From assembly GCA_016188775.1 (NCBI GenBank), contig JACPHC010000003.1, positions 344 through 64,343 of the forward strand: a DNA stretch of 64,000 nt, given 5' to 3'. Source of the stretch: Parcubacteria group bacterium (GTDB lineage: Bacteria; Patescibacteriota; Minisyncoccia; JACPHC01). The position numbers were made by a program, and so were the translations under genes. This document shows positions 1 through 64,000 of the stretch, one piece after another. The notes under the pieces are model-generated. The model was not told where the DNA came from. It did no database searches and was given only the letters and a program-made list of their open reading frames with translations. Numbering within the stretch: the stretch's first letter is position 1; every line of letters begins with the position of its first letter.

Positions 1-252
1 TATTTGAATCCGGCCAAAGATGATTTTGACTGGGCCGGAACCGTTATTGTCAATAATCAGCCACAAGTTTTAAGAATCCACACCCATAGTTTGAGCGGGG
101 TGGCGGCTCAATTCTCAATAACGCGCGACCAAAGATATAATAACGTCGCCATGCAAATAAATCTCGACGGCCAAAATTTGATAAATTATTCCGCTATTGG
201 CGCGACCACTCAAGGCTCGGCCCCGGGAGTCATCGCTCCGGAACCGCAATAA
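1..252 (+). CDS. hypothetical protein, C-terminal fragment; the ORF probably enters from upstream of the window
   Basis: Open frame from position 1 with no upstream stop; ends at TAA 250-252. No recognisable motif. Confidence 0.3.
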   Translation, partial: YLNPAKDDFDWAGTVIVNNQPQVLRIHTHSLSGVAAQFSITRDQRYNNVAMQINLDGQNLINYSAIGATTQGSAPGVIAPEPQ

Positions 253-261
253 TCCGTTGAC

Positions 262-301
262 TTCCAATATACCAATATATTAATATACTGATATATTGGA
301 A
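262..301. promoter_or_regulatory. Palindromic operator-like site (TTCCAATATAC ... GTATATTGGAA arms) upstream of the TrpR-like gene
   Basis: Inverted repeat read directly. The same arms recur at 748-779. Confidence 0.5.
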
Positions 302-308
302 AAATAAA

Positions 309-740
309 ATGTCTCGCGTATCGCAAAATCTTTTAAGTCCCAACTACCTCGAAGAAATCCAGTCATCTTTTGACTGGGCGATTTCTAAACTTTCCAAAGA
401 AGAAGAAATTAAAAATTTTTTTGATGAATTTCTTACTCGCAGTGAACGGATAATGCTGGCTAAACGCTTAATTCTGATTTTTTTAATTTCCAAAGAGTTT
501 GACGCAATATCCATCTATTCTATTTTAAAAGTTAGTCCCACCACTGTTGTTTATTTTAAGGAAAAATTTCAAAAACGACCTGAAAATTTTCAGCCAGTTC
601 TAGATCAGCTGGCCAGACGAGAATCTCTTAAAAATTTATTCAAAAAAATTGAAAAATTTATTGAACCGGTAGCCGCTTTTATGCCTCCAGCAACGAAGTC
701 CGAAGTTTTAAAAAAATTACGCAGAATTTCTCGCAGTTAA
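309..740 (+). CDS. TrpR-like YerC/YecD family DNA-binding protein
   Basis: The segment FFDEFLTRSERIMLAKRLILIFLISKEFDAISIYSILKVSPTTV matches the YerC/TrpR-type helix-turn-helix pattern. The gene is bracketed by two palindromes sharing half-sites. Confidence 0.6.
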   Translation: MSRVSQNLLSPNYLEEIQSSFDWAISKLSKEEEIKNFFDEFLTRSERIMLAKRLILIFLISKEFDAISIYSILKVSPTTVVYFKEKFQKRPENFQPVLDQLARRESLKNLFKKIEKFIEPVAAFMPPATKSEVLKKLRRISRS

Positions 741-747
741 ATTTTTA

Positions 748-779
748 TTCCAATATACTGGTATATCAGTATATTGGAA
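748..779. promoter_or_regulatory. Perfect palindrome TTCCAATATACTG-GTATAT-CAGTATATTGGAA immediately upstream of the first pseudopilin gene
   Basis: 13-bp inverted arms with a 6-nt spacer. Same half-site as 262-301. Confidence 0.55.
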
Positions 780-788
780 TAATTAAAA

Positions 789-1277
789 ATGAATAAGGAT
801 CAAAATAGCGAACTAAAAAACGGTTTCGGTCTCGTAGAAATTATTGTGGCTGTCGGTCTTTTAGCCGGCGCGATTTTTGCCATTACCGAATTGACGTTTT
901 TTTTAAATCGAACCGCTAAAGAAAGGACGGTCTCGGAACGAGCCGTTTTTTTAACCAAAGAGGGTCTGGAATTGACTCGGACAATTCGAGACCGAGGCTG
1001 GACTAATTACATCGCTAATCAAACAATCGGAATTGATTTGCATCCGGTATTAGGAGGAACGCCGGCCGGCTGGAGTTTTGCCTCGGGAACGGAAACGATT
1101 GATAATATTTTTGTCAGAAAAATAGTTTTATCCAACGTCAATCGGGACAGTCAAGATAATATTGTTTTAACCGGCGGCGTTTTAGACCCGGGAACAAAAA
1201 AAGTCATCGCCACTGTTTCTTGGGGCGTTAAAAAAATAGAATTCACTGCCTATATAACGAATTTTTTGAATAATTGA
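789..1277 (+). CDS. Type IV pilin-like protein (pseudopilin) with prepilin N-terminal motif
   Basis: N-terminus NGFGLVEIIVAVGLLAG (G-F-x-L-x-E followed by a hydrophobic helix). Confidence 0.7.
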   Translation: MNKDQNSELKNGFGLVEIIVAVGLLAGAIFAITELTFFLNRTAKERTVSERAVFLTKEGLELTRTIRDRGWTNYIANQTIGIDLHPVLGGTPAGWSFASGTETIDNIFVRKIVLSNVNRDSQDNIVLTGGVLDPGTKKVIATVSWGVKKIEFTAYITNFLNN

Positions 1278-1281
1278 TAAT

Positions 1282-1302
1282 TTACGAGGCTTAGCCTCGT
1301 AA
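1282..1302. repeat. REP-like palindrome TTACGAGGCTTAGCCTCGTAA (copy 1)
   Basis: Palindrome with 9-10 bp arms; six near-identical copies in the window. Confidence 0.8.
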
Positions 1303-1309
1303 GACTAAA

Positions 1310-1864
1310 ATGATTAATAAAAATAAAAACGGATTTACCTTAATCGAAACGATTGTTTATTTCGGCATTTTCATCATTGCCGCTTCAATAATGGTGATTC
1401 TAACCGTCAATTTAACCCGAAATTACACCAGAATAAGAATCAAATCGCAGGTTTTGGTTGAGGCGGAAAAAGTTTTAAATGTTATGCTCAATGAAATCGC
1501 CACAGCCAAAGGAATTTACGCGCCGACTTCCTGCTTTGGAACATCTGACGCGAAAACAATTTGTCAGACAGGAAAAAGACAATTAAGTTTTGAGACAACT
1601 CTTAATCCGCCGACCGGCGAAAACTCCGCTTATGTTGATTTTTATCTGGATAATCAAAAAATTTATGTTAAAAGGGAATCTCAAACGGCTCAAACTCTCA
1701 CTTCGGATCGAATTCAAATCTCCAATCTGACATTTGACTACTATAATCCTTCGACTAATTCCGCCTCGATTAAAATCCGTTTAACCGCCGGCTTTAACGC
1801 TTCGGATCCGCAAAAAATTTTCCAAGTCAATCTCGATTCTTCAGCGGCCATTAGGGCATATTAG
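1310..1864 (+). CDS. Type IV pilin-like protein (pseudopilin)
   Basis: N-terminus KNGFTLIETIVYFGIFIIAAS, a prepilin cleavage/methylation motif. Confidence 0.7.
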   Translation: MINKNKNGFTLIETIVYFGIFIIAASIMVILTVNLTRNYTRIRIKSQVLVEAEKVLNVMLNEIATAKGIYAPTSCFGTSDAKTICQTGKRQLSFETTLNPPTGENSAYVDFYLDNQKIYVKRESQTAQTLTSDRIQISNLTFDYYNPSTNSASIKIRLTAGFNASDPQKIFQVNLDSSAAIRAY

Positions 1865-1865
1865 T

Positions 1866-1888
1866 CTTATGAGGCTAAGCCTCGTAAG
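1866..1888. repeat. REP-like palindrome (copy 2, TTATGAGGCTAAGCCTCGTAA)
   Basis: Same palindrome family, 2 nt after the pseudopilin stop. Confidence 0.8.
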
Positions 1889-1894
1889 ACTATA

Positions 1895-2010
1895 AGATTG
1901 CTTCGCTTTCAGCTCGCAATGACAACCAGTTCAGCTCGCAATAATATAAAAATATTTAACTGTCATTGCGAGGCGATGGAATCGCCGAAGCAATCTCTCT
2001 TAATATATTC
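1895..2010. mobile_element. Rearranged fragments of MITE-like element B (GTCATTGCGAG terminal inverted repeats): two left-end copies and one right end
   Basis: GCTCGCAATGACA occurs twice, followed by TGTCATTGCGAGGCGATGGAATCGCCGAAGCAATC. These match the reverse complement of element ends at 62517-62611 and 63060-63199. Confidence 0.6.
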
Positions 2011-2031
2011 AACAATCTTACAAGCAAAACA

Positions 2032-4932
2032 ATGTTCAATAAACACAAAAACGCCGGTTTCGCGACCTTGCTGACAATAGTAATTATTTTAGGCCTTAGC
2101 CTGATTATCGTCAGCGGTTTTTCCGTTGCCAGTCTGTCTAATATCCGTGAATCCAAACGCGCTATTAACTCTTCTAAAACTCAATACGTCGCCGAGGCTG
2201 GGATCGAAGACAGTCTTTATCGGATTATAGCCGGGAAACAATACACGGCGACTAATAATTTAGCGGTTGGCGAAGGAACCGCCATCACTAACATTACCGA
2301 TGTTTCCGGCAATAAAATTATCACTTCTCTGGGCAACCGAGAAAATATTTTTAGAAAACTGGAAACAAAATTATCCGTTTCCACTCAAAGCGTTCAATTT
2401 TTCTACGGCGCTCAAATCGGCGAAGGGGGCGCCACTCTTAATAATGGCGCCGAAATCAATGGCAATGTCTATTCCAACGGCAATATTGTAATGACTGCCA
2501 ACGCTAAAATTAGCGGCGGCGCTATTGTGGCCGGCGGCATCGCCCCAACGCCCGATCAGCAATGGACCATTGGAAATTCCGATTTTCCTTTTGGACTGAC
2601 CACTGGCACAACCGCCATCACCGTTGATGAGCCGGGCGATATCGGCGACTATAACGCATTAACTTTGGGTTCTGACGGACTAGCCCGGATCAGCTATTAC
2701 GACGCGTCCAATAATGATCTTAAATACGTCCGTTGTACTTCAGCCGACTGTGTTTCAAAAAATATTACTACAATTGATTCTAGCGGCGATGTCGGATTTC
2801 GTTATACTTCCATTGCCATTGCCCTGGATGGATTGGCCCGAATCAGTTATTACAATAATACTAACGGCGACCTAAAATACGTTCAATGCGCCAATGACGA
2901 CTGCACGACAAAAAATATCGCCACTATTGATTCCAGTGGCGATGTCGGCCAATTCAACTCTCTGGCTTTAGGCACTGACGGATTGGCCCGAATCAGCTAT
3001 TACGCCGTCTCGGGCGGCAATCTTAAATTCCTTCACTGTTTGAACGATAACTGTTCATTGCGAAACACTTACACTGTTGACTCAATTGGCGATGTGGGCA
3101 AATACACTTCAATAGTCTTGGATCAAAACAACATCGCGATGATCAGTTATCTTGACGAAACCAATGATGATTTAAAATTTACCCAATGTTTAAATGTTGA
3201 TTGCTCCGCGGTCAATAATTACATCGTTGACTCAACCGGCGATGTCGGCCAATTCAAAACTTCCATCGCTCTTGGGTCTGACGAACTGGCCCGAATCAGT
3301 TATTATGACGACACGGGTAAGGATCTTAAATACGCTCAATGTTTAAACATCAGTTGCACGCTTAAAAATATAACTATTGTGGACTCGGCAGATCAAGTTG
3401 GAAAATACAGCTCGCTTCGACTTAATCCGGCTGACGGATTGGCCCGAATTTCTTATTATGACGCGACCAACGGCGCTGCTAAATTCGCCCGATGCTTAAA
3501 CGATTCTTGCTCCCAAAAAAATATTTCCACTCCGGATACCACCGGCAATGTCGGGCTTTACACTTCTTTGGCGATGGCTCAAGACGGCTTTGGCCAAATC
3601 AGTTATCGCGATGACACGAATCAGGATTTAAAATTTCTCAAATGCGCTGATCCGGATTGTAATCCGGGACAAACCACCGGCGACGCGGCTCAAAGTTTTA
3701 TTCCGTCAGCCACTAATCTTTTGCGTAAAATCAGCCTCAATATCAAAAAAATCGGCAGTCCGGGTGATGCCACCGTCAGGATAATGGCCAATAAATCTCC
3801 ACAAAATGTTCCGGATAAAGATAATACATTAACCACTGGCACGCTTTATTCTTCGATGGTCACTGGCAGTTATGGCTGGGTGGACGCGGCTTTTGTCACT
3901 AATCCGACTTTAAATATCGGACAAACTTATTGGATTGTTATTGACGCGGTTAATGATTCCAATAATTATTGGGTTTGGGCTAAAGATAATACCGACGCTT
4001 ATGTTTCCGGCACTGGTAAATTCGCTTTAAATTGGGATATTTCGCCCAATAACTGGTCAAGCGCGGGCGGCGATCTTGATTTTAAAACTTGGATGGCCGG
4101 AACTGTGACGAAAATAGATGGTGGCGTTGTTTCCGACGCGGCTCAAGCCAATACTTTAATCAACACCAAAATCTGCGGGGACGCTTATTTTCAAGCCATT
4201 GACGCTTTTTCGCTCAATTTCGTCAATAATCCGACCAATCCCGATTGCGCTAATCCTTTAACTCCGGGCATGTCTTTTCCCGGTTCCTCCGACCCTTCTC
4301 CGCTGGCTATGCCTATTTCCGACGGCCAAATTGACGCGTGGAAAACCGACGCCCAAGCCGGCGGCGTTATTGCCGGAGATTACAACGTGACTTCTGATGT
4401 CAGTCTTGGTCCGAAAAAAATCACCGGCAATCTTAATATGACCAGTAACAATAGAACTCTGACCGTCACCGGAACAATTTATATCGCGGGCAATATAGAT
4501 ATTGCCAACAATTCAAGAATCCGCTGCGACGCTTCTTACGGGATAAATTCATGCGTTGTTGTGGCGGACGGTTGGATTCATATTTCCAATAACGGACAAT
4601 TCGCCGGATCGGGTCAGGCCGGCAGTTATATTATGCTGCTGACGACCGCTCCCTGCAAAGGAACCGGTTTTTCCAATCCGCCAACGCCTTGCGCCTCCGC
4701 CCACCATGAAGCCAGCGTTGACCTTCATAACAGCGCCACCGGAATAATTTTTTACGCCAAAAACGGACTGATTAATCTTCATAACACAGTTAATGTCACG
4801 GAATTGTCGTCTTTTAAACTGGCGCTGGATAACAACGCCGTGATAAATTACGAACAAGGACTGCAAAACGCTCAGTTCACTTCCGGCCCAAGCGCGGGCT
4901 ATAAAATCGAATACTGGAAAGAAGTGCCTTAA
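2032..4932 (+). CDS. Large pilus-associated protein: pilin-like N-terminal helix, eight tandem ~44-aa Cys-containing repeats (propeller-like) and a C-terminal beta-helix-like region; putative tip adhesin
   Basis: MFNKHKNAGFATLLTIVIILGL is a pilin-like N-terminus. The repeat unit is GDVGxYTS(I/L)AL..DGLARISYYDxTNxDLKYxxCxNxxC..KNI..IDS, eight copies. The ORF-track start at 1966 (TTG) lies inside a MITE fragment, so the ATG at 2032 is preferred. Confidence 0.6.
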   Translation: MFNKHKNAGFATLLTIVIILGLSLIIVSGFSVASLSNIRESKRAINSSKTQYVAEAGIEDSLYRIIAGKQYTATNNLAVGEGTAITNITDVSGNKIITSLGNRENIFRKLETKLSVSTQSVQFFYGAQIGEGGATLNNGAEINGNVYSNGNIVMTANAKISGGAIVAGGIAPTPDQQWTIGNSDFPFGLTTGTTAITVDEPGDIGDYNALTLGSDGLARISYYDASNNDLKYVRCTSADCVSKNITTIDSSGDVGFRYTSIAIALDGLARISYYNNTNGDLKYVQCANDDCTTKNIATIDSSGDVGQFNSLALGTDGLARISYYAVSGGNLKFLHCLNDNCSLRNTYTVDSIGDVGKYTSIVLDQNNIAMISYLDETNDDLKFTQCLNVDCSAVNNYIVDSTGDVGQFKTSIALGSDELARISYYDDTGKDLKYAQCLNISCTLKNITIVDSADQVGKYSSLRLNPADGLARISYYDATNGAAKFARCLNDSCSQKNISTPDTTGNVGLYTSLAMAQDGFGQISYRDDTNQDLKFLKCADPDCNPGQTTGDAAQSFIPSATNLLRKISLNIKKIGSPGDATVRIMANKSPQNVPDKDNTLTTGTLYSSMVTGSYGWVDAAFVTNPTLNIGQTYWIVIDAVNDSNNYWVWAKDNTDAYVSGTGKFALNWDISPNNWSSAGGDLDFKTWMAGTVTKIDGGVVSDAAQANTLINTKICGDAYFQAIDAFSLNFVNNPTNPDCANPLTPGMSFPGSSDPSPLAMPISDGQIDAWKTDAQAGGVIAGDYNVTSDVSLGPKKITGNLNMTSNNRTLTVTGTIYIAGNIDIANNSRIRCDASYGINSCVVVADGWIHISNNGQFAGSGQAGSYIMLLTTAPCKGTGFSNPPTPCASAHHEASVDLHNSATGIIFYAKNGLINLHNTVNVTELSSFKLALDNNAVINYEQGLQNAQFTSGPSAGYKIEYWKEVP
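2631..3670 (+). repeat. Eight tandem 132-nt coding repeats inside the large pilus-associated gene
   Basis: Recurring GACGGATTGGCCCGAATCAG(C/T)TATTAC at 132-nt spacing (around 2679, 2830, 2983, 3284, 3436). Confidence 0.75.
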
Positions 4933-4950
4933 ACTTTACGAGGCTTAAAC

Positions 4951-4973
4951 TTTACGAGGCTAAGCCTCGTAAA
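4951..4973. repeat. REP-like palindrome (copy 3; a half copy also at 4934-4946) overlapping the RAYT stop codon
   Basis: TTTACGAGGCTAAGCCTCGTAAA; encodes the last residues ...LRGLAS* of the RAYT on the minus strand. Confidence 0.8.
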
Positions 4974-5596
4974 TTTATTAAAGTGCTTTTTTTATACTGA
5001 ATCGGCCCGCCAAAAAATTTCATTAAAAATTTCCGTTGCGTGACTGAAGGGAAATTTTTTTTCCCAATATAATCACGAAAACTGCTCCATCGATAATTTT
5101 CCAAAAATTTCATCGCTTCTTTATAATTTTTAATTTCTTTATTTTTCCACTCTGGAGATTTCAAATCTAAAGGATTTAAATGGATATAATCAGGAATATG
5201 AAGAAATTGAGCGTCCTTTTCAACTAAAACTGCCTTAAAAGTTCCTTGAAATAAAGAACCGGTTCGTTCGTATTTTTGATTAAAATACATTGTATAACCT
5301 CCTCCTAATTTATGCATAAAATTTGCAATTCCGTTGTCCTGTCGCTGTCTTAAAAGTAAATGAAAATGATTTGGCATTAATGTAAAAACTAAAATTTCGA
5401 CTAATAATTTTCTTTTTTCAATTTTACGAGGCTTAGCCTCGTAATAAGAATTAAGCGCGGGCTTTTCGTCGTTAAATTCAAACAAGTCATGAATAAATCG
5501 AAAATAATCTTTATCATCTAAAAAAATATCGCGCTTTTCCACGCCACGATTATAAATATGATAAATTTTTCCTTCCGTGAATTTTATTTTTCTCAT
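4952..5596 (-). CDS. REP-associated tyrosine transposase (RAYT; IS200/IS605-like Y1 transposase)
   Basis: IYHIYNRGVEKRDIF ... LMPNHFHLLL (HuH motif) ... YTMYFNQKY (catalytic Tyr region). Flanked by REP palindromes. Confidence 0.75.
   Translation of the reverse strand: MRKIKFTEGKIYHIYNRGVEKRDIFLDDKDYFRFIHDLFEFNDEKPALNSYYEAKPRKIEKRKLLVEILVFTLMPNHFHLLLRQRQDNGIANFMHKLGGGYTMYFNQKYERTGSLFQGTFKAVLVEKDAQFLHIPDYIHLNPLDLKSPEWKNKEIKNYKEAMKFLENYRWSSFRDYIGKKNFPSVTQRKFLMKFFGGPIQYKKSTLINLRGLAS
5424..5444. repeat. REP-like palindrome (copy 4) located inside the RAYT CDS, in frame (encodes YYEAKPRK)
   Basis: TTACGAGGCTTAGCCTCGTAA within 4952..5596. Confidence 0.75.
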
Positions 5597-5605
5597 AAAA
5601 TAATT

Positions 5606-5626
5606 TTATGAGGCTTAGCCTCGTAA
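5606..5626. repeat. REP-like palindrome (copy 5), 10 nt upstream of the RAYT start
   Basis: TTATGAGGCTTAGCCTCGTAA. Confidence 0.8.
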
Positions 5627-5670
5627 AGTCAAGTTTTACATCTAAATAATTTATATGATAAAATATAACT

Positions 5671-6753
5671 ATGTCATTTTTTTCTTTCAAAGAAACCGCT
5701 ATCGGCCTTGATATTTCCGATTATTCGATTAAAGCCGTTTATTTAAAAAATACGCGCCAAGGTAAAATTATTAAAAATCTTTTTGAACTAGCCATACCGC
5801 CGGGCTTAATTAATCAAGGAGAAATTCAAAATCAGGATAAACTTTTTGAAATTTTTAAAGAATTTTTAAAAAAAATTAAGGCCAGCCGAATTAAAACGCC
5901 CTATATCGTCTCTTCTTTGCCGGAAGAAAAATCATTTATCTCGGTTATTCAGCTCCCCAAAATGGAAGAGAAAGAAATAGGATCGGCTCTTGGTTTTGAA
6001 ATTGAGGCTAATGTTCCTTACGCCTTTCAAGAAGTTTATTTTGACTGGAAAAGCCTGCCTTCGGCCAGCCTCGATCATCTGGATATTCTGGTCGCGGCTT
6101 CGCCTAAAAAAATAGTTGATTCTTATTTTTCTCTTCTCAAGCGCCTAAAACTTATATCGGTCGCTTTTGAAATTGAATCGCAAGCCATTGCCAGAGCTTT
6201 AATCAAAAATGAAATCCAAGAAAAACCGATATTGCTTATTGATTTAGGCGCGACCCGCACCAGTTTCATTATTTTTTCCGGCGGCTCTATTCGTTTTACT
6301 TCTTCCATCCCCGTCTCGTCCAAAGATTTAACTTCAGCTATCGCTGACGTCCTAAAAATTCCGGAAAATGAAGCCGAAATTTTAAAAATCAAACACGGGC
6401 TTGATAAAAAAGGGACGGAAGGAATTAAAATATTTGACGCGATTCTGCCGCGCCTAACCGCTCTCATTGAAAAAATTCAAAATCTCATTATTTTTTACCA
6501 AAGCCACGCCAAACACGAACACGGCCGGATTTTGGAATTCGAAAATATTCTTCTTTCCGGCGGAGGCGCCAATCTGGCCGGCCTTTCTCAATATTTAAAA
6601 GAGGAATTAAAACGAAAAATTGGATTAGGCAACCCTTTCGTTAATCTGGCAAAATCGCCAACAAAATTTTTATCTGATCTGGCGCCTGATAAGGCCGTCG
6701 CCTTCACCACCGCCATTGGCCTGGCTTTAAGAAACATTGAAACGGAAATTTAA
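5671..6753 (+). CDS. pilM: Type IV pilus assembly protein PilM (actin-like ATPase)
   Basis: N-terminus AIGLDISDYSIKAVYL, a typical PilM start, plus an actin-fold sugar-kinase-like pattern. Confidence 0.8.
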   Translation: MSFFSFKETAIGLDISDYSIKAVYLKNTRQGKIIKNLFELAIPPGLINQGEIQNQDKLFEIFKEFLKKIKASRIKTPYIVSSLPEEKSFISVIQLPKMEEKEIGSALGFEIEANVPYAFQEVYFDWKSLPSASLDHLDILVAASPKKIVDSYFSLLKRLKLISVAFEIESQAIARALIKNEIQEKPILLIDLGATRTSFIIFSGGSIRFTSSIPVSSKDLTSAIADVLKIPENEAEILKIKHGLDKKGTEGIKIFDAILPRLTALIEKIQNLIIFYQSHAKHEHGRILEFENILLSGGGANLAGLSQYLKEELKRKIGLGNPFVNLAKSPTKFLSDLAPDKAVAFTTAIGLALRNIETEI

Positions 6754-6757
6754 GTAT

Positions 6758-6921
6758 AGACCTTTTACAAAATAATTTTTCCTACTCTAATTCTCAAATT
6801 TCGGCTGTAAATTATTCAGAGCTCCTCAACGTATTTTAATCAAATACGCTTCGTCGCTCTTCATAATTTTCGCTCGAAATTTGCGAATTTCGTTACGAAA
6901 AAATTATTTCGCAAAAAGTCT
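6758..6921 (+). mobile_element. MITE-like element A, copy 1 (terminal inverted repeats AGACCTTTTACAAAATAAT / ATTATTTCGCAAAAAGTCT); the right end abuts the pilN ATG
   Basis: About 165 nt, bounded by ~19-bp imperfect inverted repeats. Homologous to 7460-7612 and to the reverse complement of 36810-37005. Lacks the 34-nt internal hairpin present in the other copies. Confidence 0.7.
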
Positions 6922-7456
6922 TATGCCAATTAATCTTTTGCCTCCGGACCAAAAAGAGGCGTTAAAATGGACGAGAATTTTTCATATCGTCAACTATTAT
7001 AGTTTCGGACTTGGAGCTCTTTTTATTATTTTGGCCGCTGTTTTTTATCTGATAAATTTTTACGGCAATTTTGAATTAAAACTGCTGGAAAAACTACTGG
7101 AAGCGGAAAAAGGCGGATCGAAATGGGCAAAAATCGTTCAACAAGAAAAAGAGATCGAGAAAGGGCGAACTCTTTTGAGCGCCTATGAAAAAAATCAAAA
7201 AGAAATTAAATCAATTCTTCCCTTCCTCGATAAAATTTCAGCGATTACGCCTCAAGGAGTATTTCTGACTTCGCTTTCTCTGGACGTGGGCGGACAGGCG
7301 AGTATTGCTGGCTACTCGCCCGACCGAAGCCGGGTCAAAGACATAGAAAACGCCCTCAAAAACGACCCGACGTTTCAAAATATCAGTTCTCCGGCCTCAA
7401 ACTTTTTAAAACCCATTGATATCAATTTTAAATTTTCTTTTACGATAAAAAAATAG
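6922..7456 (+). CDS. pilN: Type IV pilus assembly protein PilN
   Basis: MPINLLPP (the INLLP hallmark of PilN) followed by a single transmembrane segment. The track start at 6881 (TTG) falls inside the MITE; ATG 6922 is preferred. Confidence 0.7.
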
Positions 7457-7459
7457 CAT

Positions 7460-7612
7460 AGACCTCTTGCAAAATAATCTTTTCTACTCCAATTCTCAAA
7501 TTTCGGGTGTCAACCCTACGGGTGATCTCCCGTAGGGAGACAAATTATTCAGAGCTTCTCAACGTATTTTGATTAAAATACGCTTCGTCGCTCTTCATAA
7601 TTTTCGCAAAAA
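7460..7612 (+). mobile_element. MITE-like element A, copy 2 (right end internally deleted); contains the CCCTACGGG-TGATCT-CCCGTAGGG hairpin
   Basis: Left inverted repeat AGACCTCTTGCAAAATAAT at 7460. The 9-bp stem hairpin sits at 7514-7537. The right end is truncated after ...TTTTCGCAAAAA. Confidence 0.65.
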
Positions 7613-7758
7613 TTTTAATCTCCGGCCTATCCGCTCTATTCGTTGTAATAATTTTATTTTTTCTGGCGATTTTTCCTTTATCCAAAAAAATCAAGGAAAC
7701 GTCAAATAAAATATCCGAAACGAGATATGAAATTTTAAAAATCGCCAAGAAAAAACAA

Positions 7759-8145
7759 ATGAGCCGAAAAATAGAAGATCAATTCGAAAAAACTCAAAAA
7801 GATCTGCCGGAAATTAAAAACGCCTTATTCGATCCGGAAAAATTAGTGGATCTGGTGGTGACCTTGGAAGACATAGCGGCCGAAACATCAACCCAGCTTA
7901 ATATCGGCGAATCAAACACGCAGCAAAAATTCATCAATTTCTCCGTCAATCTCTGGGGAAATTTTACTAATTTTTACCGTTTTATAAAAAAAATAGAAAA
8001 TCTGCCGTATCTCGATCAAATTGACACTATCGCGATTAAAAAACTGGAACCGCAGGAAATTGCCGTTCGCAATCAAAACGGAGGCCCGATTCTCGGATCG
8101 GGCGATATTGGAGCGGTTATGAAATTTAAAATATTTACTCAATGA
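7759..8145 (+). CDS. pilO: PilO-like pilus assembly protein (periplasmic domain). The N-terminal transmembrane segment is encoded in frame upstream, from 7573, without a canonical start codon.
   Basis: Position in the pilM-pilN-pilO order. The upstream in-frame translation gives ...ILISGLSALFVVIILFFLAIFPL (a TM helix) with no ATG, GTG or TTG between the stop at 7570 and 7759. Confidence 0.5.
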   Translation: MSRKIEDQFEKTQKDLPEIKNALFDPEKLVDLVVTLEDIAAETSTQLNIGESNTQQKFINFSVNLWGNFTNFYRFIKKIENLPYLDQIDTIAIKKLEPQEIAVRNQNGGPILGSGDIGAVMKFKIFTQ

Positions 8146-8456
8146 TAAAAATCAATCTCCAATCAATTTCTAAAAAAATAAGAGAGGCTCAAAAAACGGC
8201 GCCGGAATTTTTTGAACGCCGCGGTCTTTTTATTCTCACTCTTATTTTTATTTTAATTATTTTCTGGCCGGCTTATATATTTTATTTTAAAATCTGGTTA
8301 ACCTTGAACGAACCTATTTTTATTGAAGAAAAAATAACGGAACTGCCGAAGACTTCTCTTGAATCAGCTCTGCGAAATATTGAAAACAGAGCCCAAATTT
8401 TTAAAAGCAACGAACAAACTGAAATAATTTCAGCGAATAAAAATCCCTTTCGTTGA
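8142..8456 (+). CDS. Small membrane protein in the pil operon (possible PilP analogue)
   Basis: A 4-nt overlap with pilO (ATGA) and one transmembrane helix, LFILTLIFILIIFWPAYIF. Confidence 0.4.
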   Translation: MIKINLQSISKKIREAQKTAPEFFERRGLFILTLIFILIIFWPAYIFYFKIWLTLNEPIFIEEKITELPKTSLESALRNIENRAQIFKSNEQTEIISANKNPFR

Positions 8457-8563
8457 TTTTTTCGCGTTTTTACACTAATATTTTCGTAGCTCAATGGATA
8501 GCCTTCGGCCCTATAGGTCGTAGGCCCGGAGGAAGCGGTTCGAATAATTTCTATAATGTCATT

Positions 8564-8635
8564 CTCCCCGTAGTTCAACGGATAGAACGAAGGACTTCTA
8601 ATCCTTAGATCGAGGTTCGATTCCTCGCGGGGAGA
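8564..8635 (+). tRNA. tRNA-Arg (anticodon TCT)
   Basis: Cloverleaf folded by hand. Acceptor CTCCCCG/CGGGGAG, D stem GTTC/GAAC, anticodon stem AAGGA/TCCTT with loop CTTCTAA, T stem CGAGG/CCTCG with loop TTCGATT. Confidence 0.8.
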
Positions 8636-8643
8636 CTTGCCTT

Positions 8644-8716
8644 GGAGACTATGGTGTAGTAGCAGCACAGCAGTTTGTGGCACTGCTAGCACGGGTGCAA
8701 ATCCCGTTAGTCTCCC
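8644..8716 (+). tRNA. tRNA-His (anticodon GTG) with the extra G-1:C73 base pair
   Basis: An 8-bp acceptor stem GGAGACTA/TAGTCTCC, anticodon stem GCAGT/ACTGC with loop TTGTGGC, T stem ACGGG/CCCGT. Confidence 0.8.
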
Positions 8717-8721
8717 AAATA

Positions 8722-8753
8722 AAAAGCATGAATTTTTTTATCCATGCTTTTTG
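8722..8753. terminator. Bidirectional hairpin terminator between tRNA-His (+) and the aldehyde dehydrogenase gene (-)
   Basis: AAAGCATG ... CATGCTTT stem flanked by A and T runs. Confidence 0.5.
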
Positions 8754-8757
8754 AATT

Positions 8758-10284
8758 TTATTTTTTAACTTCCGATGACAAGCCTTGAGCTAAGTTTATT
8801 TCTTTTCCGTAATTTACGGTAAAGGCTGTTTTATAACACATATAATCGAAAAGTCCGGCCGCAGAAGGCATGCCGGTTCCGGATCTTCTTATTCCGCCGA
8901 AAGGCAACTGAACTTCCGCGCCGATCGTCGGCAGATTAATATATTTTAAACCGGCTTTAGCCAGCGTTTTAAATTCCCGCATCTTCCGCCAATCTTCGGT
9001 AATCAAACTCATACTTAATCCATAGGGCGTGCTATTCGCAGTTTTCAGGGCTTCTTCAAAATCCCGGACAATAATAATCGCTATATTCGGAGTAAAAGCC
9101 TCTTCTTTAAAAACATGGGAATCGAAATCAAAACCATCTCGATAATGAAGGCGAAAAACATTTGGTTTAACAAAATTTGTGAAATTGTCATCGCGCAAAT
9201 CGCCTCTTAATAATTCAATTCCTTCCTCGATAACTTTTTTCCTGTAGAAATGGTGATTGATCACAGCTGTTTCATTAATTAAAGGCCCGGCAAACACTTT
9301 AGAATCAAACGGATCGCCAAACACCATCCTGTCGGTCAAATCAAGAAACTTTTTTGTAAATTCTTTTTCTATTTTTTCTTCCACGATGATTAAATCCGCC
9401 GACACGCATCTTTGATGGGTGGTTTTATAAGCGGACAAAATCGCGGCATTGAGGGCCAGATTTAGATTCGCGTCTTTTAAAACAATCAAAGAATTTTTCC
9501 CGCCCATTTCGCAAATGGCGAATTTTTCATCACTTTCTGCCGCGATTTTTTTGATTTTTTTTCCAACCGCGTAAGAGCCGGTAAACAGCAAGCCGACTAC
9601 CCGAGGATGACAAACTAGATGTTTTCCGATTTCTCCGTTGCCGTGAATTAAATTTAAAATACCCGGCGGCGCGTTATGTTTTTTCGCCGCTTTGTCAAAC
9701 AGCCGAATCAGATATTCTCCGGAAAAAGGCGTTTCTTCCGAAGGTTTAAAAATCACGGTATTGCCGGAAACCAATGATGGACCAATTAACCAAGTTGGAA
9801 TGGCAAAAGGAAAATTCCAGGGAGTGATAACAACAAAGACGCCTTTGGACTGAAGAAAAATCTCGGATTCTTTTTCCGAGAATTCCGAAGGGATTTTTTC
9901 GCCAATCGCTTGCCGGCCCCGTCCAACGCAATACTGAAGCATGTGAATGCCTTCGGTGACGTCAGCCCGGGCTTCGTTGATATGCTTTCCGGATTCCTGC
10001 GTGATTAAAACAGCTATTTCTTCAAAATGCGCTTTAACGAGTTGGACTAGATCATCAATTACCTCGGCTCTTTTAACCCAAGACCATTTTGACCATTTTG
10101 TAAAAGCCTCCTCGGCCGCGCCTACGGCTTCATTAATTTCATATTCGCCGGCGCAAGGCGCCAATCCTATTTGTTTGCGGTTTGCCGGGTTATAAACCCT
10201 AAAACCTCCCATACAATCCCGCGCGTCCCATTTTTCGGCGATATAATGCTCGCCGAACATCATATCATTAACTTTTAGAATCAT
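8758..10284 (-). CDS. NAD(P)-dependent aldehyde dehydrogenase (ALDH superfamily)
   Basis: ITPWNFPFAIP, catalytic FAICEMGGKN and the Cys in THQRCVSAD; length 508 aa. Confidence 0.85.
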   Translation of the reverse strand: MILKVNDMMFGEHYIAEKWDARDCMGGFRVYNPANRKQIGLAPCAGEYEINEAVGAAEEAFTKWSKWSWVKRAEVIDDLVQLVKAHFEEIAVLITQESGKHINEARADVTEGIHMLQYCVGRGRQAIGEKIPSEFSEKESEIFLQSKGVFVVITPWNFPFAIPTWLIGPSLVSGNTVIFKPSEETPFSGEYLIRLFDKAAKKHNAPPGILNLIHGNGEIGKHLVCHPRVVGLLFTGSYAVGKKIKKIAAESDEKFAICEMGGKNSLIVLKDANLNLALNAAILSAYKTTHQRCVSADLIIVEEKIEKEFTKKFLDLTDRMVFGDPFDSKVFAGPLINETAVINHHFYRKKVIEEGIELLRGDLRDDNFTNFVKPNVFRLHYRDGFDFDSHVFKEEAFTPNIAIIIVRDFEEALKTANSTPYGLSMSLITEDWRKMREFKTLAKAGLKYINLPTIGAEVQLPFGGIRRSGTGMPSAAGLFDYMCYKTAFTVNYGKEINLAQGLSSEVKK

Positions 10285-10547
10285 TTTATTCCTCCGTGAA
10301 ATAAATTTTCAAAGACCAATAGGTCATTACTTGTAGAGTGACAAATTTTTTAATAAAATGCAAAAAAATAATAAAATAAACTTATCAACCAAATTACAAA
10401 AAATGGCATAATGCCAAAAAATTGACAAAAGTCGCAATTTTGATAAACTATAATCAATCACTTTAATTTAGTTTTTTTTGACTTCATTAAAAGCGATTAT
10501 CAAAAGTCAATTTATGTTTATTATTTTATCTAATCTAAATATTTTTT

Positions 10548-12074
10548 ATGAACACCATCCTGCTTGTCTCGAGCGGGGCGACATTGGTTTTGGGTTTAGC
10601 TTTCGGATATTTTCTAAGAAAATCAATCGCGCAAAAACAAGCTCAATCAATCGAAGCCCAAATCGAGCATAAATTAAACGCAGCGAGCACAGAGGCCAAA
10701 GAGATTTTAATCGAGGCCAAAACGAATGCCGTTAAAATTTTAGAAGAAGCCAAACGCGAAGAAAAAGAAACTCAAGTTCGGTTTTTAAAAACCGAGGAAA
10801 GACTGTCAAGACGCGAAGAACAAATTGCCTCGCAACTGGCGGATTTTAAAAAACGCGAAGATGATTTGGGGCAAAAAATAGAAAACGTCAAGCAAATAAG
10901 GGTTAAGCTCGAAACCCTTGAAAAAGAACAAAGCGAATCCTTGGAACGAACGGCTCAACTGACTCAAGCTCAAGCCAAAGATGAGCTTTTTAAGATTGTG
11001 GAAAAAAATCATTCCGATGATCTGTTTAAAAAAATTCAGAAGCTGGAATTTTCAGGAAAAGAAGATCTGGAAAAAAAAGCCCGCGACATATTAGCGGCAG
11101 CCATTCAACGTTATGCCGGCTCTCACGCGGCCGAACTGACCACTACGACTTTGACTTTGCCATCCGATGATTTGAAAGGCAAAATTATCGGAAAGGAAGG
11201 ACGCAATATCCGAACTTTGGAACGGCTGACCGGCGTTGAAATTATTATTGACGAGACGCCGGAAACGTTGATGATTTCCGGTTTTGATCCGGTCCGGCGC
11301 CAAATCGCGAAAATAGCTCTGGAAAAATTGATGGTTGACGGACGCATCCAGCCGGCTCGAATTGAAGAAACGGTTGAAAAAGCCAAAGAGGAAATTACAA
11401 CGAAAATCAAAGAAGCCGGAGATCAGGCTTGCTACGAATGCGCTGTGACGGGTATTGATCCTCGGCTATCCTATCTTTTGGGAAGACTTAAATACCGAAC
11501 CAGTTACGGACAGAATGTTCTTTTGCATTCCGTGGAAATGGCTCATATAGCCGGCATTATGGCCAAAGAATTGGGAGCCGATGTTGGAGCGGCAAAAATG
11601 GGAGCTTTATTCCATGATATTGGCAAAGCCGTTGATCATGAAGTCAGCGGCACCCATGTTGAAATCGGCCGGAATATTTTAAAGAAATTTAACGTCAAAG
11701 AAGAAGTGATTGAGGCGATGCAGTCGCATCACGAAGAATATCCCTACGCGACCTTGGAGTCTCGGATAGTTCAGGCCGCTGACGCGATTTCCGGCGGCCG
11801 ACCCGGAGCGCGCCGAGACACGGCCGAATTATTCTTAAAGCGATTGGAAGATTTGGAAAAAATCGCCAATTCGTTTCCAGGAGTTGAAAAATCTTACGCT
11901 ATTGCCGCCGGCCGCGATCTTAGGGTTTTTGTCAAGTCAACGGAAATTGACGATCTGGGCGCTAAAAGAATGGCCCGCGATATCGCTTTGCGAATTGAAC
12001 AAGAAATGCAGTATCCGGGAGAAATAAAAATCAATGTTATTCGTGAAACAAGAATAATTGAATACGCCAGGTAG
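10548..12074 (+). CDS. rny: Ribonuclease Y
   Basis: N-terminal TM helix, coiled coil, KH domain (GKIIGKEGRNIRTLERLTGVEIIID) and HD domain (HSVEMAHIAGIMA ... FHDIGK). Confidence 0.9.
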   Translation: MNTILLVSSGATLVLGLAFGYFLRKSIAQKQAQSIEAQIEHKLNAASTEAKEILIEAKTNAVKILEEAKREEKETQVRFLKTEERLSRREEQIASQLADFKKREDDLGQKIENVKQIRVKLETLEKEQSESLERTAQLTQAQAKDELFKIVEKNHSDDLFKKIQKLEFSGKEDLEKKARDILAAAIQRYAGSHAAELTTTTLTLPSDDLKGKIIGKEGRNIRTLERLTGVEIIIDETPETLMISGFDPVRRQIAKIALEKLMVDGRIQPARIEETVEKAKEEITTKIKEAGDQACYECAVTGIDPRLSYLLGRLKYRTSYGQNVLLHSVEMAHIAGIMAKELGADVGAAKMGALFHDIGKAVDHEVSGTHVEIGRNILKKFNVKEEVIEAMQSHHEEYPYATLESRIVQAADAISGGRPGARRDTAELFLKRLEDLEKIANSFPGVEKSYAIAAGRDLRVFVKSTEIDDLGAKRMARDIALRIEQEMQYPGEIKINVIRETRIIEYAR

Positions 12075-12154
12075 TGAAATTTGGCTTTATTTCTGGTTTT
12101 TGTTATACTTTAATATAATAAAAAGGTCGCTAAAATAAATATTAATTTATCAAA

Positions 12155-12427
12155 ATGAATAAAGAAGGTTTAATTGAAGCGGTAATGGGAAAAATCGGCG
12201 GCACTAAAAGCGGAGCCGAAGACGCGATTAACGCCGTTTTTGACGCGATTACTTCCGCTATGGGCAAAGGCGACGATGTGGCTATTTCCGGTTTTGGCAC
12301 TTTTAAAGTCACTAAAAGAGCAGCTCGACAAGGCGTTAATCCTCGAACCGGCGCTAAAATTTCCATTCCGGCGATGAATGTTCCGAAATTCAAAGCTGGC
12401 AAAGGCTTGAAAGAAGCTGTGAAATAA
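12155..12427 (+). CDS. hup: DNA-binding protein HU
   Basis: A 90-aa HU/IHF fold: GFGTFKVTKRAARQGVNPRTGAKISIPA. Confidence 0.9.
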   Translation: MNKEGLIEAVMGKIGGTKSGAEDAINAVFDAITSAMGKGDDVAISGFGTFKVTKRAARQGVNPRTGAKISIPAMNVPKFKAGKGLKEAVK

Positions 12428-12450
12428 ATAAAATCTCTAGAGATTTAAAA

Positions 12451-12479
12451 ACAATCCGCCAGCCGGCGGATTGTTTTTA
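12451..12479 (+). terminator. Rho-independent terminator after hup
   Basis: ACAATCCGCC-AGCC-GGCGGATTGT followed by TTTTTAA. Confidence 0.7.
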
Positions 12480-12569
12480 ATTGAAACGGAGAAATGTTAT
12501 TCAAAATAAACTGTACTTTTTAGCGCGATAGCGTGAATAAGTACAGTTTATGAAATAAACGATAAATTT

Positions 12570-13094
12570 TTAAAACAAATCCGGATGGATAAATTTCACT
12601 AAAGCCGCGATAACCCCGTCTTGATAGGCCTTGGTTCTAGTGAGAGCGTTTTTAGTCATCAAACCAAAATGACCTTCGATTTGTTTTGAGTTTTTTCTTT
12701 TAAAAACCGCGTCGTTAATTTCTCCAAGCTCCATCCCTTTTTTCATCATAGCAACCATTTTCAATGGAATAAGCATTTTAATTGTCGAACCAATACTTTC
12801 GTTATTATTTTTATCTAAAATAACAATCCAGCCGCATTCAAAATAATCCTTGTTTATTTTTTGCGTTCCGCCCTCAAGGCCGACTCCAAAGTCGGCTTTT
12901 AATGCTCTAACAGCCAATTTCGCCCTGTTTCTGGCGCCTAAAATAGCTTCCTTATCGCTCATTGGCTGCTTAGAAACTCCGGATTCCACGGCTAAACCGT
13001 GAATCTTGAATTTTTTATCCGGCCATACTTTTTGAAACGCCGCTCTGGCCGCTTCAATTTTTACCGGATTTTTAGACCCAACCGCGATTTTCAT
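12570..13094 (-). CDS. YjjX-like non-canonical purine NTP phosphatase (inosine/xanthosine triphosphatase family)
   Basis: AVESGVS, GARNRA and a C-terminal pattern similar to E. coli YjjX. Confidence 0.65.
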   Translation of the reverse strand: MKIAVGSKNPVKIEAARAAFQKVWPDKKFKIHGLAVESGVSKQPMSDKEAILGARNRAKLAVRALKADFGVGLEGGTQKINKDYFECGWIVILDKNNNESIGSTIKMLIPLKMVAMMKKGMELGEINDAVFKRKNSKQIEGHFGLMTKNALTRTKAYQDGVIAALVKFIHPDLF

Positions 13095-13152
13095 AAAAAA
13101 CTGGAGTCTCTATTGTACTCCGCTAGAACCTAATTTATCAAAAATTCTAATT

Positions 13153-13226
13153 CTGGAGCGAGTGACGGGAATCGAACCCGTGTATCCTGCTTGGAAGGCA
13201 AGCGTACTGCCACTGTACTACACTCG
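13153..13226 (-). tRNA. tRNA-Gly (anticodon TCC), CCA encoded
   Basis: Reverse complement gives GCGAGTG ... anticodon loop CTTCCAA ... GGGTTCGATTCCCGT ... CACTCGC-T-CCA. Confidence 0.8.
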
Positions 13227-13286
13227 CGTAAACGCATTGGATGATTGCCTCTATACTAATCCCGCTTTTTGTGTAAATAATAATAT

Positions 13287-13835
13287 ATGCAAATCAAAAG
13301 ACTTGCAAGAAATTTTTATACAAAGCCGACTTTAGGGGTGGCTAAAAATCTTTTGGGTAAATATATTGTCAGGAAATGGCGAGGCAAAAAATTAAAAGGA
13401 ATGATTGTTGAGACAGAGGCGTATATTGGGCCGCAAGATCGCGCTTCGCACGCTTATCGCTGGAAAATCACGAACAGAAATAAGGTTGAATATTTAGCCG
13501 GCGGCCGCGTTTACATTTATTTAGTTTACGGCATGTATTGGCAGTTAAATATTGTTACGAATCGCAAGGGGCATCCGGAATGCGTTTTAATTAGAGCTAT
13601 TATTCCAGATGATTTAGAATTTAAAAGTTTAGTTAACGGTCCGGGCAAACTTTGCCGTTATTTAAAACTTGATAAATCTTTTTACGCGGAAAATCTAATA
13701 AAAAGCAAAAGAATCTGGCTTGAAGACAGAGGAATAAAAATTAAACCAAAAGATATTTTAGCAACTCCCAGAATCGGAATTGATTACGCCGGGCCATATT
13801 GGGCAAAAAGAAAATGGCGGTTTTTAATCAAATAA
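13287..13835 (+). CDS. mpg: DNA-3-methyladenine glycosylase (Mpg/AAG family)
   Basis: ETEAYIGPQDRASHA ... GGRVYIYLVYGMYWQLNIV ... VLIRA, the Pfam 3-methyladenine glycosylase pattern. Confidence 0.8.
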   Translation: MQIKRLARNFYTKPTLGVAKNLLGKYIVRKWRGKKLKGMIVETEAYIGPQDRASHAYRWKITNRNKVEYLAGGRVYIYLVYGMYWQLNIVTNRKGHPECVLIRAIIPDDLEFKSLVNGPGKLCRYLKLDKSFYAENLIKSKRIWLEDRGIKIKPKDILATPRIGIDYAGPYWAKRKWRFLIK

Positions 13836-13878
13836 ATGGTCTATGTGTATTTTTTTTCATTAACATGTATTTTAAAAT

Positions 13879-13920
13879 AAGCATTTTCTTTCATACTACG
13901 TAGTATGAAAGAAAATGCTT
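13879..13920. terminator. Perfect 19-bp-stem palindrome between convergent genes (bidirectional terminator candidate)
   Basis: AAGCATTTTCTTTCATACT-ACGT-AGTATGAAAGAAAATGCTT. Confidence 0.6.
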
Positions 13921-13998
13921 AAATGACACTCCCTGCCTGCATTCTTATCATTCGTAGAATAATGGAAGTAATCCGCGAATACATAAGAAAAAGGCGCG

Positions 13999-15150
13999 TT
14001 AGTGATGCGCCTTTTTGAGATTCGATTTTTTTGAAATAAGAGCGACAATCTTTCGGCTTATTTCAACTTCCCCGTTTTCATCAATTTTTAAAATTATTAC
14101 TTTTAAATCTTCATCCAGCGGCGATTCAAATATGGCCTTTTTTAAATCGTAGCCATCAGTAATTTTCTTGCCGTTAAATTCAACAATCAAGTCGCCTTTT
14201 TCAATATTGGCGTCTTCGGCCGGGCTTTCTTTTTCCACTAATTCAACAAGCGCCGCGCCGGAATTTTCTAAGATTTTCACCATCTCCGTCAGCATTAAAG
14301 TGTTGTCGATATCCAATAATTCATACAAAATTTTTAAATCTTCAAAAGTGTCGCTGAAAATAAATTTTTCCAAAGAACTTTTTACGCCTAACCAGCCCAT
14401 TTCAATATCGCCTTTTTTGAGTTTTTCCAATTCATTAATCGCGAAATTAATCGGAACGGCGAACCCGAGATTATTGGCATTATCTATAATAGCGGCGTTT
14501 ATACCGATCACTTCCTCATTTTCATTAATAAGCGGTCCGCCGGAATTTCCGTAATTTATTGCCGCGTCTGTTTGAATAAAATCTTCAATTTGGCCGGGGA
14601 AAAAATTTTTCCGATGAAGCGCGCTGATTCTTCCGGCTGTTAAAGTGTTTTTCAGTCCATACGGATTGCCAAAAGCGATTACTTTTTGGCCAACTTGAAT
14701 ATTGTCTGAATTTCCTAATTTAGCGGGAATAACGCCTCCTGGAACGACATCAATTTTTAAAAGCGCTAAATCCTGATACTTATCTCCGCCCAAAAGTTTC
14801 GCTCGGTACTTTTTACCTTCAAAAGTTACCCAATAAGTGTAACATTTTTCTTTAAGTTTTTGATGCTGGTCTTCTGATTCGTCGTTTTCAATTTTCGTAT
14901 CTTCTTCGTCTTTTACTATGTGATTATTCGTTAAAATTCTTCCTTCTAAGTCTATAAAAAATCCCGATCCTTCAAAAACGTCCTTATCGCCGTTTTGATA
15001 TTTAACTGTTGTTTCAATTCCAACCGCTGTTTTTTTGTATAAATTAGCTATTTTTACAACATAATCTTCGTTTTCGGAAAAAACATTGCCAGCTGAAAGT
15101 AAGAATAGCCAAGCTATAAACAAAATCATTGTTCTTTTTTTCCAAATCAT
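13999..15150 (-). CDS. HtrA/DegP-family trypsin-like serine protease with PDZ domain
   Basis: TNNHIV (His), GNSGGPL (catalytic Ser), a C-terminal PDZ-like region and an N-terminal signal/TM segment. Confidence 0.8.
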   Translation of the reverse strand: MIWKKRTMILFIAWLFLLSAGNVFSENEDYVVKIANLYKKTAVGIETTVKYQNGDKDVFEGSGFFIDLEGRILTNNHIVKDEEDTKIENDESEDQHQKLKEKCYTYWVTFEGKKYRAKLLGGDKYQDLALLKIDVVPGGVIPAKLGNSDNIQVGQKVIAFGNPYGLKNTLTAGRISALHRKNFFPGQIEDFIQTDAAINYGNSGGPLINENEEVIGINAAIIDNANNLGFAVPINFAINELEKLKKGDIEMGWLGVKSSLEKFIFSDTFEDLKILYELLDIDNTLMLTEMVKILENSGAALVELVEKESPAEDANIEKGDLIVEFNGKKITDGYDLKKAIFESPLDEDLKVIILKIDENGEVEISRKIVALISKKSNLKKAHH

Positions 15151-15245
15151 TTTTCACCTCTCTTTATTTTTAAAGTTCTTAATTAGAGATTAATTAATTA
15201 AAAATTTTATGTCAAATATTTGTCGGAAAGCCGAGACACTTCCAG

Positions 15246-15316
15246 TCGGAGAGCCGAGAATCGAACTCGGGCTTCATGCTCCCAAAGCATGTATACTACC
15301 ACTATACTACTCTCCG
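15246..15316 (-). tRNA. tRNA-Pro (anticodon TGG)
   Basis: Reverse complement gives CGGAGAG ... anticodon stem CATGC/GCATG with loop TTTGGGA ... GAGTTCGATTCTC ... CTCTCCG-A. Confidence 0.8.
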
Positions 15317-15389
15317 AATTAATTAGCACTCAATCATGGAGAGTGCTAATTTTAGCGCTCTCGCGTCGCGAGTGCTAATTTAATTTTTT

Positions 15390-15845
15390 TTAATTTTTAA
15401 TAATTTTTGAAAATTTTTTTAAAGCGTTGATTTGCCTTTTATTTAAATGAATCACAGGTCGTTTTTCTTGAAGTAAAGAAATCGCTTTTTCAATAGTATA
15501 GCCTTGAGTTAGAAGATGAGCCGCGACTAAAGTCGGCGCTCGGCCGTGGCCTTTTTCGCAATGCACAAAAACTTTATTTTTTTGTTTAATAATTTGATTA
15601 ATCGCGGCTACGCCTGCTAAAAATTGGTTTTTTGTCGGCGCGTACGCGTTTTGGACCGGCAGCCACAAATACAGCCAAACGCCGTAAGGCGCGTCCAGTC
15701 TTTCTCCTTCAACCGATATATCCGCGCCAATACCGATTTCTCTTAATCTTTCGTCAAAATGAAGCTGGCAGCAAGTGTTAGTGCCAATATAAATATATTT
15801 GGTAATTTGATTAAAATCCAGCTTATAATGAGGATGCTTTGGCAT
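15390..15845 (-). CDS. Dual-specificity protein phosphatase (CX5R P-loop)
   Basis: VHCEKGHGRAPT active-site motif. Confidence 0.7.
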   Translation of the reverse strand: MPKHPHYKLDFNQITKYIYIGTNTCCQLHFDERLREIGIGADISVEGERLDAPYGVWLYLWLPVQNAYAPTKNQFLAGVAAINQIIKQKNKVFVHCEKGHGRAPTLVAAHLLTQGYTIEKAISLLQEKRPVIHLNKRQINALKKFSKIIKN

Positions 15846-15848
15846 TTT

Positions 15849-16220
15849 TTAATAAAAAATCGCTTGTTCTAAGTGTCTAATTTCCGATTTTTTTGATTGC
15901 CGATCAACATCAATGCTAATAATATCAATTTGCCACTCTTGATTTTGCGGGTATTTATTTTTAATAAGGTATAATTCCGCTAACCTAATTAATTTTTTTT
16001 GTTTTTTAAAATTCACATTATCTTCCGGAGAAGCGAAATCGTTTTTTATTCTTGTTTTCACTTCACAGAATACCACAGTTTTACCTTTTTGAGCAACAAT
16101 ATCAAGCTCGCCGAATTTTAAACGATAATTCCTATCTAAAATTTTATAATTATGATTTTCTAAATATTGAACGGAAAAATCTTCGCCAAATTTTCCTAAT
16201 TCACTTTTTTGATTTTGCAT
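15849..16220 (-). CDS. YraN-family (UPF0102) predicted endonuclease
   Basis: GELDIVAQKGKTVVFCEVKTR pattern. Confidence 0.7.
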   Translation of the reverse strand: MQNQKSELGKFGEDFSVQYLENHNYKILDRNYRLKFGELDIVAQKGKTVVFCEVKTRIKNDFASPEDNVNFKKQKKLIRLAELYLIKNKYPQNQEWQIDIISIDVDRQSKKSEIRHLEQAIFY

Positions 16221-16302
16221 ATATTATTGAACATATTTCTTGACAACTTTGTCAAGTTTATTTTCTAATTACGAACTAATTTGACAAAATTGGCAAATGA
16301 TT

Positions 16303-17010
16303 TCACAGTTTTAACATTTTTCGTCCACGCTCTAATCTAATCTCTGTTCCCAAATCACTCCAATAACCATTATGAATAAAAGCTATTAAATGGCCATTTT
16401 TTGCTAAATTAGGAAAAATCTCGCGTTCAATAGAGAATGTTTCACGTGAAACATTTTTAAAAATATCCGGATGAAGAATATAATATCCAGTATTTATATA
16501 ACCAATGCATTCTTTTTGAGGTTTTTCCAAAAAATTCAAAATTTTTTTCTTTTCCGGATGAAAATTAATTAAACCAAAATCTTTCGCTTTTTGGCAATGC
16601 CAAACAGCGATTGAGCCCCTATTTTTAGTTTCACGTGAAACATTTTGGTAATTTTCTGTAAAAGATTTTAAGTTAATATCGCTAATTACGTCCCCATTTA
16701 GCGCTAAAAACGGCTTATCTATATCTTTTGAAGCGAATTTTATAGCGCCACCCGTGCCTAATGGTTCTTTTTCTATAACATAATCATACTGAAAAGGCAG
16801 CTTTTTACTTAATTGATTAATAAAATCAATAATTTGATCAGCAAAACGACCCAAGCTAATTCTAATATCGTTAAAGCCGTGTTTACTAAGCAATTCTATT
16901 TGATGTTGAAGAATTGCTTTATTTCCGATTTCAACTAAGGCCTTTGGTTTATTCTTGGCAGAAATCGGAAGACGAGTTGCTTTTCCGCCCGCTAAAATAA
17001 TAGTTTTCAT
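16303..17010 (-). CDS. Sugar-phosphate nucleotidyltransferase (NTP_transferase family)
   Basis: MKTIILAGGKATRL ... EPLGTGGAI. The CDS contains two in-frame copies of a 20-bp palindrome encoding NVSRET. Confidence 0.75.
   Translation of the reverse strand: MKTIILAGGKATRLPISAKNKPKALVEIGNKAILQHQIELLSKHGFNDIRISLGRFADQIIDFINQLSKKLPFQYDYVIEKEPLGTGGAIKFASKDIDKPFLALNGDVISDINLKSFTENYQNVSRETKNRGSIAVWHCQKAKDFGLINFHPEKKKILNFLEKPQKECIGYINTGYYILHPDIFKNVSRETFSIEREIFPNLAKNGHLIAFIHNGYWSDLGTEIRLERGRKMLKL
16436..16455. repeat. 20-bp palindrome AATGTTTCACGTGAAACATT (copy 1, inside a CDS)
   Basis: Perfect palindrome with a CACGTG core. Confidence 0.8.
16627..16644. repeat. Palindrome AGTTTCACGTGAAACATT (copy 2, inside a CDS)
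   Basis: 16 of 20 positions identical to copy 1. Confidence 0.75.
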
Positions 17011-17242
17011 TTTAAATTGTAAGATTTCATAGCGTTTTTATGCTTTTAAATAGCTATCGTCTTTAACAATTCACTCGAAAACACGCTATTAATTTCCCCA
17101 GCGGGAAATTGCGCTCCATCTCAGCCTCGCTCTTCGCCTTCGGCGAAACCATGCCCGCTTGGCCCGCGAAGAGTTTTCTTAGCGAATTGTCAAAAGCGAT
17201 ATTATGATGTAAATAACGCTCGGGATTCTTACATTAGTATTC

Positions 17243-17262
17243 AATGTTTCACGTGAAACATT
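17243..17262. repeat. 20-bp palindrome AATGTTTCACGTGAAACATT (copy 3, intergenic)
   Basis: Identical to copy 1. Confidence 0.8.
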
Positions 17263-17314
17263 TTCTATATTTATATTAAAATTTTAATGTTTAAATTTTG
17301 GCTTTATTAAGCTA

Positions 17315-17370
17315 AATGTCCGATAAATTGTCCAATAGAATGTCCTGTATTTTGTCCAATAATGTCCAAT
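17315..17370. promoter_or_regulatory. Five direct repeats of (A)TGTCC(A/G)ATA upstream of the nucleotidyltransferase gene
   Basis: ATGTCCGATAAAT, TGTCCAATAGA, ATGTCCTGTAT, TGTCCAATAA, TGTCCAATAAA. Confidence 0.4.
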
Positions 17371-17376
17371 AAAAAA

Positions 17377-18066
17377 TTATTTACCCAAACTTCTTCTTCT
17401 TTTTTTGTATTCTTCTATTGTCAGCTGAAAATCTTCAGGAGAGAATTCCGGCCATAGTTTCTCGCTAAAATAAAGCTGGGAATCACTAATTAACCACATC
17501 ATAAATCCGGAACTTAAATGAGGCTCTTTTCCGGTTCTTATTAAAAGATCCACTTCAGGCAAAAAACCGGTCGCCAGACTACTTTTTATATTTTCAAGAG
17601 TTATTTTTTCTTTTTCGGATTTTATTATTTTCTCCATTCCTTGTTTCATTTCTTCTTTGCCGTCATAAGCTATTAAAAAAGTTAAAAAACGTTTATTGTA
17701 ATTTTTGGTTTTTTCAATAATTTTTTCAAATAATTCGACGAGATTTTTCGGCAATAGATTTTTCCATTCTCCGATAATGTTAATTTGAATTTTGTTTTGA
17801 TTTATTTTTTTACTATTTAAAAACTTTTTAAAATAAAGAGAATAAAGACGAAAAAGGAAATTTATTTCCGTTTTATCTCTTTTGACAATATTGTCTTTTG
17901 AAGAGGCCCAAAATGTTAGATATTTTATATCGAATTTTAAAGCTTGGTCGATAATTTTTTCCAAATTTTTGGCGCCGACTCTGTGGCCAAACCACGGCTT
18001 TAACCCTCGTTTTTGAGCCCACCGGCGATTGCCGTCGGGAATTATAGCGATATGATTCGGCTGCAT
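17377..18066 (-). CDS. uppS: Undecaprenyl diphosphate synthase (isoprenyl transferase)
   Basis: HIAIIPDGNRRWA motif near the N-terminus. Confidence 0.9.
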   Translation of the reverse strand: MQPNHIAIIPDGNRRWAQKRGLKPWFGHRVGAKNLEKIIDQALKFDIKYLTFWASSKDNIVKRDKTEINFLFRLYSLYFKKFLNSKKINQNKIQINIIGEWKNLLPKNLVELFEKIIEKTKNYNKRFLTFLIAYDGKEEMKQGMEKIIKSEKEKITLENIKSSLATGFLPEVDLLIRTGKEPHLSSGFMMWLISDSQLYFSEKLWPEFSPEDFQLTIEEYKKRRRSLGK

Positions 18067-18307
18067 TTATTCAAAGTAACAAAAAGTTTTGAAAAATAAA
18101 AGCGTTTTTAGTTTTTTGCGATTTTGTTAAATCTAATTTTGTGTTTTAAAATAAGTAAATTTTTATTAAAGAAATTTGGTGGACTTCGTATGCGTGATTT
18201 GAAACCAGATTATAAGCGAAATGCTTAGCTGGCAACCTCTTGCACGACAATTTAAAGCTTTGTAGTATAGACATAGAATAAATTACGACAGACGCGAAAG
18301 GAGGTGA

Positions 18308-18517
18308 ATGGTTATGAATATGGACGAGATTCGTAAGGTGTTTAAGGAAAACGATCTTCGTCATTACGAAGTTCTTTCAAAAAAAAGAAAAATCGTGTTC
18401 ACATTTGATAATGACCATACACTAACAATTGAAGTTGATGGTCATCCAGGAATTCATTATGAATGGGACGAGAGCGTTATTGTTAAGATTGATGGAAAGC
18501 GAATAGCGAGCATATAA
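18308..18517 (+). CDS. Small hypothetical protein (69 aa)
   Basis: Strong Shine-Dalgarno AAAGGAGGTG 8 nt upstream, and an intrinsic terminator immediately downstream. Confidence 0.5.
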   Translation: MVMNMDEIRKVFKENDLRHYEVLSKKRKIVFTFDNDHTLTIEVDGHPGIHYEWDESVIVKIDGKRIASI

Positions 18518-19211
18518 TTTTTCCCTCCCCCTCCTCCGAGGGGGTTTTTATTACATACATACGTAGACACAAAAAGATTAATAATACGGCGGTGGACCTA
18601 GGGAGAATCGAACTCCCGCCTCCACAATGCGAATGTGGCGTCATGCCACTAGACCATAGGCCCATTCTTGATTCCACTCTAAAATAAAAAAGCCAATCTC
18701 GCAAGATTGGCTTTTTAAAAATTAAAGGAAAGTTTAACGGTATTCCTTTTTGTTTTCTTTCCAGTAATTTCTTTTCTTCATCATTTATTGAATCTTGAAT
18801 TTTAAGCAACTCTTTTTCTACCTGATTCATAGTCTGTTCCGCGTCTTTAGTCCACGCAATAATTACTTTTTCGTTATTTTTCCGCTGTTTATTAAGCATT
18901 TGTTTTATTTCTGGCGCCGGGCCATTAATTCGGTTGAGTTCTATCAGCATGGCTTCTAAACTGTTAAGCCATTCATTCAATTTTGGCCGTAATTTTGAAT
19001 TGGGCGGCACCAATATTCGAAGATGCATTACGGGCCCGGCTGTTGCTCTGAATTGTTCCATAATCGCGTCTAATCTTTGTAGAGCTTGATCGCCCTTAAT
19101 AAAAATTTCGCGATCCATTAGCTTATTATTTTCGTAGATAAAAATACCCCAAATTGTGATTATGAAACCAATAATGATCGAAATTCTCAAAAACAAGATT
19201 CCCTTTTGCAT
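18483..19211 (-). CDS. LemA-like membrane protein. The real product is probably shorter; the reported frame reads through tRNA-Ala without a stop.
   Basis: N-terminal TM helix, ALQRLDAIMEQF and a ...NFPLIFKKP C-terminal pattern resembling the LemA family. The portion overlapping the tRNA at 18593-18663 is unlikely to be coding. Confidence 0.4.
   Translation of the reverse strand: MQKGILFLRISIIIGFIITIWGIFIYENNKLMDREIFIKGDQALQRLDAIMEQFRATAGPVMHLRILVPPNSKLRPKLNEWLNSLEAMLIELNRINGPAPEIKQMLNKQRKNNEKVIIAWTKDAEQTMNQVEKELLKIQDSINDEEKKLLERKQKGIPLNFPLIFKKPILRDWLFYFRVESRMGLWSSGMTPHSHCGGGSSILPRSTAVLLIFLCLRMYVIKTPSEEGEGKIICSLFAFHQS
18528..18550 (+). terminator. Rho-independent terminator
   Basis: CCCCCTC-CTCC-GAGGGGG followed by TTTTT. 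Confidence 0.7.
18593..18663 (-). tRNA. tRNA-Ala (anticodon CGC) with the G3:U70 identity pair
   Basis: Reverse complement gives GGGCCTA ... anticodon stem CCACA/TGTGG with loop TTCGCAT ... GAGTTCGATTCTC ... TAGGTCC-A. Confidence 0.75.
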
Positions 19212-19293
19212 TTTTTCTCCTTATCCGCCATGCTGGCTTTTAGAAGTTATTATTTTTAAATAACTTTTTTTATGGTATCAGTTATTTAAATTA

Positions 19294-19325
19294 AGTCAAA
19301 AAAACAATCCCGCCATGGCGGGATT
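19294..19325 (-). terminator. Hairpin terminator for the ClpP-like gene (overlaps its stop codon)
   Basis: AATCCCGCC-AT-GGCGGGATT, followed on the minus strand by a T-run. Confidence 0.6.
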
Positions 19326-19854
19326 AAATAATCTCATCGATTATTCCTAGTTTTAAGGCTTCTTCGGCATTGAGACATTTTTTAAGTAAACATAATTCAC
19401 GTATTTCGTTTGTTGATCTTCCACTTCTATTGGCAATTATTTCATAATATCTATTTTGATATTTTTCTAATCTGTCATAATTTTCTTTAAGATATTTTTC
19501 AATCTCATTCCATTCTTTATCTATATCTAACTTAATGTTGTGGAAATAGAAACTTGCGTTGGCCATCGCTTTTCTTACTCGACAAGCTTGAAGCACGATT
19601 ATTGCCATTGAATTAGCTCTTCTATAAACAATACCTGTGATTGGCGCTTCGGAGAGGCGGATAATATCATGCATATCAAATCCCGCGTCTATGCCACCGC
19701 CATCACTGTCTATTATTACTTTTATTTCATCATAATTTTTTGCGTTTAAACGAGTAATTATTTTACCTATTTCATCCGCTATTAAATTATCCATACTTTC
19801 TAAATAAATAACCCGTTTTTTTAGAAGATCTCTTTTAAATTTGCGTTCTCTCAC
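19324..19854 (-). CDS. ClpP-family (S14) serine peptidase paralogue, 176 aa
   Basis: IDSDGGGIDAGFDMHDII ... RRANSMAIIV (Ser) ... FYFHN (His) aligns with the ClpP core motifs. Distinct from the canonical clpP at 26484..27074. Confidence 0.55.
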   Translation of the reverse strand: MRERKFKRDLLKKRVIYLESMDNLIADEIGKIITRLNAKNYDEIKVIIDSDGGGIDAGFDMHDIIRLSEAPITGIVYRRANSMAIIVLQACRVRKAMANASFYFHNIKLDIDKEWNEIEKYLKENYDRLEKYQNRYYEIIANRSGRSTNEIRELCLLKKCLNAEEALKLGIIDEII

Positions 19855-19990
19855 TCGTTATTTCACCTCCTTTCCGTTTTTATGTTAAAATTAAAGAACT
19901 GCTTATTAATTTAATGATGTCATATATTAATATATTTGTCAAATAAAATAAAAGGTCTGCAAGTTTATAATATTAAATTTTAATCAATAT

Positions 19991-20152
19991 ATGCGAGAAA
20001 AATTTGGACAACCGCAAAATCACGAAGAATTAAAAAAAAGAAAAGAAATTGAAATTGATACGGAAACGGGTCTGATGATGACAGAAGAAGAAAAAGAAGA
20101 AAAGAAAAAAGCGGGACGAGAAGGAACAGAAATTTGGCGGGAGCAAAAGTAG
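19991..20152 (+). CDS. Small Glu/Lys-rich ORF (53 aa); not in the ORF track because it is under 60 aa
   Basis: ATG to TAG frame, followed by a perfect palindromic terminator at 20161-20186. Confidence 0.25.
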   Translation: MREKFGQPQNHEELKKRKEIEIDTETGLMMTEEEKEEKKKAGREGTEIWREQK

Positions 20153-20160
20153 AAATAAAT

Positions 20161-20186
20161 CAAGGGCTATCATATGATAGCCCTTG
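20161..20186. terminator. Perfect palindromic bidirectional terminator
   Basis: CAAGGGCTATC-ATAT-GATAGCCCTTG, then TCTTTAGATTTTTT. Confidence 0.65.
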
Positions 20187-20190
20187 CTCT

Positions 20191-20622
20191 TTAGATTTTT
20201 TGACATTTCGCGCAAATAAGGAGATGCTCTTTTACTTCGTTTATTTCTTTTTCGGCTTGATTTTTTTCCTCCTCGGAAAAATCAATCAGGTCAAGCCGTC
20301 TTGGATTTTTTATAAAATCCAAGTTTTTTTTCACTTTCTGTCGCATCGGACAAGGTTCCTCCCACATCTCTTGCATTTCTTTATCTTGCCGGGCCATTAT
20401 TCCTCGGCAGGTATTACAACTGTTAATATGGTTTTTCTGCTCCTCAATTTCTCGGAGCAGTTCCTCCTTTTCTTTAGAAGAAAGGGATAACATTTGAATT
20501 TTTATGGGGTTGGAAATAAATGGTCCCAACCTATCTAATTTTTTTGCTTCCGGGCAAACCTGATACTTATCGAACATTTTTTCCTCCAATTGGAAATTTA
20601 AAATTGTTAAAATATCAATCAT
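20191..20622 (-). CDS. Hypothetical protein with two CxxC pairs (zinc-ribbon-like)
   Basis: CNTC ... and CAKC motifs. Confidence 0.45.
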   Translation of the reverse strand: MIDILTILNFQLEEKMFDKYQVCPEAKKLDRLGPFISNPIKIQMLSLSSKEKEELLREIEEQKNHINSCNTCRGIMARQDKEMQEMWEEPCPMRQKVKKNLDFIKNPRRLDLIDFSEEEKNQAEKEINEVKEHLLICAKCQKI

Positions 20623-20748
20623 TATCTTAAAATCAAGAATAGCATAGAAATTTTACTCTGTCAATCTTTTGAGCTTGACATTTTTATAAATAATGCTATA
20701 CTTATTTTAGTTAGGCAAATTTCTTTAACAATAAAAAAAGGAGATAAA

Positions 20749-20982
20749 ATGTTATCAGTCAGAATTTTAAGAGGAATGAGTAATTTATGTATTTTTTTGG
20801 CCGGTTTGATGACGGGAATATTCATTTCTGTTTATCAAATCGGAATTTTGACTAGAGGCGGAGAACTGTATGATCTGAATGCTATATATCTACTGCCCTG
20901 GTTTTATTATATCATTGCGGTTGTTGTTGCAATCGCTTTAACCGGTCTATTGCGTATGGCAGCGCGGGAAATGGAATCTTAA
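20749..20982 (+). CDS. Small membrane protein (two transmembrane helices)
   Basis: RBS AAAAAGGAGAT and a hydrophobic profile. Confidence 0.45.
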   Translation: MLSVRILRGMSNLCIFLAGLMTGIFISVYQIGILTRGGELYDLNAIYLLPWFYYIIAVVVAIALTGLLRMAAREMES

Positions 20983-21031
20983 TTTAAATAAAAAAAGAGT
21001 GGACAAAAATGTCTGCTCTTTTTTAAACCTT

Positions 21032-22621
21032 TTAAATTTTAATTCCAAACAATTTAATCAAACTTTTGCCGGTCATTTCTTTCGGTACCCCAAGCCCTAA
21101 AAGATCCAAAATAGTCGGGCCGATATCTGAAAGAAAACCAAGCGTCTGGCTTTTTTCCAACTCTATTTCCGTTACGGTTTTTACGGCTTTATACGGCGGG
21201 ACAATTAAATAAAAAGGAATGGGATTCATAGTGTGTTCGGTGCTGATTTCGCCGGTTTTTTCGTTAATTTTCATCTCGGCGTTGCCATGATCCGCGCTGA
21301 TAAGAAGAGCCGATTTTTCCATTGATAAAATTTTTTTTAATATTTTTCCCAAGACCATATCTACCGCTTCCAGTGCTTTAACGGTGGCTTGATAATTGCC
21401 CGTGTGGCCAATCATATCGGCGTTGGCAAAATTGGCTAAAATAAAGTCGTATTTTTTATCAATCGCTTCCAGTATTTTGTCGCCGATTTCCAGGGCGCGC
21501 ATTTCCGGTTTGTCTTCAAAATGTTCAATCGGCTGGGAAGGAATTAAAACGCGATCTTCGCCGGGAAAAGATTTTTCTTCAAAAGCGTTGAAAAAATAAG
21601 TGACATGAGCGTATTTTTCCGTCTCGGCGATTCTGATTTGCTTGAGTCCGGCGCCGGAGATAACTTTTCCAACCGGATTTTTTATCTCAATCGGCTCAAA
21701 AGCAATTTTGACCGGCAAACTCTCTTCGTATTTTGTCATAGTCGCGAAATATAAATCTTTAATCAATTCGCGATCAAACCCTTTAAATTCCGGCAAAACA
21801 AAAGCTTTGGTGAACTGGCGAACACTGTCTTCGCGAAAATTGAAAAAAATCACCGCGTCGTTGTTTTTAATTTTACCGACCGGCTCGGAGTTTTCCAAAA
21901 CAATGGCCGGTTTAATTGATTCGTCGTAGATGCCGTTATCATAGGAATGCTGAATATATTCCAAAGGGTTTTCAATAAAAGTTCCTTCCTGGCCGGTTAA
22001 AGCAAAATAAGCGGCTTTTGTCCGATCCCAATTTTGATCCCGATCCATAGCCCAAAATCTACCCATAATAGTGGCGATTTTCCCTTGTTTTAAAATATTG
22101 ATCCGTTCAGTGAAATTTTTGACCAGAGTTAGGCCTAATTTAGGCGAGGAATCTTTGCCATCGGTAAAAATATGAATTTTGACGCGATGGGAAATATTGT
22201 TTTGAGCCGCCATCTCCAGCAAAGCGTAAAGATGGTCAATATAACTATGGACTGAACCGGAGGAAAAAAGCCCCATCAAATGAAGATCGGATTTTTTTTC
22301 TTTAACATGGTTAATAGCTCCCAGCAACGCTTCATTTTTAAAAAACGAGCCGTCGCGGATGGAAAAAATAATCCGCGGCATGTATTGGTAAATGATTCGG
22401 CCCGAACCCATTGACGAGTGACCGACTTCGGAATTGCCGGGTTCGGACCAAGGCAAACCAACCGCCAATCCGGAAGCTTGAAGGGTGGTCAGCAGCCAGT
22501 TTTTTTCTATTTCGGCAATAGTCGGCAGATTGGCTTCATTAAATGGATTGCCTTTTTGAGGCGAGCCGATTCCCCAGCCGTCAAGAAATAAGTGCCCCCG
22601 AGAGGATTTGAACCTCTAACA
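21032..22621 (-). CDS. gpmI: 2,3-bisphosphoglycerate-independent phosphoglycerate mutase
   Basis: GNSEVGHSSMGSGRIIYQ and related iPGM motifs. The conserved N-terminal LFLDGWG lies upstream of the track start at 22468, in the same frame; the only in-frame TTG is at 22621. Confidence 0.8.
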
Positions 22622-22664
22622 ACAGGTCCGAAGCCTGTCGTGATATCCGTTTCACCACAGGGGC
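22593..22664 (-). tRNA. tRNA-Arg (anticodon TCG)
   Basis: Reverse complement gives GCCCCTG-TG-GTGA ... TCAC, anticodon stem ACAGG/CCTGT with loop CTTCGGA, T stem AGAGG/CCTCT, acceptor CGGGGGC-A. Confidence 0.75.
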
Positions 22665-23042
22665 AAAAGTTTATTGCGTGATATTTTTCAATCATTTTAT
22701 CTTAAATTTTTAAATTTTGCCAGTAATTTTCACAAGAATTTTTGATAAACATCGATAAACTAAAAATTTAGCACTTACTTGCTATCGCTTTTAAATACTT
22801 ATTATGTTATTTTACAAACAAAAAAAATAAATCCATTTTCATGTCCGTTTCCATCTCGTAACATCGCTAATGAATCGATTCATTGGTAAAAGTATTTAAA
22901 TTAAATTGCAAAAAAGCTTTCAGTCTTGATAAAATAAAGCATCCGCGCCGCAAGCGGCGCGGCATGGTGATAATGCTTTGTTATGAAAAGTTCTCGCTCG
23001 GCTCGACCGACTCGCCTCGCTCGATTCAAACTCGCTTCGCTC

Positions 23043-23083
23043 GCCGCCTTCATCCTCGTAGCAAAGCTACGAGGATGAAGGCG
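23043..23083 (+). promoter_or_regulatory. GC-rich perfect 19-bp-stem hairpin 14 nt upstream of the cca start
   Basis: CCGCCTTCATCCTCGTAGC-AAA-GCTACGAGGATGAAGGCGG. Confidence 0.45.
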
Positions 23084-23096
23084 GACACATAATAAT

Positions 23097-24551
23097 ATGG
23101 CAATGAAAATCCCTCAAGGAGTGGAAAATATAATTAAAATATTAGAAAAAGCCGAATTTGAGGCCTATCTTGTCGGCGGCTGCGTTCGGGATATTTTGAA
23201 CGGCATAGAGCCAAAAGACTGGGATATTGCTACTTCAGCCAAACCCGATCAAGTACAAAAATTATTTCCTGATAACGTTTACGAAAATCAATTTGGCACG
23301 GTTGGCGTAAAAACCGATTCGGAAAATTTAAATTTGCGGCTGATCGAAGTGACGACTTTTCGAGTTGAAGGAAAATACAGCGATAAACGTCATCCGGACG
23401 AAATTAAATTCGCTAAAACGATTGAAGAAGATTTGGCTCGGCGGGATTTTACGATTAACGCCATTGCCGCCTCCTCGAACTTAAAATTAATTGATCCTTT
23501 TTCCGGCCAAGCAGATTTAAAAAATAAAATTATCAAGGCGGTTGGCGACCCGAAAGAAAGATTTAACGAAGACGCGCTCCGAATGATGCGGGCGGTTCGT
23601 TTCGCCGCCGTTCTTAATTTTAAAATAGAAGAAAAAACGCGGGAAGCGATTAAAAAAAATTCCAATTTGCTTCAGATTATCGCCAAAGAAAGAATCCGCG
23701 ATGAACTGATTAAAATTATTGAATCGGCGAGAGCGAAAGAGGGATTAGAACTTTTATCCGATCTGCGTTTGCTGAAATTTGTTTTGCCTGAATTGGAAGA
23801 AGGAATTAATGTCGGCCAAAATAAGCACCATGTTTATACCGTTTGGGAGCATAATTTAAGAGCTTTGGATTACGCGGCGAAACAAAATTACGGGCTTGAG
23901 ACGCGATTCGCTTCTTTGCTGCACGATGTTGGAAAACCGCAATCCAAAAGAGGCGAAGGTCCGGATTCCACTTTTTACGGCCATGAGATGATCGGCGCTA
24001 AAATGGCGACTCGGATTTTGGAGCGGCTTAAATTTTCCAAAAAGCAAATTGAAAAAATATCGCTTTTGATTCGCTATCACCTTTTTTATTATAATGTGGA
24101 CGAAGTGACCGAAGCTTCAGTCAGACGACTTTTAGGAAAAGTCGGACCAGAAAACGTGGAGGATTTGATAAACGTGCGTAAAGCGGATCGAATCGGCTCC
24201 GGCGTGCCCAAAGCCGAACCTTTTAAGCTGCGCCATTTGCGCTATGTCATTGAAAAAGTTTCTCGAGATCCGTTATCCGTCAAAATGCTTTTGGTTAAAG
24301 GCGAAGATGTGATGAAAACATTAAACATCGGGCCCGGGCCAATAATCGGTTTTATTCTTAATATCTTATTGGGCGAGGCCCTTGACGATCCGGCTTTAAA
24401 CAGGCAGGATTATTTGACGCATCGCATTGAAGAATTAGGCGGAAAGTCTGACGCCGAATTAAAGAAAATGGCGAAAGAGGCGGAAAAAGAACGAGAGGAA
24501 GTTCAATTTAAAATAGAAGAGACGAGCAAACAGAGATATTGGGTGACGTAA
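23097..24551 (+). CDS. cca: CCA-adding tRNA nucleotidyltransferase with HD domain
   Basis: LVGGCVRDILNG ... DWDIAT (polymerase beta-type nucleotidyltransferase head) and HD motif LLHDVGKP. Confidence 0.85.
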   Translation: MAMKIPQGVENIIKILEKAEFEAYLVGGCVRDILNGIEPKDWDIATSAKPDQVQKLFPDNVYENQFGTVGVKTDSENLNLRLIEVTTFRVEGKYSDKRHPDEIKFAKTIEEDLARRDFTINAIAASSNLKLIDPFSGQADLKNKIIKAVGDPKERFNEDALRMMRAVRFAAVLNFKIEEKTREAIKKNSNLLQIIAKERIRDELIKIIESARAKEGLELLSDLRLLKFVLPELEEGINVGQNKHHVYTVWEHNLRALDYAAKQNYGLETRFASLLHDVGKPQSKRGEGPDSTFYGHEMIGAKMATRILERLKFSKKQIEKISLLIRYHLFYYNVDEVTEASVRRLLGKVGPENVEDLINVRKADRIGSGVPKAEPFKLRHLRYVIEKVSRDPLSVKMLLVKGEDVMKTLNIGPGPIIGFILNILLGEALDDPALNRQDYLTHRIEELGGKSDAELKKMAKEAEKEREEVQFKIEETSKQRYWVT

Positions 24552-24558
24552 TTTTTTA

Positions 24559-24591
24559 CGGGGTGTAGTATATCGGCAGTACGCACGCTTC
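24559..24591 (+). pseudogene. 5' half of a tRNA-Pro-like gene (acceptor, D arm, start of the anticodon arm)
   Basis: CGGGGTG-TA-GTAT-ATCGGCA-GTAC-G-CACGC-TTCG parallels the intact tRNA-Pro at 24655. Confidence 0.5.
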
Positions 24592-24654
24592 GCTGAAGCG
24601 CGAGCGAGGTGAGCAGTACGCGCGCTTCGGGCTTGCCCCATTAGAAATAAACAT

Positions 24655-24724
24655 CGGGCTGGAGTATGACGGCAGTACGCACGCTTCGGGTGCGTGTAGA
24701 CTGGGTTCGACTCCCAGCAGCCCG
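24655..24724 (+). tRNA. tRNA-Pro (anticodon CGG)
   Basis: CGGGCTG-GA-GTAT ... GTAC, anticodon stem CACGC/GCGTG with loop TTCGGGT, T stem CTGGG/CCCAG with loop TTCGACT, acceptor CAGCCCG-A. Confidence 0.75.
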
Positions 24725-24736
24725 AAAAATTTCTAA

Positions 24737-24781
24737 CGGGGCGAACATGAAGACTGAGTTCAATTCCCAGCACCCCGACCA
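24737..24781 (+). pseudogene. 3' half of a tRNA-Pro-like gene (variable loop, T arm, acceptor, CCA); it pairs with the 5' fragment at 24559
   Basis: ...CTGAG-TTCAATT-CCCAG-CACCCCG-A-CCA. CACCCCG is the exact complement of CGGGGTG at 24559. Confidence 0.5.
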
Positions 24782-24844
24782 TTTAAGACAAAAAAATTTA
24801 ATCTCTAAATCAGAACAATAGAACCTTGAAATTGAAGGAGGAAC

Positions 24845-25495
24845 ATGGACAATAACTGTGTTTTTTGCGACAGAACCAAGATTGGTAATCGCCTTATCGC
24901 TGAAAATAGCAGATGGTATGTGGCCGCTACGCTTGGCCAAATAATTGGTGGATATACTCTTGTAATTCCGAAAGTGCACATCTCGTGCATGGGAGCGCTT
25001 ACATCTCACCGACCTGGCAGCCAGACGGAAGCGATGCTTAAAATCGCGAAAGAAACGTGCCGCGCACTTTCGCTGGAATACCGGCACAGCAATTCGGCAA
25101 CTCCTTGTCCCGTTACAGCGTTTGAACATGGAATTATCGGACAAACAATCAAACACGCTCATCTCCATCTTTTGCCGACAGCGATTGACTTAACACAAAA
25201 GATACGCGCGGACTTTCCCGAATCCGAGTTTGAAGAGCTTCAGTATGCGGCGCGCTTGCAAGAACTTTACAGCAAGCGCCCGGAGCCATATCTTTTCTGG
25301 ACGACCCCTAACGGTAAATCGATGGTGTGTTGGAATCCGCCAGCGCCATCTCAATATCTGCGTATTATTATAGCTGAAATACTTGGTTATCCAGAACGCG
25401 GGAACTGGCGCAATATGGATCCTGAATTGGACAAAAAACTTTGGCAGGAAACAGTTAATCGTCTTAGGCCTTATTTTAAAAGGAGGGAAATTTAA
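24845..25495 (+). CDS. HIT-family (histidine triad) protein
   Basis: KHAHLHLLP histidine-triad motif. Local GC is higher than in neighbouring genes. Confidence 0.65.
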   Translation: MDNNCVFCDRTKIGNRLIAENSRWYVAATLGQIIGGYTLVIPKVHISCMGALTSHRPGSQTEAMLKIAKETCRALSLEYRHSNSATPCPVTAFEHGIIGQTIKHAHLHLLPTAIDLTQKIRADFPESEFEELQYAARLQELYSKRPEPYLFWTTPNGKSMVCWNPPAPSQYLRIIIAEILGYPERGNWRNMDPELDKKLWQETVNRLRPYFKRREI

Positions 25496-25721
25496 TGAAA
25501 ATTCTTGAAAGACCAATTGCTATTAACGGCGCAATGACCGCCTACGAAATCTATAAACGATTAGTAAGCGGTTAGTTCTGCAGAGACGAGAAAATTCTCG
25601 TCTCTTTTCTTTTTCGAAAAACTAAAAAATTTGACAAAATTTAAAATAATAGCTAATATATTTTAAATGGTTTTAGCTCTTTGATTTAAATTATAAATTA
25701 AAAAATAAAGGGGGGGGTAAA

Positions 25722-25910
25722 ATGAAGTTAGTGTATCGATGCGGCCAGGATGTTATGGATCACGAAACTTATATTCAAAGACTCGAGGATAATCTCAAGT
25801 ACGCGCTTTATCTAATAGACAAATATTACGTTCCTGAATACGAATCAAGACAAATTCGAGAAATGGTAAAATGTATTCATAATTCTCGTTATGAAAATCA
25901 TGAAAGATAA
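25722..25910 (+). CDS. Hypothetical small protein
   Basis: Strong RBS AAGGGGGGGGT upstream. Confidence 0.4.
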   Translation: MKLVYRCGQDVMDHETYIQRLEDNLKYALYLIDKYYVPEYESRQIREMVKCIHNSRYENHER

Positions 25911-25935
25911 TAACCAAAAAAGGAGGAAATGAATT

Positions 25936-26394
25936 ATGCTAAGAAGGGGGAGAAATGGATTATATCGGACGTATGAAAAACTAGCTAAAGCTGTACCGCA
26001 GCCATTTGTTATTGATGATATTATAATAGAAGTTAAAGAGTATAATTCGGATTTAGCCGATACCCATCCAAATTTAGCTAATAATATTCAAAGCTGGATT
26101 TCGAGTCAGGTAAGAATCGGAAAAATATTTAAACTGCCACAAAATGGAGGCCGATGCAAAAAATACTCATTCGATCCGGCGGATGCTGCTGCGATAACAA
26201 AAAATAAAACAAATGAAATGGAGGCGAAAAAAGAAATGCCTCCAGAAAAAGAAAATCCACCTCTCGAGAAATCATCGTTACGCGATCTCGTAAGATTTGA
26301 GGTCATTATACCCGCTAACGCCCGGCGTATGACCGTCGACGTGGGCGGAGTTGAATATGACATCGTAAAGCGTCAAGAAAATGACGAATTATAA
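25936..26394 (+). CDS. Hypothetical protein
   Basis: RBS AAAAAGGAGGAAAT, with a terminator downstream. Confidence 0.45.
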   Translation: MLRRGRNGLYRTYEKLAKAVPQPFVIDDIIIEVKEYNSDLADTHPNLANNIQSWISSQVRIGKIFKLPQNGGRCKKYSFDPADAAAITKNKTNEMEAKKEMPPEKENPPLEKSSLRDLVRFEVIIPANARRMTVDVGGVEYDIVKRQENDEL

Positions 26395-26414
26395 ATCTTG
26401 AATGCTTTATATTC

Positions 26415-26449
26415 GCAACAGGTTTAACCGGTTGCGTTTTTTTATACTT
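26415..26449 (+). terminator. Rho-independent terminator
   Basis: GCAACAGGTTTAACCGGTTGC followed by GTTTTTTT. Confidence 0.6.
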
Positions 26450-26483
26450 GTAATATCTTAAAATAAGATTGAAATGAAAAAAA

Positions 26484-27074
26484 TTATACCCTTTTTCCTT
26501 TTATAATTTCATCAACCACGCCGTAGGTCTTGGCTTCCTCGGCGGACATAAAAAAATCCCGGTCCGTGTCTTTTTGAATTTTAGCCAAACTTTGACCGGT
26601 GTGTTTGGCTAAAATTTGATTAAGTTTGTCGCGGATTTTCAGAATGTGTTTGGCAGAAATTTCTATTTCCACGGCTTGACCTTCGACTCCGCCCATTACT
26701 TGATGGAGTAAAATTTCCGAATTGGGCAAAGCGAATCTTTTGCCTTTTTGGCCGGCGGCCAGCAACACCGCCCCCATGGAAGCGGCATAACCGACGCAAA
26801 AAGTGGAAATTTCCGGTTTAACTAGCTGCATTGTGTCATAAATGGCCAGTCCGGCCGTCACCGAGCCGCCAGGGGAATTGATGTAGAGATGGATATCTTT
26901 TTTTGGATCCTCGTGCTCTAAAAATAAAAGCTGAGCAATAACGATGCTGGCCACGGCATCGGTAATCGGACCGCCTAAAAAGACGATTCGATCTTGAAGA
27001 AGGCGGGAATAAATGTCATAGGCTCGTTCTCCGAATTGCGATTTTTCGATAACGGTTGGGATTAAGTAAGTCAT
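26484..27074 (-). CDS. clpP: ATP-dependent Clp protease proteolytic subunit
   Basis: IVFLGGPI ... [20 protein letters not shown] ... [11 protein letters not shown] ... LHQVMGG. Confidence 0.95.
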
Positions 27075-27087
27075 AATTAATAGGTCA

Positions 27088-27220
27088 TAATTAATTAAGC
27101 GAAGGAAATGGATTTTAAAAATCGCAGACGGGGTCGGCCAAAATTTGAATTGCCCGCAGGGCGAAGCAAATTTTGGGGTGAAGGTGATTTTAAAAATCCA
27201 TTTCCGTAGCTTAATTTAAT
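27088..27220. mobile_element. MITE-like or structured element C between tig and clpP, with ~33-bp terminal inverted repeats
   Basis: ATAATTAATTAAGCGAAGGAAATGGATTTTAAAAATC ... GATTTTAAAAATCCATTTCCGTAGCTTAATTTAAT. Confidence 0.5.
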
Positions 27221-28505
27221 CAACTAATTTTTCCAGCAATTGAAAAACTTTTTCGTTTCTTAATACGCCCATAGTATACTCCCGCAAATCTTGAGGGTCA
27301 ATTTTCTTCTGAGCTTGTTGGGGCGAAGAAAAATTTTTTAAGTATTCGTGCATTCTTTCTTCGATTTCTTTTTCTTCCGGCTGAATATTTTTTACTTGTC
27401 CGATTTCTCTTAAAATTAAAGCGATTTTGACCCTTTTTTCCGCTTCTTTTTTCCAATCTTTTTTAATTTCTTCTTTAGTTTTGCCAAGACCAGCCAGATA
27501 ATCTTCTAAATTCAGTCCCATATTGGAAAGGCTGGTTTGAAATTCCGCCATCATTTTTTCGATTTCGTTTTCAATTAAAGTTTCGGGAATTTCAAAATCG
27601 GTTTTATCGGCGACAGCGTTGATTATTTCAAGTCGGATCCGGTCTTTTTCTTTTTGTTCTTTTTCTTGCTTAATTCCTTCCTCAACGCTTTTTTTAAGAC
27701 TAGCGATATCTGAAAATTTACCCAAGTTTTTAACAAATTCATCATTTAGTTCGGGCAAAATTATTTCTTCAACAGCGTTGATTTTCACTTTAAAATCCAC
27801 TATTTTTCCGGCTAATTTTTTTTGATGATAATCTTTCGGAAAAGTAATGGAAAATTCTTTTTCTTCTCCGGTTTTTAAACCAATGAGATTTTTTTCAAAT
27901 TCCGGCAAAAATTTTCCGTCCCCGAGAACAACGGGATGATTTTTTGAAACGCCGTTTTCAATCAGAATTTTATCTATTCGTCCTTCAAAATCAATTTCCA
28001 CCAGATCGCCTTTGATGGCCGGCCGGTCAACTTTTTGGTGTTGAGCTCGGGATTTTTGAAGCCAATGTAAAGTTTTTTCTATCTCTTCGGATTTGACCGT
28101 TATATTTTCCGGCTGTTTTTTAATGGATTTCGCGATGGAATTCCAATCCGGCAAAGAAATTTTTGGCAAGATCGCGGTTTTAGCACGAAAAACTAAAGGA
28201 TTATCCGGCGCGATTTTTAAAATTTCGATCTGCGGGCGGCCAATAGCCGGAATATTTTTTTCCAAAATCGCTTCCGGATAATATTTATGAATAGCCAGTT
28301 CGGCCGCTTTTTCCTCGATTTCAATCGGCTGAATTTTTGTTTTGGCGATTTCCGCCGGAACTTGACCGGGACGAAAACCGTCAATTTTTAAAAGTTTAGC
28401 GAGTTCTGCAAGCGCTTTTTGCCGAAAAGACGCCATCTCTTCGGAATTGAGCTCAAAATTAATTTCAATTTCCGATTGTGGAAGATTTTTAATGTCTATT
28501 TTCAT
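27216..28505 (-). CDS. tig: Trigger factor
   Basis: MKIDIKNLPQSEIEINFEL... with an FKBP-type PPIase region. The track start at 28574 is in a poor context; the internal ATG at 28505 is preferred. Confidence 0.85.
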   Translation of the reverse strand: MKIDIKNLPQSEIEINFELNSEEMASFRQKALAELAKLLKIDGFRPGQVPAEIAKTKIQPIEIEEKAAELAIHKYYPEAILEKNIPAIGRPQIEILKIAPDNPLVFRAKTAILPKISLPDWNSIAKSIKKQPENITVKSEEIEKTLHWLQKSRAQHQKVDRPAIKGDLVEIDFEGRIDKILIENGVSKNHPVVLGDGKFLPEFEKNLIGLKTGEEKEFSITFPKDYHQKKLAGKIVDFKVKINAVEEIILPELNDEFVKNLGKFSDIASLKKSVEEGIKQEKEQKEKDRIRLEIINAVADKTDFEIPETLIENEIEKMMAEFQTSLSNMGLNLEDYLAGLGKTKEEIKKDWKKEAEKRVKIALILREIGQVKNIQPEEKEIEERMHEYLKNFSSPQQAQKKIDPQDLREYTMGVLRNEKVFQLLEKLVD

Positions 28506-28634
28506 GTCAATGTGATTAAAATTTACGAGCCTCAATGCGAAATAAACTTTACTATCACATTGAGCACCCAGCACATAATTTTATATAAGGCTATACTGAA
28601 TTCTCTCTTTCAGTCTTCTTTTTGTTTGACCATG

Positions 28635-28850
28635 CTATTTCAATATCATCTCACGCGCACAAGCGTCTTTTTTGGCTTTATACGCCTCATAATATATTAA
28701 TTCAGGATTCTTAGTTTTATGCTCTTTTAATCTGCGCTGTAAATCATTGGTGTATCCAATATAGATTTCACCTTTGGTTTTATTTTTTAAGATGTATACA
28801 TAGTGCATAAATTTATGTGCTGGGTAAAGGTTTGGTTGCAAAATTTTCAT
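28635..28850 (-). CDS. GIY-YIG domain nuclease (UPF0213-like), 71 aa
   Basis: HYVYILKNKTKGEIYIGYTNDLQRRLKEH. Confidence 0.7.
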   Translation of the reverse strand: MKILQPNLYPAHKFMHYVYILKNKTKGEIYIGYTNDLQRRLKEHKTKNPELIYYEAYKAKKDACAREMILK

Positions 28851-28884
28851 CGCGTTTAGCGCTTGAAAATTTTGACCAAGCCCT

Positions 28885-30834
28885 TTAAAGCAGAGGCGCG
28901 ATAATCACGGCGATAATGGACATTAATTTAATTAAAATATTAAGAGACGGGCCAGCCGTGTCTTTAAAAGGGTCGCCGACCGTATCGCCAATAACCGCGG
29001 CTTTGTGAGGATCGGAACCTTTGCCGCCCAGTTGACCCGACTCAATATATTTTTTGGCGTTATCCCAGGCCCCGCCGGCATTCGCCATCATAATGGCTAA
29101 CAAAAATCCCGAAACCAAAGATCCGATTAAAAAACCTCCCAAAGTTGCTTTGCCAAGCCAGAATCCGATAATAATCGGCGCAATAATGGCCAGCGAACTC
29201 GGGACGACCATTTCTTTTAAAGCCGCGTTGGTGGAAATTGAAACCGTTTTGCCATAGTCCGGTTTTGTTTTCCCTTCAAGAAGGCCGGAAATTTCCCTAA
29301 ATTGTCTTCTTACTTCTTCAACCATTTTCATCGCGGCTTTTCCGACCGCTGACATAGCGAAAGACGAGAAAAGAAAAGGCATTGCCCCGCCGATAAATAA
29401 TCCGATGATCACTTTCGGATCCAAAAGATTAAATATTTTAATTTCAGCCGCTTGGGCAAAACTCGCTATTAAAACTAAAGCGGTTAAAGCAGCCGATCCG
29501 ATGGCAAAACCTTTGCCCACGGCCGCCGTAGTATTGCCGACCGCGTCTAGAGATTCCGCTCGTTCTCTGACTTCGCTGCCCATTCCGGCCATTTCAGCGA
29601 TGCCGGCGGCGTTGTCCGCCACCGGGCCGTAACTATCCGTGGCTAAAGTAATGCCAAGAGTTGAAAGCATGCCTAAAGAGGCGATGGACACGCCGTAAAG
29701 GCCGCCAAAATAATAAGAGCTGTAGATCGCGCCGCAGACAAAAATAACCGGCCAGAGAACGCTTTTCATCCCCAGAGCCAAGCCGGCGATAATATTGGTG
29801 GCCGGGCCGGTTTTGGAAGAAGCGCTTAAATTTCGAGTGGGTTGATATGAAGCCGAAGTGTAATATTGAGTAATAAATCCGATCATAACTCCGGCAAAAA
29901 GTCCGGCGGAAAAAGCCCAAAATAAATCCAAAGATTCGGTGATTCGCTTAATTAAAAAATAAGAAAAAATTGTCGTTAATGCGGTAGCCCAAAATACTCC
30001 CCGATTTAACTGTCTGTCCGGAGATTTTTTGCCGATTTTAACAAAAAGATTGCCCAAAAGGCTGGCGATAATACCCAAAGCGGCCAGTCCCAGCGGCAGA
30101 CTCAAGCCGATTTTTGGACCCAAATAAAAAGTAGAACCTAAAACTATAGCCGCGATAAGAGAATCGGCGTAGGATTCAAATAAATCAGCTCCCATGCCGG
30201 CCACATCGCCGACATTGTCGCCGACATTGTCGGCGATCACCGCCGGATTTCTCGGATCGTCTTCGGGAATGCCAACCTCCACTTTGCCGACAATATCGGC
30301 TCCGATGTCAGCCGCTTTGGTGTAAATACCGCCGCCGACTCGGGCAAAAAGAGCCACCGCCGAAGCGCCAAAACCGAAGCCGAAAATGATATTCGGGTCT
30401 TTAAACAGCCAAAAAAGCGCGATAATTCCTAAAACGCTTAAACTGACAACTGAAAAAGCCATAATCGAACCGGAAGAAAAAGCGATCCAAAGCCCCTTTT
30501 TAATATTTTTTTTGAGCGCTTCGGCGGTTCTGGCGTTGGCCAAAGTCGCCGCTCTCATTCCGATATTCCCGCTGGCTACTGATAATAAGGAACCCAGCGC
30601 GAAAGCAAGAGCTATTTTAAAATCAATGATAAAACCCAAAAAGAGAAAAACAATTAATCCAAAAATTGCCAGTATTCGATATTCTTTTTTCAAAAAAGCC
30701 AAAGCGCCTTCCCGAATGGCCAGGGATATTTCCTCGACTTTTTTTGATTCAATCTTTTGTTTTTTTAATTTCCAAGCCGAAAAAAAGGCAAAGGCCAGAG
30801 AGACTAATGATACGATAAAAGCGAATATAATCAT
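28885..30834 (-). CDS. hppA: Membrane-bound proton (or Na+)-translocating pyrophosphatase
   Basis: [19 protein letters not shown] ... [21 protein letters not shown]; 649 aa and polytopic. Confidence 0.9.
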
Positions 30835-30964
30835 AATTGATTTTTAAGCCAAAGCTAATTTTTTCTCTCGCCCTATCTTATTGTCGTTCCGACTTAATCG
30901 AACCCACTGACAACCCGACTAGAAAAAATTAGCTCCCGCTCTTTTATTGTTTATTTTCGATCTT

Positions 30965-32215
30965 TTAATTTTTTTCTTCCGATATTTCTTTTTCACCCGC
31001 CTCGGCTTCTTCTTTCAATCCCTCAATGGCTTCTCCGGTTGATTTAATTCCGACAACATCGATTTTCCAGCCGACAAGACGCGCGGCCAGCCGGACATTT
31101 TGCCCGCCTTTGCCGATTGCCAGAGAAAACTGATCTTCCAAAACTTCGGCTTTGGCATAATGAGTTTTCTCGTCTATTTTGACGTCGAAAATTTTGGCCG
31201 GTGAAAGAGCGTTAGCAATAAATTTGGCTTGGTCTTCGTTCCATTCGATAATATCAATTTTTTCGCCGCCCAGTTCGGATATGACCGTGCCGACTCGGGT
31301 GCCTTTCTGCCCTACCAAGGAGCCGACCGGATCAACGCGTTCTTGGGTTGAAGCAACGGCGATTTTTGTCCGGGAACCGGCTTCCCGAGCAATGGATTTG
31401 ATCACGACCGAGCCAACGGATATTTCTGGCACTTCCAGCTCAAAAAGCCTGGAAACTAACATCGGATGAGTTCGGGAAAGAATAACCCCCGGCCCTTTAA
31501 GGCTTTTTTCCACTCTTAAAATAAAAAATTTGTTGCGCGAACCGATATGATATCTTTCCCCGAAAATTTGTTCTTCCGGAAAAAGAATAGCCTGGGTTTT
31601 GCCGATTAAAACGAAAACTCGCCGGCCTTCGATTCGTTGCACTATGCCGCTGGCCGCTTGTCCTTCTTTATCTTTAAATTCATTATAGATTGTATCGCGT
31701 TCCACTTCGCGAATGCGCTGGATGATGACTTGTTTGGCGGTTTGAGCCGCGATCCGCCCATAGTCGTCTCTCGATTCAAGAGGAAACTCCAGTTCATCTC
31801 CCGGCTTCGCATCTTGTTTGATTTTTTTAGCTTCATCAATCATCATATGCCGTTCCAGGTTAAAGCGAACTCTTTTTTCAGTTATTTCCTCATTTTTTTC
31901 AGATCCAGCTTCAGCCGCCGCTTCTTTAATTTCTTCTTTTTCGCTTTGAACGGCTCTATTTTCAGAAATTTCTTGTTCGATTTCCTCTTCTTTTTTAATC
32001 ATGCTTTCGTCAAGAACGATTTTAATTTGAGAAAATTTGACTTTCCCGGTCTCCGGATCGAGCTTGGCCCGAATGATTTGCTGTTTTTCGCCGTATTCTT
32101 TTTTGTAAGCCGCGGCAATAGCCAGCTCAATGGTGGCAATAACTTGTTCGGATTTAATGCCTTTTTCTTCGGCGATTTGAGCAATGGCTGATAAAAATTG
32201 TTTTTGGTCAATCAT
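30965..32215 (-). CDS. nusA: Transcription termination/antitermination factor NusA
   Basis: N-terminal domain, S1 and two KH regions (VDPVGSLVGQKGTRV...). Confidence 0.9.
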   Translation of the reverse strand: MIDQKQFLSAIAQIAEEKGIKSEQVIATIELAIAAAYKKEYGEKQQIIRAKLDPETGKVKFSQIKIVLDESMIKKEEEIEQEISENRAVQSEKEEIKEAAAEAGSEKNEEITEKRVRFNLERHMMIDEAKKIKQDAKPGDELEFPLESRDDYGRIAAQTAKQVIIQRIREVERDTIYNEFKDKEGQAASGIVQRIEGRRVFVLIGKTQAILFPEEQIFGERYHIGSRNKFFILRVEKSLKGPGVILSRTHPMLVSRLFELEVPEISVGSVVIKSIAREAGSRTKIAVASTQERVDPVGSLVGQKGTRVGTVISELGGEKIDIIEWNEDQAKFIANALSPAKIFDVKIDEKTHYAKAEVLEDQFSLAIGKGGQNVRLAARLVGWKIDVVGIKSTGEAIEGLKEEAEAGEKEISEEKN

Positions 32216-32433
32216 CTCGTCAGAAGCAGACCGCGATCAAAAGATGCAATCTGCTTGTATTATTTTATAATTTCGAATTTGGGTAATATCCGCGTCTATC
32301 CCTAAAAGAAGCGATCGCGGCTTCTATCGGGATCATAATATTAAAAATTAAAGAGCCGTATTTCACGACTCTTTAATTAGGATATATCGCAATTTTTAAA
32401 TTGTCAACTATTTTGCATTATGCACTATTTGTA

Positions 32434-32473
32434 TTTTACATATTTTCAAACGATCGTTTAAAAATATGTAAAA
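32434..32473. repeat. 40-bp palindrome with CGATCG core (TTTTACATATTTTCAAACGATCGTTTAAAAATATGTAAAA)
   Basis: Near-identical to the copy at 44299-44338. Confidence 0.75.
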
Positions 32474-32506
32474 ATAGTTTCGTCAAATTTTGTCGGCGTC
32501 AAATTT

Positions 32507-34141
32507 TTACGGCGCCACTTCTTTAATTATCGGCAAAGGAGATTTGATATTGATAGTTTGAACGCGAGAACAACTGGTAGTTGGCGTTCCGTTATCAACC
32601 GCGTTTAATGAAACAATTTTACTTCCCTTGCTGATAAATTTTCCTCTGGGGTTTTGAGAATTAGCGTTAAAACCGGCGTCAAAAGCAAAGTCGGGGATTA
32701 TCCAGGTCCAAGCCGTGATAGCCGTGGCTCCGCCATTGGGAAAAGTTGTCGCGTCTTGGAAGGTGACGGTTTCGTTGGATGAAGGACTACCGGGCGTGAA
32801 AGTAAAGTCAGTGGCGTGTTTGGGAGTGGTAAAAGTTTCTCCCGCGGCCCAGCCGGAAATATTGTTATTGCTGTCCCAAACCCGAACTTGCCAATAATAA
32901 GTGGAGTTATATTGAAGAGAAGAAGTAAGATTAACTAAAACAATTTCGTTGCTGGCTGCCGTTAAAGTTGTCTGACCGGTATCTATCGCCGGAGTCGTGA
33001 AATTGTTAACAGTATTTAATTGAATTTGATAAGAGGACATCGCGTCCCCGTCAGAATCGGAATAAGTCCAAGAAAAAGTCGGCCTGATCATATTAAGACA
33101 AACATCTCCCGGATTATCGTCAGCGGTTGGGCCGACAGAAGGAGTGGTGACTCCGGTTTCACCGCCGGAGCCGGGCGGATTAGGCGGCTGGTTTTGATTA
33201 GTGGGAGGCAAAACTACTTCTCCGCTGGCAGTAGACGTATTAAGGTCAATCCAGCCCAATCCGGTAAAATCAGTATCCGAAGAACTGCCGGCCCAAGCGT
33301 AATGATTCGAGCTCCCGGCCGCGCCGATTGTGCCGTCGGAATTGATATGAACGCAGTAATTGGCGCAGTTGGAATTAAAATGGACCCAAGAAATAACGCT
33401 TGTATCAGCCACAATTGGCGCCCAGCCGACAATATTGCCAGAAGCGGAATCATATTTGGCTGGAAAATTATCGGCGGCCATACCGGGCGTTAAAATTGAA
33501 TCAAAATCCAGCCAGGCAAATCCGAGAGTATCGTCGCCAATCCAAGCTTTACCCGTGATAGTATTATTGGCAGCCGCGGCGTAATCAACATTAACTCCAT
33601 AATTCACGACTCCGCAATTTCCAGTATTAGAGCAGTTAAAACTGATCCAACCGAGCGGGTTAGTTTGACTGGCGCAACTCAAAATTCCATCGCAATTATC
33701 CGCTCCGATCCAGCCATAACCGGTGACATTGGCATTAGCAACTATAATAAGATCAACAGTGACTATTTGAGGATTATTAGTTGCCGCCGGATCGGATATC
33801 GTGATAGTCGCGGTGTAAGAACCTGGGGCGAGAGTTGTCGTAGAATAAGCCAGTGTTATGCTTTCGGAAGAACTGGAAGGAAGAGAGCCGGAAAGCGGAA
33901 AAAGGTCAAGCCAAGTCGCGTCATCAGAAGCGGTCCAATTAAGAACAGAGCCGTCAGTGGCTGAATTAGTGACAGTTAAAGCTTGATTTGGCGAATTGGT
34001 CCCTTGAGTGGCCGAGGCGGAAAATACCGTGGGAGAAAGGGAAATAGTAGCCGCCGCCATTGCTATTTTCGTTTGAAAAATTAAAATAAACGCAACCGAT
34101 AAAACGATTTGAAAAATTATTATTTTATATTTTTTATTCAT
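32507..34141 (-). CDS. Secreted or surface hypothetical protein (signal peptide; Thr/Ser/Asn-rich)
   Basis: N-terminal signal sequence followed by a low-complexity extracellular-type composition. Confidence 0.45.
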   Translation of the reverse strand: MNKKYKIIIFQIVLSVAFILIFQTKIAMAAATISLSPTVFSASATQGTNSPNQALTVTNSATDGSVLNWTASDDATWLDLFPLSGSLPSSSSESITLAYSTTTLAPGSYTATITISDPAATNNPQIVTVDLIIVANANVTGYGWIGADNCDGILSCASQTNPLGWISFNCSNTGNCGVVNYGVNVDYAAAANNTITGKAWIGDDTLGFAWLDFDSILTPGMAADNFPAKYDSASGNIVGWAPIVADTSVISWVHFNSNCANYCVHINSDGTIGAAGSSNHYAWAGSSSDTDFTGLGWIDLNTSTASGEVVLPPTNQNQPPNPPGSGGETGVTTPSVGPTADDNPGDVCLNMIRPTFSWTYSDSDGDAMSSYQIQLNTVNNFTTPAIDTGQTTLTAASNEIVLVNLTSSLQYNSTYYWQVRVWDSNNNISGWAAGETFTTPKHATDFTFTPGSPSSNETVTFQDATTFPNGGATAITAWTWIIPDFAFDAGFNANSQNPRGKFISKGSKIVSLNAVDNGTPTTSCSRVQTINIKSPLPIIKEVAP

Positions 34142-34145
34142 TTAT

Positions 34146-34559
34146 TTATTCCGCTATTATTTTGCCTTTGGCCTTGGAAATTTTATCTTGAAAATTATAA
34201 GTTTTAATTTCGCGAAAAGAACAGCCGATCGAATCGCCCGGTTTTAATTTAGCATTGCAGCCGACCAATCCTTCCACGAAAAGATTAATTTCTTTTTCGG
34301 ATTTATTGAAAAAATTTACTTGCGAGCCCGCTTTAATTTTTATTTCCAAAGGGAAAAACGCGCCATTTATAAATTCAACGCTATTTAATTGCGGCGGAAT
34401 AAATCTATCTTTGGTTGGCGCCACTTCTTTGGCTGATGGAGTTGATACTGGCGTTGTTATTTTTTCTTTAAAAACAAGCAAATAAACGAGAAAACCGCCG
34501 AGGATAATAATAGCTACAAGGCCGCCTGTTAAAATGGTTTTTTTTGATTCGGAAGACAT
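34146..34559 (-). CDS. Membrane-anchored hypothetical protein
   Basis: Single N-terminal TM helix, LVAIIILGGFLVYLLVF. Confidence 0.4.
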   Translation of the reverse strand: MSSESKKTILTGGLVAIIILGGFLVYLLVFKEKITTPVSTPSAKEVAPTKDRFIPPQLNSVEFINGAFFPLEIKIKAGSQVNFFNKSEKEINLFVEGLVGCNAKLKPGDSIGCSFREIKTYNFQDKISKAKGKIIAE

Positions 34560-34791
34560 TGGAAAGAAAAAATCTTCTCTATTGCTTAGATTTTTTTGCG
34601 TTATTATGGTTTCAACTAATAGATTTCACGCGTTAATATAGCTTCCTGCGTATTGCCTCCGGGAATGTCTATGCGAGCGCCTGCGTTAAAAAATACGAAG
34701 AAATTTTTTTATTAGCTATTGAATTTATAAATTCATTGCGTTAATATCATTATAAATTTTTTGTAATTGGGATGTCAAATTCGGCCTCGTT

Positions 34792-34815
34792 AGCTTCAGC
34801 CCAAGGCTAATCCGC
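34792..34815 (+). pseudogene. Duplicated 5' fragment of tRNA-Lys
   Basis: GCCTCGTTAGCTTCAGCC, compared with the tRNA-Lys 5' end GCCTCGTTAGCTCAATCGGCAG. Confidence 0.4.
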
Positions 34816-34862
34816 CTCGGGCGGACAATTGGCAGCTTCCAATCCTACGAAAAAAATTATTC

Positions 34863-34938
34863 AATCGCCTCGTTAGCTCAATCGGCAGAGCAGCTCCCTC
34901 TTAAGGAGAAGGTTGGAGGTTCGATTCCTCCACGAGGC
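34863..34938 (+). tRNA. tRNA-Lys (anticodon CTT), CCA encoded
   Basis: GCCTCGT-TA-GCTC ... GAGC, anticodon loop CTCTTAA, T arm GGAGG-TTCGATT-CCTCC, acceptor ACGAGGC-A-CCA. Confidence 0.75.
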
Positions 34939-35273
34939 ACCAAAAATAAAAAATACTCATAAAAACTGCCGACTCGCAATAACTTCGTTAATTTAATAAA
35001 AACAATAAATAAATTTTACCCACTTTTACGCTATCGCTGAAATATAGGTAAATTTACAAAAAAACTTGACAAAATTTTTTATAGTAATATAATAAAAATA
35101 TATAAAAAAGTTAATAAGATTTAGGCCTGCGAAAAGCGGGAACCTAAAAAGGAAAGGGCAAAGCTCAAACAAGAGCTCCAGTCTATCCCTAAAGGGCGAC
35201 GGAGTTATTGTTTGAGCTTTTTTGTATAATTAGACCTTTAAAAACAAAGAAACAACTAGAAAGGAGGAGGCAA

Positions 35274-35675
35274 ATGTTTAAAAGAATAATCATAACAGTT
35301 TTGATTATTCTCTTTACTGCAAATATGGCAATTGCCTGGGCTTGCGATAAATCAAACCACGAACTTCCGCCCGCTCCCGACGCCGTGCATCTAATTAATG
35401 AAGGCCATGATATGTGGTTCTACTACAAACTCTATTATGATGACAACGGCCATTATATGACCGCCCATGTCCTCAAACCCGAAACAGGCATTTTACCTGA
35501 TGAAAATGGAGATGTTGAATACTTTGAATTTCCTATTTTCTATTATTGGGATAAAAATGGAAACGGTAAATTCGAGGAAAGTCTAAACGAAATCTGGATT
35601 GATCCGGAGTGGCAAGAAGCGGATGCTGGAAATTGCAAAAACATCAAAATCTATAATGTGTTCCAAGATGAGTAA
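35274..35675 (+). CDS. Small secreted hypothetical protein
   Basis: RBS GAAAGGAGGAGG and the signal peptide MFKRIIITVLIILFTANMAIAWA. The track start at 35208 is upstream of the RBS. Confidence 0.5.
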   Translation: MFKRIIITVLIILFTANMAIAWACDKSNHELPPAPDAVHLINEGHDMWFYYKLYYDDNGHYMTAHVLKPETGILPDENGDVEYFEFPIFYYWDKNGNGKFEESLNEIWIDPEWQEADAGNCKNIKIYNVFQDE

Positions 35676-35688
35676 AAACAACTGAATA

Positions 35689-35716
35689 AAGTCCCGATTA
35701 ATTCAAGTCGGGACTT
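35689..35716 (+). terminator. Rho-independent terminator
   Basis: AAGTCCCGA-TTAATTCAAG-TCGGGACTT, followed by TTAAAATTGTCATTTTT. Confidence 0.6.
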
Positions 35717-35757
35717 TAAAATTGTCATTTTTATTTTTATTTATTGTATTGAAAATT

Positions 35758-35801
35758 AAATTTACACCTTTACGGACGATCGTCCGTAAAGGTGTAAATT
35801 T
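35758..35801. repeat. 44-bp perfect palindrome with CGATCG core (AAATTTACACCTTTACGGACGATCGTCCGTAAAGGTGTAAATTT)
   Basis: Shares the central ACGATCGT with the 32434 and 44299 palindromes; the arms differ. Confidence 0.7.
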
Positions 35802-35845
35802 CAAAAAAATCTAATTAAAAACTATCTAATTAAAAACTAACTTTT

Positions 35846-35960
35846 GCTAATTTTATCCAATCTGACAAGCTTAAATTCTCCGGCCTTAATTTTGGATCAA
35901 GGCCGGATTTTTTCAGCCAAATCTCGACTTTTTCTTTATCAAGGCCGAGGTTTTTAAATC
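35846..35960 (-). pseudogene. Diverged duplicate of the ksgA 3' end (encodes ...GLDPKLRPENLSLSDWIKLAKVSF*) immediately downstream of the functional gene
   Basis: About 115 nt, roughly 80% identical to 35990-36075. Confidence 0.55.
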
Positions 35961-35982
35961 TTACGATGCTAAGCCTCGTAAG
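35960..35982. repeat. REP-like palindrome (copy 6, one mismatch) forming the last codons and stop of ksgA
   Basis: CTTACGATGCTAAGCCTCGTAAG; the minus-strand reading gives ...VLRGLAS*. Confidence 0.75.
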
Positions 35983-36809
35983 ACTACTAATTTTATCCAA
36001 TCTTTTAAGCTTAAATTCTCCGGTCTTAATTTTGGATTAAGACCGGCTTTTTTTATCCAAATTTCAGTCTTTGCTTTATCCATACTTAAATTTTTTGAAA
36101 GCGTGTTTAAAATAGTTTTTCGTTTTCCTTGAAAAGCCGGCCGAGCGATTTTAAAAATTTTTTTTGTTTCCTTTTTTAAAGGTTTTTTAGTTTTAGGAAT
36201 AATTTTTAAAATCGCCGAATCCACTTTTGGCTGGGGCCAAAAAGAGCCTTTTTTCACATAATCCGCGATTTGGGCGTTAGCAAAAATTTGAACGCTCAAG
36301 GCTAATAAATTCATATCCGGCGGCCGAGCCAATATTCTTTGCCCCACTTCTTTTTGAACCATAATAATCATTTTTTGAGGCTGAAATTCGGAATCTAAAA
36401 ATTTTTGAATCACTCGTGAAGCGATATTGTAAGGCAAATTAGCCACCAGCGCGTAATTTTTCGCCAAATTAAGGCTTTGAATATCCAATTTCAAAATATC
36501 GGCCTGGATCAGCCGGATATTTTGAAGATTTTCTGATTCAAAAATGCCAGCGGCGATTTGAGCCAGTTGTTTATCTTTTTCAATCGCGACAACTTTTTTC
36601 GCTTTTCTCGCCAAAGCCACGGTCAAAGTTCCAAGACCGGCGCCTATTTCCAAAACTTCATCTTCCTTTTTTAAATCCGCGGCTTGAATAATTTTTTCTA
36701 AAACTCCGGGGTTAATTAAAAAATTCTGGCCTAAAGATTTCTTGGGATAAATATGATGTTGGGCTAAAATTTTTTTAATACTGACAGCCGAAAAAAAATT
36801 ATCACTCAT
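35961..36809 (-). CDS. ksgA: 16S rRNA (adenine1518/1519-N6)-dimethyltransferase
   Basis: SLGQNFL ... EIGAGLG ... NLPYNI motifs. Confidence 0.9.
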   Translation of the reverse strand: MSDNFFSAVSIKKILAQHHIYPKKSLGQNFLINPGVLEKIIQAADLKKEDEVLEIGAGLGTLTVALARKAKKVVAIEKDKQLAQIAAGIFESENLQNIRLIQADILKLDIQSLNLAKNYALVANLPYNIASRVIQKFLDSEFQPQKMIIMVQKEVGQRILARPPDMNLLALSVQIFANAQIADYVKKGSFWPQPKVDSAILKIIPKTKKPLKKETKKIFKIARPAFQGKRKTILNTLSKNLSMDKAKTEIWIKKAGLNPKLRPENLSLKDWIKLVVLRGLAS

Positions 36810-37005
36810 AAGACCTTTTGCGAAATAATTTTTCGTAACGAAATTCGCAAATTTCGAGCGAAAATTATGAAGAGCGACGAAGCGTATTTTAATTAAAATA
36901 CGTTGAGGAGCTCTGAATAATTTGTCTCCCTACGGGAGATCACCCGTAGGGTTGACACCCGAAATTTGAGAATTGGAGTAGAAAAGATTATTTTGCAAGA
37001 GGTCT
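36810..37005 (-). mobile_element. MITE-like element A, copy 3 (full length, with the internal hairpin). Its right end abuts the ksgA ATG; its left inverted repeat contributes the uvrD/pcrA stop codon.
   Basis: The reverse complement matches 7460-7612 and 6758-6921. Terminal inverted repeats are AGACCTCTTGCAAAATAAT / ATTATTTCGCAAAAGGTCT. Confidence 0.7.
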
Positions 37006-38938
37006 AAAAGATTATGATTTCTTCATTTTGTCCTACTCCTTCCGCTTCGTTAAATTCCACCAGATGTTCGGGAATATCGGCCAAAAACCTGGAAGGAGAA
37101 TTGATTGAATTTAGGCCGTAAAGAGTCCTGGAGCGGGTAAAAATCAAATGAAGCCTTTCTTTAGCCCGGGTCATTCCGACATAGCAAAGCCGTCTTTCTT
37201 CTTCAAGCTCGGCTGGATTCGTCAAACTGTCCCGCCAGGGAAGCAACCCTTCTTCGCAGCCGATAATAAAAACCGCCGGGAATTCCAGTCCTTTAGCCGC
37301 GTGGATGGTCATTAAACTGACCGCGTTTTTCTCGTCCATTTCGTCTCCGGAGCTAAAAAGCGAAACATGCGTTAAAAACTCCGGCAAAGTTTTTTGAGCC
37401 GGCTCATTGCCCCAATTTTTCGCCGCGCCCAAAAGTTCTTGAATATTTTCCCGGCGATCGTTATGACTCAACTCGGCCTCATTTTTTAAATAATCAAAAT
37501 AGCCGGTTTTCTCCATTATTAATTTGATCAAAGAATTGAGGCTTAAAGCCTCGCTTTCTTTTTTTAATTCTTCCATAAGAGAGAAAAAGCTTTTGACGTT
37601 TGAATTTAAATTCGCGGCTTCAATGAGCCCCTTTTGGAAAATCAGCTCTTGAGTTTTTTTGCCAATGCCCCTGGGAGGCGTATTGATAATTCTCAAAAGA
37701 GAAATTCTATCCGCTTCATTTTGAATGATTTTTAAATAAGACAAAGCGTCTTTAATTTCTTTTCGCGACCAAAATTTCACTCCGCCGATAATCCGATAAG
37801 GAATTTTTTCAGCTAAAAACGCTTCTTCCTGGGCCCGGGATTGAGCGTTAGTCCGGTAAAGCACGGCAAAATCTTTCGGTTTTAATTTATTTTCCCGCAT
37901 TAGATATTTTATTTCTTCCACCACCAGCCGAGCTTCGGATTTTTCCGTGGCCGCGCTGGAAATCAAAATCGGCTGGCCGGATTGATTGGAAGTCCAAAGA
38001 TTTTTGGGTTTTTGAAAAACATTTTTGGCAATAACGCCGGAAGCGGCCTCTAAAATATTTTGGGTCGACCGGTAATTCTCGTCCAAAAAAATCACTTTGG
38101 CATCCGGATAGTCGATTTCAAAATTTAAAATATTCCGGAAATCCGCGCCTCGAAAAGAATAAATTGCTTGAGCGTCGTCGCCGACAACGCAAACATTATT
38201 ATGATTTTGGCTCAGCAGCCGGATTAAAGCGTATTGGATAGAATTAGTATCTTGATACTCGTCGATTAAAATATAGCGAAATTGTTTTTGATATTGCGCT
38301 AACGTGGCGGGAAAATTTTGAAAAAGACTGACGGTTTTAACCAAAAGATCGTCAAAATCCAAAGCGTTATTTTCTTTCAGCTTTTCCTCGTAACGTTTAA
38401 AAATAAGCCCTAAAATTTTTTGAAAAACACTGGTTTGATTTTCCAGTTCGGAAAAAAATTTTTCTCCCCGAAGTTCGTTTTTAATGGAAGAAATTTTAGC
38501 CAAAACCGCGCCGGGGTTCCATGTTTTCGGATCGAGGTTTAATTCCTCAATCGTTTTTTTGATCAGGGCTTTGGAGTCATCGTCGTCATAAATAACAAAA
38601 TCTTGATTAAAACCGAGTTTGGATATTTCTCGACGAAGAATTTTGACGCCGAAAGCGTGAAAAGTGCCTAAATACGGCAAATGAAAATTTTGAAAACCGG
38701 AGTCGGTTTTCAATAAAAGATCGCGGATCCGATTTTTCATTTCTCCGGCCGCTTTATTGGTAAAAGTTAAAGCTAAAATATTTTCCGGTTTGGTTCCCTT
38801 TTTTAAAATATAGGCCAGACGATGGGTCAAGGTTTTGGTTTTGCCAGATCCAGCTCCGGCAATAATCAAAACCGGCCCTTGAGTGGCCAGAACCGCTTCT
38901 TTTTGCCTCGAATTTAATGATTCTAAAATAAAATCCAT
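37004..38938 (-). CDS. pcrA: ATP-dependent DNA helicase, UvrD/PcrA family
   Basis: Walker A GAGSGKTKTL plus UvrD-family helicase motifs throughout. Confidence 0.9.
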   Translation of the reverse strand: MDFILESLNSRQKEAVLATQGPVLIIAGAGSGKTKTLTHRLAYILKKGTKPENILALTFTNKAAGEMKNRIRDLLLKTDSGFQNFHLPYLGTFHAFGVKILRREISKLGFNQDFVIYDDDDSKALIKKTIEELNLDPKTWNPGAVLAKISSIKNELRGEKFFSELENQTSVFQKILGLIFKRYEEKLKENNALDFDDLLVKTVSLFQNFPATLAQYQKQFRYILIDEYQDTNSIQYALIRLLSQNHNNVCVVGDDAQAIYSFRGADFRNILNFEIDYPDAKVIFLDENYRSTQNILEAASGVIAKNVFQKPKNLWTSNQSGQPILISSAATEKSEARLVVEEIKYLMRENKLKPKDFAVLYRTNAQSRAQEEAFLAEKIPYRIIGGVKFWSRKEIKDALSYLKIIQNEADRISLLRIINTPPRGIGKKTQELIFQKGLIEAANLNSNVKSFFSLMEELKKESEALSLNSLIKLIMEKTGYFDYLKNEAELSHNDRRENIQELLGAAKNWGNEPAQKTLPEFLTHVSLFSSGDEMDEKNAVSLMTIHAAKGLEFPAVFIIGCEEGLLPWRDSLTNPAELEEERRLCYVGMTRAKERLHLIFTRSRTLYGLNSINSPSRFLADIPEHLVEFNEAEGVGQNEEIIIF

Positions 38939-38945
38939 GTTATTT

Positions 38946-40502
38946 TTAAGGCATCGCCAATTCTAGTATAAATTTAGTCCCTTTATCTATTCCTTCGGAC
39001 TCAAAAGAAAGACGGCCACTATGATGGTCAATGATAGTTTTGGCAAGAAAAAGACCGATGCCTGAACCTCTGGTATGCATCAAGGCAGCTCTTTGAGACC
39101 GAAAAAATTTTTGGAAAATATTAGGAATTTCGTCTTTGGCAATTCCAATGCCAAAGTCTTGAATAGAAATTATAAGTTTTTTAGTTTTATTATTGAAAAT
39201 AGCTGAAATTATGATCTTGCCGCCTTTATGACTGTAAAAAATAGCGTTATTCAGCAATACCTGGATAACGGTTTTGAGTCGCGTGAAATCGCCTCGAATT
39301 TCAGGAAGAACATCGAAAACATTTAAACTTAAATCAATTTTTTTCTCCTGGATAAAAGGCGCCGCATCAAGTAAAACATCTGTGATGATTTTTTTCATAT
39401 CAACAGGGCTCATTACGTATTCATATCCTTTTTCTTCCGCCAAAACAATTTCAAAAAGCACGTCGGTTAGTTGCGCCAATTCGTTATTTGAATTATTTAA
39501 AATAAAGATATTATTCATATCTTTATCTGTTAAGGCGCGGCCAACGCTAAAAGTATCAATCAACTCAGCAAGCATCCATTTCATCTCCGTGATTGGCGTT
39601 CTAAACCTATGAGATATTAAGGCTAAAAATTCACGTTTGGCTCGCTCGGTTTCCGTGGCTTTGCGATAGAAAAACCATCCAATCAAGAAAGCGAACATGC
39701 TGATTACCATTGGAGTGATCCAAGAATAAATGCCAATGCCCGCGAGCCAATTGTTTAAAAAGCCGAGACTTCCAATTATGAGACTGAGAATACCAATCGC
39801 GACGCCGGAAAAAAATGTTTTTTTGATCACGACTTTCACCTCCATCAATTGATGGGTAATAATAGCGTAAGTCATAATTATCGGATAAAATGGAATAGCA
39901 AAAGTACCCCACGGATAGACATCAAATCCAAATATGGGAAGGTAAGCAAGCGTTCCTCCGGAAAAACCGACAGCCGTGGCAAGAAAAAAATATTTAATTT
40001 GGTTTTGTTGAAAAGGAGACGTTTGGACGTAAGCTCGAATTAAAAGATAATGGCCATAAAAAACAAGAAACAACCACCATAAAAAATAAAAGTGATACAA
40101 AGGAAAATTGGCAGTTAAATAATAAAAAGAATTGAAAACGAAGCGGACAGGGTCAAAAAAATATTCAGTAAAAATAAGCGGAATGAAAAGCAGGGCAATT
40201 CCGTAATTTAAAAAAAGGAATAAAGTATTCTTCAGCCCTAAAAATACAAAAACAAATCGATAAAAAAGAGGCGCGATCCAAAGAACGCCGAAAATATAGG
40301 TAATTTGCCAGGCGAATAGAGCTGCTTCTGGCGAACTCGTATTCGTAGACCAGGCAACGCCAAATCCGTATATCGCAACGGAAATAGAAAAATAAAACCA
40401 AGCTCGATTTAATTTTTTTCTCGGGTTTTTGAAAAAAACAAAAAATCCGAGAGAAAAACAAGTAATTCCAGTCAGTAATCCCGCGATAGCGTAAGGATTC
40501 AT
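38946..40502 (-). CDS. Sensor histidine kinase with polytopic N-terminal membrane domain
   Basis: About eight TM helices, an H-box ISHRFRTP and an HATPase region ...RGSGIGLFLAKTII.... No response regulator is adjacent. Confidence 0.8.
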   Translation of the reverse strand: MNPYAIAGLLTGITCFSLGFFVFFKNPRKKLNRAWFYFSISVAIYGFGVAWSTNTSSPEAALFAWQITYIFGVLWIAPLFYRFVFVFLGLKNTLFLFLNYGIALLFIPLIFTEYFFDPVRFVFNSFYYLTANFPLYHFYFLWWLFLVFYGHYLLIRAYVQTSPFQQNQIKYFFLATAVGFSGGTLAYLPIFGFDVYPWGTFAIPFYPIIMTYAIITHQLMEVKVVIKKTFFSGVAIGILSLIIGSLGFLNNWLAGIGIYSWITPMVISMFAFLIGWFFYRKATETERAKREFLALISHRFRTPITEMKWMLAELIDTFSVGRALTDKDMNNIFILNNSNNELAQLTDVLFEIVLAEEKGYEYVMSPVDMKKIITDVLLDAAPFIQEKKIDLSLNVFDVLPEIRGDFTRLKTVIQVLLNNAIFYSHKGGKIIISAIFNNKTKKLIISIQDFGIGIAKDEIPNIFQKFFRSQRAALMHTRGSGIGLFLAKTIIDHHSGRLSFESEGIDKGTKFILELAMP

Positions 40503-40620
40503 GGTTTAACTTTTTATTAATTCTTTAATAATTATAATTATTTTAGCCGCTAAAATCTATGTTAAAAGATTACTACATTTTTAAAAAAATAACCAAATAA
40601 TACAAATACATAATAAAATA

Positions 40621-40690
40621 AAGAAATGGGGTATATTTTGCCACCTCACTGCTTCGCATGAGGATTCCGTCAAAATATACCCCATTTCTT
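40621..40690. repeat. Inverted repeat with 20-bp arms (AAGAAATGGGGTATATTTTG ... CAAAATATACCCCATTTCTT). Its right half is repeated at 41916-41957, flanking the M23 peptidase gene.
   Basis: Read directly from the sequence; the core CACTGCTTCGCATGAGGATTCCGTCAAAATATACCCCATTTCT is shared. Confidence 0.65.
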
Positions 40691-40715
40691 TATTTTATAA
40701 CTATTAGCTATTTTT

Positions 40716-41681
40716 TTATCTCACAAAAGGATTTCGGCCGCCCCGGACTTCAAAATGGACATGACAGCCGGTGGAATGGCCGGTAGAACCCATGTAAGCG
40801 ATAAGTTGGCCTTTCGTCACTTCGTCTTCTTCGTCAACCAATATTTTTTTATTATGGGCGTAAAGAGTCACCAGGCCGTTCGGGTGCTCTATTTTAATGT
40901 ATCGGCCATAGCCGCCATTCCAGCCTTTGGTAAAAGCGGCTAAAACCATACCGTCAGCCGCGGCGTAAATCGGAATATTTTCTTCATAGCAAGCGGAGTT
41001 GGAAATATCAACGGCGTTATAGCGATGCCATTGGCCCTGATTATAACTTGAACGAGTAGTGGGAAAAATAAAATACCCCCTAGTGTCCGTTAAAGGAGCT
41101 GAAACTGGCGTTTTTGGCCTGGGAGGCATATTTTGACTTAAAACGCTCGCTTTAACGCCATCCGGGACAATTAAAATATCGTCAATCTGAAGATTTTCCG
41201 GTTCAGTTAAAGCGTTAAAAGCGATAATAACTTCAATATTGGCTTTATATTTAGCCGCGATTTTTTCCACAGTGTCGCCAGCCGCGACAACATGCCGCAC
41301 CCCGGAAACCGGCAAAATAACCAGTTCGTCCCCAGGCTTAATAACCGCTGATTTTAAATTATTAGCCCAAATAATCGTGTTAACCGAGATATTAAACTCT
41401 TTAGCTATGCCGGAAAGAGTGTCTCCCGCCTTAACTTCATAAACAATTTCATCTTTTGGCAAAGGGCCGGGAGAAAGAACAGACAGTAAACTTGACCCAT
41501 TAGTGATTAAAAGATTTTCATTACTTAAAAAATCAGTTGTTTCATCGTTAAAAGCTAATAATTGAGGATTTAAAAATGACTGCCGACTGGAAAGCAGTTG
41601 TTCATTGCTATCTGGCCCGCCTAAAGAAGATAAAACTATAGCTTGAGCTAAGAATGGAAAAAGTTGGCTTAACAAAGCCAA
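40716..41681 (-). CDS. LysM-domain M23-family peptidoglycan metalloendopeptidase
   Basis: Two LysM repeats (DTLSGIAKEFNISVNTIIWANNL; DTVEKIAAKYKANIEVIIAFN) and the M23 motif GSTGHSTGCHVHFEV. Confidence 0.85.
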   Translation of the reverse strand: MALLSQLFPFLAQAIVLSSLGGPDSNEQLLSSRQSFLNPQLLAFNDETTDFLSNENLLITNGSSLLSVLSPGPLPKDEIVYEVKAGDTLSGIAKEFNISVNTIIWANNLKSAVIKPGDELVILPVSGVRHVVAAGDTVEKIAAKYKANIEVIIAFNALTEPENLQIDDILIVPDGVKASVLSQNMPPRPKTPVSAPLTDTRGYFIFPTTRSSYNQGQWHRYNAVDISNSACYEENIPIYAAADGMVLAAFTKGWNGGYGRYIKIEHPNGLVTLYAHNKKILVDEEDEVTKGQLIAYMGSTGHSTGCHVHFEVRGGRNPFVR

Positions 41682-41915
41682 TAATACCCCAACAAAAATT
41701 AAGGGCTTCCTAAGAAGCTGTTTTATTGGGCTGATTTTAATTGTTTTAATCGCTCTTTTAAGCTTTTTTGAGCCAAAAAAGCGGGCTAAACGCGTATTAA
41801 TAGATTTAAAAATGGCTTTAATAAGCCATTAATACACTGAATACTCTATTCGACTCTGTTAATGCCAGTTTAGCATCCTGATATTCACTGTCAAGTAATT
41901 TATCCACGCCTACTC

Positions 41916-41957
41916 ACTGCTCCGCATGAGAATTCCGTCAAAATATACCCCACTTCT
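41916..41957. repeat. Partial direct copy of the 40621-40690 repeat (CACTGCTCCGCATGAGAATTCCGTCAAAATATACCCCACTTCT)
   Basis: About 90% identical to the right half of the downstream repeat. Confidence 0.65.
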
Positions 41958-41974
41958 CTGTTGTTTTATTTAAC

Positions 41975-43975
41975 TCACCACAAAATTATTCTTAATTTTA
42001 CGCCAATGTTCTGAATTTTTTGCGGCTCAGCGTCTTTATATTTTTCTTCGCCGACGCCGCCAAAAATATTGATTTCTCCAATCGGCCTCTGCTTAATTTT
42101 ACTCAAAGCAAATTGATAACCCAGCGACCCTTCAATCAGTTCTTTGGACGGCTTGACTGTTTCAAGCGCGGAAAGTTCCTTCAGCCAGCTAATTTCGGAT
42201 TTAATCGGCCATTCAGTCAAACCGGCTTTGATTAAATAATTGCGTCCGTAATCAAGTTGCGCCAAAGCAGTTTCCAGATTTATCAACGTTCCTTCCCTGA
42301 CTTTATATTCTCCTCCGACGGCGATTTTTCTGAGGATTTCCTGAACCACGAAATCCTGATTTTGAAAATCATCAATCGTTCCGCGAAAAGCGTCTTGAGC
42401 TTCAACAAAGAATTTACCGGTTTCAGCCGGGCTAAGATAAATCAGCCGCGTCCCAAGTCCCGCCTCGCCTTTACCGCTGATTTTGGAAGCCGACATCCCT
42501 TGTTCCAAGAAATAGGCAATCCCGCTTTCCAAGGTCGCGCCGAAATTTAAAACGAATTTCCCATGTTCGCCTTTTGTCAATTTCTTTGACTCAATGTAAT
42601 TGGCCGCCAGGCGAGCCGCGATCGCGTCACGGGGAAAAAGTTTCGTTCCCATATCCTTGATATCAAAATGCATTATCGTTAAATCGGTTTCCGCGCCCAA
42701 TTTTTTATCTCCAAGCCGTAAACTGCCTCTAGCCGCGTTTAAATCTTCCAGAGAATTATAAACATTGCCCGAGTTTTGATAATTAACATAATAAAATCCG
42801 AGATGGTCGCGGCTGAATTCAATCTCTTTTGTTTCCGGGCTTAATTTGATTTCCAATTTCCTTTCCTTTTCTATTTTTCCAGCCTCCAATCTTTTCGATA
42901 ACTCTTTGCCTATTTCTTTAAATCCGGCCGCTTTTTCCATTATTTCCTGGGCGTAGCTTTTTACCGGAAACAAAACTTCCTTCGTGTCGCCGACAAAAGA
43001 ATTAAACAAAGCAATTTCTTTATTTCTCCTTTCTATTACTCCCAATGCTTCCTTGTAATTTAAAGTCCCGGTTGGAATTAAATTGCCATAGTCAATAAAG
43101 GCAATTTCTTTTTTATCTTCGCGTTCGACTATCGCGCCCATCCAGACATGTCCCGTTTGAGATGTAAAACCGCTTTGAAGCCAGGCCTCAATGCCCAAAT
43201 TCTCGGCGGCCTTGACCATAAAAGTATGAATATTGCCGCAGATGCCAGAAGGAGAGCCGTTCTTAATCGCGTTAAACATTTTTTCGTCCGAGACGACAAC
43301 ATGCTCATTATCTTGAAACATTTCGTAATTATACGTACTTCTCAAATCATTGCCGAGTCGCTGGAGAAAATATATCTTTTGTTCAGCGTTTAATTCGCCT
43401 GATTTTTCTTTCAGTTTTTCAAAAAAAGATTGGGACGATAGAGAATTTTGAACGCTTTCAACGTAAAATTTTGATGTTTTGTCTTTTTCTTGGACGGAAA
43501 AATCTCCGTAAAATTCGGTTTGATTTAAATCGGCGGCAACGGGTATTTCTTCCGCTTCAAATGTTTTTTTAGGAATATATGGCGTTTCATACGAAACATT
43601 GATTTCATTGACGATTTTTTTCCAATCAAATTCCGGTTCAAGTCGCGGCTGTTTTTTAAGAGCGAATTCCGCCGTTGGCTCGGCCGGAACTTCTTTAGGC
43701 GCGTATTTTTGATCCTCCTGCGCCCAAGCCATCTCCGCAAAAAGCGTTGAGGCTTGCAAGAGCAAACTAAAAGCCGCTATTGCCTTAGCTTTACGGCTCT
43801 TTTCGAGAACTTGGCCCGACAGATTTTCCAAAACTCGCGCTGCTTTCGCGAGAATCGAGAACTCTCCTTGCTTTAAAGATTCTATCGAATTTTCAACCAT
43901 GGCTTCTTTTTGTTCCGGTTGAGCTGAGCTCGACTCTTGTCGTTCAAATTTATAATGTTTTAATTCAGGATTCAT
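41975..43975 (-). CDS. Large hypothetical protein with a transglutaminase-like Cys/His core
   Basis: GICGNIHTFMVKAA ... GHVWMGAIV resembles the transglutaminase-like Cys/His arrangement; weak call. Confidence 0.4.
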   Translation of the reverse strand: MNPELKHYKFERQESSSAQPEQKEAMVENSIESLKQGEFSILAKAARVLENLSGQVLEKSRKAKAIAAFSLLLQASTLFAEMAWAQEDQKYAPKEVPAEPTAEFALKKQPRLEPEFDWKKIVNEINVSYETPYIPKKTFEAEEIPVAADLNQTEFYGDFSVQEKDKTSKFYVESVQNSLSSQSFFEKLKEKSGELNAEQKIYFLQRLGNDLRSTYNYEMFQDNEHVVVSDEKMFNAIKNGSPSGICGNIHTFMVKAAENLGIEAWLQSGFTSQTGHVWMGAIVEREDKKEIAFIDYGNLIPTGTLNYKEALGVIERRNKEIALFNSFVGDTKEVLFPVKSYAQEIMEKAAGFKEIGKELSKRLEAGKIEKERKLEIKLSPETKEIEFSRDHLGFYYVNYQNSGNVYNSLEDLNAARGSLRLGDKKLGAETDLTIMHFDIKDMGTKLFPRDAIAARLAANYIESKKLTKGEHGKFVLNFGATLESGIAYFLEQGMSASKISGKGEAGLGTRLIYLSPAETGKFFVEAQDAFRGTIDDFQNQDFVVQEILRKIAVGGEYKVREGTLINLETALAQLDYGRNYLIKAGLTEWPIKSEISWLKELSALETVKPSKELIEGSLGYQFALSKIKQRPIGEINIFGGVGEEKYKDAEPQKIQNIGVKLRIILW

Positions 43976-43981
43976 AATTCT

Positions 43982-44257
43982 TTATTTTTGATTCAAATCG
44001 GCTATTGTTTTTGTCAGTATTTTTTCTTCTTCATTTAAAATATCCGCGAGCTTCACGTGGCTTGACTGTTTAATGAAGTCTAATTTCGCGGCAAGAATCT
44101 CTTTAAAAACCGGCAAATATTCTGGAAATCCTTTCAAAATCAAAAAAAACGTTTGCCGTTCCGACGGAGCAAGTCGCGCTAAAAAAGAAAAAAGCTGCTT
44201 AATTTCTTCAGCCGAAAAACCCCGCTCCCCGCAAATTTTTTGCAGTTCTTTCCGCAT
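43982..44257 (-). CDS. Hypothetical protein (91 aa)
   Basis: ORF with consistent codon usage, directly upstream of the 41975 gene. Confidence 0.4.
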   Translation of the reverse strand: MRKELQKICGERGFSAEEIKQLFSFLARLAPSERQTFFLILKGFPEYLPVFKEILAAKLDFIKQSSHVKLADILNEEEKILTKTIADLNQK

Positions 44258-44298
44258 AAATTTATTTTACAATAATATAATAAAAAATGACAAACTAT

Positions 44299-44338
44299 TT
44301 CTACATATTTTCAAACGATCGTTTGAAAATATGTAGAA
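44299..44338. repeat. 40-bp perfect palindrome with CGATCG core (TTCTACATATTTTCAAACGATCGTTTGAAAATATGTAGAA)
   Basis: Second copy of the 32434 element. Confidence 0.75.
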
Positions 44339-44385
44339 GTTAAAATTTAAAACCCGAGTCCTTTATTCTCATCTATGTCTCTATA

Positions 44386-45921
44386 TCAAATTTTTTTTGG
44401 CCGATACTGGAAAGCTTCGGCTAAATGAGCGGCTGAAATCGCGTTCTGGCCGGCTAAATCGGCAATAGTTCTGGCTAGTCTCAAAATTCTGTGATAAGCC
44501 CGGCCGGAAAGCTGATAACGCTCAACCCCTTGACGCATAATTTTTTCGCCGGCTTCGTCTAGAACGCAATATTTTCTAATCATCGCTAAATTCATTTCGC
44601 TATTTAAACGAATGGGCTTTTTTTCATTTAAAAGCCGCTCTTTTTGAATCGTTCTGGCTTTTTCAATCCTTTTTCTAATTACCAAAGACGGCTCGGCAAC
44701 GGCTTTTTTCGCTAAAATATCATAAGGCAAACGAGGAACTGTTATGTGAAGATCAATTCGGTCTAAAAGCGGGCCGGAAATTCTTTTTTGATATCGGGAA
44801 ATTTCCCGAGGCGAGCATTTGCATTCCGTCCCGCCGTCATTCAAATTGCCGCAAGGACAGGGATTCATCGCTCCGACTAAAATAAACTTGGCTGGGAAAT
44901 TTATCGAACCCTGGGCTCTAGCCACGGTTATATTGCCTTCTTCCAAGGGCTGACGCAAACTTTCCAAAACATTTCTGGAAAATTCCGGAAATTCGTCCAG
45001 AAACAAAACGCCTCGATGGGCCAAAGTAATTTCGCCTGGCCTGGGATAACTGCCGCCGCCGACTAAAGCCGGCCCGGAAGCGCTGTGATGAGGCGAACGA
45101 AAAGGCGGAATGACCACCCTATTTCGATTTCCCAATAATCCGGCCACGCTGAAAATTTTAGTTGTTTCAATCATCTCTTGACTGACAAGTTTTGGCAAAA
45201 TCGAAGGCAAGGATTTGGCTAGCAGAGTTTTGCCGGATCCGGGCGGCCCGGTCATTAAAAGATTATGTCCGCCGGCCGCCGCGATTTCCAAAGCCCGTTT
45301 AGCTTGTTCTTGGCCGCTAATATAGGCCATATCCTGAACATTTTCATCTTCGTTTTCATCTCCCGTTTCAAAAAACGATTCATTTTTAACCGACGCTAAA
45401 TTCAACCGTCCCTCTAGCCAATCAATCAATTCAATTAAATTTTCAACCCCAAAAACATCAATCCCTTCAACTAAGGACGCTTCTCGGGCGTTTTCTTTGG
45501 GCAATATTAATTGTTTAATCCCGATTTTTTTAGCCAGCTCGGCCGCGGACAGCGCGCCGTAAATCGGCCGGATTTTTCCGTCCAGAGCCAGCTCGCCCAA
45601 AAACATCCGGCCTTGATGGTCAAATTTCGCCTGTTCCGAAGCTAAAAGATAACCTAAAGCGATGGGCAAATCATAAGCCGGGCCTTCTTTTCTAATGTCG
45701 GCCGGCGCCAAATTGACAATCACTCTTTGATTATTTTTATGCGGCGGCTTGGCGCCGATATGTTTAATGGCCGAAGCGATTCTTTCCCGAGATTCTTCAA
45801 TCGCTTTATCCGGCAGGCCGACAATATGAAAAACATGAAGCCCGGGAGTAATGTCAATCTCCACTTCGACCAGCTCGGCGTCTAAACCGACAATGGCGCT
45901 GGAAAAAATTTTTGCTAACAT
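44386..45921 (-). CDS. comM: Mg-chelatase-like AAA+ ATPase YifB/ComM
   Basis: N-terminal Lon-like domain, Walker A GPPGSGKT and a C-terminal ChlI-like domain; 511 aa. Confidence 0.9.
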   Translation of the reverse strand: MLAKIFSSAIVGLDAELVEVEIDITPGLHVFHIVGLPDKAIEESRERIASAIKHIGAKPPHKNNQRVIVNLAPADIRKEGPAYDLPIALGYLLASEQAKFDHQGRMFLGELALDGKIRPIYGALSAAELAKKIGIKQLILPKENAREASLVEGIDVFGVENLIELIDWLEGRLNLASVKNESFFETGDENEDENVQDMAYISGQEQAKRALEIAAAGGHNLLMTGPPGSGKTLLAKSLPSILPKLVSQEMIETTKIFSVAGLLGNRNRVVIPPFRSPHHSASGPALVGGGSYPRPGEITLAHRGVLFLDEFPEFSRNVLESLRQPLEEGNITVARAQGSINFPAKFILVGAMNPCPCGNLNDGGTECKCSPREISRYQKRISGPLLDRIDLHITVPRLPYDILAKKAVAEPSLVIRKRIEKARTIQKERLLNEKKPIRLNSEMNLAMIRKYCVLDEAGEKIMRQGVERYQLSGRAYHRILRLARTIADLAGQNAISAAHLAEAFQYRPKKI

Positions 45922-46240
45922 TGAAATTCAAATTAACAAAAATAAAAAATAAAGCAAGATTTTTTATTTTAAAAGAGTACTTTTTCACGCTATCGCTGAA
46001 ATAAGTATCGTTTGAATATTTACCAAATGTTTACCAATGGATCAATTCATTGGTAAAAAACAAATTGAATTGGCAAAACTTCATTTTATAAAATAAAATT
46101 TATTGTATAATAAGCAAAGTTTTTTATGGATACGCGGCTATATTTATTATTTGTCGGCGCGCTGGCGTCTCGGCGAACTTGAGAAAACATTGCATTAGTG
46201 TTTTGCATAAAATATATTATAATGCTATAATAATCAAAAT

Positions 46241-47014
46241 ATGAAAAATATAAAAACGTTTGTATCCTCTCTTTTTTTAACATTTATTTTTACTCATATT
46301 GCTTTTGCCGGCACTGCAACGCTTTCTTGGAACGCAAATACGGAAACTGATTTAGCGGGTTATAAAATATATTACGGGACATTGCCCAGAACCAATTCTT
46401 GTCCATTAGGCGGCTATCCAAACAATATCAACGCAGGCAATGTCACGTCTTATGTTTTTAGCAATTTAACTGACGGTCAAACATATTATTTCTCTATTAC
46501 GGCTTACGATGCTTCAAGCAATGAAAGTTGTTTTTCAAGCGAAGTCAGTAAATATATTCCAGTGCCAAATATATATATTTCAAATGTTAAATTTATTCCC
46601 GTTATTGAGAGCGCGACAAGTATTTCTGGTAAAAATTTCACAATAACAATTTTTAATGCCGGAACAACAACCCAAGTCGCTCAATTTACGACTCAACTCG
46701 ATCAATCAGGAAATTTAGTAATGCCTGCGAGCATAAATATAGAAAGCGGCGTTTACGATATCCTTACTTACTCGCCGACATATCTTAAAAAGAAAAAAAA
46801 TAATACTGTTTTGTCATCCAATTCAATCACTTCTTTGCCAACATTGCCGGCTGGCGACTTAAATAATGACAATACCATAAACTCGCTTGATTGGTCATTG
46901 ATGAGTCCTAAATGGTTTAGCCAGGACGCAATAGCGGATATTAACGGAGATAATATAATCAATGCTATTGATTATAGTTTTTTAAACAAAAATTGGTGGT
47001 TGGCGGGGGATTAA
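46241..47014 (+). CDS. Secreted protein with an FN3-like domain and C-terminal dockerin-like repeats
   Basis: Signal peptide; DLNNDNTINSLD and DINGDNIINAIDYSFL resemble dockerin Ca-binding repeats. Confidence 0.55.
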   Translation: MKNIKTFVSSLFLTFIFTHIAFAGTATLSWNANTETDLAGYKIYYGTLPRTNSCPLGGYPNNINAGNVTSYVFSNLTDGQTYYFSITAYDASSNESCFSSEVSKYIPVPNIYISNVKFIPVIESATSISGKNFTITIFNAGTTTQVAQFTTQLDQSGNLVMPASINIESGVYDILTYSPTYLKKKKNNTVLSSNSITSLPTLPAGDLNNDNTINSLDWSLMSPKWFSQDAIADINGDNIINAIDYSFLNKNWWLAGD

Positions 47015-47029
47015 AACAAAATAATTTTT

Positions 47030-47662
47030 ATGAATCAATTCATTAATATAACAAAAGGCAAAACAAGATGGTTTTTTATTGTGGTCGTATTTTTGACGGG
47101 TGTTGGTTTTACTAGTCTTATTTATATTTCTTTACTCTCGACTTCTTTATATATAGAAGGCTTAAATGAATATATTTATAAAAAACAGCCCTTAGTGGCG
47201 CTTTCGCTTATCACTCCAAAAGTTGAAAACTATAAAATTGGCGATCTTGTTGAGGTCGGCATTTTATTAGAAAATGGACAAAAAAAGACGACCGGAGTTG
47301 ATATAGTCTTAACTTATGATCCTCAAATAGTGGAACTTCAAGGCAAAAATTCGCAGATTAAACAAAACGGCAAAACGGAGCCGAAAAATTTTCTTGATGT
47401 TGAATTTTCTTCTTTTGATTTTTTCCCTTATTTTAATTTAAATACTAAAAATGGAAAAATATATTTTTCTGCTTTAGCTAGGCCTTTAAGAGAAGTAGTG
47501 GGAAAAGGAGTAATAGCCACATTAACTTTTAAGGTTATTAAAACAGGAGAAACGAGTATTAATTTAGTTTTTGAAAAGGGCCTTTCTTCGGATTCTAACG
47601 TGGCTTACGCCGGCCGAGATATTTTAAAGCAGGTGCGCAATCTTAATCTTGTTATTAAATGA
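47030..47662 (+). CDS. Membrane-anchored cohesin-like domain protein
   Basis: N-terminal TM segment and a beta-sandwich cohesin-like pattern (VEVGILLENGQKKTTGVDIVLTYDPQIVEL ... VIATLTFKVIKTGETSINL). Confidence 0.45.
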   Translation: MNQFINITKGKTRWFFIVVVFLTGVGFTSLIYISLLSTSLYIEGLNEYIYKKQPLVALSLITPKVENYKIGDLVEVGILLENGQKKTTGVDIVLTYDPQIVELQGKNSQIKQNGKTEPKNFLDVEFSSFDFFPYFNLNTKNGKIYFSALARPLREVVGKGVIATLTFKVIKTGETSINLVFEKGLSSDSNVAYAGRDILKQVRNLNLVIK

Positions 47663-49233
47663 ATTATTTGTTGGGTTTTAAAAATAAAAACCGCCTTTTT
47701 TATTGTCTTATTTTTTTATTTTTTCTACCCGGCATAACGGCAAAAGCGGCTACTTTGTCTTTATCGCCAGCTTCCAGTTCTCAGACAATTGGAGACATTT
47801 TCTCAGTCAATATTTTATTGGACACTCAAGCCGCGGGGATTGATGGCGCGGATATCCTTTATTTAAATTTTAACCCGGTTTTGCTGGAAGTTCAGGATGA
47901 TAATATTGGGGTTACCGGTGTTCAAATTGCCCCGGGCGTTTTAATGATGAATACTTTGGCGAATTCCGCGGATAATGCTACCGGCAGAATCAGTTTTTCT
48001 CAAATTCCGGATTTTGGAAACGCTTTTACCGGAAATGGCGCGTTGGCCACTGTTCGTTTTAAGGCTCTTGCCGCTGGAACTGCGACGGTAACTTTTAATT
48101 TTACCCCTGGCGCGACTAACGACACCAACGCAGCTTCCGGTGGAACTGATATTTTAACCAGCGCTACTAATGGAAATTATACTTTAATCGTTAATCCGCC
48201 ACCATCAGGAGGTGGTGGAGGTGGAGGTGGAGGTGGTGGAGGTGGGGGAGGATCGGATACTACGCCTCCTTCCGCCGTCGCTAATTTAACTGCTTCAAAT
48301 CCCACTGAAACTTCCGTAATTCTTAAATGGATTGCTCCCGGAGATGATGGGGCAAATGGAACAGCTTCAAGTTACGATATACGATATTCGTCAACTTCAA
48401 TCATTACCGATGCTAATTGGATTTCCGCTGTTCAGGCGACAGGCGAACCTATTCCTCAAACGGCCGGCGCTTCCCAATCTTATACTTTAGTCGGACTTAC
48501 GCCATCTAAAACTTATTTCGCCGCAATAAAAACGACTGATGAGCAGTCAAATACCTCCGCTCTTTCCAATATTGCGACATTTCAAACAAATAGTCCGCCT
48601 CCTCCGCCAGATGGAGGCGGCAGTGGTGAAGGTTATGTATCTCCCGCCTCTGACACTTCGCCTCCTGCAAATGTAAAAAATCTTATTTTAACCCCTGGCG
48701 TTAAACGGATTAAGCTTGCGTGGTTAAATCCCAAAAGCGATCCTGATTGGGTAAGAACGATGATTGTAAGAAAAATCGGTTCCGCTCCTATAAGCACTTT
48801 AGACGGCGTTAAAATTTATGAAGGAACAGAAGGAACATTTATTGATTTAAATTTGGAAAAGAATAAGGAATATTTTTATTCCGTTTTTACCCTTGACCTC
48901 GTGCCGAATTATTCCAAAGGAGTAATGGCAAAGGGAATTGCTTTAACTAATCCTTCTTTTTCTTTTACTAAAAACCTTCTTCGTGGTTCAGTCAGCGAAG
49001 AAGTTAAAAATCTTCAAATTCTTCTTAACAATCTTGGTTTTCAGGTAGCGCGATCAGGCAGAGGTTCTTCGGGTAATGAAGTAAACTATTTCGGCAACTT
49101 AACCAAGCAAGCTGTTATTAAATTCCAGAATCATTATCGCGCTGAAATTTTAACTCCTGCCGGATTAACCAAAGGCACGGGTTATGTTGGACCGCTAACA
49201 AGAGCTAAATTGAATATTTTAGCTGAAAAATAA
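47659..49233 (+). CDS. Cell-surface protein: signal peptide, cohesin-like domain, poly-Gly linker, FN3 domains and a C-terminal peptidoglycan-binding domain
   Basis: SVNILLDTQAAGIDGADILYLNFNPVLLEV (cohesin-like); 13 consecutive Gly; TPPSAVANLTAS (FN3 start); C-terminal LQILLNNLGF ... LTKQAVIKFQ (PG_binding_1-like). Confidence 0.6.
   Translation: MNYLLGFKNKNRLFYCLIFLFFLPGITAKAATLSLSPASSSQTIGDIFSVNILLDTQAAGIDGADILYLNFNPVLLEVQDDNIGVTGVQIAPGVLMMNTLANSADNATGRISFSQIPDFGNAFTGNGALATVRFKALAAGTATVTFNFTPGATNDTNAASGGTDILTSATNGNYTLIVNPPPSGGGGGGGGGGGGGGGSDTTPPSAVANLTASNPTETSVILKWIAPGDDGANGTASSYDIRYSSTSIITDANWISAVQATGEPIPQTAGASQSYTLVGLTPSKTYFAAIKTTDEQSNTSALSNIATFQTNSPPPPPDGGGSGEGYVSPASDTSPPANVKNLILTPGVKRIKLAWLNPKSDPDWVRTMIVRKIGSAPISTLDGVKIYEGTEGTFIDLNLEKNKEYFYSVFTLDLVPNYSKGVMAKGIALTNPSFSFTKNLLRGSVSEEVKNLQILLNNLGFQVARSGRGSSGNEVNYFGNLTKQAVIKFQNHYRAEILTPAGLTKGTGYVGPLTRAKLNILAEK
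48205..48251 (+). repeat. GGA/GGT simple sequence repeat encoding a poly-Gly linker
   Basis: GGAGGTGGTGGAGGTGGAGGTGGAGGTGGTGGAGGTGGGGGAGGA. Confidence 0.8.
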
Positions 49234-49266
49234 TCTGCAAATAATACTGCTAATTCTTATATTTTA

Positions 49267-50394
49267 CTATAAAACTACTAATCCCGTCGGCGCGGAAGGC
49301 GGCGTGGTGTCGGAAGTGGTCAAGAGATACCCATTTGCATTTACATTGCCATTCTCATCAATCACATATAAGTAAGTGCTAATAAAATCACTAAAAGAAC
49401 CCTGATTCAAAGTTATGATAATAGATGTATTTGACCAAGCAGACGGGATTTGGATTTCGCACTTATTACGAATGGTAGAAGTTGCACCAGCACAAACTTC
49501 AACTCTTGCCCAAGAGTTATCAATATATAAATCATCCCAATAAGTACTAACAGCTTGTCCCGTGGGGACATTAACTAATCCATATCCAAAATGAGGAGTT
49601 GATAAATATGTACCTGTTTGGGATATTGTAACACCAGTTTTACTTCTTCTAACGACAGTCCCATCACTATGATAAGCAACCCAATTTGCAACTCCATCTG
49701 AAGAATTTGCATCTGTTGAGTCTCGGAACTCTATTTCAAACCGTACCCACTGTGCAGGTCTTATCCAATCATCCCAAGTAGAAGGAATCCATTCTCCGCC
49801 TGTAGAGCCGGTTCTAAACTCATAATAGTTACCACTTGAGCCTATTGTGCCATCAGCTTCCCACCAAGATTGTAAAGCTAACACCGGTTCATCTGCATGT
49901 GCAGGGCCTGAACCAATATGAATTAATTTAATCTGCCAATCTACTAAACTTTGTAAACTTACCATACTCACATAAAGATACCCAGAAATGTATTTTATCC
50001 CTGTAGTCGTCCAAGCATTTAATTTGTAAAAACCATTATTACCTGGACCAAAACCAGTACCTGGATACACCATCCTATCTACTACTGACAAACTTGAACG
50101 ACTATTTCTTTGATTTTTATTTGTGAATTTTGCATCCGCCTGATCATCCCTATTAGTCCAATAACCAGTTGATTCTACATCATTACCATTTGTACCATTT
50201 TCAAAATTCTCCCATTTCAATGGCGCAGCAGTTGCCTTTGTCCCAAACCCACTCCCCGCAATTGTCACTATCCCGTTATGAACAAATGCGCCGCCTGTAT
50301 TCGTGATCTGCACCGCCGCGCTTGCAAAACCCACTCCCCCAAAAAGCCCGAGGGAAATTATGGCGAAGTAAATTAGGTTTTTTGTTTTGCGCAT
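49267..50394 (-). CDS. Secreted surface protein, paralogue 1 (conserved 5' and 3' boxes, variable core; ends ...TTPPSAPTGLVVL*)
   Basis: Signal peptide MRKTKNLIYFAIISLGLFGGVGFASA. The N-terminal ~55 aa and C-terminal ~45 aa are near-identical to 51414..52481. GC is higher than the local average. Confidence 0.6.
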   Translation of the reverse strand: MRKTKNLIYFAIISLGLFGGVGFASAAVQITNTGGAFVHNGIVTIAGSGFGTKATAAPLKWENFENGTNGNDVESTGYWTNRDDQADAKFTNKNQRNSRSSLSVVDRMVYPGTGFGPGNNGFYKLNAWTTTGIKYISGYLYVSMVSLQSLVDWQIKLIHIGSGPAHADEPVLALQSWWEADGTIGSSGNYYEFRTGSTGGEWIPSTWDDWIRPAQWVRFEIEFRDSTDANSSDGVANWVAYHSDGTVVRRSKTGVTISQTGTYLSTPHFGYGLVNVPTGQAVSTYWDDLYIDNSWARVEVCAGATSTIRNKCEIQIPSAWSNTSIIITLNQGSFSDFISTYLYVIDENGNVNANGYLLTTSDTTPPSAPTGLVVL

Positions 50395-50523
50395 GTTTTT
50401 AGTTTACCACCAATCCCGTCGGCGCCGCGGGCGGGGTGGTGTCGGGCAGTTTTTCGCGCGTTTTAATATATTATTTTGCTATTCCAAATTTTTTCGGATT
50501 TTCTAAAACACCTTTAACTCCTC

Positions 50524-50883
50524 TTAAGAAAACATCAAAATCAACCAATTTATCATTGATGATTTTATAATTCTGTAACCAGCCATCTCTTGTAGCGCGG
50601 TATCGGCAAAGTGTTTGTCAACAATGTGATATTCTCCGATTTTTCTTGCCATCTCTTTGTATTCCGAAGCCTGGGCGCCGGGAATTCTCGATAATATGTG
50701 GGCGCTGATATGGAACACTCCTTCCAATGCTCGATGGAGGTGGAATTGAGCTAATTTAAAACCAACTCCTTTTTCAAATTCTTCAAACGACAATTGCGCG
50801 AGCTTCTCAAGTTCTTTAATTTCTCCTTGAATTCCGTTTATTCTTTTTAGAATAATGTCTCTATCAAGAAAAAGTTTTGTCAT
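50524..50883 (-). CDS. hepT: HepT-like (DUF86) toxin of a HepT/MntA toxin-antitoxin pair
   Basis: Size and a C-terminal RxxxxHxY-like region (ARKIGEYHIV); 4-nt overlap with the upstream MntA gene. Confidence 0.6.
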   Translation of the reverse strand: MTKLFLDRDIILKRINGIQGEIKELEKLAQLSFEEFEKGVGFKLAQFHLHRALEGVFHISAHILSRIPGAQASEYKEMARKIGEYHIVDKHFADTALQEMAGYRIIKSSMINWLILMFS

Positions 50884-51290
50884 ATTCTTTGAAGTATGGC
50901 TTTATGGAACTCTGATCGCAATGGAGCAAAATCGGCATATTCCTCCATTGTCGTTTCCAAGAAATTTGAGATTATTTTCTGATCTCCAAGATAGAGCAAA
51001 ACGCCGTCTTGGGCGATGCGATGCTTAATTTGTAAATCAGCTTGTTCAACAAAGACAATATCAATATTGATTAGGGCGTTAATTTGTTTAGACAGTATTT
51101 CATAAAGCTTATTATAGATTTTTTTTCTTTCCGCGGCGTCTCTTATCATTTTTTTATTTTTAACCAAAACGGCAAAGTCAAAATCGCTGGTTTTATTTGC
51201 CGTTCCCTGGGCTTGTGAACCAAACAAAAAAATGCCGGCAATGCCAAGTTCTTCCATTTTTTCTTTTTGAAATTTAAATTTCATAAACAT
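50880..51290 (-). CDS. mntA: MntA-like minimal nucleotidyltransferase (antitoxin)
   Basis: GS-x9-13-DxD motif: LFGSQAQGTANKTSDFDFAV. Confidence 0.75.
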   Translation of the reverse strand: MFMKFKFQKEKMEELGIAGIFLFGSQAQGTANKTSDFDFAVLVKNKKMIRDAAERKKIYNKLYEILSKQINALINIDIVFVEQADLQIKHRIAQDGVLLYLGDQKIISNFLETTMEEYADFAPLRSEFHKAILQRI

Positions 51291-51317
51291 AATATACCAT
51301 AGTAATTATTACCAGTT

Positions 51318-51413
51318 CAACTTTAATTTACCGCCAATCCCGCCCGCCTTCATTACATTACGGCCCGCTTCGCCTAAGCTCCAGCGAGGCGAGCGAGGCC
51401 AGTCGGCCTTCAA
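51318..51413. repeat. GC-rich stacked scars of the surface-protein 3' module (near-identical to 52515-52600)
   Basis: AATCCCGCCCGCCTTCA ... TTACGGCCCGCTTCGCCTAAGCTCCAGCGAGGCGAGCGAGGCCAGTCGGCCT is shared by both loci. Confidence 0.7.
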
Positions 51414-52481
51414 TTAATTTACGGCGAGGCCCGTCGGCGCGGAAGGCGGGGCGGTGTCGGGAGTGGTCAAGAGATACCCATTTGCATTTACATTGCCATT
51501 CGCATCAAATACGTAGAGGTAGGCATTATTTTGAATTTCTAGATTTCCTTGGTTTATAGTTATTGTAATGGAGGTATCTGACCAGGCTAATGGAATCTGA
51601 ACCTCCCGAATAGTGGAGGCCGCCAAAGTTGGAGCATTCCCAATCTCAGCCCTAGCCCACGTGTTATCTATATATATGTTATCCGCATATGTAATATCAT
51701 CAGGTCTACCCGTAGCACCACCTGCCGCGGCTGCACCTACCCATCCTCCAATATGGGGTTCCTGAATTCCTGGGGCATTTGTGTCGGCAAAACGAAGCCC
51801 AGTTCCGCTTGATATAAGGACATTATCCATATATATATACGCAGAACCATTAGCTCCATATACCCCATTATTATAATCTATATCTAATATAACCTTAAAA
51901 TCGTACCATTTGTCCTTTAACGCAGAAAAATTTCCCCATGAGGTTTCGGGCGACAGATTACCTAAATATATTTTATTAAGCTCATGTCTTGCGTCTAACG
52001 CAAAATTCGGGGGCGCGCCATCCCAATTATCGCCCCACATGAATATTTTTTCGTTTCCAGTGCCTCCGCTTGTGTCAAAAGTAAAATTAGGATCCCATTT
52101 CCATTTAAAAAAGGCTATTGTATGGTTGAGCGTTTGCCCCACAGGTTTTGATGCCCATCTTGTTCCATAGTTTGCGAATGATTCAAATTGCAGGAATCTT
52201 GTTGAGACTGCGCTTATTTGGTTAGGGCCTGTTGCGTAAACATTGTTACCAATAACACTATTATAATTAGCTGCGACCGTGCCTGTTTCAGCATCATCCC
52301 ACCATAGCGGCGCAGCTATTGCCTTTGTCCCAAACCCGCTCCCCGCAATTGTCACTATCCCGTTATGAACAAATGCGCCGCCTGTATTCGTGATCTGCGC
52401 CGCCGCGCTTGCAAAACCCGCTCCCCCGAAAAGCCCGAGGGAAATTATGGCGAGACAAATTATGTTTTTTGATTTGTTCAT
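51414..52481 (-). CDS. Secreted surface protein, paralogue 2 (ends ...DTAPPSAPTGLAVN*)
   Basis: Signal peptide MNKSKNIICLAIISLGLFGGAGFASA. Termini are shared with paralogue 1; the core is divergent. Confidence 0.6.
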   Translation of the reverse strand: MNKSKNIICLAIISLGLFGGAGFASAAAQITNTGGAFVHNGIVTIAGSGFGTKAIAAPLWWDDAETGTVAANYNSVIGNNVYATGPNQISAVSTRFLQFESFANYGTRWASKPVGQTLNHTIAFFKWKWDPNFTFDTSGGTGNEKIFMWGDNWDGAPPNFALDARHELNKIYLGNLSPETSWGNFSALKDKWYDFKVILDIDYNNGVYGANGSAYIYMDNVLISSGTGLRFADTNAPGIQEPHIGGWVGAAAAGGATGRPDDITYADNIYIDNTWARAEIGNAPTLAASTIREVQIPLAWSDTSITITINQGNLEIQNNAYLYVFDANGNVNANGYLLTTPDTAPPSAPTGLAVN

Positions 52482-52514
52482 AAATTTGACCCTAAACTAA
52501 TGACCGCTTTCTAC

Positions 52515-52600
52515 TGTACCGCTAATCCCGCCCGCCTTCAATTAATTTACGGCCCGCTTCGCCTAAGCTCCAGCGAGGCGAGCGAGGCCAGTCGGCCTGC
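52515..52600. repeat. GC-rich 3' module scar (copy of 51318-51413)
   Basis: About 75 nt near-identical to the 51340-51413 copy. Confidence 0.7.
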
Positions 52601-52604
52601 AATC

Positions 52605-52907
52605 TTAATATATATATGGGTTGTATATTTCTACGTCTGATTGAAGGTTTATGATTCCCGAGACACCGAAAATTACTATCCTTGCCTCTGAAGCAGTCAC
52701 GGCCTCTCTGAAACTTCCAGGCCCATTATCATTTAAGTTTGTAACTCTAATAACTTGTCCTCCCCTGCCGCCCACGCTATTTGCTCCAAAACCTTCAGCC
52801 CCTGGAAAAGCAACTAACGCAAATGAACTTTTGGAAATTCCAAAGACGCCAAGCAGGATAATGATATTAATAATTAAAATTTTGCTTTTTAATTTCATAT
52901 TTCCCAC
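52605..52907 (-). pseudogene. N-terminal fragment (100 aa) of a pectate-lyase-like secreted protein
   Basis: Signal peptide plus AFPGAEGFGANSVGGRGGQVIRVTNLNDNGPGSFREAV (the pectate lyase N-terminal motif), then a premature stop followed by the module scar. Confidence 0.5.
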
Positions 52908-54103
52908 GCTTCAATAATATTGTGTCTGCCAACGTTTTTCATTTTAACGGATAAAGAAACAATTTTAAAATTAAAATCTTTATAATTTTCCATAAAAATT
53001 TTATAATTCTTTTCTTTAAATTGCAGCGGCTGGGCTTTAACTTCTATCGCTTCCTTTTCTTTAATAATAAAATCAATTTCATTTTTCTGGACTGTGCGCC
53101 AAAATTTTATATCATTTGAATCATATTTATCAAGAAGCTGGCGGAAAACAGCGTTTTCAAGAAGTATGCCCTTATCTTCCCTTGTGTCATAAGGAGAAAA
53201 ATTATCAACCAAAAAATTTCTTAATCCCAAGTCGTAAAAATAAACCTTGGGCATCTTGGTTAGCTCTTTTCTTACATTTTTATAAAAAGGGTTTATCAAT
53301 TTTATATGAAATGATTTTTGCATTACATATAAATAATGATCTACGGCGGTTTTTGAAACTCCCAAAGTATTAGCTAATTCCGAAGCATTAACGAGACTGC
53401 CAACCTGAACGGCAAAAATCTTGAATAATTTATAAAAAATTTCTTCTTGCCGAATATGGGCCTCAAAAATATCTTTTTTGATATACGAATAAACTATGTC
53501 TCTCAAAATATCTTGCTTTTCCGATAAAGGAGCTAAAACCACCCGCGGATAGCCGCCGTAAATAATATACTCTCTATAATATAGCTCAATTTTTTCTTTT
53601 TCAGACAATGTTAATTTTTCAAAATCTTTTTTGGATAATTCTTCTTCCTCTTTAAAGCGCAGAAATTCCCTGAAAGAAACGGTGAAAACATTGAATATCT
53701 TTTTTCTTCCGGCCAGCGAATCTTTAAATTTTTTATCCAAATAAAACGCGGATGAGCCGGAAGCAATAATTTTAATAGCGCCGGCATACTCGTCATAAAA
53801 ATATTTTAAAAAATTTGAAGGATTTTTGAGATATTGAATTTCATCAATAAAAATAAAGTTTTTCTTTTTTAAATCAACGGGGAAAATTTTAAAAAGATTT
53901 TTAGGCGATTCATTAAGCAGAATCAGATAATCAGGATCTTCTAAATTCAAAAAATAGGTTTTTTTATTCTCTTGTTCAAGAATGCTTTGAAGTTGTTTTA
54001 AAATTGTAGTTTTTCCCGCTTGTCTTGAGCCAATAAAAATAAGGATTTCCGGATCCTCAAGGTATTTTCGGGCTTTTAATGTAATATCTCTGATAATAGT
54101 CAT
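52895..54103 (-). CDS. AAA+ ATPase with C-terminal DUF4143-type domain (COG1373-like)
   Basis: Walker A GSRQAGKTT and Walker B IFIDEIQ; 402 aa. Confidence 0.7.
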   Translation of the reverse strand: MTIIRDITLKARKYLEDPEILIFIGSRQAGKTTILKQLQSILEQENKKTYFLNLEDPDYLILLNESPKNLFKIFPVDLKKKNFIFIDEIQYLKNPSNFLKYFYDEYAGAIKIIASGSSAFYLDKKFKDSLAGRKKIFNVFTVSFREFLRFKEEEELSKKDFEKLTLSEKEKIELYYREYIIYGGYPRVVLAPLSEKQDILRDIVYSYIKKDIFEAHIRQEEIFYKLFKIFAVQVGSLVNASELANTLGVSKTAVDHYLYVMQKSFHIKLINPFYKNVRKELTKMPKVYFYDLGLRNFLVDNFSPYDTREDKGILLENAVFRQLLDKYDSNDIKFWRTVQKNEIDFIIKEKEAIEVKAQPLQFKEKNYKIFMENYKDFNFKIVSLSVKMKNVGRHNIIEAWEI

Positions 54104-54144
54104 AAATACATTTTATCCGTTATTTTGTATTTGTCAAATTATTA

Positions 54145-54195
54145 TTTCTATTGTACCACTAATCCCGCCCGCCTGAGAGACCCTTTCGCCTGCAA
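54145..54195. repeat. GC-rich 3' module scar (variant copy)
   Basis: CTAATCCCGCCCGCCTGAGAGACCCTTTCGCCTGCAATTAATTTACGG. Confidence 0.6.
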
Positions 54196-55962
54196 TTAAT
54201 TTACGGCTAGGCCAGTCGGCGCCGCGGGCGGGGTAGTGTCCTGCTGTGCTCCTGACACATATTCATACGCGCCAATATCCCAAGCCAATCCTTGTGGGCG
54301 AGTTACCTTGTCGAAGTCTACGGCGATAGAGAGGCCGTAAATATTTTGGAAGGTTTGGTAAACCGAGGAAACAAGGCCCGCATTTACAGCGGAACTTCCC
54401 GATTGGAGATGGAAATCATTTGCCGATGAGTTTACAAATAACGGATCGGCATTCAAAGAATTCGCGCCCTTACTGGTTGCCGACTGGAAAGTGGCAAGCG
54501 AGGTATAGGTATTCGCGCCCCAAATCGTCTTAAAACCACCTCCAAAAAGAAAGTTATCAACCGTTGAGTTTGCGGCGTTTATCGATGAAGCAAGAAATAT
54601 ATCGCTTCCCGCTCCCAGTCCCGCGATAATGTTATTAGCCATGAAAAAAGAGCCGCTGTCGGGGGAATTCACGCCAGCGTCCACATCATAAAATGTATTG
54701 TTGATGACATAGCGGTTCCGCCCTCCCCAGGTGGTCATGGCCGCTCCGTTTGAATAAGCGTTATTGGGATCGAAAGCCGGACTGTGAATGCCATGAATCA
54801 CGTTGCCGATAAAATACAAATTCTGACCAAAGCCATCTCCATCCGGCCCGCTTGTGCTGGCGCCGCCGATACCCGTGTGGCAATCATACAAATTGTTATA
54901 GAGAAACCACACCCGTTCCGGACCGTACTGATACCCGGCGCAATTGCCCCCGGACGACGATGGGCTTGGCACAATTCCGTAGGCGGTATTTCGCGAGAAA
55001 ACCACATCGGTTGCCTGCTTCGTCCAAAATCCGGTCTGTTTATGGTGATGAGATGTATTTCCCCCAAAATAAATATGATGAGTTCGCGACGTAACTGAAT
55101 CAGAATCCGCCTTGCTGCCGCCGTTGACTTGAATGCCGTCGCCGCTGCAGCGCGCAAGTTCATTATCGAGCACCCAAACATTGTCAGCATGCCCAATTCC
55201 GACACAATGAACATCTTGGTCGATCGTTGTGGCGATGTCGCCATTGTCATGGATATAATTACTGTACACCAAAATATTCGAAATTCGGTTAGTATCAGAG
55301 CTTGCGATCTCGACTCCGCCGCCCACGAGGTTCCCATGCGCGTCGCTAAAACGAAGCGCGAGGTGATCTGACGGCGATACGATAACGAAACTCCCGGACG
55401 AGCCTCCGGAAAGGTCGCCGTCCGCATCGGCAAATTCAAGATTTTCGAAGATAGCATAAGTTCCCTTGACTTGCATGTTTGCAATAATTTTTGGCTTTTC
55501 TGAATCGCTAACCCCCCGGATAAAGACCGGACTTGTCGAGGTTCCGTTCGCGGTAATGATATTAGGATTGGTATAGCTGCATATCCCTGAGCAATCCCGA
55601 TATATATTTCCATGCATTTCGACAACGGATCCTTCCGGAATGGGTTTAGGCGGACTTTTTCGCGGTAAGGCCGGTGTTCCATAGAGGTTATTTGAATCAG
55701 TAGCGCCGGCGCATGAAGTGCAGACGAAATAAAAGCCGGGGGTGGGCAATGTCCATGGATTCGGGGCTACGGGCGCGGTTTCTGCGATGCCAAACGGCGG
55801 ATTTGGAATGCCGACAGGAGGAATATACGCGTGAACCGTACTTCCCAAAACGATGATGCTTGCCAAGACTAGGAACAACGAAGCGAGCCAAAGCGATATT
55901 TGTTTTATAAGCCAACGGAAAGGAAAATAATTTAAATATGAAATATTTGCTTTTTTAAACAT
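54196..55962 (-). CDS. Secreted right-handed beta-helix (pectate-lyase-fold) protein ending in the shared ...DTTPPAAPTGLAVN* module
   Basis: Signal/TM segment, NxDxxH-rich beta-helix repeats (NGDIATTIDQDVHCVGIGHADNVWVLDNE...) and WDIGAYEY near the C-terminus. High GC. Confidence 0.65.
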   Translation of the reverse strand: MFKKANISYLNYFPFRWLIKQISLWLASLFLVLASIIVLGSTVHAYIPPVGIPNPPFGIAETAPVAPNPWTLPTPGFYFVCTSCAGATDSNNLYGTPALPRKSPPKPIPEGSVVEMHGNIYRDCSGICSYTNPNIITANGTSTSPVFIRGVSDSEKPKIIANMQVKGTYAIFENLEFADADGDLSGGSSGSFVIVSPSDHLALRFSDAHGNLVGGGVEIASSDTNRISNILVYSNYIHDNGDIATTIDQDVHCVGIGHADNVWVLDNELARCSGDGIQVNGGSKADSDSVTSRTHHIYFGGNTSHHHKQTGFWTKQATDVVFSRNTAYGIVPSPSSSGGNCAGYQYGPERVWFLYNNLYDCHTGIGGASTSGPDGDGFGQNLYFIGNVIHGIHSPAFDPNNAYSNGAAMTTWGGRNRYVINNTFYDVDAGVNSPDSGSFFMANNIIAGLGAGSDIFLASSINAANSTVDNFLFGGGFKTIWGANTYTSLATFQSATSKGANSLNADPLFVNSSANDFHLQSGSSAVNAGLVSSVYQTFQNIYGLSIAVDFDKVTRPQGLAWDIGAYEYVSGAQQDTTPPAAPTGLAVN

Positions 55963-55984
55963 TAGTAATTTTTTATATTAGTTT

Positions 55985-56040
55985 CAAATTTTAATTTACC
56001 GCCAATCCAGTCGGCGTGGCGGGCGGAGTGGTGTCAGGGG
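55985..56040. repeat. 3' module scar upstream of the beta-helix protein gene
   Basis: TTAATTTACCGCCAATCCAGTCGGCGTGGCGGGCGGAGTGGTGTCAGG. Confidence 0.6.
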
Positions 56041-56081
56041 TGAGAAAAATAGGCGCGCCTCCTCCAAGTCGGGCTTTTTTA

Positions 56082-56450
56082 TTATTCCACGTGCTTTAAA
56101 CAAGTTTTGGCGGCCGGGTTGGCTTCCAATCGCTCCAATTCAATTTTTTCTTGGCCGATTTCGCAAAAACCGTATTGGCCGGCTTTCATTTTAACAAGCG
56201 CGGCGTCAACTTCTTTTAATCTCAATTCCAAAACATGTTCTTCGCCCACTAAATTATCGTATTCCTCAACTTCATCTTGCGCCTCATCGCGATAAATTCC
56301 GATTTCCTGGCCAAATTGAGGATAACGAGTGTCCCAGTCGCCTTTTAATTTCGGGTCCCTTTTGGCAAAACGAGAAAGAGTGTTTTCCAAATCTTTTTTT
56401 TCTTTAATCAGAGCCGATTCTAATTTTTCTAAAAATTTTTGATCTAACAT
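56082..56450 (-). CDS. DksA/TraR-family C4 zinc-finger protein
   Basis: GQYGFCEIGQEKIELERLEANPAAKTCLKH, a DksA-type zinc finger. Confidence 0.75.
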   Translation of the reverse strand: MLDQKFLEKLESALIKEKKDLENTLSRFAKRDPKLKGDWDTRYPQFGQEIGIYRDEAQDEVEEYDNLVGEEHVLELRLKEVDAALVKMKAGQYGFCEIGQEKIELERLEANPAAKTCLKHVE

Positions 56451-56486
56451 ATTTATTAAATAGAATAAATTAAAAATTAAATAAGG

Positions 56487-56750
56487 TTACAAGTGTTTAT
56501 AAATATCTTTACGGTGATCAATATCAAAAAAGATCACTGTTGTCATGTCTTGAAAATAAAATAAAACTCTATATTGACGAGTAATTCTAAATGAAAAAGC
56601 ATATTCAAGAGAATAAACTTTTTTGATATGTAATCGTGAATCACGCCAGTTATTAACAAAACGCTCCTTTTGGATTTCAAAAAAGCGTTGGATATTTTTT
56701 GGTAATTTAGAAAAATTATGATCAAAATCTTCAGAACAGATTATCCGCAT
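56487..56750 (-). CDS. RelE/ParE-family toxin
   Basis: An 87-aa product with YRVLFYFQDMTTVIFFDIDHRKDIY, the RelE/ParE C-terminal signature. Confidence 0.6.
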   Translation of the reverse strand: MRIICSEDFDHNFSKLPKNIQRFFEIQKERFVNNWRDSRLHIKKVYSLEYAFSFRITRQYRVLFYFQDMTTVIFFDIDHRKDIYKHL

Positions 56751-56950
56751 AATAATCTTGGAGGATATTTTTTTAAGGCTTTCTGATATGAATTTTTAAT
56801 CCGTTCCGGATGCGCGTATTCTTTAATATTTTCTCGTGGAAGAATTAATGTGATTTCCTGACGCAAAAAACGCACTTCTTGCAAAAGAGAATTTAGTGTT
56901 TTATTGATGTTTAATTTATCTTTTTGAATTTTAACAGTCGTTGTATTCAT
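56741..56950 (-). CDS. Putative cognate antitoxin (69 aa)
   Basis: Directly upstream of the toxin with a 10-nt overlap; a palindromic operator lies upstream. Confidence 0.45.
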   Translation of the reverse strand: MNTTTVKIQKDKLNINKTLNSLLQEVRFLRQEITLILPRENIKEYAHPERIKNSYQKALKKYPPRLLCG

Positions 56951-56972
56951 AATCCCAGTATATCAATAATAA

Positions 56973-56996
56973 AACGCAAGTCAATTTCCTTGCGTT
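56973..56996. promoter_or_regulatory. Palindromic operator candidate AACGCAAG-TCAATTTC-CTTGCGTT between the toxin-antitoxin operon and rpsO
   Basis: 8-bp inverted arms 23 nt upstream of the antitoxin start. Confidence 0.4.
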
Positions 56997-57025
56997 AATT
57001 AAAAAAATATAGTAAAGTGTTTGTA

Positions 57026-57292
57026 ATGTTAAACGTTAAAGAAAAAACTAAAATCATTGAATCATACAAACTTCACGAAAGAGACACCGGCTCGACCGAA
57101 GTGCAAATCGCCATTATGACCGAGGAAATTGACCGGCTGGCCGAACATCTCAAAAAACACGCCAAAGACAACCACTCGCGAAGAGGGCTTTTGAAAATGG
57201 TGGCGAAAAGAAAAAAATTCCTCGATTTGCTTAAAAACGAAAACGAAAAGCGGTATAATACTTTAATTAAAAAATTGGGATTAAAAAAATAA
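57026..57292 (+). CDS. rpsO: 30S ribosomal protein S15
   Basis: [29 protein letters not shown] ... an S15 signature; 88 aa. Confidence 0.95.
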
Positions 57293-57819
57293 TGTCCGTT
57301 ATCAAACATAAAGATCAGCGAGTGGCGGTTTTGATTGACGTGCAAAATATGTACCACTCGGCCAGAAATCTCTACAACGCCCGGGTGAATTTTAACGAGA
57401 TTGTCCGTCAGGCCGTTGGCGGCCGGCGATTGGTTCGGGCTTTGGCTTACGTGGTTCGCACCAAAACCGGCGAAGAAAAACCCTTTATCGAAGCTTTGAG
57501 CAAACTCGGCATTGAAATCCGGGAAAAAGATCTCCAGGAATTTTTCGGCGGCGCCAAAAAAGCCGACTGGGACGTGGGCATTACCATTGACGCGGTCAGA
57601 CTTTCGGAAATCGTGGACGCGGTGGTTCTGGCTTCCGGCGATGGCGATTTTATTCCGGTCTTGGAATATCTGAAAGGCCGAGGCCGGCAAGCCGAAGTAA
57701 TCGCTTTTGGCCGCACCGCTTCCAGCCGCCTTAGAGAATCAGCCGATGACTTCATTGATTTGGGAGAAAATAAAGAAAAATTTTTAATTAAAACCAGTCG
57801 AAAAAAAATAATTAAATGA
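57292..57819 (+). CDS. NYN-domain (LabA-like, PIN-like) protein
   Basis: VAVLIDVQNMYHS ... DVGITIDAV ... LASGDGDFIPVLE is the NYN pattern. Its start overlaps the rpsO stop (TAATG). Confidence 0.75.
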   Translation: MSVIKHKDQRVAVLIDVQNMYHSARNLYNARVNFNEIVRQAVGGRRLVRALAYVVRTKTGEEKPFIEALSKLGIEIREKDLQEFFGGAKKADWDVGITIDAVRLSEIVDAVVLASGDGDFIPVLEYLKGRGRQAEVIAFGRTASSRLRESADDFIDLGENKEKFLIKTSRKKIIK

Positions 57820-57890
57820 ATAAAACCATTCTGGCCAAAGGGAAGAGTTTATAAAAAAACTTCCCTCTGTTCAGAATGGCTGATTAAATC

Positions 57891-59981
57891 GTGAAAACGA
57901 AAAAACATGTTTTTGAAAAAGAATTCGCGGGTCAAACCCTGCGTTACGAAATAGGGGAATTAGCCGAACAAGCCAACGCGGCCGTTTTTGCCCATTACGG
58001 CGAAACCAGCGTTTTGGTAACGGTCGTGATGTCAAAAAATGTTCGCGAGAGCATTGATTATATGCCGCTGACCGTGGATTATGAAGAGCGTTTTTACGCC
58101 GCGGGGAAAATTTTGGGCAGCCGATTCTTGCGCCGCGAAGGTCGGGCCTCAACTGAAGCGATGTTGAACGGCCGACTGATTGATCGAGCTCTGCGGCCTC
58201 TTTTTAATCCGTGGATGAGAAACGATGTCCAAATTATCGCCACGGTCCTTTCTTTTGACGGAAAAAACGATCCGGCCGTGCTGGGTTTAAACGCCGCTTC
58301 TTTGGCGCTTCTCATTTCCGATATTCCCTGGTCAGGCCCCATCGGCGCTTTAAGAGTAGGTCAAGCCAATAATGAATTTGTCGTTGGAATGGCCTTCTCC
58401 GAAAACTCTTCTCTGGACGCGGTTTTGGCCGGCAGTCAAGAAAAAATTATTATGATCGAAGCCGGAGCCGATCAAATTTCGGAATCGGACTTTCTCGATT
58501 CTATCCAATTCAGCCAAAAATATTTAGGCGAACTGGTTGATTTCCAAAACGAAATAGCCCAAAAAATCGGCCAAACGAAAAAAGCCATCGTCATTGAAGA
58601 GCCGGACAAAGAACTGATGGATTTAATCGAAAAAATTGTCGGCCAAAAACTCGATGAAGCTTTGTACCGGCCCGGAAAAATAGAGCGGATGGAAGAGTTG
58701 GGAATTTTAAAAGAAGAATGGCGAAACGCGGTCAAAGAAAAATGGCCGGATGATTTTCTGAAATTAAAACTGGGGGAAAACGCTTTTGAAGAAAAAATAA
58801 ACGCCATCGTCCATCGAAATATTATTGAAAAAAATAAAAGGCCGGATGGCCGCCAACTGGACGAAGTCAGGCCTCTTTCCGTTTCTGTTCCGTTTTTGAA
58901 ACGGGCCCACGGCTCGGCTCTTTTTGTCCGGGGGCAAACCCAATCCCTTTCAATTTTAACTTTAGGAGCTCCCGGAGACGAACTTTTAATTGAAGGAATG
59001 GAAATCCGGGAGAAAAAAAGATTTATCCATCACTATAATTTTCCGCCTTTTTCCAGCGGCGAAATCAAACCCCTAAGAGGCCCGGGCCGAAGAGAAATCG
59101 GCCACGGCGCTTTGGCGGAAAAAGCCCTGTTGCCGATCATACCGAATCAAGAAAAATTTCCTTACACAATCCGAATCGTCTCGGAAATCCTGTCTTCCAA
59201 CGGATCAACTTCCATGGCCTCGGCCACCAGCTCCACTTTGGCTTTAATGGACGCGGGCGTACCCATCAAAGAAATGGTCACCGGTATTGCCATGGGACTG
59301 ATGAGCGATGAAAAAGGCAATTTTAAAATTTTAACCGATATTCAAGGTCCGGAAGATCATCACGGCGATATGGATTTGAAAGTCGCCGGCACCAAAAATG
59401 GCATCACCGCGATTCAAATGGACGTCAAAGTCCACGGCGTTAGCGAAAAAATACTGGCGGCCGGAATAAAGCAAGCCAAAGAAGCCAGAGAGCATATATT
59501 AAAAACAGTAAGAGAAGCGATCAGCGAGCCGAGACCGGAACTTTCGCCTTACGCCCCTCGAGTGTTGACAATTCAAATCAATCCGGAAAAAATCGGCGAA
59601 GTCATTGGTCCGGGCGGAAAAATGATCAATAAAATTATCGCCGAGACCGGCGCGGAAATTGATATTGAAGACAGTGGCGTCGTTTTTATCACAGCCGAAA
59701 ATCCGGAAGCCGCGAACAAGGCTTTGGCTTGGGTCAAAAACATTGTCCGAGAAGCCAAGCCCGGAGAAATCTTTGAAGGCAAGGTTGTCAGAATTATGGA
59801 TTTTGGCGCTTTCGTGGAAATCCTTCCCGGGCAAGACGGCTTGGTTCACATCTCGGAAATTTCTCCAAAACGAATTGAAAAAGTGACTGATGTTTTGAAA
59901 ATCGGCGATATAGTCACGGTTAAAGTCAAAAACATTGATGAACTGGGCAGGATAAACCTGACAATCAAAGGGGCAAAATAA
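57891..59981 (+). CDS. pnp: Polyribonucleotide nucleotidyltransferase (PNPase)
   Basis: GTG start; two RNase PH domains, a KH domain (GPGGKMINKIIAETGAEIDIED) and an S1 domain (GKVVRIMDFGAFVEIL). Confidence 0.95.
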   Translation: MKTKKHVFEKEFAGQTLRYEIGELAEQANAAVFAHYGETSVLVTVVMSKNVRESIDYMPLTVDYEERFYAAGKILGSRFLRREGRASTEAMLNGRLIDRALRPLFNPWMRNDVQIIATVLSFDGKNDPAVLGLNAASLALLISDIPWSGPIGALRVGQANNEFVVGMAFSENSSLDAVLAGSQEKIIMIEAGADQISESDFLDSIQFSQKYLGELVDFQNEIAQKIGQTKKAIVIEEPDKELMDLIEKIVGQKLDEALYRPGKIERMEELGILKEEWRNAVKEKWPDDFLKLKLGENAFEEKINAIVHRNIIEKNKRPDGRQLDEVRPLSVSVPFLKRAHGSALFVRGQTQSLSILTLGAPGDELLIEGMEIREKKRFIHHYNFPPFSSGEIKPLRGPGRREIGHGALAEKALLPIIPNQEKFPYTIRIVSEILSSNGSTSMASATSSTLALMDAGVPIKEMVTGIAMGLMSDEKGNFKILTDIQGPEDHHGDMDLKVAGTKNGITAIQMDVKVHGVSEKILAAGIKQAKEAREHILKTVREAISEPRPELSPYAPRVLTIQINPEKIGEVIGPGGKMINKIIAETGAEIDIEDSGVVFITAENPEAANKALAWVKNIVREAKPGEIFEGKVVRIMDFGAFVEILPGQDGLVHISEISPKRIEKVTDVLKIGDIVTVKVKNIDELGRINLTIKGAK

Positions 59982-60001
59982 AATTTCAATCTGCCAAAGA
60001 A

Positions 60002-60093
60002 TGTCATTGCGAACGACCGAAGGAAGCAAAGCAATCTCAAAAGCTCGTATAAACACGAGATTGCCACGGCGTCTTCGACGCCTCGCGATGACA
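60002..60093. mobile_element. MITE-like element B, copy 3 (TGTCATTGCGA ... CCTCGCGATGACA inverted repeats)
   Basis: Terminal inverted repeats, 20 nt after the pnp stop. Confidence 0.55.
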
Positions 60094-60158
60094 AGAATAG
60101 TTTAAAATTAAATTAGTTTTCCACAATGAAATACTAAGATAATTTATGGTATAATTAA

Positions 60159-61265
60159 TTGATGGAAACTAATAACAAAAGAATTCCTTTACGGACGATG
60201 AAAGCGGATATTGAAGCCGCTAAAAAATTGGGAGCTAAACCCTCTTTGCAATCAAAACCGGCTCCATCCGCGCCAACTCCTTTGCCGACCGGCAGTCCAT
60301 CGTCCGCTCCGCCGCCCGCTCCCGCGCCGCTCTCTTCTAAACTGCCTCAACCACAACCCTTGCCTCAATCTGAACCAAAACCAATAGAACCTCAAATTCC
60401 GGTTTATCGTCCGAGCGAGCCGAAAATTAAATTTGAAACGCCAATGGAAGAAATGGATGAAAAAATCAACATACCGGAAATAGAAAAAGAGCGGGAAGAA
60501 GTTTCAGCGATCAAAGCCCGCCTTGAGCGGGAAAGAGCCGCTATGCTGGAAAAAGAAGTGGCGGACCTGGAATCCAAAATCGAAGAAATGGAAAAAGAAG
60601 AATGGATTCATGTCCGGCAGGAAGAAGAAATTAAAAAACTCAAAGAACAGCTGGAATTTTTAAGAAAAGAAAGGGAACTGGCCATTAAAAAAACCGTAAC
60701 GGAAAAAGAAAAAGAGTTTGAACCGCTCAAAGAACAGCTGAAGCTGTTAGAAGAAGAGCGTTTGATATTGGCCCAGCGGTCCATCAAGGCCGAATCCAAA
60801 ATCAACGAGCTGACTTTAAAAACCAGAGAGCTGGAAGCCTTGACCGCCATGGGTCTGCGCAAAGAAAAGATTATTGAAGCCGCTAAAACCAAATTGGTCA
60901 AATTAGAAGAGAAAATCGCTGAAGCCGAAAAGAAAAAAGCTTTGGTTCGCGCCAAAGAAATGGCCCGGGAATCGGAAAAAGAAGAAAAAATAAGAGAATT
61001 AAAGAAACAAATTGACGCCTTGGAAACTGAAAAAACATTGATTAAGGGAGAGGAAGAAAGAGAAATTAAAATCATTGAATCGGGAATTGAAGACGTTAAA
61101 AGCGAAGAAAAAAATATCCTTTCTGAAGAAATGAGAGCCCTGGAAGAAGAACGCCTCAAAGCCAAAGAAGAACAAGAAAAAGTCAGCTCGATGATTGAAG
61201 AATTAAAAAGCCGAATTAGCGCTAAAACCGAATCGGAAGAATTAGGCTCAAAGCTTGAATTATAA
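60159..61265 (+). CDS. Hypothetical protein: Pro-rich N-terminal region followed by a long Glu/Lys-rich coiled coil
   Basis: Composition and heptad-like EK repeats. The antisense ORF 60608..61558 is a low-complexity artefact. Confidence 0.5.
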   Translation: MMETNNKRIPLRTMKADIEAAKKLGAKPSLQSKPAPSAPTPLPTGSPSSAPPPAPAPLSSKLPQPQPLPQSEPKPIEPQIPVYRPSEPKIKFETPMEEMDEKINIPEIEKEREEVSAIKARLERERAAMLEKEVADLESKIEEMEKEEWIHVRQEEEIKKLKEQLEFLRKERELAIKKTVTEKEKEFEPLKEQLKLLEEERLILAQRSIKAESKINELTLKTRELEALTAMGLRKEKIIEAAKTKLVKLEEKIAEAEKKKALVRAKEMARESEKEEKIRELKKQIDALETEKTLIKGEEEREIKIIESGIEDVKSEEKNILSEEMRALEEERLKAKEEQEKVSSMIEELKSRISAKTESEELGSKLEL

Positions 61266-61268
61266 AAA

Positions 61269-62513
61269 ATGACTCCAACTAATTTCGATGAAGAAAAAGA
61301 GGATCTTTTGCATCGAATTGTCCAAGCAAGGCGTAAACTTGAAGAACTGCGCGCTTCAGGTCCTAAACCCGCCCCGGAAATCAAAATAGAAACGGAAATT
61401 AAAAAACCGGAGTTTAAAATTGAAGAATCCGAAAGGTTAAAATTGGAAGCCGAAGAAGAAATACGAAAAATCATTGAAAAAAAACCGGAAATTCCCGAAG
61501 CGGAAATTATAAAACCCCTGCCGATTTTGCCGGAAGAAAAACCGGAAATCTTGTTCAAGCCAAAACTTGAACCGATTATTCGGACTATGCATCAAGATAT
61601 CGCCGAACTCAAACCTAAAACAACTGAACCGTTAAAACCAATAACTCCGCCCATCGCGGTCCCGCTTCCTCAAAGATTTTCTCCGGCCAAAACTCCTCAG
61701 GTTCTGCCTAAAAATTTTTTCAAAATAATTTTCGCCGGTCTCATCGCCGTTTTGTTCCTCGCGTTGATTGGAGGAAGCGTTGGTTGGTATTTTAAATATC
61801 AGCCGGCCCTACCTCGAATTAAAAAGTTGGAAGCCCCGGAAAGTTTTATTCGCTCTGAAAAAAATACTGTCATTGAACTGGCAACGCTCAACGAAAAAAC
61901 AATCAGACAGGCCGTCCAAAACGAAACGGTTTCTCTTGAAAAAAATACTTTCAAAGAAATTTATTTTAAAAAGTCTTTTGCCGAACAATTTTGCCGATTT
62001 GGCAAATGCGTCAACGTCAGCCGAGAAAAATTTATTGCTTCAAAAGATTTTTTTCAAGCTTTGGAAATTCGAGCGCCGGAATCGTTTTTTGAATCGCTGG
62101 AACCTGAATTCAATATTTTAATATTCAATCAAAATGATCAACCCAGGCGCGGTTTAATTTTCCAAAGCCGAGATTTGGAAAAAACCCGTTTTGCCCTGGA
62201 AACTTGGCCCGACATTATTAACGATTTAGCTTTTTTATTTGAAGGCATTCCGATTGGCATTGAAGCTAAGGCTCAACCGTTTAAAGACGGATTGTATCAA
62301 AATATCTCGTTTCGAAGCATCGATTTGGGCGGTTTTAACTCTTCGTTTGATTATTTTTTCTTCCCGGCTAAAAATATTGTGATTTTAAGTTCTTCCGGCG
62401 ATTTAACTCGAGAATTAATTAACCGATTATTAGGCCAGCCCGAAATTATTCCGTCGATTATTGAAATAATTCCCGAACAAACCATTCCTTCTCCGAAACC
62501 TATTTTTCCGTAG
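61269..62513 (+). CDS. Hypothetical membrane-anchored protein
   Basis: Internal TM helix FKIIFAGLIAVLFLALIGGSVGWYF; placed 4 nt after the previous gene. Confidence 0.5.
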   Translation: MTPTNFDEEKEDLLHRIVQARRKLEELRASGPKPAPEIKIETEIKKPEFKIEESERLKLEAEEEIRKIIEKKPEIPEAEIIKPLPILPEEKPEILFKPKLEPIIRTMHQDIAELKPKTTEPLKPITPPIAVPLPQRFSPAKTPQVLPKNFFKIIFAGLIAVLFLALIGGSVGWYFKYQPALPRIKKLEAPESFIRSEKNTVIELATLNEKTIRQAVQNETVSLEKNTFKEIYFKKSFAEQFCRFGKCVNVSREKFIASKDFFQALEIRAPESFFESLEPEFNILIFNQNDQPRRGLIFQSRDLEKTRFALETWPDIINDLAFLFEGIPIGIEAKAQPFKDGLYQNISFRSIDLGGFNSSFDYFFFPAKNIVILSSSGDLTRELINRLLGQPEIIPSIIEIIPEQTIPSPKPIFP

Positions 62514-62516
62514 TTT

Positions 62517-62650
62517 GTCATTGCGAGCAAAGCGAAGCAATCTTAAAAAGAATCGCGTAAATTTTTAAATTAAGAGATCGCTTCGGCCATTCCATCGCCT
62601 CGCAATGACGGTTAAAAGATTGTTTTTAACGATTCCATCGCCTCGCGCTG
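62517..62650. mobile_element. MITE-like element B, copy 1 (inverted repeats GTCATTGCGAG / CTCGCAATGAC) plus an extra partial right end
   Basis: TGTCATTGCGAGCAAAGCGAAGCAATC ... GATCGCTTCGGCCATTCCATCGCCTCGCAATGACGG, then GATTCCATCGCCTCGCGCTG. Confidence 0.65.
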
Positions 62651-63059
62651 TATGCTTTATTGAATAATAAATCTTACCTGTGGATAAATTGGGGAAATGA
62701 TAAAGAATTACAAATGTAAATTTATTAAACTATCTTTAAAAATCCGCTCAACCAAGCGGATTTTTAAAGATTAAACATTTGACAAATATCTTAAAAAGTT
62801 ATCAACTGAATAACCTATTGACTTCTTTCGCGCGTAGACTAAAATATAAATAGATCTTTGCGAGTTTGAAAAAATTTCCCGAATTCAACGGGAAAACAGT
62901 TCTTTTTTCAATTTTGTTCTTTGCTCAAAGTCCAATTCGGACAAACTGGCAGAGATTTGCAAATTTCTGTCTTGTTTCGAAGACAGAACCAAAGGCGCTT
63001 TAGCCCAATTTATACAAAATATATTTTAAGGGCTTATAAAGCGCCTTTTTTATTTATTT

Positions 63060-63199
63060 TGTCATTGCGAGCTGAAAGCGAAGCAATTTCAAAAAAAATC
63101 GCGTAAATTTTTAAATTAAGAGATCGCTTCGGCCATTCCATCTCCTCGCAATGACGGTTAAAAGATTGTTTTAGCGATTCCATCGCCCCGCAATGACGA
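63060..63199. mobile_element. MITE-like element B, copy 2 (about 90% identical to copy 1, with a duplicated right end)
   Basis: TGTCATTGCGAGCTGAAAGCGAAGCAAT ... CTCCTCGCAATGACGG ... GATTCCATCGCCCCGCAATGACGAG. Confidence 0.65.
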
Positions 63200-63263
63200 G
63201 CTGAAAAATTATTTTGATGATTTCATTTGATATCTGATTTTACAAATAGTAAAATAAAAGCAA

Positions 63264-64000
63264 GATGCTGAAAATCGCTTATCGACTCGGAAAAATTTTA
63301 AATATTTATACTTTAGGACTATTTAATCTGGCGATAATTTTATTCGCTGAATTTTTCGGCAATGGAGTATTTTTCTATAAATCAAATTTAATTCACTTAA
63401 TCGGCATTATCTTTCCCGTATTCATTCTAATTTTTTTATTCAGTCAATATCTGATTTTCGACGCGACTCTGCGCAAAGCTCTTAGCTTTTTTCTGGGAGC
63501 TTTTGTATTATCCGGCCTGATCCATACGATTATCCATATTTTAGAAATCGTGAAAAATCTTCTCGCCCCGGAATCCATTAGAATAAGCATGCAGATGATA
63601 TATATTATTAGTTTTCTTTTGATTATCATCGCCGCTGAAATACCTTGGAGCGTTTACACGAAAAAATTCCATATCGGCGTCTTAAATTATATCGCCTTAA
63701 TCGCGATTCTATTTATCTTGACGGTCTTTGCTCTCGTCAATATAAATTTTTCTCTTTTGATAAAAAACAGCCTTGCTTCTAAAGTATTAGTCGCGATGCT
63801 TGTTGGTTTCGGCCTTCTCGCGATTTACGAGATCAGAAAAAAAATAAAATACATTCTGCCTCTTATCTTCGGTAAATTTTCCAATTTTATAATCGCCGGC
63901 ATCGGCGTTAATATAATTTCCGGCCTTTTTGAATTTTTCGCTTTAAAAAATCCTTTGATTTTGGGGTTGATTCAAAATCTCTATATTTCTCATTTTCTGT
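63264..64000 (+). CDS. Polytopic membrane protein, 5' partial; it runs off the window end and is absent from the ORF track
   Basis: ATG at 63264 with an open frame to position 64000; at least six hydrophobic helices. Confidence 0.5.

Follow-up and report, generated by a model that had tools for sequence, protein, structure and literature searches.

A TrpR-family regulator gene bracketed by two palindromic sites in a type IV pilus cluster of a Parcubacteria-group genome, and a predicted autorepressor layout in CPR bacteria

In Escherichia coli, the tryptophan repressor TrpR (PF01371; PDB 1tro and 1trr) represses its own gene as well as acting on the trp operator, in which two 6-bp palindromes are set 2 bp apart. 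Of 5426 E. coli genomes checked, 5421 carry this operator, ACTAGT-TA-ACTAGT (ACTAGTTAACTAGT), immediately before trpL. The tandem spacing of E. coli TrpR is reportedly 8 bp, and no paper stating an 8-bp tandem spacing was found in the open literature. In the lac (O1-O2) and gal (OE-OI) systems, the operator at the promoter has an auxiliary copy some hundreds of bp downstream, which strengthens repression by looping. TrpR dimers bind their operators in tandem, with arrays of different length holding different numbers of dimers (PMC8745587). Another branch of the family, YerC/YecD, is the histidine repressor HisR (TIGR02531; PDB 3kor, 3frw and 3g1c), a protein of <100 aa that sits with or controls his and yuiF genes, and whose operators are 20-bp palindromes of the TrpR type (PMC9413887).

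A literature search found no paper on TrpR-like regulators in bacteria of the CPR, and none describing the ~140-aa family or the two-operator layout considered here. CPR (Patescibacteria) genomes encode very few recognisable transcription factors, and type IV pili, together with ComEC, are generally thought to be central to DNA uptake and host attachment in these organisms.

The locus described below lies in a 64-kb stretch of a Parcubacteria-group metagenome-assembled genome (MAG), referred to as the window, in which a gene for a 143-aa TrpR-family protein has a palindromic site on either side. It is likely, in our judgement, that this protein is a dimeric TrpR-fold repressor acting on RTATAY hexamers spaced by 8 bp, which would repress its own gene with the cooperation of the second site and also gate the pilin-like genes that follow. 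The likeness to E. coli TrpR extends from the Pfam family and predicted fold, which both share, to the arrangement of the operator, where a promoter-overlapping RTATAY-NN-RTATAY takes the place of the 6-bp palindromes 2 bp apart. In contrast to the E. coli system, the protein carries two extra C-terminal helices and an altered tryptophan pocket, the host is a CPR bacterium with no trp or aro genes in the context, a predicted second operator stands directly 3' of the gene, and the promoters of relatives are of a leaderless type. HisR proteins are the nearest solved relatives by both profile and fold, yet the present protein belongs to a ~140-aa CPR family that has no his context and is bracketed by its own sites. 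Finally, the two copies a few hundred bp apart recall lac and gal, although the protein family is another one, the second predicted operator follows closely on the stop codon of the regulator gene, and looping is here a proposal.

The locus and its TrpR-family protein

The window opens inside a type IV pilus cluster. Its first gene (1..252, + strand) is the 3' end of a gene for a 284-aa pilin with an N-terminal methylation motif (N_methyl), the stop codon of which lies 9 nt 5' of the first palindromic site. A Logan contig (L001) with an identical regulator gene adds 10 kb of sequence upstream of the window, and in it the pilin gene is preceded by genes for a sensor kinase, a response regulator, PilB (MshEN+T2SSE) and PilC (T2SSF), closing an upstream pilB-pilC-pilin block. 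The regulator gene itself (309..740, + strand; stop codon 738-740; NCBI locus tag HYV52_00980) is followed by three co-directional genes. The first (789..1277, + strand) encodes a 162-aa pilin-like protein with a class III signal-like N-terminus (KNG/FGLVEI, the slash marking the break), a sub-threshold N_methyl match in Pfam (E 0.045) and weak ComGE/XpsI-like matches in NCBIfam; it is a possible regulated target. The second (1310..1864, + strand) encodes a 184-aa minor-pilin-like protein, for which N_methyl scores 21.5 bits against a Pfam cutoff of 21.2 and ComGE/ComGF/GspI-like matches are sub-threshold. The block ends with a gene (2032..4932, + strand) whose ORF translation is a 966-aa protein with a hydrophobic, pilin-like N-terminus and repeats, for which a Pfam search gave no match. 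Beyond it lie a RAYT-like Y1 transposase gene on the opposite strand and then the genes for PilM and PilN. REP-like palindromes beside the pilin genes (ACGAGGCTWAGCCTCGT) were considered as operators and rejected; they cluster around the RAYT-like transposase gene.

By profile and predicted fold, the 143-aa protein is a TrpR-family regulator, and it is not an equivalog of either YerC/YecD or TrpR. Residues 24-101 match the Pfam model PF01371 (Trp_repressor) with 34.3 bits against a cutoff of 27 (E 2.5e-8), and an AlphaFold (AF2) single-chain model built from 97 family sequences comprises eight helices with a pLDDT of 85.9. When this model was compared with the PDB using Foldseek, the best 26 matches were all chains of TrpR or TrpR-like proteins, with probabilities of up to 1.00 and target-normalised TM scores of 0.58-0.80 (mostly 0.67-0.80), although the E-values are weak (>=0.15); PDB 1trr, whose title speaks of ‘tandem binding’, is among the Foldseek matches. 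HMM and structure comparison thus bear out the TrpR-like identity given in the first-pass annotation of this DNA. The narrower label of a YerC-type protein does not hold, as the NCBIfam model for YerC/YecD (TIGR02531) gives 16.5 bits, below its cutoff of 42.2, the protein is 143 aa long and his genes are missing from its context; TrpR itself (TIGR01321) likewise falls below its cutoff, with 18.4 bits against 67.25. The YerC branch is nonetheless the nearest with solved structures. The family profile matches 3kor with an E-value of 2.9e-13, and 3kor, 3frw and 3g1c together at 2.9e-13 to 5e-12 (TM 0.74-0.80, target-normalised), whereas E. coli TrpR is reached only at ~5e-3.

The motif LT-x-x-E-R/K-x-x-L-x-x-R is conserved between the family and E. 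coli TrpR, and R54 of the latter aligns to R53 of the 143-aa protein, a residue that is invariant in the family. The tryptophan-pocket residues R84 and G85 align instead to Y82 and F83, and because of this replacement the effector logic of TrpR may not apply. In the model, residues 105-142 form the two extra C-terminal helices beyond the TrpR fold, and neither Pfam nor the fold model indicates a catalytic domain.

Two palindromic sites and the predicted regulator promoter

The first-pass annotation had placed palindromes on both flanks of the regulator gene, and both lie where it put them. Site 1 (262..301), a predicted operator overlapping the regulator promoter, is a 40-bp palindrome, TTCCAATATACCAATATATT followed directly by AATATACTGATATATTGGAA, the 20-nt halves of which are complementary at 90% of positions and exactly so in their outer 10-mers, TTCCAATATA and TATATTGGAA. 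It ends 7 nt (302-308) short of the ATG at 309. Two details of the earlier description needed correction: the right arm, given as GTATATTGGAA, actually reads ATATATTGGAA, and with 11-nt arms the spacer is 18 nt and not 16 nt. Site 2 (745..782), a 38-bp palindrome and the predicted second operator, begins 4-6 nt past the regulator stop codon and ends 6-9 nt ahead of the ATG at 789; its halves of 19 nt are complementary at 95% of positions and include perfect 14-nt arms, ATTCCAATATACTG and CAGTATATTGGAAT, around a central GTATAT. Written in register, site 1 is TTCCA-ATATAC-CA-ATATAT-TA-ATATAC-TG-ATATAT-TGGAA, with four RTATAY hexamers at an 8-bp period, and site 2 is TTCCA-ATATAC-TG-GTATAT-CA-GTATAT-TGGAA, with three. 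The two have the same TTCCA/TGGAA flanks and differ in length by exactly one 8-bp unit.

A chance origin of the two palindromes is excluded. The exact 10-mer TTCCAATATA occurs four times in the 64 kb, as the four arms of sites 1 and 2. The pattern TATA-N4-TATA-N4-TATA has five matches against 0.22 expected, every one of them within the two sites, and the pattern RTATAYNNRTATAY has six against 0.05 expected, five of them within the sites and none elsewhere in the 10 kb upstream on contig L001. When one mismatch is allowed, TTCCAATATA is found 11 times against 10.2 expected, and this lack of enrichment indicates that the motif is not diffusely scattered. The concern that such a palindrome might be frequent and randomly distributed in an AT-rich genome is answered, within the 64 kb, by the confinement of the exact arm to these two sites.

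The promoter scan paired a -35-like hexamer, TTGACT (257..262, + strand), which abuts site 1, with a candidate -10 element, TAATAT (281-286), inside site 1, the arrangement being TTGACT(257)-18-TAATAT(281). Read directly from the sequence, an alternative extended -10 element, TGATATATT, is present at 289-297, 11 nt before the ATG. From TTGACT to the last TATATT the distance is 29 nt versus the canonical 17-18 nt of relatives, which makes promoter assignment at this locus ambiguous. In the relatives the geometry is more regular: of 19 family loci that were checked, 17 have TTGACN ahead of the operator, and in most of the 19 the upstream copy falls within TTGACN-17/18-TATAYT-6..9-ATG. Judged by its sequence, the relatives' promoter is a predicted consensus sigma-70-type promoter with its start at or next to the ATG, implying a leaderless mRNA, and the putative operator extends over both spacer and -10 element, where a repressor classically acts by steric hindrance.

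Since site 1 overlaps the promoter of the gene that it precedes, self-repression is to be expected, and the 143-aa protein is very probably an autorepressor, as suggested by this arrangement and its recurrence among relatives. In the mechanism that we infer for the locus, from DNA binding and its stoichiometry through repression and looping or roadblock to the effect on pilin genes and any ligand, each dimer would span a pair of adjacent hexamers, in the way that E. coli TrpR binds ACTAGT-TA-ACTAGT. Site 1, with four hexamers, would then have room for approximately three tandem dimers and site 2, with three, for approximately two, while the two-hexamer sites of most relatives would each take a single dimer. 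The tandem-unit model is predicted from the 8-bp difference in length, as one fixed dimer could not contact the outer TTCCA/TGGAA arms in both sites; conversely, the shared hexamer grammar means that two sites one 8-bp unit apart can serve the same protein. Occupation of site 1 would repress the regulator's own synthesis, and site 2 probably cooperates with it, either by looping across ~450 bp or as a roadblock at the 3' end of the gene.

Conservation of the bracket and other readings of the palindromes

A word-indexed homologue search returned the 143-aa protein alone, and an exhaustive HMMER search was needed to recover its family, which comprises 596 representatives at 50% identity clustering, with a length of ~140 aa. 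Among the 112 family members found, all but two have a precomputed PF01371 match, and the source names include the CPR lineages Microgenomates, Levybacteria, Azambacteria, Woesebacteria, Sungbacteria and Beckwithbacteria. Metagenome loci were gathered with a sub-alignment sharing FLTKEEK, and the whole comparative set consists of 26 non-identical family loci with 25-55% identity to the 143-aa protein.

An upstream palindrome is present in all 26 loci. In 21, one and the same locus-specific palindrome precedes the ATG and recurs past the stop codon (shuffle p <=0.01); in one (L136), the second copy has been displaced, a RAYT (transposase) gene with REP palindromes being inserted between gene and site; and the remaining four have the upstream copy only. 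The distance from the upstream copy to the ATG is 0-17 nt in most loci and ~100 nt in two; that from the stop codon to the downstream copy is 0-45 nt in most and ~65 nt in one. As controls, 5 of 128 other ORFs of the same loci reached the flank score of the 21. The motif varies by lineage while the hexamer-NN-hexamer plan is kept, examples being ACTAATATAC-TA-GTATATTAGT, GTATAC-CG-GTATAC, ATATAT-TG-GTATAT and ATGTAT-CG-ATACAT, and the two copies within one locus co-vary, as a regulator and its operator would. The closest homologue (P0002, 55% identity) was searched for the same operator as that in the window; the bracket is present and the motif is a different one, ATGTATCGATACAT.

Neighbouring genes are heterogeneous, including those for a tRNA synthetase, an SDR, a DHH-like protein, a Pro-rich membrane protein, a Carb_kinase, a topoisomerase and SHMT, and his genes were found in none of the 26 loci. 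On these sequence comparisons, the bracket appears to belong to the regulator gene itself and to be conserved with it in the sampled CPR lineages, and not to be a signature of pilin control. The suggestion of an autoregulated repressor made in the first pass is strengthened accordingly by the bracket in 21 of 26 loci and by the embedding of the upstream copy in the gene's own promoter. The family of 596 representatives thereby gains a predicted operator grammar, a predicted leaderless promoter and a conserved second operator, likewise predicted, after the stop codon.

Three other readings of the palindromes have been weighed against this one. The first is that they are RNA hairpins in the 5' and 3' untranslated regions, acting in mRNA stability or termination or masking the pilin start, and not protein-binding DNA. 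As RNA, site 2 would form a 16-bp stem of -20.5 kcal/mol (z = -7.4) and site 1 would reach -12.1 kcal/mol (z = -5.3); both sites lie few enough nucleotides before a start codon that initiation could be occluded, and site 2 has a terminator-like position right after a stop codon. However, a U-tract is missing and nothing terminator-like was scored there, Rfam gave no family match (only meaningless sub-threshold matches to miRNA hairpins), and the corresponding hairpins of relatives are weak: that of L133 has -8.1 kcal/mol, and that of L129, with -4.2 kcal/mol, does not surpass shuffled sequences. What is conserved is the hexamer at its 8-bp period and not the strength of a stem, and the upstream copy of most relatives, located between a -35 element and a -10 element that ends 6-9 nt before the ATG, would be mostly untranscribed. 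We therefore hold the hairpin reading to be improbable.

Little credence is likewise given to the idea that the arrays are plain AT-rich promoter modules, or sites for some other factor, with the TrpR-like protein acting elsewhere. An RTATAY hexamer followed by T does read as a -10 hexamer (TATAYT), and the upstream copies do coincide with predicted promoters, but the downstream copies are present even where the next gene is convergent and no co-directional gene follows (L150 and L138), and the dyad symmetry reaches well past a -10 element. Moreover, both copies of a locus share lineage-specific flanks, CCAA/TTGG in the present case and ACTAA/TTAGT elsewhere, and in the family loci examined the generic hexamer pattern is nearly confined to the two positions flanking the regulator gene.

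Finally, it is very unlikely that the gene and its two repeats form a mobile or excisable cassette in which the repeats are terminal recombination sites. In its favour, a ~0.43-kb gene between near-identical repeats recurs in many genomes among unrelated neighbours, the copies of L129 are identical at 28 of 28 positions (an asymmetric position included), and RAYT/REP elements are active around such loci. Against it, the gene has no recombinase or transposase as a constant neighbour, synteny is kept inside subclades (where the neighbours are tRNA synthetase-, SDR- or DHH-like), the four loci with an upstream copy only lack the second repeat, the upstream copy is phased with the -35, the -10 and the ATG in the manner of an operator, and the 143-aa protein has no catalytic domain.

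The pilin-like genes and further candidate sites

The preferred reading of the palindromes as operators of the 143-aa protein leaves the pilin-like genes to be considered. They had been described in the first-pass annotation as an operon fronted by one of the two operators, and site 2 is indeed located ahead of a pilin-like gene; the part that does not stand is a pilin-specific operator, the downstream copy being a family-wide trait of the regulator's 3' flank, so that pilin control is not implied by the layout. Pilin genes adjoin the family gene in 2 of the 26 loci, namely here and, divergently, in L121, and a PilB fragment lies nearby in L153; across the 26 loci, an association of the regulator or its sites with type IV pili is not consistent. 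In the 10 kb upstream (contig L001), no such site was found ahead of pilB, pilC or the gene for the 284-aa pilin.

At this locus, gating of the pilin genes is nevertheless plausible, and on balance we lean slightly towards it. With site 2 ending 6-9 nt before the first minor-pilin-like gene and no intervening terminator (none was scored between 740 and 789), the same protein would gate the region 789-4932. The end of site 2 presents the same TATATTGGAA-(A/T-rich)-ATG context as site 1, but its -35 element is weak and unconvincing and it has no TG-extended -10, which makes a separate pilin promoter doubtful. The pilin-like genes would be either co-transcribed with the regulator or driven from site 2, and in both cases would come under the regulator's control; pilin control is thus a locus-specific possibility, by way of co-transcription or of a weak promoter within site 2. 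Should these genes be gated by site 2, this would offer a first concrete handle on the control of pilus components in a bacterium of the episymbiotic type.

A possible target away from the regulator gene emerged when species-representative genomes were scanned for exact matches to the outer arms (TTCCAATATA-N8-24-TATATTGGAA). Over half of the matches listed have in common a spacer of 18 nt, as is typical of records from Prochlorococcus and related cyanobacteria; the one locus of this type that was examined (L024) has its match inside a 400-aa ORF. No member of the TrpR-like family is encoded in the 118 loci among the matches listed, none of which comes from the MAG of the window. One match, in MAG JAUSFV01 (L041), is of the family type, with three hexamers (ATTCCAATATACCAGTATACTGGTATATTGGAAT); it lies 22 nt ahead of comEC and has 21 nt in common with the autoregulatory site of another family locus (L149). 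The comEC site may be a non-self target and provides a lead towards a DNA-uptake/pilus regulon, not evidence for one; ComEC was found neither in the 64-kb window nor in the family loci. It is tempting, if rather speculative, to suggest that the ~0.5-kb unit of operator, leaderless TrpR-like gene and operator is a self-contained CPR cassette with a 3'-5' operator loop or a roadblock, which has here been placed in a pilus cluster where it would gate minor pilins and which, taken with the comEC site of L041, would belong to a DNA-uptake/pilus regulon.

Two further features of the window were examined. Between uppS and a nucleotidyltransferase gene, a 12-bp tandem repeat (TRF score 53) of five TGTCCAATA-like units occupies 17317-17371. 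The units had been taken for a related half-site, but they are direct repeats with neither RTATAY hexamers nor dyad symmetry, and, as a different repeat architecture, the array was rejected as a part of the regulator system. The only RTATAYNNRTATAY match in the 64 kb apart from sites 1 and 2 is tcATATATTAATATATtt (19919..19938), a weak candidate for a third site. It consists of two hexamers, lacks the CCAA/TTGG flanks and is intergenic, lying between a 176-aa ORF on the - strand and a 53-aa ORF on the + strand, and it may simply be AT-rich sequence.

REP/RAYT-like repeats near the pilin genes and the regulator

The GC-rich palindrome ACGAGGCTWAGCCTCGT matches the window six times (1284-1300, 1869-1885, 4954-4970, 5426-5442, 5608-5624 and 35963-35979), against 0.05 matches expected, and a further copy lies at 9067-9083 of L001, the Logan contig that extends the window upstream. 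Since these copies are grouped around and within a RAYT-like Y1_Tnp gene (window 4952-5596, minus strand), the palindromes and the gene suggest a REP/RAYT pair. One of the copies encodes the peptide EAKPR, in frame within the transposase ORF. The ATGs of the 284-aa pilin gene of L001 and the 184-aa pilin gene (window 1310-1864) are each immediately preceded by a copy of the palindrome.

A RAYT gene with GCCTCGCAAGG-type palindromes on its flanks is also found at 2300-3210 of L136, one of the loci with a TrpR-like family member, where it stands between the TrpR-like gene and ATATACTAGTATAC (position 3189), an operator-like sequence that is displaced. The bracket of the regulator in this locus looks to have been split by a REP/RAYT insertion, and the same arrangement is seen in a second such locus, L137.

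Operator-like sites outside the regulator's bracket

A perfect, 34-nt palindrome of three RTATAY hexamers, ATTCCAATATACCAGTATACTGGTATATTGGAAT, is present at 6369-6402 of L041 (JAUSFV010000006.1, from the MAG ‘bacterium E14_maxbin.402’), and a ComEC gene (PF03772, 163 bits) begins 22 nt downstream. The palindrome is almost identical to site 2 of the window and has 21 nt in common with the autoregulatory site of L149, a locus with a TrpR-like gene of its own; the 8 kb of L041 sequence analysed contain no TrpR-like gene. A TrpR-like family member may act on the site upstream of ComEC as a target other than its own gene. Another candidate is found in L121 (5900-5930), where a divergent pilin gene has a second, TATAC-CTAGTCTAG-GTATA-like dyad next to its start. 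This dyad is spaced differently from ATATAT-TG-GTATAT, the site of the regulator itself, and could be a weaker operator for the pilin gene.

Besides the two sites of the regulator, the sole hexamer-NN-hexamer match in the 64 kb of the window is ATATATTAATATAT (19919-19938), with a 176-aa ORF (minus strand) on one side and a 53-aa ORF on the other. The match is similar to the operator core of L152, another family locus, and could be plain AT-rich sequence.

In the scan of species-representative genomes for the exact outer arms, more than half of the matches listed have the form TTCCAATATA-N18-TATATTGGAA and share one recurring spacer. These come mostly from Prochlorococcus records, and the one such locus examined (L024, 3176-3213) has its match inside a 400-aa ORF; the likeness to the CPR sites appears to be coincidental.

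A conserved downstream gene and other repeats

In one subclade (L125, L126, L128, L129, L132, L134 and L153), the TrpR-like gene is followed by a conserved gene with its own TTGACA promoter 0-40 nt beyond the second operator copy. The product of this downstream gene is a Pro-rich membrane protein with a single pass (N-terminus MDNQNPTPSP...), whose only match, to PsbP_2, was sub-threshold.

Close behind the 3' end of uppS, which is on the minus strand, about 5.4 units of 12 bp with a TGTCCAATA core are repeated in tandem (window 17313-17373; TRF score 53); a nucleotidyltransferase gene, also on the minus strand (16303-17010), starts 300 nt downstream of this array. The array, which resembles iterons or direct-repeat binding sites, bears no relation to the palindromes, to which the first-pass annotation had likened it. 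The same intergenic region holds a perfect 20-nt palindrome, AATGTTTCACGTGAAACATT (17243-17262), some 230 nt ahead of the nucleotidyltransferase gene. Finally, the sequence upstream of the 966-aa pilin-like gene (1908-1972) contains a direct repeat, TTCAGCTCGCAAT, in two copies at a distance of 22 nt, as well as CTCGCAATGACA and TGTCATTGCGAG, which form an inverted pair at a distance of 36 nt.

Follow-up and report, generated by a model that had tools for sequence, protein, structure and literature searches.

The stretch of DNA analysed here, a 64-kb window from a Parcubacteria group bacterium, carries a gene for a RAYT-type Y1 HuH nuclease together with six copies of a 21-nt palindrome, TTAYGAGGCTWAGCCTCGTAA, which can be extended with its flanks to 31 nt. 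All six were recovered by a pattern search allowing up to 2 mismatches, against an expectation of 0 (the null being 100 dinucleotide-preserving shuffles, with matches in 0 of the 100). Five of them surround the single nuclease gene within 4.4 kb, and outside this cluster the 64-kb window holds a single copy. A sequence-only reading of this DNA had described just such a cluster around a RAYT-type gene, and the counts bear it out; its start positions were right at 1282, 5424 and 5606 and off by one for the copies that it placed at 1866, 4951 and 35960, which start at 1867, 4952 and 35961. The features of the locus are as follows.

1282..1302, unstranded: palindrome copy between two pseudopilin-like genes, 4 nt past the stop codon of one and 7 nt ahead of the ATG of the next
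1863..1891, unstranded: palindrome copy in its longest form in the window, a 29-nt palindrome (AGTCTTATGAGGCTAAGCCTCGTAAGACT; -11.1 kcal/mol)
4931..4947, unstranded: half copy, with left arm and loop duplicated (AACTTTACGAGGCTTA), directly 3' of the stop codon of a 966-aa gene
4952..5596, minus strand: RAYT-type Y1 HuH nuclease gene, 214 aa, recognised by Pfam, motifs and fold
4952..4972, minus strand: 3' palindrome copy, TTA CGA GGC TTA GCC TCG TAA, encoding LRGLAS and then the nuclease gene's stop codon
5424..5444, minus strand: internal in-frame palindrome copy ("site A"), encoding Y(51)YEAKPRK(58)
5606..5626, minus strand: upstream palindrome copy, ending 9 nt ahead of the ATG (5596-5594)
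35956..35986, minus strand: distant palindrome copy, forming the 3' end of the ksgA/rsmA reading frame (35961-36809), with codons for LRGLAS and the stop

Folded as ssDNA, all six copies form hairpins of -4.6 to -11.1 kcal/mol (z-scores of -3.4 to -7.7) with stems of 9-14 bp, and their flanks take the form AATYT/AGTCT...AAGAYT. The canonical REP foot, GT[AG]G or CGTC, is absent from the flanks of the window's palindromes, and the element is not represented in Rfam. By the terminology of PMC6006769, the palindromes count as atypical secondary structures or self-complementary TIRs. The copy at 1863..1891 overlaps the stop codon of the pseudopilin gene at 1310-1864 and is paired in inverted orientation with that at 1282. 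The half copy, earlier reported at 4934, is real: AACTTTACGAGGCT occurs twice, at 4931-4944 and 4948-4961, and comparable duplications of the left arm are found elsewhere, in loci L011/L146 (YETKQLYEAKPRK) and L085 (QSYESYEAKPRK). The distant copy is flanked by two 109-nt direct repeats of the 3' end of ksgA/rsmA, whose product matches Pfam RrnaAD with 188 bits.

The assignment of the gene product rests on several lines of evidence. The earlier claim of HuH and Tyr motifs stood up to a profile search: Pfam Y1_Tnp (PF01797) matches residues 63-139 with 37 bits against a gathering score of 23, and the protein contains the HuH motif NHFH at residues 76-79 (nt 5371-5360), YIHLNP with the catalytic Tyr at 137-142 (nt 5188-5171), YRWSSF as its SS motif at 168-173, and LFQG. 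Six residues, N76, H77, H79, Y137, H139 and N141, are invariant among 62 homologues. The context of the catalytic Tyr is that of the class 2 RAYTs, in which it reads Y---NP, as opposed to Y---Q in IS200 (PMC6006769). The protein is 100% identical to an NCBI entry named "transposase [Parcubacteria group bacterium]", and its sole match in NCBIfam is to REP_Tyr_transpos (NF047646), at 39.9 bits and under the 80-bit cut-off; it is not an equivalog of the curated (proteobacterial-type) RAYT. Searches of the PDB by sequence, whether the query was the protein alone or a profile of 62 sequences, returned only marginal matches to ISDra2 TnpA (E of 0.07-0.9), with 4ER8 absent, and a fold search was therefore needed. 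With the AlphaFold model (pLDDT 74) as query, the top 19 Foldseek matches in the PDB are ISDra2, IS608 and IS200-family transposases, at a probability of ~1.0 and a TM-score (target) of 0.5-0.6, with modest E-values, from 3.5e-3. Pfam detects neither an HTH nor a Bac_DnaA_C domain in the protein. The gene is bounded by inverted arms of 31 nt (4949-4979 and 5599-5629) that are 94% complementary. The protein had been described as longer than is typical; at 214 aa it is long only in comparison with IS200 TnpA or E. coli RayT, and not with its own family, whose members run to ~233 aa. It falls short of these because it lacks ~10 residues of the loop and has the REP-encoded tail NLRGLAS* in place of the final ~20 residues.

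Each of the three gene-associated copies occupies a distinctive position. The upstream copy, 9 nt and not 10 nt from the start codon as first given, forms the spacer of a promoter-like site, with TTGACT (5632-5627) and TAAAAT (5608-5603) separated by 18 nt. The 3' copy does supply the last six codons and the stop of the gene, as had been read from the sequence, and homologue P0029 ends in the same NLRGLAS; on the plus strand, the same copy forms a terminator-like hairpin for the convergent gene of a pilus cluster. The internal copy reads T TAC GAG GCT AAG CCT CGT AA, beginning with the third base of codon 51 and ending with the second base of codon 58. The centre of the palindrome on the sense strand is A, so that it gives AAG (Lys); in the opposite orientation it would give a TAG stop. 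Both the frame and the peptide YYEAKPRK had been called correctly, and so had the placement in a loop: residues 48-59 are the segment of lowest pLDDT in the AlphaFold model, where they are predicted to lie between a helix (28-40) and the strand preceding the HuH strand. In alignment with E. coli RayT this loop is ~25 aa against ~5 aa; the segment is no one-off insertion in this gene, since YEAKPRK and its variants are kept at site A in relatives of 55-80% identity. The exact 21-mer recurs at the same site in 10 metagenome contigs, in RAYTs that are 55-74% identical. An independent Logan assembly (L165) contains the identical gene with the same three palindromes, and the same arrangement of gene and palindromes is found on at least 12 other contigs; an assembly artefact is therefore an unlikely source of the arrangement. 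Duplication of the palindromes during assembly was considered and rejected on the same grounds.

The layout recurs across the family. In a sample of 67 complete homologues from GTDB genomes, the 100 nt upstream of the gene and the region of its stop codon share 12-mers or longer in 57 (85%), and the gene interior shares such words with a flank in 40; among displaced control windows, this was the case in 2 of 58 and 5 of 61. This 12-mer test gives the reliable count of flanking copies, as a finder of perfect stems misses loci with one mismatch, the one in our window included. The palindromes diverge between genomes and match within each locus at 0-2 mismatches, compensatory variants included: GAAGT..ACTTC in L003, and GAGAC..GTCTC in L166 and L167. 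In L166, the variant in the 3' copy differs from the upstream and internal copies, and homogenisation is thus not uniform. Where two family members share a contig (L021, L047, L170), each can have a palindrome of its own, as in L021.

This co-variation bears on a rival account of the palindromes, namely that they are structures selected by the host, such as bidirectional terminators or mRNA 3' stabilisers, which happen to be enriched here by chance next to a functionally unlinked Y1 gene. Four copies (1282, 1867, 4952 and 35961) do lie directly at gene ends, that at 4952 has a terminator-like score with respect to the convergent gene, and E. coli REPs are described as acting on mRNA 3' ends in parts of PMC3733652 and of 10.64898/2026.03.23.713779. 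Still, an unlinked element would not be expected to co-vary with each RAYT gene across dozens of genomes, including two pairs on one contig, and in-frame intragenic copies cannot be terminators. The locus-specific co-variation argues against such structures as the sole explanation, and we regard this account as highly improbable.

Internal copies are confined to two loop sites, one 20-40 aa before the HuH motif (35 genes) and one ~7 aa after the Tyr motif (8 genes). Perfect stems of at least 8 bp are present in 39% of the site-A windows, as against 1.1% of codon-shuffled sequences and 0-1% of other gene segments. The codon position on which the palindrome is centred is specific to each clade, though several of the palindromes are open in other frames as well, and persistence in place is therefore favoured. 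Taken together, within-locus matching and the clade-specific frame point to a long co-evolution in place. The internal copy is dispensable, as the lineages represented by L005, L006 and L023 keep flanking palindromes and intact motifs without it. REP-to-REP deletion was considered as the origin of truncated homologues and rejected: P0063 and P0070 just lack their C-terminal ends. One relic, in L117, is the only case in which a site-A copy is fused to one of the site-B type.

The same observations might also be read in terms of regulation. The internal copy could be a selected cis-regulatory element, either an intragenic binding site for the RAYT or an mRNA hairpin that throttles translation, which together with the promoter copy would provide negative autoregulation of a potentially harmful nuclease, with the match to the flanks kept by selection. 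Transposases are commonly self-limiting, and IS200 achieves this via hairpins at its left end. The upstream palindrome sits exactly between TTGACT and TAxxAT, 6-8 nt before the ATG, in the window and likewise in L001, L166 and L167, and a TATAAT-like box lies 3' of it in many other loci. Internal copies are preserved as well as flanking ones, at 0-2 mismatches, and are fixed in place within clades while their sequence shifts in step with the flanks. A family-wide automatic scan, on the other hand, found a TTGAC box beside the upstream palindrome in 2 of 52 cases; the arrangement is restricted to close relatives of the window and is no family rule, and the promoter matches amount to consensus matches in AT-rich DNA (7 observed, 3.6 expected). 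The internal copy is absent from 27 of the 67 homologues, 19 of which keep flanking palindromes and intact catalytic motifs; two internal sites and three frames are in use; and the same palindrome stands in frame in unrelated housekeeping genes, to which no such role would apply. We therefore consider a regulatory origin of the internal match unlikely. A more elaborate version, in which the promoter, in-frame and stop-codon copies act as three control sites by which the nuclease would sense and restrain its expression or cut the gene that encodes it, and in which selection holds the palindrome sequence to the palindrome population of the genome, appears quite unlikely to us. Were it true, the locus would offer a coding segment whose sequence is set by the DNA-binding specificity of the very protein that it encodes.

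Across metagenomes the palindrome family is dispersed: the exact 21-mer was found in 84 stretches, of which 66 have no RAYT nearby, and ~10% of the non-RAYT copies are intragenic. Genes carrying the same palindrome in frame include those for TsaD, RecG, IleRS, CTP synthase, RsmH and SpoU, among others; the element spans 21-31 nt and its in-frame product ~7-10 residues of the form (Q/K)SYEAKPRK(I).

Such a distribution is relevant to the possibility that the whole unit is an autonomous insertion sequence of the IS200/IS605 type, with the upstream and stop-codon palindromes as its left-end and right-end hairpins and the other copies as solo ends or miniature derivatives, so that the gene would move whole and would not be a domesticated single-copy RAYT. 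The protein shares its fold and its Pfam family with IS200/IS605 TnpA, both gene ends carry hairpins in those 57 of the 67 homologues, some homologues lie near contig ends, and tandem duplicates of the gene (L030) add to the contigs with two members. The window, however, contains one copy of the gene and no further fragments. Identical proteins (P0028, 24 contigs read; P0069, 24) always have the same neighbours, and such constancy of one genomic context over more than 20 contigs fits a single-copy gene. The Tyr motif is of the RAYT and not the IS200 kind, NCBIfam yields a match to the REP-associated model and none to an IS200 model, most metagenomic palindromes are far from any RAYT gene, and co-resident members differ in their palindromes. 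Mobility of the entire unit is thus, in our view, very unlikely.

We favour, with a probability of about 0.6, the view that the locus is a REPtron-like unit of Parcubacteria (CPR), in which a single-copy RAYT/TIRYT-type Y1 HuH nuclease is paired with a cognate perfect palindrome of 21-31 nt, and the internal copy is a tolerated resident of a surface loop whose match to the flanks is upheld by concerted evolution. The nuclease, if it acts as E. coli TnpA-REP and the TnpA of IS200/IS605 do, would recognise the hairpin on single-stranded DNA and would cleave and rejoin the strand beside it. This activity may spread the palindrome, mainly over short range, with copies coming to rest at gene ends, where one frame gives a stop codon, in the promoter region of the enzyme itself, or in a permissive surface loop where a frame is free of stops. 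The copy within the RAYT would then be a long-standing occupant of the loop between the first helix and the strand leading into the HuH motif, tolerated and not required. Its identity with the flanking copies might be maintained by gene conversion, template switching or enzyme-dependent replacement among nearby copies. Two features speak against the REPtron-like reading: the palindrome is without the GT[AG]G foot of canonical REPs, and just one copy in 64 kb stands apart from the 4.4-kb cluster. It counts against such homogenisation that tracts of 21-31 nt lying 200-700 nt apart are poor substrates for ordinary homologous recombination. We also count against a tolerated resident the observation that the internal hairpin is perfect in most members, which, like the embedding of the upstream copy in a promoter, would also fit regulatory selection.

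To our knowledge, REP-RAYT systems have been studied almost solely in Proteobacteria and Cyanobacteria. The present locus extends them to CPR/Patescibacteria and to a branch of Y1 nucleases that, among described subclasses, is nearest to 2.1, for which associated repeats were reported to be absent. The loci of the whole family amount to a clean natural experiment on the joint change of a nuclease, its DNA target and a part of the nuclease's own coding sequence: across dozens of genomes, the palindrome differs from one to the next and recurs ahead of the gene, within it and at its end. Palindromes of 21-31 nt lie in frame in essential genes (TsaD, IleRS, RecG, CTP synthase) of these small genomes and provide other genes with their stop codons. 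Such copies bear on annotation and on how "extragenic" these repeats really are. As the REPtron, intragenic REPs and in-frame REPs in RAYTs have all been published before, we see these findings as an informative extension and not as a surprise; what is new is the presence of flanking palindromes and in-frame copies in a subclass-2.1-like family, as a common and co-evolving trait.

Several known systems invite comparison. The sequence-only reading had called an in-frame REP within its own transposase unusual, which overstates the case: in-frame REP insertions within tnpAREP genes have been published for subclass 2.4 and some members of subclass 2.8 (Quentin et al. 2018, PMC6006769), and intragenic REPs, as well as REP or TIR copies overlapping the ends of transposase genes, have been described too (Di Nocera et al. 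2013, PMC3733652). Subclass 2.4 (Bertels group 4, PMC6006769) resembles the present family in having a Y1 HuH gene between cognate palindromes and additional intragenic copies that leave the frame intact in a variable peripheral loop. The two differ in the site of insertion, which in subclass 2.4 is between HuH and Tyr (beta3 to alphaC) and here ahead of the HuH strand or directly C-terminal to the Tyr motif; in the palindrome, which there has a GT[AG]G foot and here is perfect and without the GTAG foot; in their hosts, Cyanobacteria and Bacteroidetes as against CPR/Patescibacteria; and in their motifs, NH[IFV]H, WQ and YIxNNP as against the FQ and YIHLNP of the window protein, which fit subclass 2.1.

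Indeed, judged from motifs only, the family fits subclass 2.1 (Bertels group 1), with which it shares NH[YF]H, FQ, Y[IV]HLNP and SS and a similar length (~238 aa, compared with ~233 aa here). As in subclass 2.1 and the TIRtrons, the inverted repeats on either side of the gene are in some cases self-complementary and in some cases extend over its 5' or 3' end, and the repeat families may likewise be of low copy number. For subclass 2.1, neither automatic nor manual search had found REP-like sequences nearby (PMC6006769), whereas 85% of the genes studied here have clear flanking palindromes, to which in-frame internal copies are added. The subclass 2.1/TIRYT proteins are further described as having a TIR consensus of GGGGWSAS and C-terminal HTH/DnaA-like domains (PMC3733652; PMC6006769), unlike the window protein, in which Pfam detects no HTH domain. 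The combination of a missing HTH with clear flanking palindromes would therefore make the family an atypical branch, if it belongs to subclass 2.1.

E. coli RayT (YafM, TnpA-REP, subclass 2.2; 4ER8) is a very distant relative, with an hhalign E-value of 0.0056 at low probability, though HuH, WQ/FQ and Y..NP align and its gene, too, has inverted palindromes on either side and is single-copy, as the gene of the window probably is. The E. coli REPs are imperfect and have a GTAG foot; they are present in hundreds of copies, none of them inside rayT, and the loop before the HuH strand has ~5 aa in RayT and 25-35 aa here. Finally, the Rickettsia palindromic elements and other intragenic REPs provide a parallel from outside (cited in PMC3733652): they too are found in frame in functional and often essential genes, such as those for tRNA synthetases and repair helicases, and add a short hydrophilic peptide in loops. 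The Rickettsia elements are 100-150 bp long and have no known cognate transposase, whereas the palindrome of the Parcubacteria is 21-31 nt long and is accompanied by a Y1 nuclease gene that co-varies with it.

A pattern search of the window with the 21-mer TTACGAGGCTTAGCCTCGTAA, at up to two mismatches, places REP copies at 1282, 1867, 4952, 5424, 5606, and 35961; 100 dinucleotide-preserving shuffles of the window yield no match, and a search with the core GAGGCTWAGCCTC recovers the identical six sites. The sequence-only reading had described such copies around a RAYT gene, with one in frame inside it; this arrangement is confirmed, and its coordinates were correct to within one base. Every copy folds as an ssDNA hairpin of 9 to 14 bp (z-scores of -3.4 to -7.7), the longest form within the window being a 29-nt palindrome at 1863-1891, and in other metagenomes the REP is the perfect 31-nt palindrome CAATCTTACGAGGCTAAGCCTCGTAAGATTG. 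Five of the six copies lie no more than 4.4 kb from the RAYT gene.

The RAYT gene and its associated REP copies
4952-5596, minus strand: RAYT open reading frame, 214 aa
5606 copy: upstream REP, ending 9 nt before the RAYT ATG
5424 copy: internal REP, in frame, starting at the third base of codon 51 and stopping after the second base of codon 58, encoding YYEAKPRK
4952 copy: 3' REP, translated as LRGLAS plus the RAYT stop codon
After 4931: REP half copy, a duplicated left arm

The RAYT protein matches an NCBI protein of a Parcubacteria-group MAG at 100% identity and passes the Pfam Y1_Tnp model, scoring 37 bits where the gathering score is 23; in NCBIfam, only the REP-associated tyrosine transposase model matches, at 39.9 bits, under its 80-bit cutoff. 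The proposed HuH and Tyr motifs are present as NHFH (residues 76-79) and YIHLNP (residues 137-142), both invariant in 62 relatives. The best structural matches of its AlphaFold model (pLDDT 74) are IS200/IS605-family Y1 transposases, and a profile comparison with E. coli RayT aligns the HuH, WQ/FQ, and Y..NP motifs, with weak statistics. The family comprises 7472 database proteins at E <= 0.001, with a typical length of ~233 aa; the earlier view that the window protein is longer than usual was thus the wrong way round. It lacks ~10 residues present in relatives immediately ahead of the REP-encoded peptide, and the REP-encoded tail takes the place of the family C-terminus (consensus ...WLKEMDLEEIKDLILE). 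The internal REP-encoded segment (residues 48-59) forms the lowest-confidence loop of the model, between a helix (28-40) and a strand (66-73); it is an insertion with respect to canonical RAYTs, as had been supposed, in the limited sense that the corresponding connection in E. coli RayT has about 5 residues. Since relatives of 65-80% identity display YEAKPRK, YETKSHR, YEVKPRK, or YEVELRK at the same position, the peptide is not private to the window RAYT.

The gene is placed among type IV pilus genes (N_methyl pseudopilin, PilM, and PilN), on the strand opposite to theirs. No second RAYT gene or gene fragment is seen within the 64-kb window, and the homologs P0028 and P0069 (24 contigs read for each, from many samples) have neighbors that are constant for each. 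At this contig level, the RAYT looks more like a single-copy resident of the genome than a multicopy insertion sequence. The same pilus cluster holds, between two REP copies, a 966-aa protein (2032-4932) without a Pfam match, in which a ~51-aa repeat unit (153-nt period, motif DGLARISYYD...LKY..C) occurs five to six times. Three further repeat families occur in the window.

Other repeat families in the window
1890-1998 and 62529-63226: second palindromic family, unrelated to REP, with CATTGCGAG...CGAAGCAATC-type arms; adjoins the REP at 1867, with three to four copies toward the window end
6757-6902, 7459-7616, and 36793-37006: third family, long intergenic inverted repeats between pilM/pilN/pilO-like genes and beside ksgA, ~29 kb apart; one pair of 158 nt and another of 69 nt, each with 96% complementarity
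32434-32480, 35014, 35760-35799, and 44292-44338: fourth family, 40-47-nt palindromes with a CGATCG center, e.g., TTTTACATATTTTCAAACGATCGTTTAAAAATATGTAAAA

The association of gene and palindrome extends across the family. We compared 80 loci with homologs of 42-71% identity, drawn from species-representative genomes and nearly all CPR/Patescibacteria MAGs; 67 complete genes with flanks were scored for a common 12-mer or longer, and perfect stems were scanned by gene segment without hairpin preselection.

Flank sharing and stems across the RAYT family
Common 12-mer or longer, upstream 100 nt and stop region: 57 of 67 genes
Same, gene interior and upstream flank: 38 of 67
Same, gene interior and stop region: 35 of 67
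Same, gene interior and both flanks: 33 of 67
Same, gene interior and either flank: 40 of 67
Same, equal-size control window ~0.8 kb upstream: 2 of 58
Same, equal-size control window ~0.8 kb downstream: 5 of 61
Perfect stem of at least 8 bp, site-A window: 39% of genes (1.1% when codon-shuffled)
Same, site B: 8%
Same, other gene segments: 0-1%

The internal palindromes occupy two loop positions only, namely site A, which precedes the HuH motif by 20-40 residues (35 genes, that of the window among them), and site B, which follows the Tyr motif by about 7 residues (8 genes); a few genes use both. Several lineages (L005, L006, and L023 among them) have flank copies and intact catalytic motifs without an internal copy; therefore, the internal copy is dispensable. 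Family members are often paired on one contig, either as identical tandem genes (L030, 1320-2958) or as divergent adjacent or nearby genes, each with its own palindrome (L170, 1896-3702; L021; L047). A relic of another member at L117 (880-1180) retains an upstream palindrome TTACGAGATCGTATCTCGTAA, 59 N-terminal codons, and, at site A, a second copy of that palindrome; 6 nt past this copy comes a site-B-type palindrome that differs in sequence, TATGGAGGTTCAACCTCAATA. All of the catalytic core between the two sites is absent, which suggests that internal palindromes can serve as deletion break points. Tandem partial duplications of the left arm immediately 5' of a full palindrome are seen at independent places (window 4931-4961; site A of L011/L146; L085, 2520-2560), exemplified by AACTTTACGAGGCTTA followed by AACTTTACGAGGCT..., by the peptide YETKQLYEAKPRK, and by the peptide QSYESYEAKPRK in a TsaD gene. 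They may be a footprint of REP copy making or repair.

The palindrome sequence varies between genomes, while copies within one locus agree at 0-2 mismatches, as with GTTTGGAGATCGGGTCTCCAAAC in L002, TTACGAAGTTCAACTTCGTAA in L003, AGGAAGTCGGACTTCCT in L007, AATATTCGGTCCTTGAAGGACCGAATATT in L031, and TACAAGGTTCAACCTTGTA in L054/L062. Compensatory variants are found in close relatives of the window gene: L166 (protein 76% identical) has CTATGAGACTWAGTCTCATAG upstream and inside, and L167 (67% identical) has TTACGAGACTWAGTCTCGTAA at the upstream, internal, and 3' positions. The two different family members on the L021 contig each have a separate palindrome. Conversely, 10 metagenome contigs have the exact window 21-mer at site A, with RAYTs that share only 55-74% identity with that of the window; L001 and L011, loci found via the protein, have it there as well. 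The codon phase of the palindrome center is clade specific: position 1 in the window's clade (x-E-[AVIT]-x-[PLS]-[RHP]-x peptides), position 2 in a second clade (LQGSTLL, IQGLPLD, and similar), and position 3 in L038 and L044. Because several family palindromes are also open in other frames, this constancy of phase suggests that the palindromes have long stayed in place and changed sequence in concert, as opposed to being inserted afresh repeatedly.

The exact 21-mer is also found away from RAYT genes: among 84 metagenome stretches that contain it, 66 have no RAYT homolog in the fetched DNA. Long open frames contain 26 of 136 copies, and about 11 of the 26 are in non-RAYT genes, where the frame is nearly always that of (Q/K)SYEAKPRK(I). 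The hosts by Pfam are TsaD and a SpoU methylase (each on two contigs at the same site), RecG, isoleucyl-tRNA synthetase, RsmH, CTP synthase, a DUF4147/MOFRL protein, and a Wzy_C/TPR protein; in most, a single Pfam domain match spans the insert. The isoleucyl-tRNA synthetase with the in-frame REP (L118, 3-3545) also holds a histidine phosphatase (His_Phos_1) insert at residues 531-693. The SYEAKPRK frame requires A as the sense-strand center base (AAG, Lys), the opposite orientation giving TAG. The third frame, LRGLAS plus stop, ends the window RAYT, the window ksgA (35961-36809), and the homolog P0029; the 3' copy of P0095 is read in the first frame, in the orientation that contains the stop, and encodes ...IYET before it. 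At ksgA/rsmA, the REP (35956-35986) is flanked by 109-nt direct repeats (35847-35955 and 35987-36095; 80% identical; unit 109 + 31 = 140 nt) that represent two versions of the last ~36 codons. The gene uses the inner version and then the REP end (...VVLRGLAS*), and the outer version (...DWIKLAKVSF*) is a downstream relic. The arrangement at 35847-36095 resembles a REP-associated duplication, or replacement, of the 3' end of a gene.

The main rival explanation is that the internal REP has been selected as an autoregulatory site. It draws on a promoter-like TTGACT-18 nt-TAAAAT site (5603-5632, minus strand) in which the upstream REP is the spacer and the -10 box ends 6 nt before the ATG, which would produce a leaderless or nearly leaderless mRNA; this layout is common to L001, L166, and L167, and at many other loci a TATAAT-like box separates the upstream palindrome from the ATG. 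However, the internal copy is frequently lost, and in-frame copies stand passively in unrelated genes. Most likely, by analogy with E. coli TnpA-REP and the IS608/ISDra2 TnpA, the RAYT nuclease recognizes the hairpin on ssDNA and cleaves and rejoins beside it, which would spread the palindrome mainly nearby. Purifying selection would leave survivors only where they sit at a gene end or, within a permissive loop, in a frame free of stops, with the RAYT's own gene, being closest, the commonest host. Homogenization of nearby copies, perhaps by short-patch conversion, template switching at hairpins, or enzyme-mediated replacement, would make the internal copy follow the flanks.

Quentin et al. 2018 (PMC6006769) sorted Y1 proteins into classes, of which class 2 (TnpA-REP) has the Y---NP context. 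The window RAYT family has the motifs of their subclass 2.1 (Bertels group 1; median 238 aa; NH[YF]H, FQ, Y[IV]HLNP, SS; Table 1, PMC6006769), near whose genes neither automatic nor manual search found REP-like sequences (PMC6006769). Since the family lacks both the HTH tail and this no-REP property, it would be, judging from motifs, at best an atypical branch of 2.1. An in-frame REP in its own transposase is less unusual than had been thought: in subclass 2.4, REPs lie within tnpAREP genes with the frame intact, generally between the HuH and Tyr motifs, and some 2.8 members have a REP insertion (PMC6006769). Di Nocera et al. 2013 (PMC3733652) describe intragenic REPs, including in tRNA synthetase and repair genes, and Rickettsia RPEs, as well as TIRYT genes with flanking repeats that are in some cases self-complementary or overlapping with the gene ends. 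Hence the general phenomena are known, and the REP-RAYT interpretation largely holds once corrected for this precedent, the protein length, and the shared peptide. What is new is the host lineage, the presence of clear cognate palindromes beside a protein of 2.1-like type, the use of two distinct insertion loops, and the documented locus-by-locus covariation with a clade-specific frame. In the CPR family, the joint change of a protein, its DNA target, and part of its own coding sequence is seen with unusual clarity.

Follow-up and report, generated by a model that had tools for sequence, protein, structure and literature searches.

The DNA analysed here (the window) is a 64-kb stretch of an NCBI MAG, 'Parcubacteria group bacterium', whose PilN carries the accession MBI2450907.1, one of the series MBI2450905-MBI2450941 with locus tags HYV52_. 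Alignment and a repeat finder identified three copies (n=3) of a repeat in it, element A (164-195 bp), with unrelated flanks; the copies lie between pilM and pilN, between pilN and pilO, and between uvrD and ksgA. The features are as follows.

4952-5596: gene for a REP-associated tyrosine transposase (RAYT, Y1), 1.2 kb from copy 1.
6758-6921, plus strand: element A copy 1, 164 nt, without the nested hairpin, occupying the entire pilM-pilN gap.
6922-6925, plus strand: T followed by the ATG of pilN; the right-hand TA (6922-6923) overlaps the start codon, and the left-hand TA is at 6757-6758.
7460-7607, plus strand: the part of element A copy 2 that is present in the window, 148 nt.
7514-7537, plus strand: nested perfect hairpin of copy 2, CCCTACGGG-TGATCT-CCCGTAGGG, the core of a 31-nt insertion relative to copy 1.
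7607-7608, strand not applicable: omission of 62 nt from the contig; the missing segment, TCGAAATTTGCGAATTTCGTTACGAGAAATTATTTCACAAAAGGTTTTATGAGTGAAAAACA, is present in read-level contigs.
36807-36810, minus strand: T followed by the ATG of ksgA (ATG at 36807-36809; right-hand TA at 36810-36809).
36811-37005, minus strand: element A copy 3, 195 nt, occupying the entire uvrD-ksgA gap.
36928-36951, minus strand: nested perfect hairpin of copy 3, identical to that of copy 2.
37004-37006, minus strand: TAG stop codon of uvrD, in which T37006 from the flank is followed by AG, the first two bases of copy 3.

Element A is an imperfect palindrome whose arms are complementary over its whole length, and its ends are imperfect 19-nt terminal inverted repeats (TIRs) in which 16-17 of 19 positions match. 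The TIR pattern AGACCTYTTGCAAAATAAT, with <=3 mismatches, has five matches in the window compared with 0.15 expected by chance; all five lie at the ends of the three copies, and none of 100 shuffles reaches this number. The initial annotation had proposed a three-copy, MITE-like element with imperfect 19-bp TIRs, which the TIR counts, the alignment and the repeat finder all bear out, and it had correctly recognised an extra perfect hairpin in copies 2 and 3 that copy 1 lacks: the motif CCCTACGGG-N6-CCCGTAGGG is absent from copy 1 and from the rest of the window beyond 7514-7537 and 36928-36951. A string that it quoted for the element, CGCAAAAAGGTCTT, does not stand as quoted, being a blend of CGCAAAAAGTCTT (copy 1) and CGCAAAAGGTCTT (copy 3). 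Copy 2, after the restoration described below, is identical to copy 3 at 190/195 positions (97%), and copy 1 differs from both by the 31-nt indel and ~9 substitutions (~94% identity outside the indel). The last 25 nt of the element read ...TTATTTCGCAAAA(A/G)GT(C/T)TT. All six reading frames are interrupted, the longest open stretch being 43 codons with no usable start. Judged by its sequence, element A is thus a non-autonomous, fold-back, MITE-like dispersed palindromic repeat, with one subfamily that carries the nested 31-nt hairpin.

Weaker copies of element A were not found elsewhere in the 64-kb window; a segment of the RAYT coding region (5269-5335) that blastn aligned at 72% identity is AT-rich, and was judged a chance match. 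Further copies were also sought outside the window. Scans for exact 20-mers returned a single chance match from the GTDB genome set and another from JGI metagenomes, both in unrelated DNA of high GC content; in IMG/VR, the TIRs matched once, by chance, within a gene; a comparison of six-frame peptides of the element with a 5.8-billion-protein collection, meant to reveal spurious ORFs called over other copies, returned nothing at E<=10; neither PilN (177 and 191 aa) nor KsgA led to a contig when looked up exactly; and nhmmer detected no element A in the relatives L007-L009 and L013. The failure to find a further copy or an empty site is explained by the distance of the window proteins from known ones: the eight window proteins tested (including PilN) are all singleton clusters at 90% identity, and the nearest homologues of KsgA and PilO (for the latter, among the matches listed) are only ~53% identical.

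The apparent truncation of copy 2 at its right end is a defect of the deposited contig. Logan contigs from three sequencing runs (L010, L011, and L012; the runs with read-level contigs that hold the missing segment are SRR12113420, SRR12113421, and SRR12113424) match the window at 100% identity over 915-1006 nt, with 62 additional nt located between its positions 7607 and 7608. What the window lacks is the final 47 nt of copy 2, the T, and 14 nt from the beginning of pilO. In its restored form, copy 2 measures 195 nt and ends ...GGTTT, followed by T and then ATG, with the subsequent sequence TATGAGTGAAAAAC; pilO starts ATG AGT GAA AAA CAA AAA ATT..., encoding MSEKQKILISG, compared with MTVKQKILVSG in the nearest homologue.

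The protein evidence leads to the same place. In the window, pilO has no ATG, GTG or TTG before position 7759, and the Pfam PilO match starts upstream of that position. An exhaustive HMMER search recovered 937 PilO homologues at E<=0.001; among the best 150 of the 937, nearly all have 165-220 residues, and most alignments begin at residues 2-18 of the homologue. The Pfam match and these alignments place the true N-terminus of PilO ~50 codons upstream of the ATG at 7759, and comparison with homologues indicates that the first five codons are missing from the window. The alternative of a truncated copy 2, with the pilO start lost or ATC/ATT used in its place, is disproved by the Logan contigs. 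The omission took away the start of pilO, and the gene came to be annotated as a 128-residue hypothetical protein. The practical lesson is that a palindromic repeat caused a 62-nt omission in a deposited contig.

Given this defect, the three copies themselves might be suspected of being assembler duplications, which the initial annotation had raised as a possible source of similarity confined to these loci. The contig does have one local defect, inside copy 2, but the unique flank-element junctions recur in unitig-level assemblies of separate runs: L003 and L004 (up to position 6838) reproduce the junction of pilM with copy 1, and L005 (up to 36977) that of uvrD with copy 3, the contigs breaking inside the repeat. 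The copies also differ from one another. Together, the independent read-level contigs and the differences between copies exclude assembly duplication as the source of the three-locus similarity, and an artefactual origin of the copies is practically out of the question.

With copy 2 restored, all three copies begin 0-4 nt after a stop codon and end 1 nt before a start codon, and in each case the stop-to-start interval holds nothing but element A. The TAA of pilM is at 6751-6753 and the ATG of pilN at 6923-6925, rather than at 6922 as previously given. Copies 1 and 3 both end ...GTCT, followed by one T and then ATG. It had been claimed that the right end abuts an ATG in two copies; the adjacency holds, and now applies to 3/3, although one T intervenes, such that the ATG does not follow immediately. 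The claim that the opposite end of copy 3 forms the uvrD stop codon is also upheld (TAG, from T37006 and the element's AG). The left edge of every copy reads TA-GACC and the right edge GGTCT-TA-TG, so that TA is present on both sides in 3/3; other candidate duplications fit worse, AT being perfect in two of three copies and TAT and TTA in one of three each. Beyond the TIR, copies 2 and 3 have an identical 9 nt, TATGAGTGA, a stretch covering the ATG and 5 nt after it, whereas copy 1 shares only TATG.

The start codons at these edges align with those of homologous genes. PilN starts MPINLLP, compared with MKLNLLP at the same position in the closest relative (L013); restored PilO (MSEKQKIL, compared with MTVKQKIL) has the same length as its homologues; and the N-terminus of KsgA can be aligned with those of 17 homologues, most of which are two residues shorter, while three exceed it in length. 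Alignment of all three N-termini with homologues indicates that the ATGs are native, and the evidence argues that the start codons belong to the genes and that element A is not a start-codon donor.

Signals for initiation are scarce within the element. The last 25 nt hold no Shine-Dalgarno core in copy 1, and no GGAG or GAGG; copies 2 and 3 have only AAGG at 4-nt spacing. Across the window, a Shine-Dalgarno motif precedes only about 9/43 genes. A promoter-like TTAAAA-17-CATAAT, matching at 9/12 positions and directed toward the downstream gene, is present in copies 2 and 3 and absent from copy 1; promoter-like matches in the element region overall are at ~2x the shuffled expectation.

These observations bear on the proposal that the mobile unit ends ...GGTCTT-ATG (ATG-AGT-GA in copies 2 and 3) and thereby supplies the start of the downstream gene, possibly along with initiation signals. 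[quoted passage not shown] However, PilN and PilO have N-termini of exactly their homologues' length, copy 1 has only TATG in common with the other copies, no Shine-Dalgarno motif is present, and the promoter match reaches 9/12 and is missing from copy 1. In addition, such a unit would need to replace the starts of three different genes in frame, which a TA duplication avoids. Thus, the portable translation-initiation context originally suggested for the element does not hold up against the native N-termini, the lack of a Shine-Dalgarno motif, and promoter matches of only 9/12; we regard the delivery of start codons as unlikely.

We favour an alternative in which element A inserted at the TA of T-ATG in tight stop-start junctions, with its hairpin keeping the neighbouring genes translationally coupled; we put the probability of this reading at roughly 55%. 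Each copy would have inserted at a TA composed of the base before the start codon and the A of the ATG. Before insertion, the pilM-pilN junction would have read TAA-GTAT-ATG (a 4-nt spacer), the pilN-pilO junction TAG-CAT-ATG (a 3-nt spacer), and the uvrD-ksgA junction ATC TTT TAT GAG TGA, with an 8-nt overlap of the two genes. Duplication of the TA, as occurs with IS630/Tc1-type elements and the MITEs that they mobilise, would allow the right-hand TA to rebuild the ATG, while at uvrD the left-hand TA and the G of the element would make up TAG, the present stop, leaving both neighbouring frames intact. The flush position of the element would then result from target duplication and from the survival of only those insertions that spared both genes. 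This matches the second of two options entertained at the outset, preferential insertion at T-ATG: TA flanks all copies, and the right-hand TA overlaps positions -1/+1 of the start.

Once inserted, the element would be co-transcribed with its neighbours, and folding of the hairpin would return the upstream stop and the downstream start to within a few nucleotides of each other, the helix beginning 0-4 nt past the stop and ending 1 nt short of the start. A ribosome terminating at the upstream gene would melt the basal stem, which would free the A/U-rich region before the ATG. In this way, translational coupling could survive an insertion of 164-195 nt. If the hairpin does preserve coupling, this would be a simple design from nature by which an operon can accommodate ~200 nt and stay unbroken.

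With three copies only and no empty site, we infer both mobility and TA duplication; the TA, being the same at every copy, is indistinguishable from a part of the element's ends. A TA duplication also requires a 1-nt asymmetry between the ends (GACC... at the left, ...GGTCT at the right). Tight junctions are characteristic of this DNA: the junction between pilO and the next gene is an uninterrupted ATGA overlap, and ATGA-type overlaps and 3-7 nt spacers recur in the window. Approximately 12 kb of the window lies outside ORFs of >=100 aa, of which tight junctions offer less than ~50 nt; that 3/3 copies nevertheless fall in junctions indicates that their placement is not random. TA sites are abundant, such that a TA target alone leaves the junction bias unexplained. 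The identity of copies 2 and 3 beyond the TIR (TATGAGTGA) is likewise not predicted by TA insertion; for this common flank, an extended target preference (CA-TA-TG-like) is as possible as a start module. In relatives, the spacers at matching junctions are long: the pilN-pilO spacer is 88 nt, with a strong Shine-Dalgarno motif (AGGAGGG) before pilO, and the spacer between uvrD and ksgA, of 222 nt, contains GC-rich hairpin repeats of its own ahead of ksgA. The tight pre-insertion junctions proposed here therefore rest on the sequence of the source genome only.

A parallel arrangement is present in the relative L013, whose PilO is 53% identical to that of the window. Its junction between pilO and the next gene contains a 108-nt MITE with perfect 15-nt TIRs, ATCCCGTTAGAAAAT, which is unrelated to element A. 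A duplicated (AT)GA borders this MITE, and of the two duplicates the left provides the pilO stop and the right the ATG of the next gene. The corresponding site in the window is uninterrupted. A second copy of this MITE adjoins the ATG of L013 pilN, at the contig edge. Two unrelated MITEs with different duplications are thus flush with starts in the same operon, which argues for the survival of insertions that spare reading frames and for duplications that rebuild codons, and counts against start codons being carried as cargo. Together, the two elements illustrate how mobile DNA can live in a very compact genome, placed exactly between a stop and a start and rebuilding both.

It is conceivable, if on balance rather unlikely, that fold-back MITEs of unrelated sequence in these streamlined Parcubacteria genomes (element A and ATCCCGTTAGAAAAT) are specifically adapted to, or selected in, stop-start junctions, with ends that rebuild both codons and a hairpin that maintains coupling. 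The ends of element A may serve to rebuild a stop from TA+G and a start from TA+TG, and those of the ATCCCGTTAGAAAAT element TGA and AT+GA. In a stronger version, the subfamily of copies 2 and 3 may carry its own ATG-AGT-GA start module, and the better folding of the antisense strand (see below) may result from selection against an mRNA hairpin that is too stable, or from a second function, at the RNA level.

Elements of this kind are known, and element A adds a new family in which the junction pattern recurs. Mobile DNA is usually taken to be scarce in CPR genomes, and a full-text literature search for MITEs jointly with the Candidate Phyla Radiation returned nothing on this subject. Correia/NEMIS elements of Neisseria and RUP elements of Streptococcus pneumoniae are TA-duplicating MITEs mobilised in trans by IS630/Tc1-type transposases. 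Like element A, they are 100-200 bp long and non-coding, with TIRs and TA flanks, and are located near genes. Unlike element A, they are from other phyla than Parcubacteria (CPR) and have no sequence similarity to it; its cognate transposase was not seen in the window, all of its known copies are flush between a stop and a start, and a duplicated TA would imply a 1-nt offset between its ends. Insertion within operons is also known for MITEs (PMC10969869), the example being Chunjie: this element of ~180-235 bp is reported to lie between two operon genes that are both intact, as for element A. For Chunjie, one operon insertion is reported among many ordinary intergenic copies, in contrast to element A, with 3/3 copies in junctions and 1 nt from an ATG.

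Two further groups resemble element A in position or structure. Neisseria REP2 and the Borrelia IR (PMC3184786) are situated directly upstream of genes with an ATG at the edge of the repeat, as is element A; the latter differs in having no ribosome-binding site and no convincing promoter, and in the native positions of its ATGs. The enterobacterial ERIC/IRU and YPAL repeats are imperfect palindromes of 127-170 bp that are transcribed with their neighbours and affect mRNA in an orientation-dependent manner (PMC10969869), although they have no sequence relation to element A.

Folding of the full element, a check that had been proposed for it, predicts a single long hairpin, from which the nested hairpin branches off to the side, and minimum free energies as follows.

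Copy 1 RNA: sense -41.6, antisense -70.0 kcal/mol.
Copy 2 RNA, restored: sense -66.1, antisense -78.5 kcal/mol (without shuffle control).
Copy 3 RNA: sense -71.9, antisense -90.1 kcal/mol.

For copies 1 and 3, z-scores are -6.8 to -13.1, and no dinucleotide shuffle folds as well on either strand. The antisense strand folds better by 12-28 kcal/mol in every copy, because C.A and pyrimidine-pyrimidine mismatches on the sense strand become G.U and purine-purine pairs; the antisense strand has three symmetric 2x2 GA/GA internal loops in addition to G.U pairs, and the sense strand is G-poor (11-15% G). With DNA energy parameters, the difference between strands is small (-48.5 vs -44.1 kcal/mol). 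Paired positions at which the copies differ show transitions only; once copy 2 is restored, these divide 5 to 2 between the strands, a difference short of significance; this supersedes an earlier count in which 4/4 stem substitutions preserved G.U pairing on the antisense strand. The 5-to-2 split indicates that the asymmetry is an inherited trait of the family, ongoing selection not being demonstrable.

A transcript of element A would form a long hairpin, as do those of Correia elements, whose mRNA hairpins are cleaved by RNase III; for ERIC, which provides a precedent with RNase E, the effect on mRNA decay varies with orientation (PMC10969869). By analogy, element A could be a selected RNA element, kept at junctions for RNase III processing that uncouples the cistrons, or as an antisense or structured RNA. 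The very stable hairpins, the location strictly between cistrons in 3/3 copies, and the GA/GA loops and G.U pairs of the antisense strand are all compatible with such a role. However, a near-perfect DNA palindrome is what would be expected of a MITE, the element is not conserved in relatives, no consistent antisense promoter or terminator was detected, and the strand split of substitutions lacks significance. In Rfam 15, tRNAs are the sole matches in the window at or above the gathering threshold, and for element A itself two matches at E<=5 are at chance level and far below threshold, so that no Rfam family is matched even at this E-value. We therefore consider a selected RNA function very unlikely, and prefer insertion at TA in tight junctions. 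An integron attC site, a hammerhead ribozyme, a C/D-box K-turn, and 6S RNA were each rejected, as their defining motifs and an Rfam match are absent.

The window has no DDE transposase among ORFs of >=150 aa and no transposase with element A-type ends (no further TIR matches). Its sole transposase-like gene, that of the RAYT, is flanked by a different palindrome family, TTACGAGGCTTAGCCTCGTAA. REP/BIME sequences associated with RAYTs are palindromic and extragenic, as is element A, and both a RAYT and its own REPs are present in the window. However, REPs are single hairpins of 20-40 nt, compared with 164-195 nt and TIRs for element A; by its size and by the different repeat beside the RAYT gene, element A does not belong to REP/BIME.

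The RAYT gene also raises the possibility of single-strand mobilisation (IS200/IS605- or RAYT-type), whereby the folded strand would insert without duplication 3' of 5'-CATA; as CATA on the better-folding strand corresponds to TATG on the sense strand, this would fix both position and orientation. The proximity of the RAYT gene to copy 1 is consistent with such a mode, as is the orientation of the three copies, which is the same relative to the transcription of their neighbours and differs relative to the plus strand. The preferential folding of one strand, in which G.U and tandem G.A replace C.A and U.C, could be interpreted similarly. Conversely, the palindrome beside the RAYT gene is a different one, true TIRs and a whole-length palindrome are foreign to IS200/IS605 ends, the asymmetry is small in single-stranded DNA, and a common orientation in 3/3 copies has a p-value of only 0.25; moreover, GC skew keeps its sign from 7 kb to 37 kb, which means that the copies differ in orientation relative to replication. 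We accordingly view this route as highly doubtful. The 8-mer GTCTTAYG occurs both at the right end of element A with its flank and in the outer arm of the REP that accompanies the RAYT (seven occurrences compared with 1.5 expected), and with the strand asymmetry it is the only hint of single-strand mobilisation.

The deposited contig lacks 62 nt at 7607-7608 that are present in three read-level assemblies, and this omission takes away the right end of the second copy of element A (the MITE-like palindromic repeat) together with codons 1-5 of pilO. The assembler was probably confused by the palindromic repeat at this copy. Because the omission cuts the pilO start, the annotation begins the gene only at 7759 and lists its product as a hypothetical protein of 128 aa (MBI2450909.1).

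7608-8145: pilO, lacking its first five codons

A second palindrome, distinct from element A, surrounds a gene for a REP-associated tyrosine transposase (RAYT). Inverted copies of this REP (TTACGAGGCTTAGCCTCGTAA) lie on both sides of the gene in a REPtron-like layout, and six copies occur in the window:

4952-5596, minus strand: RAYT (Y1_Tnp)
1278-1302, 1863-1887, 4948-4972, 5420-5444, 5602-5626, 35957-35981: REP palindrome TTACGAGGCTTAGCCTCGTAA

One of the six is contained in the RAYT reading frame, and two supply a C-terminus and stop codon (...RGLAS*), namely those of RAYT and KsgA. The 3' end of ksgA is present twice (35847-35955 vs 35987-36095; 80% identity) with the REP at 35957-35981 in between; the downstream copy, now non-coding, encodes the more canonical C-terminus (...DWIKLAKVSF), and the C-terminal residues of the live gene are REP-derived.

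The 8-mer GTCTTAYG occurs seven times in the window (1.5 expected):

1864-1871, 1298-1305, 1883-1890, 35977-35984, 6918-6925, 36807-36814, 46447-46454: GTCTTAYG

In the REP it makes up the outer arm (AGTCTTACGAGG...), and in element A it corresponds to the right end plus TATG; the identity extends to 10 nt between GTCTTATGAG of the third, inverted copy of element A and the REP at 1864. This shared sequence could be due to chance, or could represent a common recognition or cleavage motif. Across the window, plain A/T-rich sequence precedes most gene starts, and a Shine-Dalgarno-like core lies no more than 20 nt from the start in only ~9 of 43 ORFs of at least 150 aa.

Two relatives were compared at the corresponding junctions. 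In the first (Logan SRR22387819; PilO 53% identical), a 108-nt MITE with perfect 15-nt ends (ATCCCGTTAGAAAAT), unrelated to element A, occupies the ATGA overlap of pilO and the next gene (1210-1317) with duplicated (AT)GA on its flanks; a second copy (1-26) adjoins the pilN ATG, and the 88-nt pilN-pilO spacer carries a strong AGGAGGG. The second (JGI Ga0129287_10000025; KsgA 51% identical) retains uvrD-ksgA synteny, with a 222-nt spacer (4898-5119) packed with its own GC-rich hairpins, one of which recurs at 13476-13520; further ATTTTACA-type repeats lie ahead of gene starts at 12617-12671 and 13454-13543.

Other repeats were also identified in the window:

32434-32473, 35014-35053, 35760-35799, 44299-44338: 40-nt near-perfect palindromes (TTTTACATATTTTCAAACGATCGTTTAAAAATATGTAAAA)
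1955-1998, 62529-62626, 63075-63172, also 1897-1925 / 63059-63087: GTCATTGCGAGGCGATGGAATCGCCGAAGCAATCT... repeats

The 40-nt palindromes are sited in longer intergenic regions, and by its score one of them resembles a bidirectional terminator hairpin. The GTCATTGCGAGGCGATGGAATCGCCGAAGCAATCT... family is dispersed, with direct and inverted copies at both window ends. Just upstream of the RAYT gene, a 988-aa ORF (1966-4932) without a Pfam match encodes a repeat-containing protein, holding five copies of an 81-nt unit (2662-3501) spaced at 150-153 nt or double that. Several related GC-rich repeat blocks at 49283-56027, CCCGTCGGCGC(G/C)G(A/C)(A/G)GGCGG(G/C)G(T/C)GGTGTC and TAATTTACCGCCAATCCCGCCCGCC, recur in a series of ORFs on the minus strand, where they mark the ORF ends. 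These ORFs have no Pfam match and may constitute a paralogous surface protein family with conserved termini.

Follow-up and report, generated by a model that had tools for sequence, protein, structure and literature searches.

The described PilO proteins of the PilMNOP system (PF04350; 2RJZ and 5UVR from P. aeruginosa, and 3JC8 chain O from M. xanthus) are the closest counterparts of the protein considered here, and the gene order pilM-pilN-pilO is common to both. With type IVa PilO the protein is also predicted to share a short basic N-terminus, one transmembrane helix, a coiled-coil helix and a C-terminal ferredoxin-like core. It differs from the solved PilO structures in being very divergent (11–16% identity), and it belongs to a family of ~185-aa proteins.

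A second body of work relevant to this locus concerns local errors in MAG assemblies. Local errors that have no read support at all are particularly prominent with IDBA-UD (Chen et al. 2020, Genome Res 30:315; PMC7111523), and one genome of the candidate phyla radiation (CPR) had 13 such errors, which result in wrong gene sequences in databases (PMC7111523). The present case has in common with these errors its site at a repeat, its conflict with independent assemblies, a wrong gene in the database and the probable use of the IDBA-UD scaffolder. Their defining property is the lack of perfect read support, which we infer for this junction, and the junction itself is a clean 62-nt loss without Ns.

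Two further comparisons concern translation starts and repeats. The E. coli genes infC and pcnB have an AUU start in the real genome that has been experimentally confirmed; within the window as given, a full-length PilO could likewise start only at AUU, AUC or AUA, but here the real sequence has an AUG. Bacterial MITEs and long palindromic intergenic repeats, such as the Correia elements of Neisseria and the ERIC sequences of enterobacteria, are the nearest likeness to the repeat at this locus, which we call element A. Element A resembles them in its terminal inverted repeats, short direct flanks and whole-element hairpin, as well as in being multi-copy, intergenic within operons and presumably co-transcribed. 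Correia elements are flanked by TA, whereas the flanks of element A are 3 bp long and mostly TAT. Element A also differs from Correia and ERIC in its strong tendency to sit directly on TATG starts, and in having Patescibacteria as hosts.

The window, by which we mean the whole 64,000-nt stretch of DNA that was analysed, is from a Parcubacteria MAG contig, and all coordinates given are window positions. The features that bear on pilO and on element A are as follows.

4952-5596: IS200-like Y1 transposase, associated with a hairpin repeat other than element A
5671..6753, + strand: pilM, 360 aa, first gene of pilM-pilN-pilO (Pfam PilM_2, E 9e-43)
6758..6921, + strand: element A copy 1, 164 nt, palindromic and MITE-like, placed exactly between the stop of pilM and the ATG of pilN
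6923..7456, + strand: pilN, 177 aa from ATG 6923 (Pfam PilN, E 3e-08)
7460..7607, + strand: element A copy 2 as assembled, comprising the left arm with its nested hairpin, the centre and the proximal part of the right arm
7511..7541, + strand: nested hairpin of 31 nt, CAACCCTACGGGTGATCTCCCGTAGGGAGAC, which copies 2 and 3 have within the left arm and copy 1 lacks
7573..7607, + strand: element-derived part of the open frame, LKYASSLFIIFA, non-coding for pilO, whose ATG lies downstream of this stretch in contigs L003-L005
7607..7608, + strand: deletion junction, where 62 nt are absent relative to contigs L003-L005 (TCGAAATTTGCGAATTTCGTTACGAGAAATTATTTCACAAAAGGTTTT followed by ATGAGTGAAAAACA)
7608..8145, + strand: retained pilO CDS, from the third base of codon 5 to the stop TGA 8143-8145, as read from the translation of L003-L005
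7759..8145, + strand: annotated 128-aa ORF HYV52_01020, a gene call that is too short and starts at the internal Met56 of PilO
8142..8456, + strand: ORF of 104 aa that includes a hydrophobic segment and whose start overlaps the pilO stop (ATGA); the anchor for contig look-up
36811..37005, − strand: copy 3 of element A, complete at 195 nt, which includes the nested hairpin and adjoins the rsmA/ksgA ATG at its right end

As it stands in the contig, the frame of the ATG at 7759 is open from 7573, the nearest stop on its 5′ side being TGA 7570-7572, and a codon scan of 7573-7758 found no ATG, GTG or TTG in frame. Upstream of ATG 7759 the open frame translates as LKYASSLFIIFAKILISGLSALFVVIILFFLAIFPLSKKIKE..., and the whole stretch to the annotated Met reads LKYASSLFIIFAKILISGLSALFVVIILFFLAIFPLSKKIKETSNKISETRYEILKIAKKKQ-M.... 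Near-cognate codons occur in frame at ATA 7597, ATT 7600, ATT 7612, ATC 7618, ATA 7648, ATT 7651 and CTG 7663, among others. The segment ILISGLSALFVVIILFFLA, with a mean Kyte-Doolittle value of 2.92, is a transmembrane segment upstream of the annotated Met, and the annotated 128-aa product has no comparable hydrophobic segment (maximum Kyte-Doolittle 0.82). An earlier note on this DNA had described a frame open back to 7573 that lacks ATG, GTG and TTG, and this was seen again on re-inspection. It had also held that the upstream frame encodes a transmembrane anchor and that PilO needs this N-terminus; the first point agrees with the hydropathy and with homologues that align across the segment, and the second is supported by the alignments and lengths of homologues and by a structural model (see below). 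The note's central claim, that pilO has no canonical start, fails for the organism, as the assemblies of three read sets carry an in-frame ATG.

The evidence for that ATG comes from a look-up of the exact 104-aa ORF downstream of pilO (8142-8456), which returned three Logan contigs, L003-L005. Their source runs are SRR12113420, SRR12113421 and SRR12113424, the contig from the last being on record for two samples, which makes four samples in all. From 7608 to the contig ends, a distance of ~0.9–1.0 kb, the three contigs have zero mismatches to the window, and their sole disagreement with it is a 62-nt segment. On the 5′ side of the junction the window reads ...CATAATTTTCGC (to 7607), whereas upstream of 7608 the three contigs read ...ATAATTTTCGC-TCGAAATTTGCGAATTTCGTTACGAGAAATTATTTCACAAAAGGTTTT-ATG AGT GAA AAA CA-AAAAATTTTAATC..., so that the segment absent from the window consists of 48 nt from the distal end of the element's right arm and the first 14 nt of pilO (ATG AGT GAA AAA CA). 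Three assemblies made independently from the same population thus contain the 62 bases and the ATG, which in each of them lies in frame, five codons upstream of K6. The restored pilO opens with this ATG and is 183 aa long (MSEKQKILISGLSALF…; MSEKQKILISGLSALFVVIILFFLAIFPLSKK...; MSEKQKILISG in the translation of L003-L005).

The 5′ ends of the three contigs coincide with the start of the first 31-mer that is unique to element copy 2, and none of the contigs branches at 7608. Since these start points match the graph break expected at the repeat for k=31, the contigs are not chimeras. Every recorded Logan contig with the exact 104-aa ORF carries the intact allele. The assemblies therefore indicate that pilO in this organism begins at a canonical ATG and encodes an ordinary PilO of 183 aa. 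The annotation HYV52_01020, at 128 aa, is truncated and should be 183 aa, and the start-less pilO is not real biology of the organism, being a 62-nt hole in a public MAG contig. Whether the deletion is an artefact or an allele, the claim of a start-less pilO fails. An indel error had been among the options of the earlier note, and the 62 extra bases that L003-L005 have between 7607 and 7608 bear that option out. The note had named, as what would overturn its claim, an extra base in the reads that creates an in-frame ATG, and the assemblies of the three read sets do contain extra sequence with that effect. A non-canonical ATT or ATC start, another of its options, is not needed given the ATG in L003-L005; the remaining option was that pilO is being inactivated.

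Homologues of PilO agree with the restored protein. A word-indexed protein search with the extended ORF matched only the window's own 128-aa protein, and an exhaustive HMMER search identified 937 relatives at E<=0.001, with alignments that begin at query residues ~8-25, corresponding to hit residues ~2-18; the stretch before the annotated Met is thus no chance open frame. The best 149 of these 937 were retrieved. The earlier note had suggested that orthologues be compared for N-terminal length, and all 149 are 166-219 aa long (median 186) with a hydrophobic 19-mer within the first 45 residues; against them the 128-aa call is the only length outlier. The nearest homologue, P0002, has 53% identity and 183 aa, begins MTVKQKILVSG, and is aligned from Met1 and collinear. 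P0002 is encoded on contig L006 from the unrelated run SRR22387819 (DNA ATGACTGTTAAGCAAAAAATTTTAGTTTCCGG; with upstream context tttaGGAGGgtaaatcaaATGACTGTTAAGCAAAAAATTTTAGTTTCCGG), which has an ATG at the homologous position preceded by a GGAGG ribosome-binding site, and no element upstream. This comparison indicates that the 14 restored nucleotides are genuine pilO sequence, and that the N-terminus M-x-x-K-Q-K-I-L is ancestral to pilO and was not contributed by the element.

The extended frame itself has a weak match to Pfam PilO (PF04350; 17.9 bits, short of the cut-off of 22; E 0.0035), which begins 25 residues upstream of the annotated Met. Assignment of this family to PilO is supported at several levels. 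Eight of 14 aligned family members match Pfam PilO at E<=0.01 (best 1.4e-8). When the family profile was compared with the PDB, the PilO chains 2rjz, 3jc8_O and 5uvr were the top three matches (E 0.005-0.012). The AlphaFold2 model of the restored protein (pLDDT 95.2) has a helix at residues 2-72 followed by an alpha/beta core, and in a Foldseek search of the model against the PDB, 3jc8_O, 2rjz_A/B and 5uvr ranked first (E 4e-6 to 2e-4). Structural and positional features expected of PilO were found in the restored form. An N-terminal transmembrane helix and coiled coil are present in the 183-aa form and absent from the 128-aa product, the best hydrophobic 19-mer being residues 7-25 (mean Kyte-Doolittle 2.92), and the annotated Met (Met56) sits mid-way in the predicted helix 2-72. 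The model also has a predicted C-terminal ferredoxin-like core resembling that of solved PilO. The gene order fits as well, with pilO directly after pilM and pilN.

It is likely, in our judgement, that the missing start is a local 62-nt scaffolding or assembly error at a repeat in the MAG contig. The junction lies inside element A, which is repeated three times on the contig, and it conflicts with the independent assemblies of the same population; presumably, no reads support the deletion in the window. The loss of 62 nt removes the start codon and joins element sequence in frame to codon 6. The joined frame mimics a start-less ORF, and the gene caller fell back on Met56 (ATG 7759). It is because the deletion fused element sequence to pilO that the stretch 7573-7607 is open in frame with the gene. 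In the study that is probably the source, MEGAHIT assemblies of each filter were scaffolded with IDBA-UD, and the text makes no mention of ra2 error correction (PMC7906910). SRR12113421 was used in a study drawing on BioProject PRJNA640378, and it is from this use that we infer how the runs, the BioProject and the MAG are connected.

The form of the junction bears on where such an error could have arisen. Junction k-mers of >=12 nt have no occurrence elsewhere in the window and microhomology is absent, so that a simple shortcut in the de Bruijn graph does not account for the junction. An assembler working on k-mers alone could have produced it only from reads that contain it, which leaves either scaffolding or a minor allele that is real as its source. 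Deletion between short direct repeats and a k-mer shortcut through the ...TTTCGCAAAAA end of copy 1 were considered as causes and rejected as insufficient, the shared word being only 11 nt long and the junction having no microhomology.

A real 62-nt deletion allele, produced by imprecise deletion in the palindrome and leaving pilO null or expressed at a low level from near-cognate codons, is unlikely, yet it is the alternative that carries the most weight. A unique junction sequence of this kind is hard to make by k-mer collapse alone, and the site has a long hairpin (-68.5 kcal/mol). Long hairpins are prone to deletion. In addition, the samples show microdiversity and the frame remains open across the junction, although the open frame before 7608 comprises just 12 element codons, which would easily be open by chance. 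More telling against such an allele is that the three Logan contigs with the exact downstream gene, representing four samples, are all intact and unbranched at 7608. Logan look-ups of the products expected from the deletion or a mixed allele (7579-8145 and 7609-8145) returned no record, a weak negative with uncertain contig starts and no positive control, and the same was true of a look-up of the exact 128-aa ORF, again a weak negative with no positive control. No match was found in a scan of JGI metagenomes with a 33-nt pilO sequence common to both alleles. Loss of the start would also disable a conserved pilus component while pilM and pilN are intact.

A more specific version of such an allele, confined to a sub-population and in which partial deletion of the MITE either shuts off PilO, and with it type IV pili, or lowers it to the ~1-2% that AUU/AUC initiation gives, appears quite improbable. 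If it were real, initiation could occur only at AUU, AUC or AUA, with a severe knock-down of PilO, and the locus would represent MITE-driven on/off variation of pili in an episymbiotic Parcubacteria lineage. In that event, a MITE family preferring TATG starts could be a mutable leader for adjoining genes across Patescibacteria.

That pilO normally starts at a non-canonical codon (ATT 7612, ATC 7618, ATA 7597 or ATT 7600) is highly improbable. In-frame ATT, ATC and ATA codons do closely precede the transmembrane segment, the choice of start may be relaxed given that most genes in the window have no Shine-Dalgarno sequence, and near-cognate codons do initiate in E. coli (bioRxiv 10.1101/063800). 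However, near-cognate initiation there reaches only ~1-2% of that from AUG, infC and pcnB being the only confirmed natural AUU starts (bioRxiv 10.1101/063800), and so low an output would ill suit a protein that is a structural partner of PilN. The in-frame ATG that three independent assemblies show for this population argues directly against a non-canonical start, as does the ATG used at the homologous position in the orthologue on L006, where a non-canonical start is not conserved. Read-through of TGA under an alternative code, which would join the upstream frame to pilO, was also considered and rejected, as TGA 8143-8145 ends pilO, overlapping the next ATG, and there is no start further upstream. 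Finally, it is barely credible that the gene really makes the 128-aa product of the ORF starting at ATG 7759, which would be a soluble PilO lacking its membrane anchor, even though this is the only ORF in the window with a canonical start and the one annotated in GenBank, since homology reaches at least 50 residues upstream of the annotated Met, an N-terminal hydrophobic segment is present in 149 of 149 homologues, and Met56 falls mid-way in a confidently predicted, continuous helix (2-72).

We return, then, to a local assembly error as the preferred reading. With it the biological weight of the locus is small, as pilO has a normal ATG. The case illustrates that a repeat-associated local assembly error can pass for a non-canonical start or a pseudogene, and that such cases can be settled cheaply by checking other, independent assemblies made from the same read sets.

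The genes around pilO provide some further context. Two Logan contigs that carry pilM (L001 and L002) end ~85 nt beyond its stop, within element A copy 1, and exact-product look-ups for pilN, from TTG 6881 and from ATG 6923, returned no record, which is again a weak negative given uncertain contig starts and no positive control. The 104-aa ORF has no Pfam match, and neither pilP nor pilQ was recognised downstream of pilO. Shine-Dalgarno use is rare in this genome (~4 of 35 large ORFs).

Repeat and pattern searches identified the three copies of element A on the contig. Copy 1 is flanked by TAT at 6755-6757 and at 6922-6924, with the AT of the pilN ATG falling in the right-hand TAT, and it folds into a single long hairpin (-45.2 kcal/mol, z -6.7). 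When aligned to copies 1 and 3, copy 2 as present in the contig is seen to be without the distal 48 nt of its right arm, which agrees with the earlier note that this copy had lost its right end; the truncation is specific to this assembly. With the 62 nt restored, copy 2 becomes a 196-nt copy that is nearly identical to copy 3, ends ...AAAAGGTTTT-ATG and has a predicted fold of -68.5 kcal/mol (z -7.3). Its right arm shows microdiversity among the samples, with a G/A difference between L003 and L005 on the one hand and L004 on the other. Copies 1 and 3 end ...AAAA(A/G)GTCT-T-ATG, directly on the starts of pilN (6923) and rsmA (36809), respectively; rsmA/ksgA, an rRNA adenine dimethylase gene, is on the minus strand with its ATG at 36809-36807 and matches Pfam RrnaAD (E 2e-55).

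The earlier note had the element providing the ATG, a role that does not fit the data: the start is the gene's own, as the element-free orthologue has the same N-terminus. The AT of the start codon lies within the duplicated TAT, which means that the element occupies the start codon and is not its source. The end of the element has A(A/G)AGG four nt before the ATG. We considered whether the hairpin brings a split ribosome-binding site to the ATG and rejected this, there being no Shine-Dalgarno sequence just upstream of the copies and such sequences being rarely used in the genome. A promoter scan found only weak 9/12 matches inside the element, which are not conserved across copies, and an Rfam scan of 6600-8700 at E<=1 found only downstream tRNAs and nothing on element A.

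Element A extends well beyond this contig. Its terminal repeat, AGACCTYTTRCRAAATAATYTTT, was found in 27 loci of GTDB species representatives from several Patescibacteria lineages, including Doudnabacteria, Magasanikiibacteriota, Falkowbacteria, Sungbacteria, Saccharibacteria and unclassified Patescibacteria, and one MAG labelled Gammaproteobacteria has >12 near-identical 183-nt copies. There are 26 complete copies with AGACCTYTTRCRAAATAATYTTT at both ends, which are 116-205 nt long and non-coding, and whose interiors between the terminal repeats are variable but self-complementary. Their 3-bp direct flanks are mostly TAT/TAT, but AGA/AGA (L009:1482) and CTA/CTA (L031:3374) also occur. These non-TAT direct flanks argue that the flanks are a target-site duplication and not element sequence, and the 3-bp TAT flank is thus probably such a duplication. 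Terminal inverted repeats, small size, no coding capacity, a probable target-site duplication and dispersed copies were all found, and from these characters element A looks like a widespread Patescibacteria family resembling a MITE. A literature search found no description of such MITE-like elements in CPR bacteria.

The association of the family with start codons is far above chance, and a MITE-like family that occupies TATG starts and is flanked by a duplicated 3-bp TAT may merit separate study. The right flank is TATG in 14 of the 26 copies, versus 15% of all TAT sites (p ~5e-6), and eight of 26 adjoin the ATG of an ORF of at least 60 codons, versus 3.7% (p ~3e-6). Judged by eye from their sequences, the adjoining genes look like those for IF-2, a PilC/GspF-like protein, a sugar transferase and a carbamoyltransferase.

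Element A is a member of a MITE-like palindromic family that occurs in many Patescibacteria MAGs. The family, represented by the three copies in the window and by the loci in GTDB species representatives (L007-L033), has conserved terminal repeats, AGACCTYTTRCRAAATAATYTTT, and a target-site duplication of 3 bp, TAT in most cases. Copies 2 and 3 carry a G+C-rich mini-hairpin inside their left arm, which copy 1 lacks; this hairpin could represent an insertion into element A or mark a subfamily.

Element A and its nested hairpin in the window
6758-6921: element A, copy 1
7460-7607: element A, copy 2
36811-37005, reverse strand: element A, copy 3
7511-7541, with its counterpart inside 36811-37005: mini-hairpin of 31 nt, CAACCCTACGGGTGATCTCCCGTAGGGAGAC

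The family is strongly enriched directly on the TATG start codons of real genes. TATG was found at 14 of the 26 complete copies, those with both terminal repeats, and an ORF of at least 60 codons directly adjoins the element in eight. Judged by eye from their sequences, the adjoining genes appear to include those for IF-2, a PilC-like protein and a sugar transferase. Among the ORFs of at least 200 aa in the whole window, a recognisable Shine-Dalgarno motif is present at the start of only about 4 of 35, and A/T-rich leaders precede most starts; initiation therefore appears to be largely Shine-Dalgarno-independent in this organism.

The window has other repeats as well, and further genes lie near the pilM-pilN-pilO cluster.

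Other repeats and genes near the pil cluster
1278, 1863, 4948, 5420, 5602 and 35957: perfect hairpin of 21 nt, TTACGAGGCT(T/A)AGCCTCGTAA, one copy at each of the six positions
1966-4932, forward strand: ORF of 988 aa, upstream of the Y1 transposase
4952-5596, reverse strand: ORF coding for an IS200-like Y1 tyrosine transposase (Pfam Y1_Tnp, E 4e-9)
8564-8635: tRNA gene (Rfam tRNA, 70.6 bits)
8645 onwards: tRNA gene (Rfam tRNA, 29.2 bits)
32434-32473, 35014-35053, 35760-35799 and 44299-44338: four perfect or near-perfect 40-nt palindromes, TTTTACATATTTTCAAACGATCGTTTAAAAATATGTAAAA
49283-56027: several repeats of 60-200 nt (families D2, D6, D11, D12 and D16)
62529-62626 and 63075-63172: direct repeat of 98 nt, 96% identity, 546 nt apart

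The Y1 transposase ORF lies just upstream of pilM and is flanked at both ends by copies of the scattered 21-nt hairpin, with one further copy internal, a layout like that of REP elements with their associated transposase. The TTTTACATATTTTCAAACGATCGTTTAAAAATATGTAAAA palindromes form another family. The repeats at 49-56 kb suggest tandemly duplicated genes, and they and the 98-nt direct repeat are further sites of possible repeat-related assembly errors in this MAG contig.

The 988-aa ORF had no Pfam family match at E<=0.001. Its N-terminus is hydrophobic (…NAGFATLLTIVIILGL…) and pilin- or PilX-like in appearance, and the ORF contains at least five tandem repeats of ~150 nt coding for a GLARISYYD..DLKY..C motif; its product could be a large surface protein associated with the pilus. 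At the other side of the pil cluster, the two tRNA genes follow directly downstream.
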